This document shows positions 1-64,000 of a DNA stretch of 64,000 bases, piece by piece. The position numbers and the translations under genes are program-made. The notes below the pieces were generated by a model. The model searched no databases. It saw only the letters and a program-made list of their open reading frames with translations, and had not been told where the DNA came from. The stretch lies in the NCBI GenBank assembly GCA_964057225.1, contig OZ059898.1:10106001-10170000 (forward strand), written 5' to 3'. The DNA is from Auanema rhodensis (Eukaryota; Animalia; Nematoda). Every line of letters starts with the position of its first letter. Position 1 is the first letter of the stretch.

Positions 1-846
1 TGATAAGGGTGAAGCTTCTTGTATGCCTTCGAGGCTGGCTTCTACTGACAAAGTTTCTGTTGCGCGCTTACTGGGTGTTTTTGTCTTCCGCTTATTAGGG
101 ATATTCTTTTTGATCTTATCAGTGATTTTTGATAAGGTTGAAGGGTTGTCACTAAGTTGGGTGGGTTCTAAAGTTAGCGAATGTGGTTGATTAATAGGCG
201 TGGAAGACGCTTGCGGGCTTTGTGTTAACCCGAGGGATGGGGAAGGTGCGTTATCAGTGATAACTGATAAGTTCGACGCGTTTGGGTCTGAGGTTACCGG
301 TGAGGCAGATGCGGTTGTCGGCTTTTTCTTTTGAATTTTTCGCAAATTTTTATTAGTATCAACTGAGCGTACCTTGGGATTTGTAGTTGGAGTTTGAGTG
401 CTGTCGTCGGCTATGATGAAGTCCGGGTCTTCGTCGGTGTCGTCAGAAGGTGAATATGTACCTTCTCGGGGAGTATAGAACTTGTCGACTTGCGGCTTCG
501 GCTTCTCGTCTGGTTGGTGCGGTTCTTCTATTTGAACACTGAGAAGTCGGGTGCGGCTTCGGGTACGACTTGCGACAGTAGCGTCACTGTTGATATCGGA
601 CGGGTAAAGGGCTAGGAAAGCCGATGAGAATCTTTTGGCCACCTTTGTAGGACTTTTGGTTTGGAAAAACCGAAAATGGTGAGCTACGTGTGGGATGTTG
701 ATGTAAGGTGCGTAAGATTCTTTTAGATGTGTGTTGGGAGAGAGAGAGATTCGGGAGCAATAGGATAGTCGTGCTTCGCTGGGCGATGCGGAGGGTAAAT
801 GAGAGGGAGTTTTCCAAATCGTGGCCACCAATCTGACTCCGCCTAT
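1..846 (-). CDS. gag: N-terminal part of the E1 polyprotein (Gag N-terminal extension), partial, no ATG within the window
   Basis: Hand translation gives 282 open codons. IPHVAHHFRFFQTKSPTKVAKRF, TRSRTR, DKFYTPREGTYSP and KVRS match E3 IPHVTKHSRFFQTKSATKVDKRF, TRSRAR, DKFFTPRAGTYSP and KVRS. It is absent from the ORF track because it has no stop in the window. Confidence 0.8.
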   Translation of the reverse strand, partial: MGGVRLVATIWKTPSHLPSASPSEARLSYCSRISLSPNTHLKESYAPYINIPHVAHHFRFFQTKSPTKVAKRFSSAFLALYPSDINSDATVASRTRSRTRLLSVQIEEPHQPDEKPKPQVDKFYTPREGTYSPSDDTDEDPDFIIADDSTQTPTTNPKVRSVDTNKNLRKIQKKKPTTASASPVTSDPNASNLSVITDNAPSPSLGLTQSPQASSTPINQPHSLTLEPTQLSDNPSTLSKITDKIKKNIPNKRKTKTPSKRATETLSVEASLEGIQEASPLS

Positions 847-1058
847 CTACCGTAAGCTTATTATAGTTAATGATGTTTATCTCTTCTCAAAAACTATTTT
901 AATCCGCTCTTGCACTTTCCTCTAATTTTGTTTTCTTACTGCTCTAGAATCTTCAAAAAAAAAACTTTATTCATGTCGTCCCCTTTGTACTTTTGCGGCC
1001 TTTGGACATTTATTTTAAGGTTAGAAACAAAAGAAAAGAAAAGAAAGAAAGAAAAAAA

Positions 1059-1603
1059 ATGGATTTCCAACGTTATAATCCCACTGGCATGACTTATGTC
1101 CTGTGGAAATTATACGAATCCATCGTTGAATACGATGGAGAAGGAGTTTTGGCTTATAGGCCACATCCTGATATAATTTTGATGGTTTGTGTATCTCCAT
1201 TTTATGTTTGATTATTTGATTACTTTAGTTTATCGAAGATCTCCAAATGTATTATTTGGGGCAGGGCCATATAAACTTTGCCACCTTCGTAGATGTAGCT
1301 CCCGAAGTGGAGCTTGTTGGTCGAAGGTGCTTAGTTGATCTATGCGCTCATGTATATAATGGTAGGGCCGGTTTATTAACCGTACGTCCTTGGGCCTGGT
1401 ACCGGGAAAAGAGTCATTTTTATTATTATTTATTATATAGATTATTGTTTAAAATCTATATTGTTTATGATGACTCATTATTTGGTTTGGAACTTAGGGT
1501 TTCGCGAGGTTTAGAATATAGTGAAGATTTAATTGCGAGCGAAACTCCTATGTTTCTTGCCTCTGAGTTTCGAACTCGGTTGCAAATCAAATATGGGTAT
1601 TGA
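1059..1603 (+). CDS. Putative spliced ~166-aa gene of unknown function, antisense within the E1 leader (exons 1059-1184 and 1229-1603)
   Basis: ATG at 1059 in an A-rich context. A 44-nt GT...TTTAG intron (1185-1228) joins track ORFs 993..1211 and 1247..1603 in frame. AATAAA lies at 1607-1612, just after the TGA. Confidence 0.55.
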
Positions 1604-2575
1604 CTGAATAAAGTTTGTACTCTGTGTTTTTATTTTTGTGCACTTTGCTCTGTTTTCGTCAAGAAAATGGACTTATGTTTGCAATCTTTTCCTCATTCCT
1701 TTTCCCTTAAATAGCATGTTTTGCTCAAAATGTTTTCGACATTGTGCATGCTAATGAGGTTTGAGGAGAGTTATTGAAAAGGCTGTCCTTTTTCTTGATC
1801 AAAATAAGCAAAAGTGCGTTTTCCTAAGCGAATTTCTTTTTAAAATGAGAAAAATACGTCTATTTTTAAACATTTCCAATTTACTTAGGATTACTGTAGG
1901 AGATAAGGGGTATCTTATGAGTTGAAACAACGAAATGATTTGAGGAAGGTGACATAATCTACGGGGATAAAATCCGTAGCAGTTATGCTTCCGCCAACTT
2001 GACCTGACTGTCAAATAAGAGCTGAGAAGTCTTAATGCAGATTTACCAGGCTTTTTCGGACTAGTGTGGTCTCTTTTTATATTCAATTTATGTAACCGTT
2101 TTTGGTTTCCCGCAAAATAATATGTAAAATGATCTTTTACGTCTGAATATAATAATTTTTCAAAATTCTAGTCCTGACCACAAAATATACAAACTATAAT
2201 CAATTGCGCGCGTCTTATAAATTTTTGTTCCAATAATCAAACTTCTCTATGCCCAAAAAAAATGTGAACAATTATAATTTCTCGTTTGGCGAAATTGTCC
2301 TCTATTTCAAATCAAACGTCCTCAAAATGGCATGAGAAGCGGTACAAGATACGATAAGAAAAGGGTGGACATTCAGACGGTTTTAAATTGAGGACGGCGG
2401 GCAAAAATTTTATTGGTCCTATCTCGCATTTAAGCGAGATCCCTTGTATCTGTACCTTAAAACAAATTGGCGCCTTCATTTTGTTGTTTCAAGTGGAGGA
2501 ATTTATAATTTAGAATGCAAAAATGGACTTTTACAATAAAAAAAATTTTTTTTTTTTTTCAAAAGATGAGTTCGA

Positions 2576-2588
2576 GGTGGAACCTCCA
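2576..2588 (-). promoter_or_regulatory. E1 primer-binding site (tRNA-Gln type)
   Basis: TGGAGGTTCCACC directly after the LTR, complementary to the metazoan tRNA-Gln 3' end GGTGGAACCT-CCA. Confidence 0.85.
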
Positions 2589-2932
2589 CTTTCCGTTATG
2601 CTCCTGCGTCGATAATATAAACCATTGTAGTTTATACCATGACGCGAATAGTATTCCTTGGTGTAGCGGTAGGAATACAGAGCATAAGGTCAATCATAAG
2701 ATAAAATAGAGAAAGATTTATTAGCATGAAACTACAACAATAATATACAAAGATAAAGATACAATACAATAAGATAAATATAAGTATAAAGACTAAACTA
2801 CAAGCCGTCCATGAGCTTGCTAAGAGGCGAACTCCCGACCCAGGAAACGAGGGAAGGCGGAGCCATTCCTCGGTCCTCTGGTCGTCTGGCTCTAACCCTT
2901 CAGCTACATATATGGGGAGTCCGAATGGAACG
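2589..2932 (-). repeat. E1 5' LTR (344 bp)
   Basis: Bounded by the PBS and by satellite sequence; homologous to the E3 LTR. The partner LTR is outside the window. Confidence 0.85.
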
Positions 2933-3436
2933 AGAGAATTGTAAGTTTTAGAAAATAATTAAAAATAAGTTCTCTCTACTATTAACTGAATGTCGGCTAA
3001 AATAAGGTAACAGTTTTTATTGAAAGTTTCCATGATTAGGATTAAACAAAAAAAAGAATTAAAAAGAAACACTTCTTGTTTACTTACTTGATTATACTAC
3101 TTGAAATTCGAAAAAAATTAAAAAACAATTGAGAAAGCGACATAAACAGTTGAACGATTTGAAGAGAATTGTAAGTTTTAGAAAAGAATTAAAGTTCAGC
3201 TATCTCTACTATTAACTGAATGTCGGCTGAAATAAGGTAACAGTTTTTATTAAAAGTTTCCATGATTAAGATTAAACAAAGAAAAAAAATCAAAGAGAAA
3301 CACTTCTTGTTTACTTATTTGATTATAATACTTGAAATTCCAAAAACAGTAGGATAAAATAGAGAAAGCGACGAAAAAAGTTGAACTAAAACAGTCTTTA
3401 TAAAATATAAATGATATATTTTTATAAAAGTGAAGT

Positions 3437-3507
3437 TGCATCGGCCGGGAATCGAACCCGGGTCGCCCGCGTGGCAGGCTAGCATTCTACCACTGAACCA
3501 CCGATGC
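3437..3507 (-). tRNA. tRNA-Gly: tRNA-Gly(GCC), anticodon-stem variant (CTAGC instead of CTCGC)
   Basis: 71-nt cloverleaf with one substitution at 3480. Confidence 0.85.
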
Positions 3508-4074
3508 TTCGAAAATGTTAGATTGTTTCCGAAAAATTATGAAAAGTCAAGTTCTACTGATTTGAAGAGAACTGTAAGTTTTAGAAAATAATTAAAAATT
3601 AGTTCTCTCTACTATTAACTGATTGTCGGCTAAAATATGGTAACAGTTTTTATGAAAAGTTTCCATGATTAGGATTAAACAAAGAAAAAAGAATCAAAGA
3701 GAAACACTTCTTGTTTACTTATTTGATTATAATACTTGAAATTCCGAAAACAGTAGAATAAAATGAAGAAAGCGACAAAAACAGTTGAACGATTTGAAGA
3801 GAAATGTAAGTTTAAGAAAAGATTTAAAGTTTAGCTTTGTCTACTATTAACTGATTATCGGCTGAAATATGGTGACAGTTTTTTATTAAAAGTTTCCATG
3901 ATTAAGATTAAACAAAGAAAAAAAAAATCAAAGAGAAACACTTCTTGTTTACTTACTTGATTATAATACTTGAAATTCCAACAAAAATAAAGTAAAACTG
4001 TTAAAGCGAGTAAAACTGTTCAACTAAAACAGTCTTTATAAAATATAAATGATATATTTTTATAAAAGTGAAGT

Positions 4075-4145
4075 TGCATCGGCCGGGAATCGAACCCGGG
4101 TCGCCCGCGTGGCAGGCGAGCATTCTACCACTGAACCACCGATGC
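4075..4145 (-). tRNA. tRNA-Gly: tRNA-Gly(GCC)
   Basis: GCATCGGTGGTTCAGTGGTAGAATGCTCGCCTGCCACGCGGGCGACCCGGGTTCGATTCCCGGCCGATGCA; A and B boxes intact, no encoded CCA, TTTT terminator just downstream. Confidence 0.97.
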
Positions 4146-4477
4146 TTCGAAAATGTTAGATTGTTTCCGAAAAATTATGAAAAGTCAAGTTCTACTGATT
4201 TGAAGAAAATTGTAAGTTTTAGAAAAGAATTAAAGTTCAGCTATCTCTACTATTAACTGAATGTCGGCTGAAATAAGGTAACAGTTTTTATTAAAAGTTT
4301 CCATGATTAAGATTAAACAAAGAAAAAAAATCAAAGAGAAACACTTCTTGTTTACTTATTTGATTATAACACTTGAAAATCCAACAAAAGTAAAATAAAA
4401 CTGTGAAAGCGGGTAAAACTGTTGAACTAAAACAGTCTTTATAAAATATAAATGATATATTTTTATAAAAGTGAAGT

Positions 4478-4548
4478 TGCATCGGCCGGGAATCGAACCC
4501 GGGTCGCCCGCGTGGCAGGCGAGCATTCTACCACTGAACCACCGATGC
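4478..4548 (-). tRNA. tRNA-Gly: tRNA-Gly(GCC)
   Basis: Identical to the consensus copy. Confidence 0.97.
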
Positions 4549-5572
4549 TTCGAAAATGTTAGATTGTTTCCGAAAAATTATGAAAAGTCAAGTTCTACTG
4601 ATTTGAAGAGAATTGTAAGTTTTAGAAAATAATTAAAAATTAGTTCTCTCTACTATTAACTGATTGTCAGCTAAAATATGGTAACAGTTTTTATAAAAAG
4701 TTTCCATGATTAGGATCAAACAAAAAAAAGAATTAAAGAGAAACACTTTTTGTTTACTTATTTGATTATAATACTTGAAATTCCAAAAACAGTAGAATAA
4801 AATTGAGAAATCGACAAAAACAGTTGAACGATTTGAAGAGAATTGTAAGTTTTAGAAAAGAATTAAAGTTCAGCTATCTCTACTATTAACTGACTATCGG
4901 CTAGAATAAGGTAACAGTTTTTATTGAAAGTTTCCATGATTAAGATTGAACAAAAAAAAAATTAGAGAGAAACACTTCTTGTTTACTTACTTGATTATAA
5001 TACTTGAAATTCCAAAAACAGTAAAATAAAATTGAGAAAGCGACAAAAACAGTTGAACGATTTGAAGACAATTGTAAGTTTAAGAAAAGAATTAAAGTTT
5101 AGCTTTGTCTACTATTAACTGATTATCGGCTGAAATATGGTGACAGTTTTTTTTAAAAAGTTTCCATGATTAAGATTAAACAAAGAAAAAAAAATCAAAG
5201 AGAAACACTTTTTGTTTACTAATTTGATTATAACACTTGAAATTCCAACAAAAGTAAAGTAAAACTGTTAAAGCGAGTAAAACTGTTGAACAATTTGAAG
5301 ACAATTGTAAGTTGAAAAAAAAAATTAAAGTTTAGCTCTCTCTACTATTAACTGAATGTCGGCTAAAATATGATAACAGTTTTTATTAAAAGTTTTCATG
5401 ATTAAGATTAAACAAAGAAAAAAAATCAAAGAGAAACACTTCTTGTTTACTAATTTGATTATAACACTTGAAATTCCAACAAAAGTAAAATAAAACTGTG
5501 AAAGCGGGTAAAACTGTTGAACTAAAACAGTCTTTATAAAATATAAATGATATTTTTTTATAAAAGTGAAGT

Positions 5573-5643
5573 TGCATCGGCCGGGAATCGAACCCGGGTC
5601 GCCCGCGTGGCAGGCGAGCATTCTACCACTGAACCACCGATGC
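5573..5643 (-). tRNA. tRNA-Gly: tRNA-Gly(GCC)
   Basis: Identical to the consensus copy. Confidence 0.97.
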
Positions 5644-6901
5644 TTCGAAAATGTTAGATTGTTTCCGAAAAATTATGAAAAGTCAAGTTCTACTGATTTG
5701 AAGAGAATTGTAAGTTTTAGAAAATAATTAAAAATAAGTTCTCTCTACTATTAACTGATTGTCGGCTAAAATAAGGTAACAGTTTTTATTGAAAGTTTCC
5801 ATGATTAGGATTAAACAAAAAAAAGAATTAAAAAGAAACACTTCTTGTTTACTTACTTGATTATACTACTTGAAATTCGAAAAAAATTAAAAAACAATTG
5901 AGAAAGCGTCATAAACAGTTGAACGATTTGAAGAGAATTGTAAGTTTAAGAAAAGAATTAAAGTTTAGCTTTGTCTACTATTAACTGATTATCGGCTGAA
6001 ATATGGTGACAGTTTTTTATTAAAAGTTTCCATGATTAAGATTAAACAAAGAAGAAAAAATCAAAGAGAGACACTTCTTGTTTACTTATTTGATTATAAT
6101 ACTTGAAATTCCAAAAACAGTAGAATAAAATGGAGAAAGCGACGAAAAAAGTTGAACGATTTGAAGAGAATTGTAAGTTTTAGAAAAGAATTAAAGTTCA
6201 GCTATCTCTACTATTAACTGAATGTCGGCTGAAATATGATAACAGTTTTTATTAAAAGTTTCCATGATTAAGACTAAACAAAGAAAAAAAATCAAAGAGA
6301 AACACTTCTTGTTTACTTATTTGATTATAATACTTGAAATTCCAAAAACAGTAGAATAAAATAGAGAAAGCGACGAAAAAAGTTGAACGATTTGAAGAGA
6401 ATTGTAAGTTTTAGAAAAGAATTAAAGTTCAGCTCTCTCTACTATTAACTGAATGTCGGCTGAAATAAGGTAACAGTTTTTATTAAAAGTTTCCATGATT
6501 AAGATTAAACAAAGAAGAAAAAATCAAAGAGAGACACTTCTTGTTTACTTATTTGATTATAATACTTGAAATTTCAAAAACAGTAGAATAAAATAGAGAA
6601 AGCGACGAAAAAAGTTGAACGATTTGAAGACAATTGTAAGTTGAAGAAAAAAATTAAAGTTTAGCTCTCTCTACTATTAACTGAATGTCGGCTGAAATAA
6701 GGTAACAGTTTTCATTAAAAGTTTCCATGATTTAGATTAAACAAAGAAAAAAAATCAAAGAGAAACACTTCTTGTTTACTAATTTGATTATAACACTTGA
6801 AAATCCAACAAAAGTAAAATAAAACTGTGAAAGCGGGTAAAACTGTTGAACTAAAACAGTCTTTATAAAATATAAATGATATATTTTTATAAAAGTGAAG
6901 T

Positions 6902-6972
6902 TGCATCGGCCGGGAATCGAACCCGGGTCGCCCGCGTGGCAGGCGAGCATTCTACCACTGAACCACCGATGC
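6902..6972 (-). tRNA. tRNA-Gly: tRNA-Gly(GCC)
   Basis: Identical to the consensus copy. Confidence 0.97.
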
Positions 6973-7535
6973 TTCGAAAATGTTAGATTGTTTCCGAAAA
7001 ATTATGAAAAGTCAAGTTCTACTGATTTGAAGAGAATTGTAAGTTTTAGAAAATAATTAAAAATTAGTTCTCTCTACTATTAACTGATTGTCGGCTAAAA
7101 TATGGTAACAGTTTTTATGAAAAGTTTCCATGATTAGGATCAAACAAAAAAAAGAATTGAAGAGAAACACTTTTTGTTTACTTATTTGATTATAATACTT
7201 GAAATTCCAAAAACAGTAGAATAAAATTGAGAAATCGACAAAAACAGTTGAACGATTTGAAGAGAATTGTAAGTTTTAGAAAAGAATTAAAGTTCAGCTA
7301 TCTCTACTATTAACTGATAATCGGATAGAATAAGGTAACAGTTTTTATTAAAAGTTTCCATGATTAAGATTAAACAAAGAAAAAAAAATCAAAGAGAAAC
7401 ACTTCTTGTTTACTTACTTGATTATAATACTTGAAATTCCAACAAAATTAAAGTAAAACTGTTAAAGCGAGTAAAACTGTTGAACTAAAACAGTCTTTAT
7501 AAAATATAAATGATATATTTTTATAAAAGTGAAGT

Positions 7536-7606
7536 TGCATCGGCCGGGAATCGAACCCGGGTCGCCCGCGTGGCAGGCGAGCATTCTACCACTGAACCAC
7601 CGATGC
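7536..7606 (-). tRNA. tRNA-Gly: tRNA-Gly(GCC)
   Basis: Identical to the consensus copy. Confidence 0.97.
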
Positions 7607-7938
7607 TTCGAAAATGTTAGATTGTTTCCGAAAAATTATGAAAAGTCAAGTTCTACTGATTTGAAGAAAATTGTAAGTTGAAAAAAAAAATTAAAGTTTA
7701 GCTCTCTCTACTATTAACTGAATGTCGGCTAAAATATGATAACAGTTTTTATTAAAAGTTTTCATGATTAAGATTAAACAAAGAAAAAAAATCAAAGAGA
7801 AACACTTCTTGTTTACTAATTTGATTATAACACTTGAAATTCCAACAAAAGTAAAATAAAACTGTGAAAGCGGGTAAAACTGTTGAACTAAAACAGTCTT
7901 TATAAAATATAAATGATATTTTTTTATAAAAGTGAAGT

Positions 7939-8009
7939 TGCATCGGCCGGGAATCGAACCCGGGTCGCCCGCGTGGCAGGCGAGCATTCTACCACTGAAC
8001 CACCGATGC
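7939..8009 (-). tRNA. tRNA-Gly: tRNA-Gly(GCC)
   Basis: Identical to the consensus copy. Confidence 0.97.
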
Positions 8010-8806
8010 TTCGAAAATGTTAGATTGTTTCCGAAAAATTATGAAAAGTCAAGTTCTACTGATTTGAAGAGAATTGTAAGTTTTAGAAAATAATTAAAAA
8101 TTAGTTCTCTCTACTATTAACTGATTGTCGGCTAAAATATGGTAACAGTTTTTATGAAAAGTTTCCATGATTAGGATTAAACAAAGAAAAAAGAATCAAA
8201 GAGAAACACTTCTTGTTTACTTATTTGATTATAATACTTGAAATTCCGAAAACAGTAGAATAAAATGAAGAAAGCGACAAAAACAGTTGAACGATTTGAA
8301 GAGAATTGTAAGTTTAAGAAAAGATTTAAAGTTTAGCTTTGTCTACTATTAACTGATTATCGGCTGAAATATGGTGACAGTTTTTTATTAAAAGTTTCCA
8401 TGATTAAGATTAAACAAAGAAAAAAAAATCAAAGAGAAACACTTCTTGTTTACTTACTTGATTATAATACTTGAAATTCCAAAAACAGTAGGATAAAATA
8501 GAGAGAGCGACGAAAAAAGTTGAACGATTTGAAGAGAATTGTAAGTTTTAGAAAAGAATTAAAGTTCAGCTCTCTCTACTATTAACTGAATGTCGGCTGA
8601 AATAAGGTAACAGTTTTTATTAAAAGTTTCCATGATTAAGATTGAACAAAGAAAAAAAATCAAAGAGAAACACTTCTTGTTTACTAATTTGATTATAACA
8701 CTTGAAAATCCAACAAAAGTAAAATAAAACTGTAAAAGCGAGTAAAACTGTTGAAATAAAACAGTTTTTATTAAATATAAATGATATTTTTTTATAAAAA
8801 TGAAGT

Positions 8807-8877
8807 TGCATCGGCCGGGAATCGAACCCGGGTCGCCCGCGTGGCAGGCGAGCATTGTACCACTGAACCACCGATGC
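8807..8877 (-). tRNA. tRNA-Gly: tRNA-Gly(GCC), D-stem variant (TACAAT instead of TAGAAT)
   Basis: One substitution; the same variant occurs at 13598-13668. Confidence 0.85.
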
Positions 8878-9441
8878 TTCGAAAATGTTAGATTGTTTCC
8901 GAAAAATTATGAAAAGTCAAGTTCTACTGATTTGAAGAGAATTGTAAGTTTTAGAAAATAATTAAAAATAAGTTCTCTCTACTATTAACTGATTGTCGGC
9001 TAAAATAAGGTAACAGTTTTTATTTAAAGTTTCCATGATTAGGATTAAACAAAAAAAAGAATTAAAAAGAAACACTTCTTGTTTACTTACTTGATTATAC
9101 TACTTGAAATTCGAAAAAAATTAAAAAACAATTGAGAAAGCGACATAAACAGTTGAACGATTTGAAGAGAATTGTAAGTTTAAGAAAAGATTTAAAGTTT
9201 AGCTTTGTCTACTATTAACTGATTATCGGCTGAAATATGGTGACAGTTTTTTATTAAAAGTTTCCATGATTAAGATTAAACAAAGAAAAAAAAATCAAAG
9301 AGAAACACTTCTTGTTTACTTACTTGATTATAATACTTGAAATTCCATCAAAATTAAAGTAAAACTGTTAAAGCGAGTAAAACTGTTGAACTAAAACAGT
9401 CTTTATAAAATATAAATGATATATTTTTATAAAAGTGAAGT

Positions 9442-9512
9442 TGCATCGGCCGGGAATCGAACCCGGGTCGCCCGCGTGGCAGGCGAGCATTCTACCACTG
9501 AACCACCGATGC
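9442..9512 (-). tRNA. tRNA-Gly: tRNA-Gly(GCC)
   Basis: Identical to the consensus copy. Confidence 0.97.
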
Positions 9513-10538
9513 TTCGAAAATGTTAGATTGTTTCCGAAAAATTATGAAAAGTCAAGTTCTACTGATTTGAAGAGAATTGTAAGTTTTAGAAAATAATTAA
9601 AAATTAGTTCTCTCTACTATTAACTGATTGTCGGCTAAAATATGGTAACAGTTTTTATGAAAAGTTTCCATGATTAGGATTAAACAAAGAAAAAAGAATC
9701 AAAGAGAAACACTTCTTGTTTACTTATTTGATTATAATACTTGAAATTCGAAAAAAAGTAAAAAACAATTGAGAAAGCGACATAAACAATTGAACGATTT
9801 GAAGAGAATTGTAAGTTTTAGAAAAGAATTAAAGTTCAGCTATCTCTACTATTAACTGACTATCGGCTAGAATAAGGTAACAGTTTTTATTGAAAGTTTC
9901 CATGATTAAGATTGAACAAAAAAAAAATTAGAGAGAAACACTTCTTGTTTACTTACTTGATTATAATACTTGAAATTCCAAAAACAGTAAAATAAAATTG
10001 AGAAAGCGACAAAAACAGTTGAACGATTTGAAGACAATTGTAAGTTTAAGAAAAGAATTAAAGTTTAGCTTTGTCTACTATTAACTGATTATCGGCTAAA
10101 ATATGGTAACAGTTTTTTATTAAAAGTTTCCATGATTAAGATTAAACAAAGAAAAAAAAATCAAAGAGAAACACTTCTTGTTTACTTATTTGATTATAAT
10201 ACTTGAAATTCCAACAAAATTAAAGTAAAACTGTTAAAGCGAGTAAAACTGCTGAACGATTTGAAGACAATTGTAAGTTGAAGAAAAAAATTAAAGTTTA
10301 GCTCTCTCTACTATTAACTGAATGTCGGCTGAAATAAGGTAACAGTTTTTATTAAAAGTTTCCATGATTAAGATTAAACAAAGAAAAAAAATCAAAGAGA
10401 AACACTTCTTGTTTACTAATTTGATTATAACACTTGAAATTCCAACAAAAGTAAAATAAAACTGTGAAAGCGGGTAAAACTGTTGAACTAAAACAGTCTT
10501 TATAAAATATAAATGATATATTTTTATAAAAGTGAAGT

Positions 10539-10609
10539 TGCATCGGCCGGGAATCGAACCCGGGTCGCCCGCGTGGCAGGCGAGCATTCTACCACTGAAC
10601 CACCGATGC
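10539..10609 (-). tRNA. tRNA-Gly: tRNA-Gly(GCC)
   Basis: Identical to the consensus copy. Confidence 0.97.
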
Positions 10610-11632
10610 TTCGAAAATGTTAGATTGTTTCCGAAAAATTATGAAAAGTCAAGTTCTACTGATTTGAAGAGAATTGTAAGTTTTAGAAAATAATTAAAAA
10701 TTAGTTCTCTCTACTATTAACTGATTGTCGGCTAAAATATGGTAACAGTTTTTATAAAAAGTTTCCATGATTAGGATTAAACAAAAAAAAGAATTAAAGA
10801 GAAACACTTTTTGTTTACTTATTTGATTATAATACTTGAAATTCCAAAAACAGTAGAATAAAATTGAGAAATCGACAAAAACAGTTGAACGATTTGAAGA
10901 GAATTGTAAGTTTTAGAAAAGAATTAAAGTTCAGCTATCTTTACTATTAACTGACTATCGGCTAGAATAAGGTAACAGTTTTTATTGAAAGTTTCCATGA
11001 TTAAGATTGAACAAAAAAAAAATTAGAGAGAAACACTTCTTGTTTACTTACTTGATTATAATACTTGAAATTCCAAAAACAGTAAAATAAAATTGAGAAA
11101 GCGACAAAAACAGTTGAACGATTTGAAGACAATTGTAAGTTTAAGAAAAGAATTAAAGTTTAGCTTTGTCTACTATTAACTGATTATCGGCTGAAATATG
11201 GTGACAGTTTTTTTTAAAAAGTTTCCATGATTAAGATTAAACAAAGAAAAAAAAATCAAAGAGAAACACTTCTTGTTTACTAATTTGATTATAACACTTG
11301 AAATTCCAACAAAAGTAAAGTAAAACTGTTAAAGCGAGTAAAACTGTTGAACAATTTGAAGACAATTGTAAGTTGAAAAAAAAAATTAAAGTTTAGCTCT
11401 CTCTACTATTAACTGAATGTCGGCTAAAATATGATAACAGTTTTTATTAAAAGTTTTCATGATTAAGATTAAACAAAGAAAAAAATCAAAGAGAAACACT
11501 TCTTGTTTACTAATTTGATTATAACACTTGAAATTCCAACAAAAGTAAAATAAAACTGTGAAAGCGGGTAAAACTGTTGAACTAAAACAGTCTTTATAAA
11601 ATATAAATGATATTTTTTTATAAAAGTGAAGT

Positions 11633-11703
11633 TGCATCGGCCGGGAATCGAACCCGGGTCGCCCGCGTGGCAGGCGAGCATTCTACCACTGAACCACCGA
11701 TGC
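11633..11703 (-). tRNA. tRNA-Gly: tRNA-Gly(GCC)
   Basis: Identical to the consensus copy. Confidence 0.97.
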
Positions 11704-12729
11704 TTCGAAAATGTTAGATTGTTTCCGAAAAATTATGAAAAATCAAGTTCTACTGATTTGAAGAGAATTGTAAGTTTTAGAAAATAATTAAAAATAAGTT
11801 CTCTCTACTATTAACTGATTGTCGGCTAAAATAAGGTAACAGTTTTTATTGAAAGTTTCCATGATTAGGATTAAACAAAAAAAAGAATTAAAAAGAAACA
11901 CTTCTTGTTTACTTACTTGATTATACTACTTGAAATTCGAAAAAAATTAAAAAACAATTGAGAAAGCGACATAAACAGTTGAACGATTTGAAGAGAATTG
12001 TAAGTTTAAGAAAAGAATTAAAGTTTAGCTTTGTCTACTATTAACTGATTATCGGCTGAAATATGGTGACAGTTTTTTATTAAAAGTTTCCATGATTAAG
12101 ATTAAACAAAGAAGAAAAAATCAAAGAGAGACACTTCTTGTTTACTTATTTGATTATAATACTTGAAATTCCAAAAACAGTAGAATAAAATAGAGAAAGC
12201 GACGAAAAAAGTTGAACGATTTGAAGAGAATTGTAAGTTTTAGAAAAGAATTAAAGTTCAGCTATCTCTACTATTAACTGAATGTCGGCTGAAATATGAT
12301 AACAGTTTTTATTAAAAGTTTCCATGATTAAGATTAAACAAAGAAAAAAAATCAAAGAGAAACACTTCTTGTTTACTTATTTGATTATAATACTTGAAAT
12401 TCCAAAAACAGTAGGATAAAATAGAGAAAGCGACGAAAAAAGTTGAACGATTATAAGAGAATTGTAAGTTTTAGAAAAGAATTAAAGTTCAGCTCTCTCT
12501 ACTATTAACTGAATGTCGGCTGAAATAAGGTAACAGTTTTTATTAAAAGTTTCCATGATTTAGATTAAACAAAGAAAAAAAATCAAAGAGAAACACTTCT
12601 TGTTTACTAATTTGATTATAACACTTGAAAATCCAACAAAAGTAAAATAAAACTGTGAAAGCGGGTAAAACTGTTGAACTAAAACAGTCTTTATAAAATA
12701 TAAATGATATATTTTTATAAAAGTGAAGT

Positions 12730-12800
12730 TGCATCGGCCGGGAATCGAACCCGGGTCGCCCGCGTGGCAGGCGAGCATTCTACCACTGAACCACCGATGC
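12730..12800 (-). tRNA. tRNA-Gly: tRNA-Gly(GCC)
   Basis: Identical to the consensus copy. Confidence 0.97.
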
Positions 12801-13597
12801 TTCGAAAATGTTAGATTGTTTCCGAAAAATTATGAAAAGTCAAGTTCTACTGATTTGAAGAGAATTGTAAGTTTTAGAAAATAATTAAAAATTAGTTCTC
12901 TCTACTATTAACTGATTGTCGGCTAAAATATGGTAACAGTTTTTATGAAAAGTTTCCATGATTAGGATTAAACAAAGAAAAAAGAATCAAAGAGAAACAC
13001 TTCTTGTTTACTTATTTGATTATAATACTTGAAATTCCGAAAACAGTAGAATAAAATGAAGAAAGCGACAAAAACAGTTGAACGATTTGAAGAGAATTGT
13101 AAGTTTAAGAAAAGATTTAAAGTTTAGCTTTGTCTACTATTAACTGATTATCGGCTGAAATATGGTGACAGTTTTTTATTAAAAGTTTCCATGATTAAGA
13201 TTAAACAAAGAAAAAAAAATCAAAGAGAAACACTTCTTGTTTACTTACTTGATTATAATACTTGAAATTCCAACAAAAGTAAAGTAAAACTGTTAAAGCG
13301 AGTAAAACTGTTGAACGATTTGAAGACAATTGTAAGTTAAAGAAAAAAATCAAAGTTTAGCTCTCTCTACTATTTAATGATTGTCGGCTAAAATATGGTA
13401 ACAGTTTTTATTAAAAGTTTCCATGATTAAGATTGAACAAAGAAAAAAAATCAAAGAGAAACACTTCTTGTTTACTAATTTGATTATAACACTTGAAAAT
13501 CCAACAAAAGTAAAATAAAACTGTAAAAGCGAGTAAAACTGTTGAAATAAAACAGTTTTTATTAAATATAAATGATATTTTTTTATAAAAATGAAGT

Positions 13598-13668
13598 TGC
13601 ATCGGCCGGGAATCGAACCCGGGTCGCCCGCGTGGCAGGCGAGCATTGTACCACTGAACCACCGATGC
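13598..13668 (-). tRNA. tRNA-Gly: tRNA-Gly(GCC), D-stem variant; E2 is inserted 62 bp upstream
   Basis: One substitution (TACAAT). Confidence 0.85.
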
Positions 13669-13730
13669 TTCGAAAATGTTAGATTGTTTCCGAAAAATTA
13701 TGAAAAGTCAAGTTCTACTGATTTGAAGAG

Positions 13731-14143
13731 CGTTCCATGGTGGTTCCCCAGGGTTCCGGCTGGGTAACCACATGGAATTACTTTCTTTTCTTCCAAATAT
13801 AAATGATAAAGAGTATAGAGAGAAAGGTTTATTCATGATAAAGTATACAAATTACAATAATAAAAGTTACATAATGATTCCTAGTCGCAGCCCAAAGGAC
13901 TCGTAAGGAAACCTTATATAGTTTTCCTTACGAGCATAAAAAGTGGTTATATCAGGTCTGCGGAACTTGGTTCCGCTTGAATTGGGCTTTCTTTAATTAA
14001 ACTTAATATGAAAAAGTGTTCGTTCATTATTGCATTGAATTCCTGTTTCTCAAATGTAGCGTCAGCTATTTGTTTTTATAATGTTCCGTTTTATAAGCGA
14101 TTGACGTTGTCAATCGCTCTACTTATAGGACACGTATGGAACA
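13731..14143 (-). repeat. E2 3' LTR
   Basis: Direct repeat of 17471-17883; termini TGTTCC...GGAACG on the element strand. Confidence 0.95.
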
Positions 14144-14346
14144 TGCCTAATATCGAAAAAGTAGCTGACCTCAGCTACATCGAGAAAGTGAAATTCCATG
14201 CAAATGTGAAAGTTGTATGAAATGTTTCAAAAAATAAAAGAATACTGATAATACAGAACAATTTTATGAGAAAAAATAAAAGGAAAACAATGTAATTACA
14301 AAATAATATATCATATATCATACTGGGAATCTTTCAAAAGTTCTTT

Positions 14347-14949
14347 TTAGTCTTCTTCATAATACTGGTATATCTCTGGTAATGGTGATGATCCTAGGTC
14401 GTGGAGAAGATCCATAGTCTTGTTGCATAAATCCGTTTTTCTTTCCATTTCTTCCTTGGTGGTTGCTGGTGATGCCAGAAATATTTGTAGAGCATTTATA
14501 ATGCTTTTTCTTGCCTCTGTGGATGGCAGTTCGCTGCAATGTTGCAGGCTCCATTCTTGATAGGCCGAATGGGTCTCGGCAATAATCCAGTTTGGTGTCT
14601 GCTGTACTGGTGAATCGCAACTAGGTGAATAACCTAGTTGGTCCCTTAGTTCAGCAATGGCATCTCGGATGACTCCTGCTATGTTGGTCCATGGTCCTAT
14701 GCAGTGGTCAACCTCCGACAGTTGATCTTTGTCGTATTGGTAACATAGGATTTTGAGCGTTTCAGTACTGGTGTTCGCTCTTGTTAGTCCTTGAACTAAC
14801 TCCTTCAGGATCTTCTCTTTTCTGGGGCGGTTGGCGATGATATTGGCGCCTAGCTGCTTCAATTCTCTTACTAATAGTTGAATTGAAAGCCATCTCTTTT
14901 TGGCCATCATGAGGGGAATTTCGACGGCTTCAGGAAGTTGGGTGGACAT
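14347..14949 (-). CDS. 200-aa hypothetical, probably helical protein carried by E2
   Basis: ATG-initiated ORF (context AAACAATG), GC-richer than its very AT-rich flanks, with amphipathic-helix-like composition. No family recognised. Confidence 0.65.
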   Translation of the reverse strand: MSTQLPEAVEIPLMMAKKRWLSIQLLVRELKQLGANIIANRPRKEKILKELVQGLTRANTSTETLKILCYQYDKDQLSEVDHCIGPWTNIAGVIRDAIAELRDQLGYSPSCDSPVQQTPNWIIAETHSAYQEWSLQHCSELPSTEARKSIINALQIFLASPATTKEEMERKTDLCNKTMDLLHDLGSSPLPEIYQYYEED

Positions 14950-15310
14950 TGTTTTCTTTGTTACTGTTTTCTGTCCTTTTATCCTTTTAAAACTAGGTCG
15001 GTCTGTTCCTTCCTTTTTGTCGCCTCCTTTTTGATCAGTTAGGTGAAAAAGTGATGAAGATTGGTAATTAAAACTTTGCAGTGATTTTTGAAAGATTCCA
15101 AGTATGATGTATAATTTTATTTTGAAATTTTTGTTATTAATACAATATTGTTATGAGAGTGAAAAAAATAAAAATGTACAATAATTTGTGTAGAATTTTA
15201 TGTATTACTTAAATGAGAAGAAAAAAAAAATATATGTTATTAAAATTATGAAAATTATGAAAATGGTATTATACTTTTTGTGATTTTTATATAGAAATTA
15301 TGGATTTTTA

Positions 15311-16048
15311 CTATTGTTCTAGCTTCTTACTTGTAGTCCCAATAACTGTTGACGGTCTTTTCTTATGGATGACTGGTACTGTTGGTGCCACGAAGTTTGG
15401 GTCCGGGATCTGACTCTTCAAAACTCTCTTCTTCGGCTCTGTTACTGGTTTGGTGCTGTGATACCTTATCGGCACATGATAAGGTTTTGCTGGCGTTGTA
15501 GGGGAATTATCTTCTAATCCCAATGCCAATTTAAGTGCTGAACTCCATTTCTTAATTGTGGGTGGCTCCTTCTTCCGTTCCTCATATAATTCTTTTCTTG
15601 CGTTTTCTTCTATTTTCTCTGATAGTTTGGTGAATTTCGAGGAAGAGGAGAAGAAAGAATAGCAGTATTTGGGTATGAAAATGATATTTGAGAATAATCT
15701 TTACAAGGGGAAGTATTTGTGCTAACATAGCTAGAGCTTTTGATAACGTTAGAATTGCGTTTAGGAGTTTGTTTGTTAACAGACGTTTTAATTTTTCTAA
15801 GAGTAATAGCGTGGCGAGAAGTTTTGATAGCTGTTGTGCCTATTTTTTTCGCGGGGGTACCCGGTATAGCGGGTGGTTTTTTTTGCAGCAGTAGGTCGGC
15901 GCTTCGTGTCCGGCTCATAAACATTTGGAGGTCCTCTCTTTCTTTGATTCTGCTCGAGTACTGGCTCGACGTGCGTATCATTACGGGGGGCTGCGCTCTG
16001 TGGATTTGTTTTATCCTGCGGAGGATTTTTACTCTTCGAGTCCGTCAT
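15311..16048 (-). other. Cluster of short overlapping basic/Pro-rich ORFs in E2 (possibly one frameshifted or spliced gene)
   Basis: Track ORFs 15797..16048, 15610..15981 and 15311..15529; the last frame stays open upstream to ~15700. Coding-like composition, no known motif. Confidence 0.35.
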
Positions 16049-17449
16049 CTTGTTGGTTTTCCTGGAAAGGAAATTATTATACCAACGATGCGAATCTTAT
16101 AAAAATATATATACAACGTGAGAGGCAATATGGGGTTGTATGCGTGACGCTTGCTAGGGGGCCAGCCTGCAGCGAATCTTCTAACGGAGAATTGCTCAAT
16201 CGGGTACATACACGGGCCTGTGACCGGTGCGCCCTTTCTAGGATCAAGTTCCCATCTCTCGAATAGGCGTGAAATATACGACGGTGATCTAAGCAGTATT
16301 CCCTTTCAGTCTTTCGACAAGATTAGGTGCTCAGGCCTCGAACATTCACTTTCCCAGACTTCTCTTGCCTATGAAAAATTACAGAAATCGCTCCCTTAAC
16401 GAAATTCTGCTCCCCTGATTTTTCATGGTGAGACCACTCTAACACTTTCATTCTCGACTAATTCTGTCGTAATTTTCAAATTTGCAAAAATAGGACCAAA
16501 AAGGGATCTTCAAAATCAGGAATGCGTACGTCTTATATCAAAAATAGTGGTTGCCTCCGCTCAGTTCTCGAGACAGTCTGGTATTGCTTCTCACGGGCTA
16601 CTTTTAGGATCAAAATGCAAAATTGTAAATCTTAGGTTCGGGATTCAGATAAAAAAATTTCAAAATTATTTGGCTGTTTTCTGGGTTATATTAGGAAGAA
16701 GAGAAAAAATAATAGTAATAAGAGAGGGAAAAAGATAAAATTTAAAAGAAGATAAAAGAAAAATAAAATAGGAATATAGTAGGAATATAGTAGGAATATA
16801 GTACTAGTATAGAATAGTTTTGTACATAAATATATATATATATATATATAAAGGAGTAATACATTTTAAAGGATAGAATAGAAATTAATGAATTTTAATA
16901 TATATAAAACAATGAATTTTGTGATGATTCATGAAAGAAATTAATTCATTTTTGATTCAAAAATTGTTTGAAACTTTATAACAAAAATTTATGAGAGATA
17001 GAATAGATTTTGATTAAAAAAAACAGAAAAAAAAAAGATTGACAGAAAAAAAAAAATATCGAAATACCTTTCTTTAAATGAATAAATATAAAAGAATTTC
17101 AAATTAATTTATGATAGTTATAAACAAAGTTTTTCCTCAAAAATGAATGAAAGATCTTAGAATATGGATAAAAATCGAAATGTTTCTTTTAAATGAATGA
17201 ATATAAAATTTCAAAATTAAGTTGTTTCAAAATATATCTTTTTAAATAAATGTATATAAGATTTCAGTATTAATTTATGAATCAAAATCAAAATAAAGTT
17301 CTTTGAATGAATGAAATAAAGAAGAGAAAGATTTCAAATTAAATTCATATAGCATAATCGAAATATAATTCTTTAATTAGATGTATGAAAGACAACAAAA
17401 TTAAATTTATGTAGCGAAATATGGTTCTTAGAGATTCGTCGGTTATAGA

Positions 17450-17470
17450 CGAATCTCGGCGGAACCTCCA
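17450..17470 (-). promoter_or_regulatory. E2 primer-binding site (tRNA-Gln type, ~20 nt)
   Basis: TGGAGGTTCCGCCGAGATTCG, complementary to tRNA-Gln ...CGAATCTCGGYGGAACCT-CCA. Confidence 0.9.
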
Positions 17471-17883
17471 CGTTCCATGGTGGTTCCCCAGGGTTCCGGC
17501 TGGGTAACCACATGGAATTACTTTCTTTTCTTCCAAATATAAATGATAAAGAGTATAGAGAGAAAAGTTTATTCATGATAAAGTATACAAATTACAATAA
17601 TGAAAGTTACATAATGATTCCTAGTCGCAGCCCAAAGGACTCGTAAGGAAACCTTATATAGTTTTCCTTACGAGCATAAAAAGTGGTTATATCAGGTCTG
17701 CGGAACTTGGTTCCGCTTGAATTGGGCTTTCTTTAATTAAACTTAATATGAAAAAGTGTTCGTTCATTATTGCATTGAATTCCTGTTTCTCAAATGTAGC
17801 GTCAGCTATTTGTTTTTATAATGTTCCGTTTTATAAGCGATTGACGTTGTCAATCGCTCTACTTATAGGACACGTATGGAACA
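17471..17883 (-). repeat. E2 5' LTR
   Basis: Direct repeat of 13731-14143, adjacent to the PBS. Confidence 0.95.
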
Positions 17884-18620
17884 AGAGAATTGTAAGTTTT
17901 AGAAAAGAATTAAAGTTCAGCTATCTCTACTATTAACTGATTATCGGCTAAAATAAGGTAACAGTTTTTATTGAAAGTTTCCATGATTAAGATTAAACAA
18001 AGAAAAAAAATCAAAGAGAAACACTTCTTGTTTACTTATTTGATTATAATACTTGAAATTCCAAAAACAGTAGAATAAAATAGAGAAAGCGACGAAAAAA
18101 GTTGAACGATTTGAAGAGAATTGTAAGTTTTAGAAAAGAATTAAAGTTCAGCTATCTCTACTATTAACTGATTATCGGCTAAAATAAGGTAACAGTTTTT
18201 ATTGAAAGTTTCCATGATTAAGATTAAACAAAGAAAAAAAAATCAAAGAGAAACACTTCTTGTTTACTAATTTGATTATAACACTTGAAATTCCAACAAA
18301 AGTAAAGTAAAACTGTTAAAGCGAGTAAAACTGTTGAACAATTTGAAGACAATTGTAAGTTGAAAAAAAAAATTAAAGTTTAGCTCTCTCTACTATTAAC
18401 TGAATGTCGGCTAAAATATGATAACAGTTTTTATTAAAAGTTTTCATGATTAAGATTAAACAAAGAAAAAAAATCAAAGAGAAACACTTCTTGTTTACTA
18501 ATTTGATTATAACACTTGAAATTCCAACAAAAGTAAAATAAAACTATGAAAGCGGGTAAAACTGTTGAACTAAAACAGTCTTTATAAAATATAAATGATA
18601 TTTTTTTATAAAAGTGAAGT

Positions 18621-18691
18621 TGCATCGGCCGGGAATCGAACCCGGGTCGCCCGCGTGGCAGGCGAGCATTCTACCACTGAACCACCGATGC
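18621..18691 (-). tRNA. tRNA-Gly: tRNA-Gly(GCC)
   Basis: Identical to the consensus copy. Confidence 0.97.
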
Positions 18692-19715
18692 TTCGAAAAT
18701 GTTAGAATGTTTCCGAAAAATTATGAAAAGTCAAGTTCTACTGATTTGAAGAGAATTGTAAGTTTTAGAAAAGAATTAAAGTTCAGCTATCTCTACTATT
18801 AACTGATTATCGGCTAAAATAAGGTAACAGTTTTTATTGAAAGTTTCCATGATTAAGATTAAACAAAGAAAAAAAATCAAAGAGAAACACTTCTTGTTTA
18901 CTTATTTGATTATAATACTTGAAATTCCAAAAACAGTAGAATAAAATAGAGAAAGCGACGAAAAAAGTTGAACGATTTGAAGAGAATTGTAAGTTTTAGA
19001 AAAGAATTAAAGTTCAGCTATCTCTACTATTAACTGATTATCGGCTAAAATAAGGTAACAGTTTTTATTGAAAGTTTCCATGATTAAAATTAAACAAAGA
19101 AAAAAATCAAAGAGAAACACTTCTTGTTTACTTACTTGATTATAATACTTGAAATTCCAAAAACAGTAAAATAAAATTGAAAAAGCGACAAAAACAGTTG
19201 AACGATTTTAAGACAATTGTAAGTTGAAGAATAAAATTAAAGTTTAGCTCTCTCTACTATTAACTGAATGTTGGTTAAAATATGGTAACAGTTTTTATTA
19301 AAAGTTTCCATGATTAAGATTAAACAAAGAAAAAAAAATCAAAGAGAAACACTTCTTGTTTACTAATTTGATTATAACACTTGAAATTCCAACAAAAGTA
19401 AAGTAAAACTGTTAAAGCGAGTAAAACTGTTGAACAATTTGAAGACAATTGTAAGTTGAAAAAAAAATTAAAGTTTAGCTCTCTCTACTATTAACTGAAT
19501 GTCGGCTAAAATATGATAACAGTTTTTATTAAAAGTTTTCATGATTAAGATTAAACAAAAAAAAAAAATCAAAGAGAAACACTTCTTGTTTACTAATTTG
19601 ATTATAACACTTGAAATTCCAACAAAAGTAAAATAAAACTATGAAAGCGGGTAAAACTGTTGAACTAAAACAGTCTTTATAAAATATAAATGATATATTT
19701 TTATAAAAGTGAAGT

Positions 19716-19786
19716 TGCATCGGCCGGGAATCGAACCCGGGTCGCCCGCGTGGCAGGCGAGCATTCTACCACTGAACGACCGATGC
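19716..19786 (-). tRNA. tRNA-Gly: tRNA-Gly(GCC), G9C variant in the A box
   Basis: GCATCGGTCGTTC instead of GCATCGGTGGTTC. Confidence 0.85.
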
Positions 19787-20811
19787 TTCGAAAATGTTAG
19801 ATTGTTTCCGAAAAATTATGAAAAGTCAAGTTCTACTGATTTGAAGAGAATTGTAAGTTTTAGAAAAGAATTAAAGTTCAGCTATCTCTACTATTAACTG
19901 ATTATCGGCAAAAATAAGGTAACAGTTTTTATTGAAAGTTTCCATGATTAAGATTAAACAAAGAAAAAAAATCAAAGAGAAACACTTCTTGTTTACTTAT
20001 TTGATTATAATACTTGAAATTCCAAAAACAGTAGAATAAAATAGAGAAAGCGACGAAAAAAGTTGAACGATTTGAAGAGAATTGTAAGTTTTAGAAAAGA
20101 ATTAAAGTTCAGCTATCTCTACTATTAACTGATTATCGGCTAAAATAAGGTAACAGTTTTTATTGAAAGTTTCCATGATTAAAATTAAACAAAGAAAAAA
20201 ATCAAAGAGAAACACTTCTTGTTTACTTACTTGATTATAATACTTGAAATTCCAAAAACAGTAAAATAAAATTGAAAAAGCGACAAAAACAGTTGAACGA
20301 TTTGAAGACAATTGTAAGTTGAAGAATAAAATTAAAGTTTAGCTCTCTCTACTATTAACTGAATGTTGGTTAAAATATGGTAACAGTTTTTATTAAAAGT
20401 TTCCATGATTAAGATTAAACAAAGAAAAAAAAATCAAAGAGAAACACTTCTTGTTTACTAATTTGATTATAACACTTGAAATTCCAACAAAAGTAAAGTA
20501 AAACTGTTAAAGCGAGTAAAACTGTTGAACAATTTGAAGACAATTGTAAGTTGAAGAATAAAATTAAAGTTTAGCTCTCTCTACTATTAACTGAATGTCG
20601 GCTAAAATATGGTAACAGTTTTTATTAAAAGTTTCCATGATTAAAATTAAACAAAGAAAAAAAATCAAAGAGAAACACTTCTTGTTTACTAATTTGATTA
20701 TAACACTTGAAATTCCAACAAAAGTAAAATAAAACTGTGAAAGCGGGTAAAACTGTTGAACTAAAACAGTCTTTATAAAATATAAATGATATTTTTTTAT
20801 AAAAGTGAAGT

Positions 20812-20882
20812 TGCATCGGCCGGGAATCGAACCCGGGTCGCCCGCGTGGTAGGCGAGCATTCTACCACTGAACCACCGATGC
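20812..20882 (-). tRNA. tRNA-Gly: tRNA-Gly with anticodon ACC (G34A variant)
   Basis: Anticodon loop CTACCAC (T at 20850 on the + strand); the rest of the gene matches the consensus. Confidence 0.8.
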
Positions 20883-21676
20883 TTCAAAAATGTTAGATTG
20901 TTTCCGAAAAATTATGAAAAGTCAAGTTCTACTGATTTGAAGAAAATTGTAAGTTTTAGAAAATAATTAAAAATAAGTTCTCTCTACTATTAACTGATTG
21001 TCGGCTAAAATATGGTAACAGTTATTATGAAAAGTTTCCATGATTAGGATTAAACAAAAAAAGAATTAAAAAGAAACACTTCTTGTTTACTTACTTGATT
21101 ATACTACTTGAAATTCGAAAAAAAGTAAAAAACAATTGAGAAAGCGACATGAACAGTTGAACGATTTGAAGAGAATTGTAAGTTTAAGAAAAGATTTAAA
21201 GTTTAGCTTTGTCTACTATTAACTGATTATCGGCTGAAATATGGTGACAGTTTTTTATTAAAAGTTTCCATGATTAAGATTAAACAAAGAAAAAAAAATC
21301 AAAGAGAAACACTTCTTGTTTACTTATTTGATTATAACACTTGAAATTCCAACAAAAGTAAAGTAAAACTGTTAAAGCGAGTAAAACTGTTGAACGATTT
21401 GAAGACAATTGTAAGTTGAAGAAAAAAATTAAAGTTTAGCTCTCTCTACTATTAACTGAATGTCGGCTGAAATAAGGTAACAGTTTTTATTAAAAGTTTC
21501 CATGATTTAGATTAAACAAAGAAAAAAAATCAAAGAGAAACACTTCTTGTTTACTAATTTGATTATAACACTTGAAAATCCAACAAAAGTAAAATAAAAC
21601 TGTGAAAGCGGGTAAAACTGTTGAACTAAAACAGTCTTTATAAAATATAAATGATATATTTTTATAAAAGTGAAGT

Positions 21677-21747
21677 TGCATCGGCCGGGAATCGAACCCG
21701 GGTCGCCCGCGTGGCAGGCGAGCATTCTACCACTGAACCACCGATGC
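21677..21747 (-). tRNA. tRNA-Gly: tRNA-Gly(GCC)
   Basis: Identical to the consensus copy. Confidence 0.97.
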
Positions 21748-22644
21748 TTCGAAAATTTTAGATTGTTTCCGAAAAATTATGAAAAGTCAAGTTCTACTGA
21801 TTTGAAGAGAATTGTAAGTTTTAGAAAATAATTAAAAATTAGTTCTCTCTACTATTAACTGATTGTCGGCTAAAATAAGGTAACAGTTTTTATTGAAAGT
21901 TTCCATGATTGAGATTAAACAAAGAAAAAAAATCAAAGAGAAACACTTCTTGTTTACTTATTTGATTATAATACTTGAAATTCCAAAAACAGTAGAATAA
22001 AATAGAGAAAGCGACGAAAAAAGTTGAACGATTTGAAGAGAATTGTAAGTTTTAGAAAAGAATTAAAGTTCAGCTATCTCTACTATTAACTGATTATCGG
22101 CTAAAATAAGGTAACAGTTTTTATTGAAAGTTTCCATGATTAAGATTAAACAAAGAAAAAAATCAAAGAGAAACACTTCTTGTTTACTTACTTGATTATA
22201 ATACTTGAAATTCCAAAAACAGTAAAATAAAATTGAAAAAGCGACAAAAACAGTTGAACGATTTGAAGACAATTGTAAGTTGAAGAATAAAATTAAAGTT
22301 TAGCTCTCTCTACTATTAACTGAATGTCGGCTAAAATATGGTAACAGTTTTTATTAAAAGTTTTCATGATTAAGATTAAACAAAGAAAAAAAATCAAAGA
22401 GAAACACTTCTTGTTTACTTATTTGATTATAATACTTGAAATTCCAAAAACAGTAGAATAAAATAGAGAAAGAGACGAAAAAAGTTGAACGATTTGAAGA
22501 GAATTGTGAGTTTTAGAAAAGAATTAAAGTTTAGCTTTGTCTACTATTAACTGATTATCGGCTGAAATATGGTGACAGTTTTTTTTTAAAAGTTTCCATG
22601 ATTAAGATTAATCAAAGAAAAAAAATCAAAGAGAAACACTTCTT

Positions 22645-22981
22645 CGTTCCATTCGGAAATCAATACGTAGCAGGCGGGTTAGAATCAGACGACATGAGGC
22701 TGAGAGAGGACGACACGCCCTTCATATGGAACACAGACTTCAGCTTTGCCTTATGGAATGACTATGGATGGTTGGTCTTCCTTTCTTAGCTCTCTTTCAC
22801 TTTATATCTTTATGTAGACTTATATAACTTATTGTAATCATGTAGACATAATAAACCTTTCTTTCTCGAGTCTTATGTTTATCCATTATGCTCTTTATCT
22901 ACCGCTACATCTGGAATACTATCACACTCATCTTGTAGGCTTTATTGGTCTATAGGATCGACGTGAGAGCATAACGGAACG
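22645..22981 (+). repeat. E3 5' LTR
   Basis: Direct repeat of 34877-35213; termini CGTTCC...GGAACG; TATATAA and AATAAA inside. Confidence 0.97.
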
Positions 22982-22994
22982 TGGAGGTTCCACC
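22982..22994 (+). promoter_or_regulatory. E3 primer-binding site (tRNA-Gln type)
   Basis: TGGAGGTTCCACC immediately after the LTR. Confidence 0.9.
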
Positions 22995-24390
22995 TCGAAC
23001 ATTTTATCTTGATTTCTTGACTATTTCTCTTATATTTTGTTATTTTCAATACAATTCATTGAATCTGAATTCTCTTATATCTCTAAACCATCTACTCCAT
23101 GTCTTAACACAATACGGTGGGGCCATCAACGTTTAAAAGGGAACAGATGCAAGGACCACTCCTTTTGGAGATGGATTTTATATTTTTTGAAACTGAAGTT
23201 ATATTTTCCCGTTTGTTCACAATTTTCTGTCTGTCTGAACCCAACAATTTTTATATCCTTGCTGTTAACATCGAATACTCTGTTACCCGAACTCGAAGCA
23301 TTTTTTGAGGACCCTAGGATGAATTAGTGAACAAATTCACCCAAGGATATTTTTTTATTGAGATTTATGCCCACACTTTCACCTTTTAAGGATTGATTTT
23401 GGCTTCGAGGAAAGAATAGCCACGGTTATTTCTTTATTTTTTGTGGATGAAACAATTTTGCGCACCAAATTGAGATTATTTCATATTTTGCGATCAGGAC
23501 TATTTTATTTTGCGTTACATTTCTGTTCAGACAACTTTTTGCCATTAACATCCAAAAATATTTTGATAACGCATTGAATTTACACGGGAAACCTCACCTA
23601 AATGGGAGGAATATTATGAAAAGTGAATTTTAAGATCGCTATAGTCCGAAAAATCCTGTACAATTTTACAAACTGAATTATTATTAGTGATTGTCTATCA
23701 GGTCGTGTTGGCTTAAGCATATCAGTTTGGATTTTCTCCCCTTACTATATGTCACCTTCCTCATACCGTTATTGTTGTTTTGAAGCATAAGACTCATTCC
23801 TAAACACCATAATTCTTTAAATATAGTTATTGTAATCTTTAGTCATCTATTCCTAGCCATAATTTTAAAACTAGATTTCTGATCATGATGGGACTACGGT
23901 ACTCATTCGTTTTTCAAATTGCTTCCTTAAAAGAGTAATGCTATTACGAATGTACATTATGAAAACCGCTAAAATCCTTTGAACATTTACCAAAGTCCAT
24001 TTTCGTGGCATTTTCGATCACTCGAGAGTCCAAGAAGATCAGAATCGTCAGAAAAAGAAAAAAAATGGGAATAAGGACTAATGAGATTGCTCAGGCATCA
24101 ATCAAGTGAGCACTGAACATTTTTGAACATATACAAACTGGTTGAATTATATACATTTAAGAATATTAAATTGGAAAGCGAACAAAGTCCAAATTTTCAT
24201 ACGGTAGTAGGCGGATCTCTGTTGATGGCCACAACTTAGATTCATTCCTTAACGCCGACTATACAAACCAGTTACTCACAGCTTTCTCACCCCTTTTCCA
24301 AAACTCCTTATCCATAACACTCATTAACGTCTCAAAATCCCCCACGTTACTAAACACTCAAGGTTTTTCCAAACCAAGAGCGCTACCAAA

Positions 24391-27300
24391 GTGGATAAGC
24401 GATTCCGATCAGCTGTACCTCTCAGTACACGAACTGATTTTGATCTGCGAGACTCAGCTCCACTCACCAGAAGCCGAGCTCGCGCACAGAGCATCGCTAT
24501 AATCGAAGACGAGCAGAAAGCCGAGCACAAAACCGACAAATTCTTTACTCCTCGTGCAGGCACTTATTCACCTACTGAACGATTAAGCGACGAGGATTAC
24601 GTACCACCAGGAGGAGAAGAAACATCCATCATAGTGGAAGAACAAACACCAGTTACTGCTAAAAAGGTACGCTCCTCTAATTCAAATAAAAATAAGAAAA
24701 ATAAAAATAAAAACTCAAGCAAATCGGACGCATCTCTCTCTCTGTCCATCCCTGAACCAACAGTTTCACCTTCAGTAGCCACTACTAGTGCAGGCGGTTT
24801 ACAAACTTTTAAAAACATAGTTTCTGATCTCTTCAATCGTTCACCAAAAGATCGAAACTTGAACACCAGCCACACGAATAGATACTCGTCGGTTCCAAAC
24901 ATTAATTTATCTCCCATACAACCACCCGAACATACACATCTTGCTATTACTGATAACCAAACTTCAACCCCAATTTTACCAAATACAACAACAGGAAGTT
25001 CAAAAGCACCAAACCAACCCAGCCGCTCAGTACACACAACCCCTGTGTCTGAGAACTCATTAACAACAGGCAGAGTGATAAAAATGGCATCTGCCCGTAC
25101 AAGTAATATGGCAACTGAACCTTCTTTACCTGGGGCAGGGAAAACTACCATAGCGCAAGCCTTGTTATCACCCTACTGCCCAACTTATGATGGCAGTCGC
25201 AACTTTCGAGATTTCACGGCTAAATTCAACCTATTTGCCAACGCTGTAGGTCTGGTAATCCCGGAGAGATTAGCCCTTCTACCTTTGCTTCTTAAAAACG
25301 AAGCAGCGGAAGAAGCGTACAGGCAAGTACCTGAACAATTAAAAACCACCGGTTCATGGAATGACCTGTTAAGAGCTTTAACATCTAAGCTGTGTCCTGA
25401 ATATAATCAGGACCCCGCGCTGATCAATCTCCAAAATACAACCCAAGGGGATCTGACAATTGACGCTTACGCTCAATCACTGAGAACGATTGCACTAAGC
25501 GCTTTTGCCACGGATGACCCTCACAAAGATCACATATTAAGATCAACTTTCCTCAGAGGACTGAAAAATACTCTGAAACCAGCTGTGATTCGAGCGAAGC
25601 CAAAATCCTTCACGGATGCGATTGAGGCTGCTCGCTGGGAAGAATCAATAATGAACCAGACAACAGACACGCAGTCCATGCTAGTCAATGCTGTAAACAA
25701 AGCACTAGCTCCTTTCGCGCGCACAAACGAGAGACGAGATAACCGAAATTTCGATCGTAATTATCCACGTGATAACCAAAACAATAAAAATTATCATAAT
25801 TATCAAAATTATCAGAAAAATAAAAACTTTTCAAAATATAATAACAACCAAAATCGTAACGGCTCTTTTGCTACTTATCGCCGTAACAATAATTATGAAC
25901 GAAATTCGGGACGATTTAATAACAACTGGCATTCAAACAATTTTAATCCTTCAAACAATAATAGAAGAGGAAGGACTAATGAACATAACGGACAAAGAAG
26001 AGTCCATTTTAACAATCGAAGAGATCAATCAAGAGGACGAGATAGAAGCACACCACGAGTGCTACGTATTAACTCTGTGACCCTTTCACCGTTATCACTA
26101 ACGGTTGTAATGGCAATCACAGTAGCAATTCTCCTGCCATGTGTAACTTCATATCAAATTTGCACAAAAGCAACTGGAGGAGCCTTATTAGTTCCACCAG
26201 TAGTAAAGAAATGTAAATTAACAGAAACAAATCATGTGCTACGTACACAAATCCATCTATACACGCGAAACCACACGGCACACGAGTGGGACGCGTGGCG
26301 CTGCTCGAAGGAAGTACACAAGCTGTGTGTACGCGATTTGTTATTCCTCCGCGACACAAACAGAACAATCGATAGGGTGCAGCCTATAGCGGCGCACGAG
26401 TGCAGGCAGGCGATTCGCGATCGCAAATGGAATAACATGGAGCTGGAGAGAATCGATAGTATAGCACAAGCAACCCCAGAGCCCTCCTATGATCCGGCGC
26501 GCGCGTTTAGCCGCGACGAGTGCGAGGAGCGGCCGCGTTTAGTACTAGAGCGCGGAGTCATGACCCGCATGCCCGATGATACAATATTATCCAATTTAAT
26601 ACTAAACACTGAAGGTTGTAGTGCTCATCATGGTAATTGCAAATCAAATACATCAATAATTATATGGGATCCCCAAACATCGGATTCCCGTTGTAATTAT
26701 ATCGATATGCATTACTACGATGCTATAATAAGCAAAGAAACTATTTTGATTCCAAGTACACAATCAGCGCTTATCCTTTCGAGTAAAATAACACCAAAAC
26801 CAATTGCATCTTGCTTTAGACAACCAGCATTCCATACAACATCAGGAAATTATATAACGTTCCCCAAATATCCTAATGATAACAATATCACACTCCTAAT
26901 TGAACGAGAATTTAAGAAATTGCCGTTCAAAAGACCTAAACGCGCAACTTCTACAAAATGCTCATTCCCATTCGATCAGGATAGAATAAATGAAGTTGAA
27001 GATTTTGAAACGTACACGCTTCGAATTTGCCCATATCCATTTTTAAGACCACTTATGAGTAATCCAGGAATTACACAAATTATTCCTCTAATTAAAGGAA
27101 GACGTATGGTAGACCCTACATATTCCTTGAAAGAATGGATAATAGCCCATCGTGAAAATTTTGAATTTTTCTTTAAAATTCAAATTTATGAGAAATCTTT
27201 AAGACATTTTCTCAAACAATATGATTTCCGTGATAAAGACGAAGCCATTTTACAATATGTTGCTCAAAGAGAATTAGCTTTAGCTACTAAAGCTGGAATA

Positions 27301-28161
27301 TCTTATTTAACATCCAGGCAACTTCTTCAACAAATATCAGATCGGTTGACCGTTATTGAATTTGATCGGTTAATTCGTACAAAAGAAGGCACTTATCGAG
27401 AGCGTGCTGAAACTATTGCTCTTGATTTAGCCAATACACCAGTTATAATTGAAGGCAAATTAACAGTTCCATCAAGACAAGAAATATTAAAAGCATTCGT
27501 AAAAATGCCACCAATAAGGAAACAATTATTAACTGATCAAGAAGAAAGAAACAGCAAATTTATAAAAGATACAATTGACCTTGTACATGAGCTAAAAACT
27601 CTCGTTACGCTTAGAAGAAATAAAACAGCAGCTGATATTGATGACATAAAATTTATAAACCTTCCATCTTCACGAATGTTTGTACTTGATACTGATAAAT
27701 TGTTCTATGACATCAAGAATAATTTTGGAATACCAATTGGACCACATCCCAAGCTTATAGAGCCCAACAACATCTCTAAGGACTTATTATTGGAAATATT
27801 TTTACCACTACTAAACGATAATATTTTACCTAATACATCTAGTAGAATATCATCAGAACAGTTAAAAAGATTAATGACAGAGAAAATCCAACTTAAATCG
27901 TTGCAAACCACGACGCGTGCGCCAAGCAACGCGGCAGGCGGCGCGGCCGAGATGGCAGCCCTCCCTATAATCGATCGTGAGGCGCTGATCACAACAGATC
28001 CCGCAATACTGCCGCAAACATCTACAAGCCCTCGGGCAGCCGCAGCAACTACCGCGCAAATTTACATTTCTTTACTACTGGTGGAACTAATAAGGCTCCT
28101 CCAGTTGCTTTTGTGCAAATTTGATATGAAGTTACACATGGCAGGAGAATTGCTACTGTGA
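24391..28161 (+). CDS. gag: E3 polyprotein 5' part: Gag + internal signal peptide + N-terminal half of the glycoprotein, ending in inversion-derived sequence
   Basis: Gag capsid-like motifs (CPTYDGS...F, Q..LTIDAY, FLRGLK), an N/R-rich NC-like region, hydrophobic LTVVMAITVAILLPCVTS, then a Cys-rich ectodomain from 26152. The track start is GTG; the first ATG is at 25084. Confidence 0.9.
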   Translation: MDKRFRSAVPLSTRTDFDLRDSAPLTRSRARAQSIAIIEDEQKAEHKTDKFFTPRAGTYSPTERLSDEDYVPPGGEETSIIVEEQTPVTAKKVRSSNSNKNKKNKNKNSSKSDASLSLSIPEPTVSPSVATTSAGGLQTFKNIVSDLFNRSPKDRNLNTSHTNRYSSVPNINLSPIQPPEHTHLAITDNQTSTPILPNTTTGSSKAPNQPSRSVHTTPVSENSLTTGRVIKMASARTSNMATEPSLPGAGKTTIAQALLSPYCPTYDGSRNFRDFTAKFNLFANAVGLVIPERLALLPLLLKNEAAEEAYRQVPEQLKTTGSWNDLLRALTSKLCPEYNQDPALINLQNTTQGDLTIDAYAQSLRTIALSAFATDDPHKDHILRSTFLRGLKNTLKPAVIRAKPKSFTDAIEAARWEESIMNQTTDTQSMLVNAVNKALAPFARTNERRDNRNFDRNYPRDNQNNKNYHNYQNYQKNKNFSKYNNNQNRNGSFATYRRNNNYERNSGRFNNNWHSNNFNPSNNNRRGRTNEHNGQRRVHFNNRRDQSRGRDRSTPRVLRINSVTLSPLSLTVVMAITVAILLPCVTSYQICTKATGGALLVPPVVKKCKLTETNHVLRTQIHLYTRNHTAHEWDAWRCSKEVHKLCVRDLLFLRDTNRTIDRVQPIAAHECRQAIRDRKWNNMELERIDSIAQATPEPSYDPARAFSRDECEERPRLVLERGVMTRMPDDTILSNLILNTEGCSAHHGNCKSNTSIIIWDPQTSDSRCNYIDMHYYDAIISKETILIPSTQSALILSSKITPKPIASCFRQPAFHTTSGNYITFPKYPNDNNITLLIEREFKKLPFKRPKRATSTKCSFPFDQDRINEVEDFETYTLRICPYPFLRPLMSNPGITQIIPLIKGRRMVDPTYSLKEWIIAHRENFEFFFKIQIYEKSLRHFLKQYDFRDKDEAILQYVAQRELALATKAGISYLTSRQLLQQISDRLTVIEFDRLIRTKEGTYRERAETIALDLANTPVIIEGKLTVPSRQEILKAFVKMPPIRKQLLTDQEERNSKFIKDTIDLVHELKTLVTLRRNKTAADIDDIKFINLPSSRMFVLDTDKLFYDIKNNFGIPIGPHPKLIEPNNISKDLLLEIFLPLLNDNILPNTSSRISSEQLKRLMTEKIQLKSLQTTTRAPSNAAGGAAEMAALPIIDREALITTDPAILPQTSTSPRAAAATTAQIYISLLLVELIRLLQLLLCKFDMKLHMAGELLL

Positions 28162-28294
28162 TTGCCATTACAACCGTTAGTGATAACGGTGAAAGGGTCA
28201 CAGAGTTAATACGTAGCACTCGTGGTGTGCTTCTATCTCGTCCTCTTGATTGATCTCTTTGATTGTTAAAATGGACTCTTCTTTGTCCGTTATG
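28059..28294 (-). repeat. 236-bp inverted copy of 25984-26219
   Basis: Reverse-complement match with one difference; track ORF 28049..28369 reproduces the Gag/signal-peptide sequence on the minus strand. Confidence 0.95.
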
Positions 28295-31200
28295 GTAGAC
28301 CCTACATATTCCTTGAAAGAATGGATAATAGCCCATCGTGAAAATTTTGAATTTTTCTTTAAAATTCAAATTTATGAGAAATCTTTAAGACATTTTCTCA
28401 AACAATATGATTTCCGTGATAAAGACAAAGCCATTTTACAATATGTTGCTCAAAGAGAATTAGCTTTAGCTACTAAAGCTGGAATATCTTATTTAACATC
28501 CAGGCAACTTCTTCAACAAATATCAGATCGGTTGACCGTTATTGAATTTGATCGGTTAATTCGTACAAAAGAAGGCACTTATCGAGAGCGTGCTGAAACT
28601 ATTGCTCTTGATTTAGCCAATACACCAGTTATAATTGAAGGCAAATTAACAGTTCCATCAAGACAAGAAATATTAAAAGCATTCGTAAAAATGCCACCAA
28701 TAAGGAAACAATTATTAACTGATCAAGAAGAAAGAAACAGCAAATTTATAAAAGATACAATTGACCTTGTACATGAGCTAAAAACTCTCGTTACGCTTAG
28801 AAGAAATAAAACAGCAGCTGATATTGATGACATAAAATTTATAAACCTTCCATCTTCACGAATGTTTGTACTTGATACTGATAAATTGTTCTATGACATC
28901 AAGAATAATTTTGGAATACCAATTGGACCACATCCCAAGCTTATAGAGCCCAACAACATCTCTAAGGACTTATTATTGGAAATATTTTTACCACTACTAA
29001 ACGATAATATTTTACCTAATACATCTAGTAGAATATCATCAGAACAGTTAAAAAGATTAATGACAGAGAAAATCCAACTTAAATCGTTGCAAACCACGAC
29101 GCGTGCGCCAAGCAACGCGGCAGGCGGCGCGGCCGAGATGGCAGCCCTCCCTATAATCGATCGTGAGGCGCTGATCACAACAGATCCCGCAATACTGCCG
29201 CAAACATCTACAAGCCCTCGGGCAGCCGCAGCAACTACCGCGCGCGCGCCTTCATCGATGGCCCAGCCCGAAACAACGGCGCGCCATACAACCGCAACGA
29301 CAACCGCGCGCGCAACAATATCGACCCGCGCGCCGCCAACTACTATTCTCTACGCTGTTCATCAAGACCAGCAAATTCCAATAATGGAAGAAACAACATA
29401 TACACCAATATCCTTGATTCGTAAACATAGAGCATCATCAACGCCTACAGCCACCGATATAGAGTCTGTACAGGCTAATGCTCAATACATTGCCACAAAA
29501 ATTGACTCCGAACAACAGTTTCGCCAAAACATAACAAGCAGAATTGCACAAGATCATTTGCAATATGCTACAACTATGATTCAAGAAGAACTGCAGAAAC
29601 ATTTTAAAGAGTCATACGAATCAATATGTGAGATCCAAAACAGGTATCTTGAATTATGGAGATCAATTTTACAAATTGAACCAACAATAGCTATGCGTAC
29701 AATACTGGGAAGAGAAGATATAGCCGCAAGATTTGTAGGCAGCGAGATATTACACATACATGTTTGCCCGGTAGTATTACAAAAGACTATATATCACAAT
29801 CACACTGTGAATGACACATGTTATCTCGAAACTCCAGTATTAACACAAGAAGGACAATTACTGTTTGCCGCACCAGGATCGAAAGACCTATTACCTCATG
29901 GTAAAGAAATTAACTGCGATCACGTACCAACAGACGTATGGTCAACAGACGGTGAATGGAAAGGAATTAATGGTACTGTAGACGTCAGTCTTATATCCAT
30001 GTGGGACGGACTTCATCATGAAAAGATCACGCCATTAAAATTCACCGGAGCACACTTATACACCAACTTATCATCTCGAGTGTACTCAATGACAACAGCC
30101 ATTGCTTATGGTGCTAGTTTAGCATCGATTCGTCAAAATCACGTGCTTCACACAATTCATCATGATCCAAAAATATCATCAGCATTCAGCATATTGAAGA
30201 AAAGTAGTGATTACATCTCCAAAGCCAATGAATTCACCAAAAGTACATGGAATTCTTTTGTCGATACAATAGCAGGAACGATTGAACGAACACTCATCAC
30301 TATTGGAGCAATTACAATTATTGTAGTTATACTGATCGTACTAGCCTTTGTTGCGAAAATATATTTCTTCAAACCAATAGGCATGCAAGTCATGCATATC
30401 GAACTCCGAGATCAAACCAACGATCTTCCCACATATGAAGAAACATTAGAGCTAGTAAGTCAACCTGATCAGCCAATACCAAGGAACATAATGAAACAGT
30501 ACTATCCATCGTTTCTCACTTTAGTTCCACTAGCTATGCCCATAGTTTGTTCAGTTTCCAATCGCAAAGACCAAACTCTACCACTGCTATTGATGACTGT
30601 TAACGATAGACTAATCCTAACTCTTTGGGATTCAGGATCATCGATTAGTTATATCAGACTCTCGACATTACATTACTTAACTTTGAATGATTTTGTAAAA
30701 AAGGATAAATCAGTTGCAACGACAGCAAACGGATCAGCATTTCGATTTCTGGGAACAATTGATTTAACCGTAGAAATCGCTGGATATGAAATAGATCATA
30801 CATTCTTCATTTCAAGAGATGAAGACTGTCCATCACCAGCATTAATTGGATTAGATTTTATGAAAACACTCGACCGTCAAAATATCGGGATGAAACTTCG
30901 ACCATTCAAACAAACGTTAGAAATCGGAAACCGCGTAGTACCGTTAGCCAATGGAAATAACGGGAATATTAGAAAAACATCATTTGTCATTAATTTGATA
31001 AACTTAAATCCACAATGTATCTTTCCTCATCAGACCTGTAGAATACCAGTAAGGTTAGCTGAACCCATATCACACAACGAAGTCGCCATGCTACAACCCG
31101 ATGAAGAAAAGACGATATCTACCACCTACGAAACAGCATTTCGAGACGTCAATTCAATTACCATGACATTCAAAAACAACACTGATCATCCTATAGATCT

Positions 31201-34200
31201 ATCACCCGGAAACATTATTGACAAAGCAAAAATAGGCGTACTGCCACAATACGAGATCTTTACGACCGAACACAATCCAGACTATATACCACCTGAAGCG
31301 GATTGGGAAAATAAATTACCTCATTTTCCTCAGGACTTTATGAACGATCTTGATTTAAAAGACGCCGACCTAACTAAAGAACAAAAAGATCTTCTTCAGC
31401 TTTGTATTCTACGTAATAGAGACGCATTTTTAAATGAGGATAAACGAATAGGACTATTTAAAGGACCTGTAGAGCATTCAATACCTCTAAGAACAGATAT
31501 GGACATGCCTAGACCGCGTATAACGCGTATCCCTATAGGCAAACAAGAAGAAGTCGAAAGACAGGTACAGGAGATGCTGAAGCAAAATATAATTGAACCA
31601 TCCACATCTCTTTTCAATAGTCCTGTAGTTTTAGTCAAAAAGAAAGATGAAACATTCCGTTTCGTAACCGATTTCCGTGCTCTAAATAACGTCACTCGCA
31701 AGCAAACGTACATCATACCTAACATCTCTGACATTGTCGATATGGCAGCCGGATCACAATATTTTTCTAACTTTGATTTAGTATCCGGATTCTTCCAAAT
31801 AGCATTAAAGAAATCAGATCGACCATTAACAGCATTTACAACAAACACCGGTACTTATCAATATAGAAGGATGCCTATGGGGTTATGTGGAGCGCCACAT
31901 ACCTTTCAAACAGCAGTACGATACCTTCAAAGCCGATGTAAATGCCGACTCTTTGTTTATTTGGATGATCTACTCGTTATATCAGACACTGCAGAACAAC
32001 ATCTTGACGATATAGCTGAGATTCTCAGAGAAGTAAAGAAATTAGGCATGAAAATAAAACTCAAGAAATGCGCTTTTGCAAGACCTGAAGTAAAATTTCT
32101 TGGTTTAATTGTCGGAAGAGATGGGGTCAAACCAGATCCACAGAAAGTATCCGCCATTCAAGACTATCCTGCTCCAAAGTCACCTACAGGAGTAAGAGCA
32201 TTTTTGGGAATGGTAGGATTCTTTCGGAAATTTATTAAGGATTTTGCACACATCGCAAGCCCTTTATACGACCTTACAAAACTTGATGTGGAATTTCAAT
32301 GGAATGACAGAAGTCAACAAGCTGTTGATACACTAAAAAGAAAATTGATCCAAGCACCGGTCTTAAAACCACCAAGATCAGACCGTATGTTCATTATAGA
32401 AAGTGACGGTAGTAATATCGCAGTGGGAGCAGTGTTATTACAACCTGAAGATCCCAATGAACCACTCAAAAACTTACATCCAATTGCATTTGCAAGCCGT
32501 AAACTTGTAAAAGCAGAACGTAACTATGCTCCTATTGAAATAGAAGCGTTAGGACTTGTATACGCTTTAGCTCAGTTTCGAACATATATACTTGGATCAC
32601 ATACAATCTGTATCACAGACCATCGACCATTAACAAGCTTATTGACTCGTAGAGACCTTTTTGGAAGACTAGCAAAATTTCAATTAGTCATACAGGAATA
32701 CGATATCGAGATAAGATACCGAGAAGGCAGACTAAACAAAGTCTGTGATGCTCTCTCACGATACATTGGAGATGAAGCAAACGATCCTAAACCGGAAAAG
32801 AAAAAGAAAACAAAAGAAATTCCGAAAGCTCAAATTAATTTCGTTAATGTACCTGACATTAGAGCAATTCAAGAGGATACACCTTGGATAAAGAGAACTA
32901 TCGCCGAAATAGAATACAGAGCGAAAAAGAACATGCTTTCTAATGATCGTTATTGTGTTATTGACAACATGTTATACACAAAACCAAGCAGAAAACGACC
33001 ACACCCAGCTTTGATTTTACCAAGGGAAAGCGAACTTATCAACAAGGTTATCGAAGAATTTCACGAAGACCCAGCAATTGGAGCACATCAAGGAATTAAC
33101 AAAACTAAAGAAGCCATACTACGAAGATTCTGCTGGACAAATATGCAAACGGACATAGCAATTTTTGTGAAACAATGCGTTAAATGCGCACAAAGGAAGA
33201 AAGATCCTCACGCTATGACCGTTCAGCCTATGGGTCAATTTGAAATACCATCAAAACCATTTGAGAGAATACATATGGATATTATGGGACCATTCCCTAC
33301 TTCAAAAAGAAACAACAATTATGTCCTAACAATTCAAGATTCATTCTCCAAATGGGCGACAACCATCGCTATACCAACAATTGTCACCGATGTCATCATT
33401 GATAGATTCCTCAGGAATTTCGTATATATTTTTGGACCACCAAATCGTTTAATAACCGATCGTGGATCTAATTTTGTATCAAAGAAATTTGAAGAAATGT
33501 GTGAAAAACTTGGCATTAAACACGAGCCAACACTCCCTCATCAGAAAAACTCTAATGGACAAGTCGAAAGACTACACAGAACGCTAGAAGAAGGATTAAC
33601 ACACTATCTCAACGAAGACGTAACTGATTGGGACATGTATTTACCAAAAATTACTTTTGCGTTAAATACAATAACACACGCAACCACAGGAATCTCTCCA
33701 TACATAGCATTATTCGGAAAAGAAAGTCGTATGAGATTAGACAAAGAATTATTCCCCGAGACATTACAACCAGAGATCTTGGAAGAAATTGAGAATACCG
33801 AATATATCAGAGGAGAAAGAAGAACCATAATTCAAGAAAATCTTGCAAAACATCAAGAAACCGCGAAGAGAAAACATGATGGACGACAACGAATAGAAGA
33901 AAGAGATATCCGAAAAGGAGACCAAGTTATGTTAGCAATTAAAGCGCATAAACCAGGTCAAAAGCTTCGCAAATCATATGATGGACCATTTGAAGTCATC
34001 AACGTTGAAGGAAACATGGTACAACTCAAGAATCCATTTGGAAAAATTCAAGACGTACACAAAGACAATCTCAAACTTTTTGAACGCAAAATGGACCATA
34101 CAATCGCTCAAAACACGCGATCAAATACAACGACTTATGACACGGACGACGACAGCGATATTGAGATCATAAAAGTCATAAATGGTAACGATAACTATGA

Positions 34201-34270
34201 CTCTACTGAAGAAACAGAACCAGAAGACCCATCGGACCAAAATTGGCTACCACCAAGAAGAAGACGATGA
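28250..34270 (+). CDS. pol: E3 polyprotein 3' part: C-terminal half of the glycoprotein, TM, protease, RT, RNase H, integrase
   Basis: TM ~30290-30369; PR LWDSGS (~30629); RT SPVVLVKKKD, FDLVSGFFQI, MPMGL, YLDD (31958-31969); RH ESDGS, TDHRPL; IN HHCC, HMDIMGP, TDRGSNF, GQVERLH, YDGPF. Confidence 0.96.
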   Translation: MISLIVKMDSSLSVMVDPTYSLKEWIIAHRENFEFFFKIQIYEKSLRHFLKQYDFRDKDKAILQYVAQRELALATKAGISYLTSRQLLQQISDRLTVIEFDRLIRTKEGTYRERAETIALDLANTPVIIEGKLTVPSRQEILKAFVKMPPIRKQLLTDQEERNSKFIKDTIDLVHELKTLVTLRRNKTAADIDDIKFINLPSSRMFVLDTDKLFYDIKNNFGIPIGPHPKLIEPNNISKDLLLEIFLPLLNDNILPNTSSRISSEQLKRLMTEKIQLKSLQTTTRAPSNAAGGAAEMAALPIIDREALITTDPAILPQTSTSPRAAAATTARAPSSMAQPETTARHTTATTTARATISTRAPPTTILYAVHQDQQIPIMEETTYTPISLIRKHRASSTPTATDIESVQANAQYIATKIDSEQQFRQNITSRIAQDHLQYATTMIQEELQKHFKESYESICEIQNRYLELWRSILQIEPTIAMRTILGREDIAARFVGSEILHIHVCPVVLQKTIYHNHTVNDTCYLETPVLTQEGQLLFAAPGSKDLLPHGKEINCDHVPTDVWSTDGEWKGINGTVDVSLISMWDGLHHEKITPLKFTGAHLYTNLSSRVYSMTTAIAYGASLASIRQNHVLHTIHHDPKISSAFSILKKSSDYISKANEFTKSTWNSFVDTIAGTIERTLITIGAITIIVVILIVLAFVAKIYFFKPIGMQVMHIELRDQTNDLPTYEETLELVSQPDQPIPRNIMKQYYPSFLTLVPLAMPIVCSVSNRKDQTLPLLLMTVNDRLILTLWDSGSSISYIRLSTLHYLTLNDFVKKDKSVATTANGSAFRFLGTIDLTVEIAGYEIDHTFFISRDEDCPSPALIGLDFMKTLDRQNIGMKLRPFKQTLEIGNRVVPLANGNNGNIRKTSFVINLINLNPQCIFPHQTCRIPVRLAEPISHNEVAMLQPDEEKTISTTYETAFRDVNSITMTFKNNTDHPIDLSPGNIIDKAKIGVLPQYEIFTTEHNPDYIPPEADWENKLPHFPQDFMNDLDLKDADLTKEQKDLLQLCILRNRDAFLNEDKRIGLFKGPVEHSIPLRTDMDMPRPRITRIPIGKQEEVERQVQEMLKQNIIEPSTSLFNSPVVLVKKKDETFRFVTDFRALNNVTRKQTYIIPNISDIVDMAAGSQYFSNFDLVSGFFQIALKKSDRPLTAFTTNTGTYQYRRMPMGLCGAPHTFQTAVRYLQSRCKCRLFVYLDDLLVISDTAEQHLDDIAEILREVKKLGMKIKLKKCAFARPEVKFLGLIVGRDGVKPDPQKVSAIQDYPAPKSPTGVRAFLGMVGFFRKFIKDFAHIASPLYDLTKLDVEFQWNDRSQQAVDTLKRKLIQAPVLKPPRSDRMFIIESDGSNIAVGAVLLQPEDPNEPLKNLHPIAFASRKLVKAERNYAPIEIEALGLVYALAQFRTYILGSHTICITDHRPLTSLLTRRDLFGRLAKFQLVIQEYDIEIRYREGRLNKVCDALSRYIGDEANDPKPEKKKKTKEIPKAQINFVNVPDIRAIQEDTPWIKRTIAEIEYRAKKNMLSNDRYCVIDNMLYTKPSRKRPHPALILPRESELINKVIEEFHEDPAIGAHQGINKTKEAILRRFCWTNMQTDIAIFVKQCVKCAQRKKDPHAMTVQPMGQFEIPSKPFERIHMDIMGPFPTSKRNNNYVLTIQDSFSKWATTIAIPTIVTDVIIDRFLRNFVYIFGPPNRLITDRGSNFVSKKFEEMCEKLGIKHEPTLPHQKNSNGQVERLHRTLEEGLTHYLNEDVTDWDMYLPKITFALNTITHATTGISPYIALFGKESRMRLDKELFPETLQPEILEEIENTEYIRGERRTIIQENLAKHQETAKRKHDGRQRIEERDIRKGDQVMLAIKAHKPGQKLRKSYDGPFEVINVEGNMVQLKNPFGKIQDVHKDNLKLFERKMDHTIAQNTRSNTTTYDTDDDSDIEIIKVINGNDNYDSTEETEPEDPSDQNWLPPRRRR
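28291..29243 (+). repeat. 953-bp direct duplication of 27105-28057
   Basis: Offset 1186, one difference seen; TATG microhomology at the junction. Confidence 0.95.
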
Positions 34271-34876
34271 AAGAAATAATTTCGAGATTGATAAAATTAT
34301 TGTAAAACTTTGTATCAACTCTCTTTTAAAAAACCAGAGCTATTAATATTATATCAATTTCAAATAATTTCCCGTAAATAAAGAAGAAATGAAAGATAAG
34401 AGACATTATATTGCATATTCATCTGAGCAACAGTCCTTATCAAGTAGTTAATGATTCAATTCCGGAAATTATATGAGATTTATTTTTATTTTGTTATTAT
34501 TACAATTCGCTTTGAATACGCTGAGGAAACATGCTAGCTCCATCGATAATATAGCATGACTCTCGTTTCTCTATACTCAAACAAGTTAGACATGCAGCGT
34601 CGTGCCTAAAAAGCTATTTTGCGCACTCTCGCTGACAAAATATAGCCCTGGTATTCTAAAAAATTGTTTTATTCCTTAATATTCATGTATTTTCAAATAA
34701 TTTTTATTAAATTCTTTTCAGATAATATTGTTTAACATTATATTGTAATTTATCTTTACTATTTTTATGTTAACATTGTAATTTTTATTTTTTAAAACTA
34801 AACCTTCTGCTACGATTGAAACAAGCCACATATTTTGCTATTCGCGAGGACGCGACATAAACTCGAAAAAATGGCA

Positions 34877-35213
34877 CGTTCCATTCGGAAATCAATACGT
34901 AGCAGGCGGGTTAGAATCAGACGACATGAGGCTGAGAGAGGACGACACGCCCTTCATATGGAACACAGACTTCAGCTTTGCCTTATGGAATGACTATGGA
35001 TGGTTGGTCTTCCTTTCTTAGCTCTCTTTCACTTTATATCTTTATGTAGACTTATATAACTTATTGTAATCATGTAGACATAATAAACCTTTCTTTCTCG
35101 AGTCTTATGTTTATCCATTATGCTCTTTATCTACCGCTACATCTGGAATACTATCACACTCATCTTGTAGGCTTTATTGGTCTATAGGATCGACGTGAGA
35201 GCATAACGGAACG
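34877..35213 (+). repeat. E3 3' LTR
   Basis: Direct repeat of 22645-22981, preceded by a weak PPT-like GAAAAAATGGCA. Confidence 0.97.
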
Positions 35214-35807
35214 TCTTGTTTACTAATTTGATTATAACACTTGAAATTCCAACAAAAGTAAAGTAAAACTGTTAAAGCGAGTAAAACTGTTGAACAATTT
35301 GAAGACAATTGTAAGTTGAAGAATAAAATTAAAGTTTAGCTCTCTCTACTATTAACTGAATGTCGGCTAAAATATGGTAACAGTTTTTATTAAAAGTTTC
35401 CATGATTAAGATTAAACAAAGAAAAAAAATCAAAGAGAAACACTTCTTGTTTACTAATTTGATTATAACACTTGAAATTCCAACAAAAGTAAAGTAAAAC
35501 TGTTAAAGCGAGTAAAACTGTTGAACGATTTGAAGACAATTGTAAGTTGAAGAAAAAAATTAAAGTTTAGCTCTCTCTACTATTAACTGAATGTCGGCTG
35601 AAATAAGGTAACAGTTTTTATTAAAAGTTTCCATGATTTAGATTAAACAAAGAAAAAAAATCAAAGAGAAACACTTCTTGTTTACTAATTTGATTATAAC
35701 ACTTGAAAATCCAACAAAAGTAAAATAAAACTGTGAAAGCGGGTAAAACTGTTGAACTAAAACAGTCTTTATAAAATATAAATGATATATTTTTATAAAA
35801 GTGAAGT

Positions 35808-35878
35808 TGCATCGGCCGGGAATCGAACCCGGGTCGCCCGCGTGGCAGGCGAGCATTCTACCACTGAACCACCGATGC
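35808..35878 (-). tRNA. tRNA-Gly: tRNA-Gly(GCC)
   Basis: Identical to the consensus copy. Confidence 0.97.
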
Positions 35879-36439
35879 TTCGAAAATTTTAGATTGTTTC
35901 CGAAAAATTATGAAAAGTCAAGTTCTACTGATTTGAAGAGAATTGTAAGTTTTAGAAAATAATTAAAAATTAGTTCTCTCTACTATTAACTGATTGTCGG
36001 CTAAAATATGGTAAAAGTTTTTATAAAAAGTTTCCATGATTAAGATTAAACAAAAAAAAAATCAGAGAGAAACACTTCTTGTTTACTTACTTGATTATAA
36101 TACTTGAAATTCCAAAAACAGTAAAATAAAATTGAGAAAGCGACAAAAACAGTTGAACGATTTGAAGACAATTGTAAGTTGAAGAATAAAATTAAAGTTT
36201 AGCTCTCTCTACTATTAACTGATTATCGGCTGAAATATGGTGACAGTTTTTTTTTAAAAGTTTTCATGATTAGGATTAAACAAAAAAAAGAATCAAAAAG
36301 AAACACTTCTTGTTTACTTATTTGATTATAACACTTGAAATTCCAACAAAAGTAAAGTAAAACTGTAAAAGCGAGTAAAACTGTTGAAATAAAACAGTCT
36401 TCATAAAATATAAATGATATTTTTTCATAAAAATGAAGT

Positions 36440-36510
36440 TGCATCGGCCGGGAATCGAACCCGGGTCGCCCGCGTGGCAGGCGAGCATTCTACCACTGAA
36501 CCACCGATGC
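36440..36510 (-). tRNA. tRNA-Gly: tRNA-Gly(GCC); E4 is inserted 50 bp upstream
   Basis: Identical to the consensus copy. Confidence 0.97.
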
Positions 36511-36560
36511 TTCGAAAATGTTAGATTGTTTCCGAAAAATTATGAAAAGTCAAGTTCTAC

Positions 36561-36931
36561 CGTTACATATTGTTTCTTCCCGTCTTTTCATGGTCGGAAG
36601 ATATATGTACTTCTACCTTGTTCCTTAGGTAGGCAGACCCGAACGCCCCAATTTCCTTATTAAGACAAATACTTAAAGAGAAAAGGATTCATTAAGAAAA
36701 TACAATATAAGAATTACATTAAGAAAGAATATAAAGAGATATAATAAAGTATTAAATAGAGTATATATATAGATGATATAGAGATGAGACTCACATGGCT
36801 ATAAGACAACCTATCTGGGTTAGGCCAGAAGCAAGAGTGCCATGTGTGTCCCATGTTGTAGGCGGGGCTTGTTCAGGCTCCCGCTATTTGAATAGCGCGC
36901 ACATGTTTACCATGTGCTTGCAGATGTGACA
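36561..36931 (-). repeat. E4 3' LTR
   Basis: Direct repeat of 46285-46655; termini TGTCAC...GTAACG on the element strand. Confidence 0.97.
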
Positions 36932-36943
36932 TCCCCCCACCTT
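36932..36943 (-). promoter_or_regulatory. E4 polypurine tract
   Basis: AAGGTGGGGGGA abutting the 3' LTR. Confidence 0.85.
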
Positions 36944-37533
36944 AAAAAGTTGAACGTCCTCGTTCAAAAACAAAATAAATTAATTCACTTTTTAAGATAG
37001 TTGGGTGTTGGAAAAAAAAAATCATGGTGTAGTGGATAAAAAAATAATGTATACAATACGATTTGAAAGTTTAGCTATTGTCTCTTCAAGTTTGTTGAAT
37101 TCAAAATGTAGTATCGAATAGATTCTATTCCATTCACTTGAGTAGTGAAATGCTTGCAAACGAGAGCTTCGCTTCTAAACCATTCGACTGTGATATAGTC
37201 GTTCATTTTCTCGAGTTGTACAGGTACGGTGTTACCCTGAGAATAGGTCGAGCCCGTTCTGTACAAAAAAATGAAAACTCGTTTAACCCGTATGACTAAT
37301 GTCCATAAGGTGAATACAAGTAATGATTAAACATAAAAAATAGCAAAATTCACAAGAGAATGTTGAAAAAAAAATCTACTCAATGAGAGTTGGAGTAATA
37401 AAACAAACTTTTGTAAAACAATAGCAGACTTCTCAGAGAAAATCAATCAACAACAAAGAAGTGGTACAATCAGAAATGGCACAAAATAAAATAAAAAAAT
37501 TTCAACAATTTGATTTTTTTAAAAAAACTACCT

Positions 37534-40500
37534 TCAAGAAATTGTGATAACCGGAATAGATGTTGTCCGTTGGTAAGGTTTGACGAAGTCCTTGTGTACT
37601 CTTCTGCTCTTTTCTTTATCTGTTTGAACCACGACGAAAGATCTTTGAACTGCTGTAACTAAATAAGGCCCTTCGAATGAAGGTGTTAGTTTGTTTCGAG
37701 TAGAATTCACTTTTATCATAACTAAGTCATTAACCTGAATTTCTTTATTTTGTGTTCTATTTCGTGTATTGTCCCGTTGTTCATTCTTCTTTGTGCATGT
37801 TTCAATTCTATCTTTTACTATATTAGATGTGCTTTCATTTTGTATTAGCGATCTATTGACAAAATCTTCTGTAGGATTGGCTGGTTCTTCAGTTTGAAGA
37901 TTATTTCCAGGCAATTGATGGTCAATAGGAAGTCTTGCATCCCGACCAAATAATACAACATATGGACTAATAGATGTTGATGAGTTTGGTAACGTATTGA
38001 TCGCAAACATAACTTTAGGTAGGTGTATATCCCAGTTAGTTTGTTGTTCATTCACGAATGAAGAGAGAGCTTCTTCTAAAGTTCTATGAAGTCTCTCCAC
38101 TTGTCCATTAGCATTTTTATGATATGGTAGCGTAGTAGTGTGTTCAATTCCAAATTGTTTACACATAGCTTGAAATTCAGATGACAAAAAGCTACTACCA
38201 TTATCGGTTATCATACTCATTGGTGGTCCATATATGAAAACAAATCTAATTACAAACGCTTTTGTGATTTCAGTAGCCGTTTGTGTTATTAATGGGCAAG
38301 TTGTTCCCCATTTACTAAAAGCGTCTTGAATACTCAAGATGTATCGATGTCCATCATTAGTGCGAGGTAAAGGACCTAGTATATCTACATGAATACGATC
38401 AAATGGCTTTTCGGGTATAACAAATCTTCCCATAGGTTGAATATACGATTGGTGTGGGTTAGATTTCCTACTTGCACATTTTGTACAACGATTAATAAAT
38501 TCAGTTATTTGTGGAACCATATTAGTCCAAAAGAATCGTCGTCGAATCGCATCAGTAGTTTTATTTATACCTAGGTGTGCACCAATTTTGGAATCTTCAT
38601 GAAAAAACTTGATAACAACATCAGTTATTTTGTCGTTACGAGGCAAAATAATAGATGGTTTCAAATAATTTTTCGCTTGTTTTGCATGTAATATGCCTTC
38701 TCGTTCTTCATACCGGTCTGATATATTAGCCGGACAGTTATCATTATTAATTTGAGAAAGTGCTTCGCGAATCCAGGGAACTCCAGCTTGAACTTTCCGT
38801 ATTTCTTCACAATTTAGTTGGTCAATAGAAGAAATAGTTGTGATATGAGCAATAAAAGCATCAACAGGTTTTACTTTGTCCTTTGGTTTAGTAGGACGAC
38901 TGTCATTTGCTTCGTTTCCTATATACCTGGAGAGAGCATCACAGACACTGTTTAATTTGCCAGGACGATATTCAATCTTTATGTTGAAATCTTGTATCAT
39001 TAGTTGATACTTGGCTAATCTACCTATGAGATCTTTACGCGACATTAAACTGGTTAATGGTCGGTGATCTGTGATAACTGTGGTAGGTACTCCTAATACA
39101 TAGGTACGGAATTGTTGAAGAGCAAAGACTAAACCGAGTGCTTCAACTTCAATAGGAGGATATTTCCGTTCCGCTGGAGTCAACTTTCTACTAGCGAACG
39201 CAATCGGGTGTAATGGAGAATTTTTCTCTGCTGATTGCAATAAAACTGCTCCCACAGCGATCATACTGCCATCACTTTCTATAACAAAAGGTTGGTCTGC
39301 TTTAGGAGGTTTCAGTACAGGGGCAGTACACAGTAATGTTTTTAAAGTTTCAAATGCGTCTGCATGTTCCGATTTCCACTCAAAAGGAGTATCCTTATGT
39401 GTTAACTTATACAATGGCTCAGCTATTCCGGCATAATTTTGAATAAACCGTCGAAAATAGTTAGTCATACCTAGAAAGGATCTGACAGCCGTAACTGTGC
39501 TTGGATTTGGAAATTCGGAAACAGCCTGTATTTTAGCAGGATCTGGTTTAACACCATTTCTACCTATTATAAAACCCAAAAACTTTACTTCAGTGGCTGC
39601 AAAGCAACATTTAGATAACTTAATTTTTAACCCTAGTTCAGTGACCTTTTTCAGCACTTCTTGTATATCTCTTAAATGTTCTTCAGCTGAGTTCGAAATT
39701 ATTAGCAAATCATCTAGATATACAAACAGTTTGCATCTAACAAGAGATTGCAAGTATCGTACTGCGGATTGAAAAGTGTGTGGCGCTCCACACAATCCCA
39801 TAGGCATTCGGCAATACTGATAGGTACCTGATGGAGTGGTAAAAGCAGTTAAGTATCTATCTGAGCGTTTCAACGGTATTTGGAAGAAACCAGAAATGAG
39901 ATCAAAATTCGAAAAGAACTGAGCTCCAGCCGCTAAGTCTATGATATCAGGAATGTGTGGGATGCTGTATGTTTGTTTCTTAGTAACACTATTCAATGCT
40001 CTAAAGTCAGTAACGAACCGGAAAGAATTATCTTTCTTTTTCACAAGAACAACCGGACTAGTGAAAGTAGCCGTCGAATTTTCGATTATACCTTGCGACA
40101 ACATTTCTTTCACTTGCCGTTCTACTTCTTCTTGCTTACCCAATGGTACTCTGTAAGATCTACTTTTTGGAAAATCCATATCAGATCTTATAGGAATGGC
40201 ATGTTCAACTGGTCCGCAAAAGAGACCAATATTATGATCATGGTTGAAAAATGCCGTTTGGTTTTCCTTAATGATTGTGATCAGATTTTTCTTCATTTTA
40301 TGAGACAGAGTGCAAGAATTGAAGTTCAAATCATCCAAAAGATGCTGAGGAAAAGTTGGTAACTTATCTTCCCAATCAGCTTCAGGTGGAACATAATCGT
40401 TCATAATTTCTTTAGATGCTATAAGTCCTGAACCAATGTGGTCATTTTTATTAATTTTAATTGGCTTTGAAGAATTGTTTGATACTACCATAGTAATAGG

Positions 40501-43500
40501 AAAAGGTCCTATGGCGGCATCTGGAATTGATATAGGACCTGTGCTAGATTTTAAAAGAGCATATTGATCAAAATCTAATTCTGGTCCTGTTTGCAAAGAT
40601 ATGTGGGAGGTACTATGTGGTGGAACTGTTACTGTGGACAAACTTATGATATTTACTGTTTTAGTTGTGGTTTTATATGCAAAACAACCAGGTTTTACTA
40701 AGGGTGTTTCCATATTACCAACAATCAACTTTCCTTTACATAGTTTTAATGTAGTAAATATCTCTCTTTCTTCCAACGTACGCATAAAATCAGTACCAAG
40801 TAACATTTGTCCTGGACAGTCATTGTCTTCAGATATTAAAAATTCGTGTTCCACTTGGTAACCTGCTATACCCACATCTAACTTGCATTTTCCCACAAAG
40901 CGAAACTCTGATCCATTTGCAGTGGATGCAGATTTAGAATATTTTGTAAAATATTGTCTTCCAATATATGCCAATGTGGAGAACGGAATATATGAGACCG
41001 TAGCTCCAGAATCCCATAATGCTAACAGTCCTCTACCTTCAATGTCAATATGAACAAACGGTAACATGTGTCCATTTTTCTTTGTTGTTGTGTGACATAC
41101 AAAAGGTATGGCTAAAGGAATGTAAGTTATTATGGTGGGAAAATAGCTCCGCATCAATTCATCACTAACTGTTTCATGAATCTCATCTCCCTCAAGTGGT
41201 GGAGCTGTTGGGCTCAACATGATATGGTTTATTTTTAACATAGAAGTAGGGGAGAGATAACATTTTATAGTGAAATATAATGCTATCATTAGACATAATA
41301 TCAGAGTTATACAACCGATGGTAATGAGTGTTCGTTCAATTGAACCTATACAAAAGTCAATGAACAGATCCCAATTGGAGAAAACAATTTTCCTGGCATC
41401 TCTTATAAGTTTACTTCCTTTGAAGATGAAAGAGGAAATTTGAGGCCAATCACGTGAACGAGAAATTACGCGGAGAAGATCATGGTGAGGTGAAGTAGAT
41501 AAACTATAACCATAAGTTAATCCAATAGATAGGGCTAAGGATTTTTCAGTCGAATTTTCAAACAAATTCCGCCCTGTGAATCGAAGTTTACTCAATTCAG
41601 CATAATGATCATGTTTTTCTGAATGAATACTATCTACTTTATGTGTGTCACCTTTATAATCTCTCCATGTTCCATTTTCATACCAAATTTCTGTCTCTTT
41701 GTGTTCACAATTGATCTCATGTCCTTCAGTGCTCAAATCGTAGCTATCGATAGGAGCAAAGAATAATTGTTTATCGTGTGTTAAAACAGGGGTCTCTGCA
41801 TAACATTTATCATTGTAAGAATGATTACGATAAATGAAATGTGGTTCTATTTCCTGACAAGTTGTTATTTTTAAAACATTTCTTCCAACAAATCGGGCAA
41901 CGATATCATCCCGCTGAAGCATAGCTCGTACTCCTATTGTAGGATGTATACGTAATATAGCTTGCCAGCTTTTTACAGTTTCCATTTGAGATTTACAGAT
42001 GGTATGAAACTGTTGATGAAATTCGTCAATTATGGAGAGACGCGCTTTCTCAAACCCATAATTCAACTTATTATCTATTATCGTTTTAGTTTTATGCTCT
42101 GATTTGTGGAGAACATTGTCATATACTTCTGCTACATACAACTCTCGACCTCTCTCGTACGCATTAGGGGTAGGAGTTGTTAAACTACGAATTGTAGTTT
42201 TGGTGGAAGTTATTGGGGTTACAGTAGTATGCTGTACCATATTTTTATCAGTTGTGATTTGAGTTTTAACCCAACTTATGAATTCTAAAACTTCTGTTTT
42301 ATTGAATTTAGGATTTTCCTGTGGGTATTCGATGGACTGTGGAGGAAATCCATAATATGCTGTACTATTCTTTGTATAAAGGTTGTGATAGTCAGGCAGC
42401 TTGGATATAATTGCTAAATCTTGCTCTTGGTTATTTCTAACAGTAGCATCAGCTTTTTGTTGTCGACTGACTTGCATGTCGCGAGATATTTGTTCTTTTC
42501 CCGATTGTTGTTGGATCATGAATAACATGCCTTGAGCAGTTGCAATAATTTCAGATTGATTCATATTTCCACTGCGTTGTAATATAGATGGATATAAGGC
42601 TCTTGCCAACTGTTCGATTGATGGAACTGTTTGTGTACCATCAAGAATTGTGGCTTGATATACTACTGCGTGAGCCATTCCTCGAAAGAAATCTTCTATG
42701 GATGTTGTAGATTTCATCAAAGATCTTTTTAACCGAGGAACTTCTATACGACGAGCTACTTGAGTGATAAGATCATCCAATTTCATGCTATTAATCACCT
42801 GTCTAGTAGCCAGTTTAATTTCCTCTATACCCATACATTGTAAAATCAAAAGATTGGGATCTTTGAAATTATTAGACTTTGCCCAGTTAGTTATGTGATC
42901 TTTTGTCAATCCTAAACTAACAATTGTGTCAATGAACAGTGGATTATCTATCGCGAATTGGAGCAAACTCTCATAAGATGATGTAGCTGCATATCTCATA
43001 TATTTTGCGTAAAACTTAGTGATAGATGCAGATCCAAAAATGAAAGTAGGTCTTAGAAATGGAAACGCATATGGTTGGGATTTCGCATTAACAAAAAGAT
43101 AATCATCACTGAAAGAGCGATGTTTTTGAGGTAATGCATTACGTTTATTTCTGCGTCTATCAGCATTAAGCAAAGTATTGGAAAGATCAAGCAAATTATA
43201 AACACGGGGATATGCTGTGAATCGGATAATTGCCTCAGAGGATGATTGAAAAACAGCGAATTCGAAACAAGATTGAACGTGAGCGGATGTGGAATGATTT
43301 TGGAGAACAAAAGCGCTTTCAATAGAGTGAACTAGAAGAATATGATCACCCAACATGGCGGAGAAAGGGCCAAGTTTTTGATAGTGACAGACAACTGATG
43401 GGATAGGTGGTTGCCAGATAACTGCACCTTCACCAGTTGCACAAAACCCTTCATTTCCTTTACAATTATCAGTATTTATAAATAAGTCTGATACAATGTG

Positions 43501-45132
43501 ATCTTCTTTCAATCTAGTTATTATCCCTCGCTTCAATACAAATTGTTCAATTTCTACACATTCTTCAGTGGACCAAGAGCGAGTTGGATTATGCTCGTTT
43601 AATGGTGTTTCAAAAACTGAATGCTGTTGGGCATTCATGATTTTATCATTCCACATACGATTTCTATGTGCTCGAACACAATCTTTCTTATCTACTGTTT
43701 CAATATGAGAGAATGTGGTGTTACGATCTCTCAAAAACATGAAATCTCTCACACAGCTTTTATACTTTTTCACATAGCATTTCCATGCTTCCCATGACTC
43801 TATCTCAGCCTTTGGTAGATATATTTCTACCTCAACACTGTGAGCCTTTTCAATTTCTGCCTTATGGCAGCCTGTGACCACAGGAGGTGTTACTAATATA
43901 CCCCCTTCAGATTGAGCGCAAATCTGATATTTTGCCGACCCAAAGGGAAGGCATGAGAGTGCCAATAAAGTCAGGCACAACGTGACCGGTGGCATGAATG
44001 GGGTCGCTACGCTGTATACCCTTGAGTTACCATTCCCATTGGCTGATGGTCTTTGTCTTCTTGGGGAACTAGGCCTAGGGTTCCAAGACGAGCTATTGGC
44101 ATTTCTGCCATTCGCAAATGGGCGGTTTCCCGGGTTAGGACGCCTATTCATATTCCCGTTCTGCGAGTTATTATTATTATAACGTACGGCAGAAGGTCGC
44201 TCTCTCTCTCGCTCATAATCATTAGAGCCATTATTGTGCTGAGTCCAGTTATTATTTTTTTTATAATTTTTATAATTTTTATTATTATTATTATTCCTAC
44301 TTCTTTCTCTTTCTTCACTAAAGCTTAATTTATGCTGTAAAGCATTTATGAGCTCCTTCAAGGTGCTAGTGTCTTCATTTCTTTTCATGAAGCTATTTCG
44401 AACGCCTTCTTCAAACCTAGCTAATTTCTTAGCTTGTTCATAAGTGGCGGGGTTTTTAGTTAAAACCGCAATACCCAGCTCCTCTTTTAAACCATTTAAA
44501 AATGCCGTTTTCAACATTGGTTCCCGCTCGGGATCCATTGGTGACATTATGGTGCTTGCCATTCTCTCTAATTCCATACTAAAATCAAGAACAGATTTAT
44601 CTCCTTGTTGTACTCGATGAATAAGCGCTATGGTGAAATTTTTATCAGTTTTAGGCGCTAAAAGCTCAGTGAGCTGATCCATCAAAACAATCCATGGGCC
44701 ATTAGTTCTTATGCCACTAGGAATACTATTATACAAGGAGAGAGCTGTTTCATTTGATTCCAAAAGAAGAGGCAAAATTAATAGTCTCTCAGGTAAGCTT
44801 AGATTCATAACATTAAAAAATCTATTTAAAGATTCAACAAAAGAACGAAAGCTACGAGAGCCGTCATACCTGGGACAGAGATGGCAATTTAAAATAGTTG
44901 CCATATTTCTAGAGGGTGGAGCAACATTAGAATTAGGAGATGGAGAGGTAGGAGTCATTTTTCTTTCAAAAGCTTTAGTTATAGCAGCGGCCCACCGACT
45001 TGGTGATCTATTTCGTACTTCAGTAGGTGCCCGAGGTGTTTCCTCAGTGATGGCCTTTCTGCTTTTACTTCTCGTTCTAATTGTCAGAGAAGAAGAATGA
45101 GAAGAAGAAGAGGAATCACCTTCTTCTCTCAA
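37534..45132 (-). CDS. gag-env-pol: E4 polyprotein: Gag - signal peptide - class III-like glycoprotein - TM - PR - RT - RNase H - IN
   Basis: CPRYDGS and FLNGLK (Gag); VTLCLTLLALSCLPFGSA|KYQIC; RRNKR; IHPTIGVRAMLQRDDIVARFVG; TM TLITIGCITLILCLMIALYF; LWDSGA; YLDD (39709-39720); ESDGS; HVDILGP, TDNGSSF, GQVERLH, FEGPY. The track start codon is TTG. Confidence 0.96.
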   Translation of the reverse strand: MREEGDSSSSSHSSSLTIRTRSKSRKAITEETPRAPTEVRNRSPSRWAAAITKAFERKMTPTSPSPNSNVAPPSRNMATILNCHLCPRYDGSRSFRSFVESLNRFFNVMNLSLPERLLILPLLLESNETALSLYNSIPSGIRTNGPWIVLMDQLTELLAPKTDKNFTIALIHRVQQGDKSVLDFSMELERMASTIMSPMDPEREPMLKTAFLNGLKEELGIAVLTKNPATYEQAKKLARFEEGVRNSFMKRNEDTSTLKELINALQHKLSFSEERERSRNNNNNKNYKNYKKNNNWTQHNNGSNDYERERERPSAVRYNNNNSQNGNMNRRPNPGNRPFANGRNANSSSWNPRPSSPRRQRPSANGNGNSRVYSVATPFMPPVTLCLTLLALSCLPFGSAKYQICAQSEGGILVTPPVVTGCHKAEIEKAHSVEVEIYLPKAEIESWEAWKCYVKKYKSCVRDFMFLRDRNTTFSHIETVDKKDCVRAHRNRMWNDKIMNAQQHSVFETPLNEHNPTRSWSTEECVEIEQFVLKRGIITRLKEDHIVSDLFINTDNCKGNEGFCATGEGAVIWQPPIPSVVCHYQKLGPFSAMLGDHILLVHSIESAFVLQNHSTSAHVQSCFEFAVFQSSSEAIIRFTAYPRVYNLLDLSNTLLNADRRRNKRNALPQKHRSFSDDYLFVNAKSQPYAFPFLRPTFIFGSASITKFYAKYMRYAATSSYESLLQFAIDNPLFIDTIVSLGLTKDHITNWAKSNNFKDPNLLILQCMGIEEIKLATRQVINSMKLDDLITQVARRIEVPRLKRSLMKSTTSIEDFFRGMAHAVVYQATILDGTQTVPSIEQLARALYPSILQRSGNMNQSEIIATAQGMLFMIQQQSGKEQISRDMQVSRQQKADATVRNNQEQDLAIISKLPDYHNLYTKNSTAYYGFPPQSIEYPQENPKFNKTEVLEFISWVKTQITTDKNMVQHTTVTPITSTKTTIRSLTTPTPNAYERGRELYVAEVYDNVLHKSEHKTKTIIDNKLNYGFEKARLSIIDEFHQQFHTICKSQMETVKSWQAILRIHPTIGVRAMLQRDDIVARFVGRNVLKITTCQEIEPHFIYRNHSYNDKCYAETPVLTHDKQLFFAPIDSYDLSTEGHEINCEHKETEIWYENGTWRDYKGDTHKVDSIHSEKHDHYAELSKLRFTGRNLFENSTEKSLALSIGLTYGYSLSTSPHHDLLRVISRSRDWPQISSFIFKGSKLIRDARKIVFSNWDLFIDFCIGSIERTLITIGCITLILCLMIALYFTIKCYLSPTSMLKINHIMLSPTAPPLEGDEIHETVSDELMRSYFPTIITYIPLAIPFVCHTTTKKNGHMLPFVHIDIEGRGLLALWDSGATVSYIPFSTLAYIGRQYFTKYSKSASTANGSEFRFVGKCKLDVGIAGYQVEHEFLISEDNDCPGQMLLGTDFMRTLEEREIFTTLKLCKGKLIVGNMETPLVKPGCFAYKTTTKTVNIISLSTVTVPPHSTSHISLQTGPELDFDQYALLKSSTGPISIPDAAIGPFPITMVVSNNSSKPIKINKNDHIGSGLIASKEIMNDYVPPEADWEDKLPTFPQHLLDDLNFNSCTLSHKMKKNLITIIKENQTAFFNHDHNIGLFCGPVEHAIPIRSDMDFPKSRSYRVPLGKQEEVERQVKEMLSQGIIENSTATFTSPVVLVKKKDNSFRFVTDFRALNSVTKKQTYSIPHIPDIIDLAAGAQFFSNFDLISGFFQIPLKRSDRYLTAFTTPSGTYQYCRMPMGLCGAPHTFQSAVRYLQSLVRCKLFVYLDDLLIISNSAEEHLRDIQEVLKKVTELGLKIKLSKCCFAATEVKFLGFIIGRNGVKPDPAKIQAVSEFPNPSTVTAVRSFLGMTNYFRRFIQNYAGIAEPLYKLTHKDTPFEWKSEHADAFETLKTLLCTAPVLKPPKADQPFVIESDGSMIAVGAVLLQSAEKNSPLHPIAFASRKLTPAERKYPPIEVEALGLVFALQQFRTYVLGVPTTVITDHRPLTSLMSRKDLIGRLAKYQLMIQDFNIKIEYRPGKLNSVCDALSRYIGNEANDSRPTKPKDKVKPVDAFIAHITTISSIDQLNCEEIRKVQAGVPWIREALSQINNDNCPANISDRYEEREGILHAKQAKNYLKPSIILPRNDKITDVVIKFFHEDSKIGAHLGINKTTDAIRRRFFWTNMVPQITEFINRCTKCASRKSNPHQSYIQPMGRFVIPEKPFDRIHVDILGPLPRTNDGHRYILSIQDAFSKWGTTCPLITQTATEITKAFVIRFVFIYGPPMSMITDNGSSFLSSEFQAMCKQFGIEHTTTLPYHKNANGQVERLHRTLEEALSSFVNEQQTNWDIHLPKVMFAINTLPNSSTSISPYVVLFGRDARLPIDHQLPGNNLQTEEPANPTEDFVNRSLIQNESTSNIVKDRIETCTKKNEQRDNTRNRTQNKEIQVNDLVMIKVNSTRNKLTPSFEGPYLVTAVQRSFVVVQTDKEKSRRVHKDFVKPYQRTTSIPVITIS

Positions 45133-46271
45133 AAATTCAAAAGGAGAGAGGTAGGTGGATGGAGTATTTAAGTTTTTAGAATTAAATTCAAAAACTTGGC
45201 GTACCTCTGGTGATCCTTGTTCCTGATCTTTGTTTTCCTCGCTGATGTCCGAGTCCGACAGGGTGGCTGGTGAATACAGTTAGATGAATATAAGAGCGCG
45301 TACTGGAAGCAACTAGACTCCAGTAAAAACGTTTGTGACAATGGCGTCTGATGAAGGAGGATCGTTGAAGCTTCAAGCTCCGCCTCCAGCCATGTGTCAC
45401 GACACCAGATGTTAGCGCTTATGGTAAACAACCATTGACCGTCTGTCGTGATATTTGAATATTATAATCACTTATGTCAGCTTAGAGACAAATAAGGAAT
45501 CACAGATGGTGCCTTAAGCCTGTTTGAAAACTTTTGAATTTTAACAGCTGTTATTGACTACACATATCGAACAGCTGGTACGCGTGGGCCAACTATTTGA
45601 ATGTGAGTAAGCTTAAAGTAAACAAAAATGTCTCATCTCGTATATTAAGTTCAATTTTATAAAGTTTATTAAGATTTGTAGAAAGAATTTCAAAATAAAT
45701 CTTAATTAAGATAATTTTTAATTTAATTTCAAAAGATTTAGAAGGTAATTTAAGATTGATATAGGAATTTAAATTCAGTAATCTGTCAATAATATAGGAA
45801 AAAGGAAACGTTGGCAGACGTAGAGTGGACTTGGGTGGGTAGGAATTTAAATATTCTTATTATCTCTGAACTAATAAGAAAAGAGTTAACAGGAGTAGAA
45901 CCCTGATGAACCCTTGGATGTGAATCAAAATCAAAAATCGTAAATAAAATTATCCCAACAGCCTCCAGCTTCCAAACAACTCAGCTAAAAAGTGAGCTCT
46001 GTTGCCACACTGGACATTCACATCATAAAGTAATGAATCAAAATAGCACGCGCGTGCATAACAAAAAGGTAACGCTCGTCAAAACTATTGTCTGATAGTT
46101 TCCCCAAACGTCTCAGACACCTCCCAGTTTTCGTTGAGCGGAGGAGAAGTGGTAGCCAAAATAATTTTTGGGGAAATCATGGTGCACGGCTCGGTTACTC
46201 CTCACTGTTGGGTAATTAAGTCCAAAAGTCTCGTAAACTTGCTGTCAATAAATTAACAGTAAAGTAAGCAA

Positions 46272-46284
46272 GGTGGAACCTCCA
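46272..46284 (-). promoter_or_regulatory. E4 primer-binding site (tRNA-Gln type)
   Basis: TGGAGGTTCCACC immediately after the 5' LTR. Confidence 0.9.
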
Positions 46285-46655
46285 CGTTACATATTGTTTC
46301 TTCCCGTCTTTTCATGGTCGGAAGATATATGTACTTCTACCTTGTTCCTTAGGTAGGCAGACCCGAACGCCCCAATTTCCTTATTAAGACAAATACTTAA
46401 AGAGAAAAGGATTCATTAAGAAAATACAATATAAGAATTACATTAAGAAAGAATATAAAGAGATATAATAAAGTATTAAATAGAGTATATATATAGATGA
46501 TATAGAGATGAGACTCACATGGCTATAAGACAACCTATCTGGGTTAGGCCAGAAGCAAGAGTGCCATGTGTGTCCCATGTTGTAGGCGGGGCTTGTTCAG
46601 GCTCCCGCTATTTGAATAGCGCGCACATGTTTACCATGTGCTTGCAGATGTGACA
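46285..46655 (-). repeat. E4 5' LTR
   Basis: Direct repeat of 36561-36931. Confidence 0.97.
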
Positions 46656-47643
46656 CTACTGATTTGAAGAGAATTGTAAGTTTAAGAAAATAATTAAAAA
46701 TAAGTTCTCTCTACTATTAACTGATTGTCGGCTAAAATATGGTAACAGTTTTTTTTAAAAGTTTCCATGATTAGGATTAAACAAAAAAAAGAATTAAAAA
46801 GAAACACTTCTTGTTTACTTACTTGATTATACTACTTGAAATTCGAAAAAAAGTAAAAAACAATTGAGAAAGCGACATAAACAGTTGAACGATTTGAAGA
46901 GAATTGTAAGTTTAAGAAAAGAATTAAAGTTTAGCTTTGTCTACTATTAACTGATTATCGGCTAAAATAAGATAACAGTTTTTATTAAAAGTTTTCATGA
47001 TTAGGATTAAACAAAAAAAAGAATCAAAAAGAAACAATTCTTGTTTACTTATTTGATTATAATACTTGAAATTGCAAGAACAGTAGAATAAAATAGAGAA
47101 AGCGACGAAAAAAGTTGAACGATTTGAAGAGAATTGTAAGTTTTAGAAAAGAATTACAGTTCAGCTATCTCTACTATTAACTGATTATCAGCTAAAATAA
47201 GGTAACAGTTTTTATTAAAGCGAGTAAAACTGTTGAACGATTTGAAGACAATCGGCTAAAATAAGGTAACAGTTTTTATTAAAGCGAGTAAAACTGTTGA
47301 ACGATTTGAAGAAAATTGTAAGTTTTAGAAAATAATTAAAAATAAGTTCTCTCTACTATTAACTGATTGTCGGCTAAAATATGGTAACAGTTTTTATGAA
47401 AAGTTTCCATGATAAGGATTAAACAAAGAAAAAAGAATCAAAGAGAAACACTTCTTGTTTACTTATTTGATTATAATACTTGAAATTCCGAAAACAGTAG
47501 AATAAAATGAAGAAAGCGACAAAAACAGTTGAACGATTTGAAGAGAATTATAAGTTTAAGAAAAGATTTAAAGTTTAGCTTTGTCTACTATTAACTGATT
47601 ATCGGCTGAAATATGGTGACAGTTTTTTATTAAAAGTTTCCAT
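46656..47643. repeat. Satellite segment 4 (no tRNA; contains truncated monomers)
   Basis: Same monomer. Confidence 0.95.
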
Positions 47644-49207
47644 CAAAACTATTGTCTGATAGTTTCCCCAAACGTCTCAGACACCTCCCAGTTTTCGTTG
47701 AGCGGAGGAGAAGTGGTAGCCAAAATAATTTTTGGGGAAATCATGGTGCACGGCTCGGTTACTCCTCACTGTTGGGTAATTAAGTCCAAAAGTCTCGTAA
47801 ACTTGCTGTCAATAAATTAACAGTAAAGTAAGCAAGGTGGAACCTCCACGTTACATATTGTTTCTTCCCGTCTTTTCATGGTCGGAAGATATATGTACTT
47901 CTACCTTGTTCCTTAGGTAGGCAGACCCGAACGCCCCAATTTCCTTATTAAGACAAATACTTAAAGAGAAAAGGATTCATTAAGAAAATACAATATAAGA
48001 ATTACATTAAGAAAGAATATAAAGAGATATAATAAAGTATTAAATAGAGTATATATATAGATGATATAGAGATGAGACTCACATGGCTATAAGACAACCT
48101 ATCTGGGTTAGGCCAGAAGCAAGAGTGCCATGTGTGTCCCATGTTGTAGGCGGGGCTTGTTCAGGCTCCCGCTATTTGAATAGCGCGCACATGTTTACCA
48201 TGTGCTTGCAGATGTGACACTACTGATTTGAAGAGAATTGTAAGTTTAAGAAAATAATTAAAAATAAGTTCTCTCTACTATTAACTGATTGTCGGCTAAA
48301 ATATGGTAACAGTTTTTTTTAAAAGTTTCCATGATTAGGATTAAACAAAAAAAAGAATTAAAAAGAAACACTTCTTGTTTACTTACTTGATTATACTACT
48401 TGAAATTCGAAAAAAAGTAAAAAACAATTGAGAAAGCGACATAAACAGTTGAACGATTTGAAGAGAATTGTAAGTTTAAGAAAAGAATTAAAGTTTAGCT
48501 TTGTCTACTATTAACTGATTATCGGCTAAAATAAGATAACAGTTTTTATTAAAAGTTTTCATGATTAGGATTAAACAAAAAAAAGAATCAAAAAGAAACA
48601 ATTCTTGTTTACTTATTTGATTATAATACTTGAAATTCCAAGAACAGTAGAATAAAATAGAGAAAGCGACGAAAAAAGTTGAACGATTTGAAGAGAATTG
48701 TAAGTTTTAGAAAAGAATTACAGTTCAGCTATCTCTACTATTAACTGATTATCAGCTAAAATAAGGTAACAGTTTTTATTAAAGCGAGTAAAACTGTTGA
48801 ACGATTTGAAGACAATCGGCTAAAATAAGGTAACAGTTTTTATTAAAGCGAGTAAAACTGTTGAACGATTTGAAGAAAATTGTAAGTTTTAGAAAATAAT
48901 TAAAAATAAGTTCTCTCTACTATTAACTGATTGTCGGCTAAAATATGGTAACAGTTTTTATGAAAAGTTTCCATGATTAGGATTAAACAAAGAAAAAAGA
49001 ATCAAAGAGAAACACTTCTTGTTTACTTATTTGATTATAATACTTGAAATTCCGAAAACAGTAGAATAAAATGAAGAAAGCGACAAAAACAGTTGAACGA
49101 TTTGAAGAGAATTATAAGTTTAAGAAAAGATTTAAAGTTTAGCTTTGTCTACTATTAACTGATTATCGGCTGAAATATGGTGACAGTTTTTTATTAAAAG
49201 TTTCCAT
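47644..49207. repeat. 1564-bp tandem duplication of 46080-47643 (E4 leader fragment + PBS + LTR + flanking satellite)
   Basis: Constant offset of 1564, including the CTAC junction and the rare truncated monomers. Confidence 0.93.
47849..48219 (-). repeat. Third E4 LTR copy, with PBS at 47836-47848
   Basis: Matches 46285-46655. Confidence 0.95.
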
Positions 49208-49612
49208 GATTAAGATTAAACAAAGAAAAAAAAATCAAAGAGAAACACTTCTTGTTTACTTACTTGATTATAATACTTGAAATTCCAAAAACAGTAAAAT
49301 AAAACTGTTAAAGCGAGTAAAACTGTTGAACGATTTGAAGACAATTGTAAGTTGAAGAAAAAAATTGAAGTTTAGCTCTCTCTACTATTAACTGAATGTC
49401 GGCTAAAATATAGTAACAGTTTTTATTAAAAGTTTCCATGATTAAGATTAAACAAAGAAAAAAAATTAAAGAGAAACACTTCTTGTTTACTAATTTGATT
49501 ATAACACTTGAAATTCCAACAAAAGTAAAATAAAACTGTGAAAGCGGGTAAAACTGTTGAACTAAAACAGTCTTTATAAAATATAAATGATATTTTTTTA
49601 TAAAAGTGAAGT

Positions 49613-49683
49613 TGCATCGGCCGGGAATCGAACCCGGGTCGCCCGCGTGGCAGGCGAGCATTCTACCACTGAACCACCGATGC
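49613..49683 (-). tRNA. tRNA-Gly: tRNA-Gly(GCC)
   Basis: Identical to the consensus copy. Confidence 0.97.
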
Positions 49684-51170
49684 TTCGAAAATGTTAGATT
49701 GTTTCCGAAAAATTATGAAAAGTCAAGTTCTACTGATTTGAAGAGAATTGTAAGTTTTAGAAAAGAATTAAAGTTCAGCTATCTCTACTATTAACTGATT
49801 ATCGGCTAAAATAAGGTAACAGTTTTTATTGAAAGTTTCCATGATTAAGATTAAACAAAGAAAAAAAATCAAAGAGAAACACTTCTTGTTTACTTATTTG
49901 ATTATAATACTTGAAATTCCAAAAACAGTAGAATAAAATAGAGAAAGCGACGAAAAAAGTTGAACGATTTGAAGAGAATTGTAAGTTTTAGAAAAGAATT
50001 AAAGTTCAGCTATCTCTACTATTAACTGATTATCGGCTAAAATAAGGTAACAGTTTTTATTGAAAGTTTCCATGATTAAGATTAAACAAAGAAAAAAATC
50101 AAAGAGAAACACTTCTTGTTTACTTACTTGATTATAATACTTGAAATTCCAAAAACAGTAAAATAAAATTGAAAAAGCGACAAAAACAGTTGAACGATTT
50201 GAAGACAATTGTAAGTTGAAGAATAAAATTAAAGTTTAGCTCTCTCTACTATTAACTGAATGTCGGCTAAAATATGGTAACAGTTTTTATTAAAAGTTTC
50301 CATGATTAAGATTAAACAAAGAAAAAAAATCAAAGAGAAACACTTCTTGTTTACTTATTTGATTATAATACTTGAAATTCCAAAAACAGTAGAATAAAAT
50401 AGAGAAAGAGACGAAAAAAGTTGAACGATTTGAAGAGAATTGTGAGTTTTAGAAAAGAATTAAAGTTTAGCTTTGTCTACTATTAACTGATTATCGGCTG
50501 AAATATGGTGACAGTTTTTTTTACAAAGTTTCCATGATTAAGATTAATCAAAGAAAAAAAATCAAAGAGAAACACTTCTTGTTTACTAATTTGATTATAA
50601 CACTTGAAATTCCAACAAAAGTAAAGTAAAACTGTTAAAGCGAGTAAAACTGTTGAACAATTTGAAGACAATTGTAAGTTGAAGAATAAAATTAAAGTTT
50701 AGCTCTCTCTACTATTAACTGAATGTCGGCTAAAATATGGTAACAGTTTTTATTAAAAGTTTCCATGATTAAGATTAAACAAAGAAAAAAAATCAAAGAG
50801 AAACACTTCTTGTTTACTAATTTGATTATAACACTTGAAATTCCAACAAAAGTAAAGTAAAACTGTTAAAGCGAGTAAAACTGTTGAACGATTTGAAGAC
50901 AATTGTAAGTTGAAGAAAAAAATTAAAGTTTAGCTCTCTCTACTATTAACTGAATGTCGGCTGAAATAAGGTAACAGTTTTTATTAAAAGTTTCCATGAT
51001 TTAGATTAAACAAAGAAAAAAAATCAAAGAGAAACACTTCTTGTTTACTAATTTGATTATAACACTTGAAAATCCAACAAAAGTAAAATAAAACTGTGAA
51101 AGCGGGTAAAACTGTTGAACTAAAACAGTCTTTATAAAATATAAATGATATATTTTTATAAAAGTGAAGT

Positions 51171-51241
51171 TGCATCGGCCGGGAATCGAACCCGGGTCGC
51201 CCGCGTGGCAGGCGAGCATTCTACCACTGAACCACCGATGC
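51171..51241 (-). tRNA. tRNA-Gly: tRNA-Gly(GCC)
   Basis: Identical to the consensus copy. Confidence 0.97.
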
Positions 51242-52498
51242 TTCGAAAATGTTAGATTGTTTCCGAAAAATTATGAAAAGTCAAGTTCTACTGATTTGAA
51301 GAGAATTGTAAGTTTTAGAAAATAATTAAAAATTAGTTCTCTCTACTATTAACTGATTGTCGGCTAAAATATGGTAACAGTTTTTATAAAAAGTTTCCAT
51401 GATTAGGATTAAACAAAAAAAAGAATTAAAGAGAAACACTTTTTGTTTACTTATTTGATTATAATACTTGAAATTCCAAAAACAGTAGAATAAAATTGAG
51501 AAATCGACAAAAACAGTTGAACGATTTGAAGAGAATTGTAAGTTTTAGAAAAGAATTAAAGTTCAGCTATCTCTACTATTAACTGATTATCGGCTGAAAT
51601 ATGGTGACAGTTTTTTATTAAAAGTTTCCATGATTAAGATTAAACAAAGAAAAAAAATCAAAGAGAAACACTTCTTGTTTACTTATTTGATTATAATACT
51701 TGAAATTCCAAAAACAGTAGAATAAAATAGAGAAAGAGACGAAAAAAGTTGAACGATTTGAAGAGAATTGTGAGTTTTAGAAAAGAATTAAAGTTTAGCT
51801 TTGTCTACTATTAACTGATTATCGGCTGAAATATGGTGACAGTTTTTTTTTAAAAGTTTCCATGATTAAGATTAATCAAAGAAAAAAAATCAAAGAGAAA
51901 CACTTCTTGTTTACTAATTTGATTATAACACTTGAAATTCCAACAAAAGTAAAGTAAAACTGTTAAAGCGAGTAAAACTGTTGAACAATTTGAAGACAAT
52001 TGTAAGTTGAAGAATAAAATTAAAGTTTAGCTCTCTCTACTATTAACTGAATGTCGGCTAAAATATGGTAACAGTTTTTATTAAAAGTTTCCATGATTAA
52101 GATTAAACAAAGAAAAAAAATCAAAGAGAAACACTTCTTGTTTACTAATTTGATTATAACACTTGAAATTCCAACAAAAGTAAAGTAAAACTGTTAAAGC
52201 GAGTAAAACTGTTGAACGATTTGAAGACAATTGTAAGTTGAAGAAAAAAATTAAAGTTTAGCTCTCTCTACTATTAACTGAATGTCGGCTGAAATAAGGT
52301 AACAGTTTTTATTAAAAGTTTCCATGATTTAGATTAAACAAAGAAAAAAAATCAAAGAGAAACACTTCTTGTTTACTAATTTGATTATAACACTTGAAAA
52401 TCCAACAAAAGTAAAATAAAACTGTGAAAGCGGGTAAAACTGTTGAACTAAAACAGTCTTTATAAAATATAAATGATATATTTTTATAAAAGTGAAGT

Positions 52499-52569
52499 TG
52501 CATCGGCCGGGAATCGAACCCGGGTCGCCCGCGTGGCAGGCGAGCATTCTACCACTGAACCACCGATGC
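52499..52569 (-). tRNA. tRNA-Gly: tRNA-Gly(GCC)
   Basis: Identical to the consensus copy. Confidence 0.97.
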
Positions 52570-54751
52570 TTCGAAAATGTTAGATTGTTTCCGAAAAATT
52601 ATGAAAAGTCAAGTTCTACTGATTTGAAGAGAATTGTAAGTTTTAGAAAATAATTAAAAATTAGTTCTCTCTACTATTAACTGATTGTCGGCTAAAATAT
52701 GGTAACAGTTTTTATGAAAAGTTTCCATGATTAGGATTAAACAAAGAAAAAAGAATCAAAGAGAAACACTTCTTGTTTACTTACTTGATTATACTACTTG
52801 AAATTCGAAAAAAAGTAAAAAACACATGAGAAAGCGACATAAACAGTTGAACGATTTGAAGAGAATTGTAAGTTTAAGAAAAGATTTAAAGTTTAGCTTT
52901 GTCTACTATTAACTGATTATCGGCTAGAATAAGGTAACAGTTTTTATTGAAAGTTTCCATGATTAAGATTGAACGAAAAAAAGAATTAAAAAGAAACACT
53001 TTTTGTTTACTTACTTGATTATAATACTTGAAATTCCAAAAACAGTAAAATAAAATTGAGAAAGCGACAAAAACAGTTGAACGATTTGAAGAGAATTGTA
53101 AGTTTTAGAAAAGAATTAAAAATTAGTTCTCTCTACTATTAACTGATTGTCGGCTAAAATATGGTAACAGTTTTTATAAAAAGTTTCCATGATTTAGATT
53201 AAACAAAGAAAAAAAATCAAAGAGAAACACTTCTTGTTTACTAATTTGATTATAACACTTGAAATTCCAACAAAAGTAAAGTAAAACTGTTAAAGCGAGT
53301 AAAACTGTTGAACGATTTGAAGACAATTGTAAGTTGAAGAAAAAAATTAAAAATAAGTTCTCTCTACTATTAACTGAATGTCGGCTGAAATAAGGTAACA
53401 GTTTTAATTAAAAGTTTCCATGATTTAGATTAAACAAAGAAAAAAAATCAAAGAGAAACACTTCTTGTTTACTAATTTGATTATAATACTTGAAATTCCA
53501 AAAACAGTAGAATAAAATAGAGAAAGAGACGAAAAAAGTTGAACGATTTGAAGAGAATTGTGAGTTTTAGAAAAGAATTAAAGTTTAGCTTTGTCTACTA
53601 TTAACTGATTATCGGCTGAAATATGGTGACAGTTTTTTTTTAAAAGTTTCCATGATTAAGATTAAACAAAGAAAAAAAATCAAAGAGAAACACTTCTTGT
53701 TTACTTACTTGATTATACTACTTGAAATTCGAAAAAAAGTAAAAAACACATGAGAAAGCGACATAAACAGTTGAACGATTTGAAGAGAATTGTAAGTTTA
53801 AGAAAAGATTTAAAGTTTAGCTTTGTCTACTATTAACTGATTATCGGCTGAAATATGGTGACAGTTTTTTATTAAAAGTTTCCATGATTAAGATTAAACA
53901 AAGAAAAAAAAATCAAAGAGAAACACTTCTTGTTTACTTATTTGATTATAATACTTGAAATTCCAACAAAAGTAAAGTAAAACTGTTAAAGCGAGTAAAA
54001 CTGTTGAACAATTTGAAGACAATTGTAAGTTGAAGAATAAAATTAAAGTTTAGCTCTCTCTACTATTAACTGAATGTCGGCTAAAATATGGTAACAGTTT
54101 TTATTAAAAGTTTCCATGATTAAGATTAAACAAAGAAAAAAAATCAAAGAGAAACACTTCTTGTTTACTAATTTGATTATAACACTTGAAATTCCAACAA
54201 AAGTAAAGTAAAACTGTTAAAGCGAGTAAAACTGTTGAACGATTTGAAGACAATTGTAAGTTGAAGAATAAAATTAAAGTTTAGCTCTCTCTACTATTAA
54301 CTGAATGTCGGCTAAAATATGGTAACAGTTTTTATTAAAAGTTTCCATGATTAAGATTAAACAAAGAAAAAAAATCAAAGAGAAACACTTCTTGTTTACT
54401 AATTTGATTATAACACTTGAAATTCCAACAAAAGTAAAGTAAAACTGTTAAAGCGAGTAAAACTGTTGAACGATTTGAAGACAATTGTAAGTTGAAGAAA
54501 AAAATTAAAGTTTAGCTCTCTCTACTATTAACTGAATGTCGGCTGAAATAAGGTAACAGTTTTTATTAAAAGTTTCCATGATTTAGATTAAACAAAGAAA
54601 AAAATCAAAGAGAAACACTTCTTGTTCACTAATTTGATTATAACACTTGAAAATCCAACAAAAGTAAAATAAAACTGTGAAAGCGGGTAAAACTGTTGAA
54701 CTAAAACAGTCTTTATATAATATAAATGATATATTTTTATAAAAGTGAAGT

Positions 54752-54822
54752 TGCATCGGCCGGGAATCGAACCCGGGTCGCCCGCGTGGCAGGCGAGCAT
54801 TCTACCACTGAACCACCGATGC
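54752..54822 (-). tRNA. tRNA-Gly: tRNA-Gly(GCC)
   Basis: Identical to the consensus copy. Confidence 0.97.
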
Positions 54823-55385
54823 TTCGAAAATGTTAGATTGTTTCCGAAAAATTATGAAAAGTCAAGTTCTACTGATTTGAAGAAAATTGTAAGTTTTAGA
54901 AAATAATTAAAAATAAGTTCTCTCTACTATTAACTGAATGTCGGCTAAAATATGGTAACAGTTTTTATTAAAAGTTTCCATGATTAAGATTAAACAAAGA
55001 AAAAAAATTAAAGAGAAACACTTCTTGTTTACTAATTTGATTATAACACTTGAAATTCCAACAAAAGTAAAGTAAAACTGTTAAAGCGAGTAAAACTGTT
55101 GAACAATTTGAAGACAATTGTAAGTTGAAGAAAAAAATTAAAGTTTAGCTCTCTCTACTATTAACTGAATGTCGGCTGAAATAAGGTAACAGTTTTTATT
55201 AAAAGTTTCCATGATTTAGATTAAACAAAGAAAAAAAATCAAAGAGAAACACTTCTTGTTCACTAATTTGATTATGACACTTGAAAATCCAACAAAAGTA
55301 AAATAAAACTGTGAAAGCGGGTAAAACTGTTGAACTAAAACAGTCTTTATAAAATATAAATGATATATTTTTATAAAAGTGAAGT

Positions 55386-55456
55386 TGCATCGGCCGGGAA
55401 TCGAACCCGGGTCGCCCGCGTGGCAGGCGAGCATTCTACCACTGAACCACCGATGC
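55386..55456 (-). tRNA. tRNA-Gly: tRNA-Gly(GCC)
   Basis: Identical to the consensus copy. Confidence 0.97.
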
Positions 55457-56252
55457 TTCGAAAATGTTAGATTGTTTCCGAAAAATTATGAAAAGTCAAG
55501 TTCTACTGATTTGAAGAAAATTGTAAGTTTTAGAAAATAATTAAAAATAAGTTCTCTCTACTATTAACTGATTGTCGGCTAAAATATGGTAACAGTTTTT
55601 ATGAAAAGTTTCCATGATTAGGATTAAACAAAAAAAAAGAATTAAAAAGAAACACTTCTTGTTTACTTACTTGATTATACTACTTGAAATTCGAAAAAAA
55701 GTAAAAAACACATGAGAAAGCGACATAAACAGTTGAACGATTTGAAGAGAATTGTAAGTTTAAGAAAAGATTTAAAGTTTAGCTTTGTCTACTATTAACT
55801 GATTATCGGCTGAAATATGGTGACAGTTTTTTATTAAAAGTTTCCATGATTAAGATTAAACAAAGAAAAAAAAATCAAAGAGAAACACTTCTTGTTTACT
55901 TATTTGATTATAACACTTGAAATTCCAACAAAAGTAAAGTAAAACTGTTAAAGCGAGTAAAACTGTTGAACGATTTGAAGACAATTGTAAGTTGAAGAAA
56001 AAAATTAAAGTTTAGCTCTCTCTACTATTAACTGAATGTCGGCTGAAATAAGGTAACAGTTTTTATTAAAAGTTTCCATGATTTAGATTAAACAAAGAAA
56101 AAAAATCAAAGAGAAACACTTCTTGTTTACTAATTTGATTATAACACTTGAAAATCCAACAAAAGTAAAATAAAACTGTGAAAGCGGGTAAAACTGTTGA
56201 ACTAAAACAGTCTTTATAAAATATAAATGATATATTTTTATAAAAGTGAAGT

Positions 56253-56323
56253 TGCATCGGCCGGGAATCGAACCCGGGTCGCCCGCGTGGCAGGCGAGCA
56301 TTCTACCACTGAACCACCGATGC
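56253..56323 (-). tRNA. tRNA-Gly: tRNA-Gly(GCC)
   Basis: Identical to the consensus copy. Confidence 0.97.
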
Positions 56324-56889
56324 TTCGAAAATGTTAGATTGTTTCCGAAAAATTATGAAAAGTCAAGTTCTACTGATTTGAAGAGAATTGTAAGTTTTAG
56401 AAAATAATTAAAAATTAGTTCTCTCTACTATTAACTGATTGTCGGCTAAAATATGGTAACAGTTTTTATGAAAAGTTTCCATGATTAGGATTAAACAAAG
56501 AAAAAAGAATCAAAGAGAAACACTTCTTGTTTACTTATTTGATTATAATACTTGAAATTCCGAAAACAGTAGAATAAAATGAAGAAAGCGACAAAAACAG
56601 TTGAACGATTTGAAGAGAATTGTAAGTTTAAGAAAAGATTTAAAGTTTAGCTTTGTCTACTATTAACTGATTATCGGCTGAAATATGGTGACAGTTTTTT
56701 ATTAAAAGTTTCCATGATTAAGATTAAACAAAGAAAAAAAAATCAAAGAGAAACACTTCTTGTTTACTTATTTGATTATAACACTTGAAAATCCAACAAA
56801 AGTAAAATAAAACTGTGAAAGCGGGTAAAACTGTTGAACTAAAACAGTCTTTATAAAATATAAACGATATATTTTTATAAAAGTGAAGT

Positions 56890-56960
56890 TGCATCGGCCG
56901 GGAATCGAACCCGGGTCGCCCGCGTGGCAGGCGAGCATTCTACCACTGAACCACCGATGC
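56890..56960 (-). tRNA. tRNA-Gly: tRNA-Gly(GCC)
   Basis: Identical to the consensus copy. Confidence 0.97.
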
Positions 56961-57985
56961 TTCGAAAATGTTAGATTGTTTCCGAAAAATTATGAAAAGT
57001 CAAGTTCTACTGATTTGAAGAGAATTGTAAGTTTTAGAAAATAATTAAAAATTAGTTCTCTCTACTATTAACTGATTGTCGGCTAAAATATGGTAACAGT
57101 TTTTATAAAAAGTTTCCATGATTAGGATTAAACAAAAAAAAGAATTAAAGAGAAACACTTTTTGTTTACTTATTTGATTATAATACTTGAAATTCCAAAA
57201 ACAGTAGAATAAAATTGAGAAATCGACAAAAACAGTTGAACGATTTGAAGAGAATTGTAAGTTTTAGAAAAGAACTAAAGTTCAGCTATCTCTACTATTA
57301 ACTGACTATCGGCTAGAATAAGGTAACAGTTTTTATTGAAAGTTTCCATGATTAAGATTGAACAAAAAAAAGAATTAAAAAGAAACACTTTTTGTTTACT
57401 TACTTGATTATAATACTTGAAATTCCAAAAACAGTAAAATAAAATTGAGAAAGCGACAAAAACAGTTGAACGATTTGAAGACAATGGTAAGTTTAAGAAA
57501 AGAATTAAAGTTTAGCTTTGTCTACTATTAACTGATTATCGGCTGAAATATGGTGACATTTTTTTTTTAAAAGTTTCCATGATTAGGATTAAACAAAAAA
57601 AAGAATTAAAGAGAAACACTTTTTGTTTACTTATTTGATTATAATACTTGAAATTCCAAAAACAGTAGAATAAAATTGAGAAATCGACAAAAACAGTTGA
57701 ACGATTTGAAGACAATTGTAAGTTTAAGAAAAGAATTAAAGTTTAGCTTTGTCTACTATTAACTGATTATCGGCTGAAATATGGTGACAGTTTTTTTTTA
57801 AAAATTTCCATGATTAAGATTAAACAAAGAAAAAAAAATCAAAGAGAAACACTTCTTGTTTACTTATTTGATTATAACACTTGAAAATCCAACAAAAGTA
57901 AAGTAAAACTGTTAAAGCGAGTAAAACTGTTGAACTAAAACAGTCTTTATAAAATATAAATGATATATTTTTATAAAAGTGAAGT

Positions 57986-58056
57986 TGCATCGGCCGGGAA
58001 TCGAACCCGGGTCGCCCGCGTGGCAGGCGAGCATTCTACCACTGAACCACCGATGC
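57986..58056 (-). tRNA. tRNA-Gly: tRNA-Gly(GCC)
   Basis: Identical to the consensus copy. Confidence 0.97.
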
Positions 58057-59081
58057 TTCGAAAATGTTAGATTGTTTCCGAAAAATTATGAAAAGTCAAG
58101 TTCTACTGATTTGAAGAGAATTGTAAGTTTTAGAAAATAATTAAAAATTAGTTCTCTCTACTATTAACTGATTGTCGGCTAAAATATGGTAACAGTTTTT
58201 ATAAAAAGTTTCCATGATTAGGATTAAACAAAAAAAAGAATTAAAGAGAAACACTTTTTGTTTACTTATTTGATTATAATACTTGAAATTCCAAAAACAG
58301 TAGAATAAAATTGAGAAATCGACAAAAACAGTTGAACGATTTGAAGAGAATTGTAAGTTTTAGAAAAGAATTAAAGTTCAGCTATCTCTACTATTAACTG
58401 ACTATCGGCTAGAATAAGGTAACAGTTTTTATTGAAAGTTTCCATAATTAAGATTGAACAAAAAAAAGAATTAAAAAGAAACACTTTTTGTTTACTTACT
58501 TGATTATAATACTTGAAATTCCAAAAACAGTAAAATAAAATTAAGAAAGCGACAAAAACAGTTGAACGATTTGAAGACAATGGTAAGTTTAAGAAAAGAA
58601 TTAAAGTTTAGCTTTGTCTACTATTAACTGATTATCGGCTGAAATATGGTGACAGTTTTTTTTTAAAAATTTCCATGATTAAGATTAAACAAAGAAAAAA
58701 AAATCAAAGAGAAACACTTCTTGTTTACTTATTTGATTATAACACTTGAAATTCCAACAAAAGTAAAGTAAAACTGTTAAAGCGAGTAAAACTGTTGAAC
58801 GATTTGAAGACAATTGTAAGTTGAAGAAAAAAATTAAAAATAAGTTCTCTCTACTATTAACTGAATGTCGGCTGAAATAAGGTAACAGTTTTTATTAAAA
58901 GTTTTCATGATTTAGATTAAACAAAGAAAAAAAATCAAAGAGAAACACTTCTTGTTTACTAATTTGATTATAACACTTGAAAATCCAACAAAAGTAAAAT
59001 AAAACTGTGAAAGCGGGTAAAACTGTTGAACTAAAACAGTCTTTATAAAATATAAATGATATATTTTTATAAAAGTGAAGT

Positions 59082-59152
59082 TGCATCGGCCGGGAATCGA
59101 ACCCGGGTCGCCCGCGTGGCAGGCGAGCATTCTACCACTGAACCACCGATGC
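59082..59152 (-). tRNA. tRNA-Gly: tRNA-Gly(GCC)
   Basis: Identical to the consensus copy. Confidence 0.97.
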
Positions 59153-60409
59153 TTCGAAAATGTTAGATTGTTTCCGAAAAATTATGAAAAGTCAAGTTCT
59201 ACTGATTTGAAGAGAATTGTAAGTTTTAGAAAATAATTAAAAATTAGTTCTCTCTACTATTAACTGATTGTCGGCTAAAATATGGTAACAGTTTTTATAA
59301 AAAGTTTCCATGATTAGGATTAAACAAAAAAAAGAATTAAAGAGAAACACTTTTTGTTTACTTATTTGATTATAATACTTGAAATTCCAAAAACAGTAGA
59401 ATAAAATTGAGAAATCGACAAAAACAGTTGAACGATTTGAAGAGAATTGTAAGTTTTAGAAAAGAACTAAAGTTCAGCTATCTCTACTATTAACTGACTA
59501 TCGGCTAGAATAAGGTAACAGTTTTTATTGAAAGTTTCCATGATTAAGATTGAACAAAAAAAAGAATTAAAAAGAAACACTTTTTGTTTACTTACTTGAT
59601 TATAATACTTGAAATTCCAAAAACAGTAAAATAAAATTGAGAAAGCGACAAAAACAGTTGAACGATTTGAAGACAATGGTAAGTTTAAGAAAAGAATTAA
59701 AGTTTAGCTTTGTCTACTATTAACTGATTATCGGCTGAAATATGGTGACATTTTTTTTTTAAAAGTTTCCATGATTAGGATTAAACAAAAAAAAGAATTA
59801 AAGAGAAACACTTTTTGTTTACTTATTTGATTATAATACTTGAAATTCCAAAAACAGTAGAATAAAATTGAGAAATCGACAAAAACAGTTGAACGATTTG
59901 AAGACAATTGTAAGTTTAAGAAAAGAATTAAAGTTTAGCTTTGTCTACTATTAACTGATTATCGGCTGAAATATGGTGACAGTTTTTTTTTTAAAAATTT
60001 CCATGATTAAGATTAAACAAAGAAAAAAAAATCAAAGAGAAACACTTCTTGTTTACTTATTTGATTATAACACTTGAAATTCCAACAAAAGTAAAGTAAA
60101 ACTGTTAAAGCGAGTAAAACTGTTGAACGATTTGAAGACAATTGTAAGTTGAAGAAAAAAATTAAAAATAAGTTCTCTCTACTATTAACTGAATGTCGGC
60201 TGAAATAAGGTAACAGTTTTTATTAAAAGTTTTCATGATTTAGATTAAACAAAGAAAAAAAATCAAAGAGAAACACTTCTTGTTTACTAATTTGATTATA
60301 ACACTTGAAAATCCAACAAAAGTAAAATAAAACTGTGAAAGCGGGTAAAACTGTTGAACTAAAACAGTCTTTATAAAATATAAATGATATATTTTTATAA
60401 AAGTGAAGT

Positions 60410-60480
60410 TGCATCGGCCGGGAATCGAACCCGGGTCGCCCGCGTGGCAGGCGAGCATTCTACCACTGAACCACCGATGC
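60410..60480 (-). tRNA. tRNA-Gly: tRNA-Gly(GCC)
   Basis: Identical to the consensus copy. Confidence 0.97.
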
Positions 60481-61271
60481 TTCGAAAATGTTAGATTGTT
60501 TCCGAAAAATTATGAAAAGTCAAGTTCTACTGATTTGAAGAGAATTGTAAGTTTTAGAAAATAATTAAAAATTAGTTCTCTCTACTATTAACTGATTGTC
60601 GGCTAAAATATGGTAACAGTTTTTATAAAAAGTTTCCATGATTAGGATTAAACAAAAAAAAGAATTAAAGAGAAACACTTTTTGTTTACTTATTTGATTA
60701 TAATACTTGAAATTCCAAAAACAGTAGAATAAAATTGAGAAATCGACAAAAACAGTTGAACGATTTGAAGAGAATTGTAAGTTTTAGAAAAGAATTAAAG
60801 TTCAGCTATCTCTACTATTAACTGACTATCGGCTAGAATAAGGTAACAGTTTTTATTGAAAGTTTCCATGATTAAGATTGAACAAAAAAAAAATTAGAGA
60901 GAAACACTTCTTGTTTACTTACTTGATTATAATACTTGAAATTCCAAAAACAGTAAAGTAAAACTGTTAAAGCGAGTAAAACTGTTGAACAATTTGAAGA
61001 CAATTGTAAGTTGAAAAAAAAAATTAAAGTTTAGCTCTCTCTACTATTAACTGAATGTCGGCTAAAATATGATAACAGTTTTTATTAAAAGTTTCCATGA
61101 TTAAGATTAAACAAAGAAAAAAAATCAAAGAGAAACACTTCTTGTTTACTAATTTGATTATAACACTTGAAATTCCAACAAAAGTAAAATAAAACTGTGA
61201 AAGCGGGTGAAACTGTTGAACTAAAACAGTCTTTATAAAATATAAATGATATTTTTTTATAAAAGTGAAGT

Positions 61272-61343
61272 TGCATCGGCCGGGAATCAAAACCCGGGTC
61301 GCCCGCGTGGCAGGCGAGCATTCTACCACTGAACCACCGATGC
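61272..61343 (-). pseudogene. tRNA-Gly: tRNA-Gly(GCC) probable pseudogene (broken B box)
   Basis: T loop reads GGTTTTGATTCC instead of GGTTCGATTCC, which destroys the B box and creates an internal TTTT. Confidence 0.8.
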
Positions 61344-62138
61344 TTCGAAAATGTTAGATTGTTTCCGAAAAATTATGAAAAGTCAAGTTCTACTGATTTG
61401 AAGAGAATTGTAAGTTTTAGAAAATAATTAAAAATAAGTTCTCTCTACTATTAACTGATTGTCGGCTAAAATATGGTAACAGTTTTTTTAAAAAGTTTCC
61501 ATGATTAGGATTAAACAAAAAAAAGAATTAAAAAGAAACACTTCTTGTTTACTTACTTGATTATACTACTTGAAATTCGAAAAAAAGTAAAAAACAATTG
61601 AGAAAGCGACATAAACAGTTGAACGATTTGAAGAGAATTGTAAGTTTAAGAAAAGAATTAAAGTTTAGCTTTGTCTACTATTAACTGATTATCGGCTGAA
61701 ATATGGTGACAGTTTTTTATTAAAAGTTTCCATGATTAAGATTAAACAAAGAAGAAAAAATCAAAGAGAGACACTTGTTGTTTACTTATTTGATTATAAT
61801 ACTTGAAATTCCAAAAACAGTAGAATAAAACTGTTAAAGCGAGTAAAACTGTTGAACGATTTCAAGACAATTGTAAGTTGAAGAAAAAAATTAAAGTTTA
61901 GCTCTCTCTACTATTAACTGAATGTCGGCTGAAATAAGGTAACAGTTTTTATTAAAAGTTTCCATGATTTAGATTAAACAAAGAAAAAAAATCAAAGAGA
62001 AACACTTCTTGTTTACTAATTTGATTATAACACTTGAAAATCCAACAAAAGTAAAATAAAACTGTGAAAGCGGGTAAAACTGTTGAACTAAAACAGTCTT
62101 TTTAAAATATAAATGATATATTTTTATAAAAGTGAAGT

Positions 62139-62209
62139 TGCATCGGCCGGGAATCGAACCCGGGTCGCCCGCGTGGCAGGCGAGCATTCTACCACTGAAC
62201 CACCGATGC
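62139..62209 (-). tRNA. tRNA-Gly: tRNA-Gly(GCC)
   Basis: Identical to the consensus copy. Confidence 0.97.
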
Positions 62210-62772
62210 TTCGAAAATGTTAGATTGTTTCCGAAAAATTATGAAAAGTCAAGTTCTACTGATTTGAAGAGAATTGTAAGTTTTAGAAAAGAATTAAAGT
62301 TCAGCTATCTCTACTATTAACTGATTATCGGCTAAAATAAGGTAACAGTTTTTATTGAAAGTTTCCATGATTAAGATTAAACAAAGAAAAAAAATCAAAG
62401 AGAAACACTTCTTGTTTACTTATTTGATTATAATACTTGAAATTCCAAAAACAGTAAAATAAAATTGAAAAAGCGACAAAAACAGTTGAACGATTTGAAG
62501 ACAATTGTAAGTTGAAGTATAAAATTAAAGTTTAGCTCTCTCTACTATTAACTGAATGTCGGCTAAAATATGGTAACAGTTTTTATTAAAAGTTCCCATG
62601 ATTAAGATTAAACAAAGAAAAAAAATCAAAGAGAAACACTTCTTGTTTACTTATTTGATTATAATACTTGAAATTCCAAAAACAGTAAAATAAAACTGTG
62701 AAAGCGGGTAAAACTGTTGAACTAAAACAGTCTTTATAAAATATAAATGATATTTTTTTATAAAAGTGAAGT

Positions 62773-62843
62773 TGCATCGGCCGGGAATCGAACCCGGGTC
62801 GCCCGCGTGGCAGGCGAGCATTCTACCACTGAACCACCGATGC
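62773..62843 (-). tRNA. tRNA-Gly: tRNA-Gly(GCC)
   Basis: Identical to the consensus copy. Confidence 0.97.
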
Positions 62844-63635
62844 TTCGAAAATGTTAGATTGTTTCCGAAAAATTATGAAAAGTCAAGTTCTACTGATTTG
62901 AAGAGAATTGTAAGTTTTAGAAAATAATTAAAAATTAGTTCTCTCTACTATTAACTGATTGTCGGCTAAAATATGGTAACAGTTTTTATAAAAAGTTTCC
63001 ATGATTGAGATTAAACAAAAAAAAGAATTAAAGAGAAACACTTCTTGTTTACTTACTTGATTATACTACTTGAAATTCGAAAAAAAGTAAAAAACAATTG
63101 AGAAAGCGACATAAACAGTTGAACGATTTGAAGAGAATTGTAAGTTTAAGAAAAGATTTAAAGTTTAGCTTTGTCTACTATTAACTGATTATCGGCTAAA
63201 ATAAGGTAACAGTTTTTATTGAAAGTTTCCATGATTAAGATTAAACAAAGAAAAAAATCAAAGAGAAACACTTCTTGTTTACTTACTTGATTATAATACT
63301 TGAAATTCCAAAAACAGTAAAATAAAATTGAAAAAGCGACAAAAACAGTTGAACGATTTGAAGACAATTGTAAGTTGAAGAATAAAATTAAAGTTCAGCT
63401 CTCTCTACTATTAACTGAATGTCGGCTAAAATATGGTATCAGTTTTTATTAAAAGTTTCCATGATTAAGATTAAACAAAGAAAAAAAATCAAAGAGAAAC
63501 ACTTCTTGTTTACTAATTTGATTATAACACTTGAAAATCCAACAAAAGTAAAATAAAACTGTGAAAGCGGGTAAAACTGTTGAACTAAAACAGTCTTTAT
63601 AAAATATAAATGCTATATTTTTATAAAAGTGAAGT

Positions 63636-63706
63636 TGCATCGGCCGGGAATCGAACCCGGGTCGCCCGCGTGGCAGGCGAGCATTCTACCACTGAACCAC
63701 CGATGC
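63636..63706 (-). tRNA. tRNA-Gly: tRNA-Gly(GCC)
   Basis: Identical to the consensus copy. Confidence 0.97.
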
Positions 63707-64000
63707 TTCGAAAATGTTAGATTGTTTTCGAAAAATTATGAAAAGTCAAGTTCTACTGATTTGAAGAGAATTGTAAGTTTTAGAAAATAATTAAAAATTA
63801 GTTCTCTCTACTATTAACTGATTGTCGGCTAAAATATGGTAACAGTTTTTATAAAAAGTTTCCATGATTGAGATTAAACAAAAAAAAGAATTAAAGAGAA
63901 ACACTTCTTGTTTACTTACTTGATTATACTACTTGAAATTCGAAAAAAAGTAAAAAACAATTGAGAAATCGACAAAAACAGTTGAACGATTTGAAGAGAA

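Follow-up and report, generated by a model that had tools for sequence, protein, structure and literature searches.

In 2022, Sacco et al. reportedly gave the name NERVs to nematode elements that are said to carry one continuous gag-env-pro-pol ORF. The order GAG-ENV-POL, with a gB-type ENV, is in print for elements of Nematoda, Bryozoa and Platyhelminthes (Chary and Hayashi, eLife 2026, PMC13524379), and the portions of that paper available to us cite Sacco 2022 for ENV before POL in a nematode metavirus. A tRNA-Gln primer is given there for eight of the 16 nematode rows with a primer call, while 20 of the 36 nematode rows carry no call. A word search of its main text returned no statement of one shared frame and no mention of splicing, and the parts examined hold nothing on tRNA-adjacent insertion. 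Other systems resemble these elements in part, as far as the consulted sections of the respective papers describe them. Atlas virus and nematode belpaoviruses encode Gag, Pol and Env as one stop-free polyprotein and have identical LTRs, with a Bel/Pao pol, env in the last position and a class II phlebovirus-like fusogen (PMC9094657). Cer1 of C. elegans is a nematode LTR element with no stop between gag and pol and also with a spliced RNA; it has no envelope, and the spliced product, CERV, is an RNA export factor (PMC10309623). Foamy viruses, which are true retroviruses with env after pol, are the precedent for a Pol made from a spliced RNA without Gag (PMC7828637). Searching the literature, with few subscription journals covered, for env between gag and pol or for spliced pol in gypsy elements gave nothing specific apart from the foamy-virus review, and the same holds for planarian Burro elements. 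We found no account, in the literature examined, of how a single Gag-Env-Pol frame produces capsid in excess of enzyme and holds Pol away from the membrane.

We analysed a window of 64,000 nucleotides from the nematode Auanema rhodensis (contig OZ059898.1), in which four elements, E1 to E4, are inserted in one repeat array. E4 adds one intact element to the published GAG-ENV-POL group. A preliminary description of this DNA had presented the layout as a departure from what is established; the order is already in print for nematodes, bryozoans and flatworms (PMC13524379, seen in part), and it is therefore not new. Like the nematode "ancient errantiviruses" of that paper, E4 combines this gene order with a gB-type env and a Ty3/gypsy pol. 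It shares the single stop-free polyprotein and identical LTRs with Atlas virus, and differs from it in the class of pol, the position of env and the class of fusogen. Cer1, which had been suggested for comparison, is the wrong one because its post-pol ORF encodes CERV and not an Env (PMC10309623, in the part consulted). We consider E4 to be an intact GAG-ENV-POL Ty3/gypsy provirus with a gB-related ectodomain that would be threaded into the ER, processed as proposed below and accompanied by a second RNA, and give this reading a probability of roughly 0.8; what has been observed directly in it is the reading frame, the order of its domains, the pair of hydrophobic segments, the LTRs and the sequence relationship to class III fusogens.

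The E4 polyprotein frame (37534-45132, minus strand) comprises 2532 residues with zero stops, and both its translation and the order of its Pfam domains bear out the uninterrupted Gag-Env-Pol frame of the preliminary description. Its proposed start did not stand: the codon at 45132 is TTG and no demonstrated start, the frame being stop-free from 45279 (2581 codons) and having its first in-frame ATG at 44958, from which 2474 aa would be made. The two other frames of the env part contain 68 and 95 stops, and the probability of an open frame of this size arising by chance is about 10^-78. Slippery heptamers are present, and a frameshift is not needed. Gag (43999-44958, minus strand) consists of a capsid-like domain at residues 130-217 (Pfam Retrotrans_gag, E=0.004, below the cut-off) and an Asn/Arg-rich tail; no CCHC knuckle was found in it, and its capsid region is 37% identical to that of E3. 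After env, Pfam places the protease at residues 1361-1451, reverse transcriptase (RT) at 1697-1856, RNase H at 1919-2049 and integrase at 2169-2338. This Pol (37537-41052, minus strand), with LWDSGA in the protease and YLDD in the RT, has the Ty3 RT/RNase H as its nearest solved structures (E about 1e-83). The protease-RT-RNase H-integrase order and the Ty3-like RT identify E4 as Ty3/gypsy. We had also considered an assignment to the Belpaoviridae (Atlas, Cer13), and rejected it on the Pfam order: env does not follow integrase, and no Pao-type domains occur in E4, compared with three of the 15 long relatives scanned that have them. In a tree of 24 RTs, E4 grouped with E3 (support 99/95) and two further relatives; the deep forks of this tree are open, and one of its rows has a named source. 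The reading of E4 as Ty3/gypsy, with an envelope-type glycoprotein encoded in frame after Gag and before the protease, is supported.

The frame is enclosed by a 5' LTR (46285-46655, minus strand) that starts with TGTCAC and ends with GTAACG, and a 3' LTR (36561-36931, minus strand) preceded by a purine run. The two LTRs have 0 mismatches in 371 bp, and a 4-bp target duplication, GTAG, is found on both outer flanks. With its LTRs, primer site, purine tract and target duplication, E4 has the structure of a Ty3/gypsy (Metaviridae) element, and we conclude that it is a young, intact and recently inserted provirus. The usual 3' end of an LTR is CA; the LTRs of E2, E3 and E4 end in AACG, and those of E3 have CG at both termini. 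The first 12 bases of the primer-binding site (46272-46284, minus strand) are the tRNA-Gln site of the published nematode GAG-ENV-POL elements, and this 12-mer is identical to that of rows Clat_4 and Ctro_1 in supplementary file 1 of PMC13524379, in the part of that file compared.

The ectodomain, about 867-869 aa long, had been called Cys-rich. This does not hold overall, with 16 Cys in 869 aa against 21 in the 1233 aa of Pol; 10 of the 16 are found in the first 259 aa and only one in the central 346 aa. The Env N-half (43153-43929, minus strand), which by the family profile corresponds to the fusion-domain region of a class III glycoprotein, carries these 10 Cys, which are common to E3, and is followed by a furin-like RNKR. 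A Cys-poor spacer with a second furin-like site, RLKR, and a Thr-rich stretch comes next (42103-43140, minus strand), and then the C-half (41347-42102, minus strand), corresponding by Pfam and by the profile to the central helix and crown region. Pfam matched the C-half to Monjiviricetes_fusion (E=1.4e-8, above the cut-off) and to Glycoprotein_B (E=3e-5); with the full-length query, the Glycoprotein_B match covered residues 1021-1112 (E=5e-4, below the cut-off). A family profile built from E4 env and 30 relatives (31 sequences) was run against solved-structure chains. Its C-half matched herpesvirus gB chains (best E=1.7e-12), and its N-half matched chains named "Glycoprotein" or RABV-G (E=1e-5 to 0.01). 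The chains named "Glycoprotein" are presumably rabies-type G. Solved-structure searches with one or two E4-type env sequences had zero matches. Since both monomer structure models of E4 env failed (pLDDT 31.7 and 29.2), the class III fold assignment rests on sequence profiles, which identify the ectodomain as a relative of the class III viral fusogens. Its look-alikes in the Atlas were nearly all viral glycoprotein clusters, at a low recognition score.

Comparison with the published nematode rows was made by hand count, not by computed alignment, against two of the 18 Nematoda_C1 rows (Kluz_1 and Clat_4), and E4 has the C1 cysteine pattern. The spacing of the eight Cys in env domains I-II is 8,25,40,32,7,18,40 in E4, 8,25,41,31,7,17,40 in Clat_4 and, similarly, 8,26,41,31,7,18,38 in Kluz_1 (PMC13524379, rows seen in part). 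The env spacer of E4 is long, unlike that of the published nematode GAG-ENV-POL elements in the part of the same source examined. It measures 346-371 aa, compared with 8-504 aa (median 53.5) in 86 relatives among the matches listed. We considered spacer length as a novelty and discarded it, as the spacer exceeds 100 aa in 33 of these 86 listed relatives and is longer than that of E4 in four. No usable Atlas match, and no Pfam match better than E=0.01, was obtained for the spacer.

To place the env domain, we searched 1.84 billion representative proteins with HMMER, which gave 255 env relatives at E<=0.001, of which 150 were listed; with one further protein, P0004, they make up a set of 151 predicted proteins, many of them fragments. 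Env precedes a pol domain in one chain in 51 of the 151 listed relatives, 11 of which have Gag first (Gag-env-pol) and 40 of which show env then pol. The remainder are 12 with Gag then env, 83 with env only and five with pol before env; a pol domain is absent from 95 of the 151. When 15 long relatives were scanned with Pfam, 11 had the fusion family before RT or RNase H, three were Pao-type with env last, and one had no env match at threshold. Word-index protein searches gave one, zero and zero matches, the one named relative being from Diploscapter pachys, and a metagenome scan matched 56 stretches, none of which was confirmed. Three Pao-type polyproteins, P0035, P0077 and P0084, carry a related class III env after integrase, and for this reason one env family appears in two retroelement superfamilies. 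In P0039, where env precedes pol, an RRM domain (residues 500-555) lies upstream of env.

The related element E3 (22645-35213, plus strand) has identical LTRs and is broken within env into two open pieces. In the first (24328-28161), one frame runs through Gag, the signal-like segment and the N-half of env; in the second (28250-34270), one frame runs through the env C-half, the helix and Pol. The pieces are separated by a region in which 953 bp are duplicated and 236 bp recur as an inverted copy. E3 and E4 are 67% identical in RT-RNase H and 32-37% in the env halves. The preliminary description had given E3 the same layout, in which removal of the duplication and inversion would restore a 2897-aa ORF. 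The layout stands, with both junctions in frame, each in its own piece. It had also asked for a check on copies lacking the insert; E3 and 51 of the 151 relatives listed carry env before pol. These comparisons support the view that an in-frame env between Gag and protease is a conserved arrangement and not a one-off capture.

Hydropathy along the E4 chain is highest in two segments, residues 379-397 (from about 43998) and residues 1269-1287 (41328-41272), where the preliminary description had located a signal-like segment and a transmembrane helix. The former belongs to an internal signal-peptide-like segment (residues 379-401; 43930-43998, minus strand), identified by hydropathy and present at the same position in E3, and the latter is the predicted transmembrane helix (41272-41328, minus strand), with a mean hydropathy of 2.63 over 19 residues. 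Among the matches listed, a hydrophobic segment just before env was found in 53 of the 57 relatives with more than 150 residues upstream and in two of 114 control windows; env and pol are separated by a helix in 45 of 46 relatives. The topology with two membrane segments is well supported by these counts. They agree with the arrangement given in the preliminary description, in which Gag and Pol would be cytosolic and the ectodomain would lie in the ER lumen. The furin-like site after the Env N-half is found in both E4 and E3. In E4 and E3, motifs of the type V/I-N-x-I/V occur immediately ahead of the signal-like segment and again immediately behind the helix; in P0004 such a motif follows the helix. 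We take these motifs to resemble gypsy protease sites. A pattern widened post hoc, after E4, E3 and P0004 had been inspected, was found ahead of the segment in 14 of 57 relatives, against a background of 6.5%, and behind the helix in 15 of 46, against 10.5%, among the matches listed. The motif is in this sense enriched over background in the sequences, yet confined to a minority of relatives, the tested windows of 43 of the 57 and 31 of the 46 listed being without it.

From these features we infer the following processing. The ectodomain would be threaded into the ER between the two membrane segments, with Gag and Pol staying in the cytosol. Signal peptidase would free the Env N-terminus near residue 401, and furin would cut Env at RNKR (661-664). 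The E4 protease could cut the V/I-N-x-I/V-like sites that flank each segment towards the cytosol, so that Gag would come free of its anchor and Pol of the Env tail. Trimers of Env would let budded particles fuse with other cells, for example germ cells. A splice that joins an upstream exon to sequence close ahead of the protease gene is likely to provide a second RNA without Gag and Env, and the output of E4 therefore need not be 1:1:1.

Such a splice, which removes gag and env, is real in contigs from three of the four public runs that hold part of E4; the four runs belong to one study, and their RNA status is guessed, none being recorded as RNA. The contigs jump from 45205 to 41111, skipping 4093 nt with GT..AG on the E4 strand (donor AG/GTACGC, acceptor CCTTTAG/C). 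The upstream exon (45205-45291, minus strand) ends at the donor in phase 0 of the polyprotein frame, and the skipped segment (41112-45204, minus strand) comprises all of gag and env. To judge from the literature this splice may be new, and it makes the question of capsid over enzyme testable. The preliminary description had expected a fixed 1:1:1 stoichiometry; an obligatory output of this kind is doubtful because the splice removes gag and env. Further on, the spliced contigs pass at a 15-nt near-repeat from about 41070 directly to about 37780. Because this second jump has no GT-AG or other splice signals, we assign the contigs to a pol-deleted sister copy a few percent diverged from E4; one contig differs from the window copy in 20 of 897 letters. 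The pol deletion corresponds to 37778-41083, and one run, X4, has a further skip of about 40 nt. No run contigs cross the unspliced gag-env-pol junctions, and gag and env are thinly covered in these runs, which has no bearing on expression.

The splice may be a side product, of a pol-deleted sister copy or of host surveillance, that gives no working protein, the single polyprotein being what the element uses. The spliced form is seen only together with the pol deletion, its join shifts the frame relative to Pol (4093 = 3n+1), and one run has a further short skip. The donor argues against this reading: a count over both strands of the window finds its 8-mer, AGGTACGC, at three places, one per Gag-bearing element (E1, E3 and E4), each of them preceding the capsid position and lying in phase 0, where 0.009-0.017 copies per region are expected. 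As E1 and E3 are related, the repeat amounts to about one independent case. We regard a side product as quite possible, at somewhat less than even odds.

A second alternative is that Pol is made mainly from the spliced RNA, in the manner of foamy viruses, with the unspliced RNA giving chiefly Gag and Env and the continuous frame being incidental or of minor use. The splice excises exactly gag and env, and its acceptor is followed after 41 nt by a Pol-frame ATG that precedes the protease active site. E3, too, has an AG at this codon position, there with a Pol-frame ATG 2 nt further on, and the donor common to the three elements sits in each within a 435-973-nt stretch free of ATG. However, two out-of-frame ATGs precede the Pol ATG downstream of the E4 acceptor, E1 and E3 are relatives of E4 and not independent witnesses, and zero contigs join the spliced exon to an intact pol, all three entering the pol-deleted form; in this E4 departs from the foamy viruses (PMC7828637, in the part seen). 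The env-pol junction is moreover in frame in 51 relatives among the matches listed, which argues that the fused chain is used. We therefore hold a mainly spliced Pol to be doubtful. The notion that what lies between Gag and protease is no envelope, and instead a membrane protein captured from the host or a one-off passenger, for which one could cite the weak full-length gB match, the empty one- and two-sequence structure searches and the fact that the central 346 aa match only one of the 151 relatives listed, is already largely refuted, and we consider it highly improbable, given the 255 relatives with a conserved position, the profile matches to viral class III fusogens, the nearly all viral, if low-scoring, Atlas look-alikes and the match to the published nematode env rows (PMC13524379, rows consulted).

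The array into which these elements are inserted (array parts of 2933-64000) is a satellite of ~231-bp units with 33 interspersed tRNA-Gly genes; these lie without exception on the minus strand, at a density of about one per 1020 bp, and 32 are GCC and one ACC. Ty3 of yeast, which has no envelope, inserts at a fixed short distance upstream of tRNA genes. The 3' LTR of E4 ends 50 bp upstream of the 5' end of a tRNA-Gly(GCC) gene (36440-36510, minus strand), and E2 ends 62 bp upstream of another. The single visible flank of E1 matches the E2 target-site position in 24 of its 28 best matches, and E3 lies elsewhere in the repeat, in the opposite orientation. The distance to the tRNA-Gly gene downstream is thus 50-62 bp for two of the four elements and probably for a third. 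Of all array positions, 6.8% fall within the 70 bp preceding a tRNA gene, for which the chance of at least two in three such insertions is 0.013 and of at least three in four 0.0012, figures to be read with a 70-bp limit set afterwards and with a sequence preference within the repeat that would give the same picture. A habit of landing just upstream of tRNA genes is likely and may be new to the literature, where our search, covering few subscription journals, found no report of tRNA-upstream integration or tRNA arrays in nematodes. In Dictyostelium, DGLT-A inserts 13-33 bp and TRE5 about 50 nt upstream of tRNA genes, similar to E4 and E2; those elements are without an envelope, whereas the present case is limited to a single array with four insertions, of which one is not adjacent to a tRNA gene (PMC5633606, as far as seen). 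The shared insertion distance makes tRNA targeting testable. That a programmed gag/env splice serves a separate Pol RNA and that insertions are also aimed 50-62 bp upstream of tRNA genes is, taken together, unlikely. If true, a Ty3/gypsy lineage would have escaped 1:1:1 output in the way of foamy viruses, and the family would be an animal retroelement that bears an envelope and directs its integration to tRNA genes.

E2 itself (13731-17883) is a 4.15-kb LTR element with 413-bp LTRs (2 mismatches) and a primer site of the same kind as that of E4. It has no match to Gag, Env or Pol, its 267-codon frame (14347-15150) belongs to no known family, and it is likely to be non-autonomous. The stretch 46079-49206 is a 1564-bp tandem duplication (2 mismatches) that contains a third copy of the E4 LTR, its primer site and satellite; it represents either unequal exchange or an assembly artefact. 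A 124-codon frame without a Pfam family runs antisense to the E1 leader (1229-1603). The 5' part of the gag frame, itself without stops, is covered by long stretches free of ATG in E1 (1-973, at least 973 nt), E3 (24226-25083, 859 nt) and E4 (44959-45392, 435 nt), where 11.6, 9.5 and 6.7 ATGs, respectively, are expected from base composition and fewer under a dinucleotide model. A non-ATG start or a trans-spliced leader is possible for the gag frame of these three elements. In this part of the frame, the differences between E1 and E3 are greatest at third codon positions.
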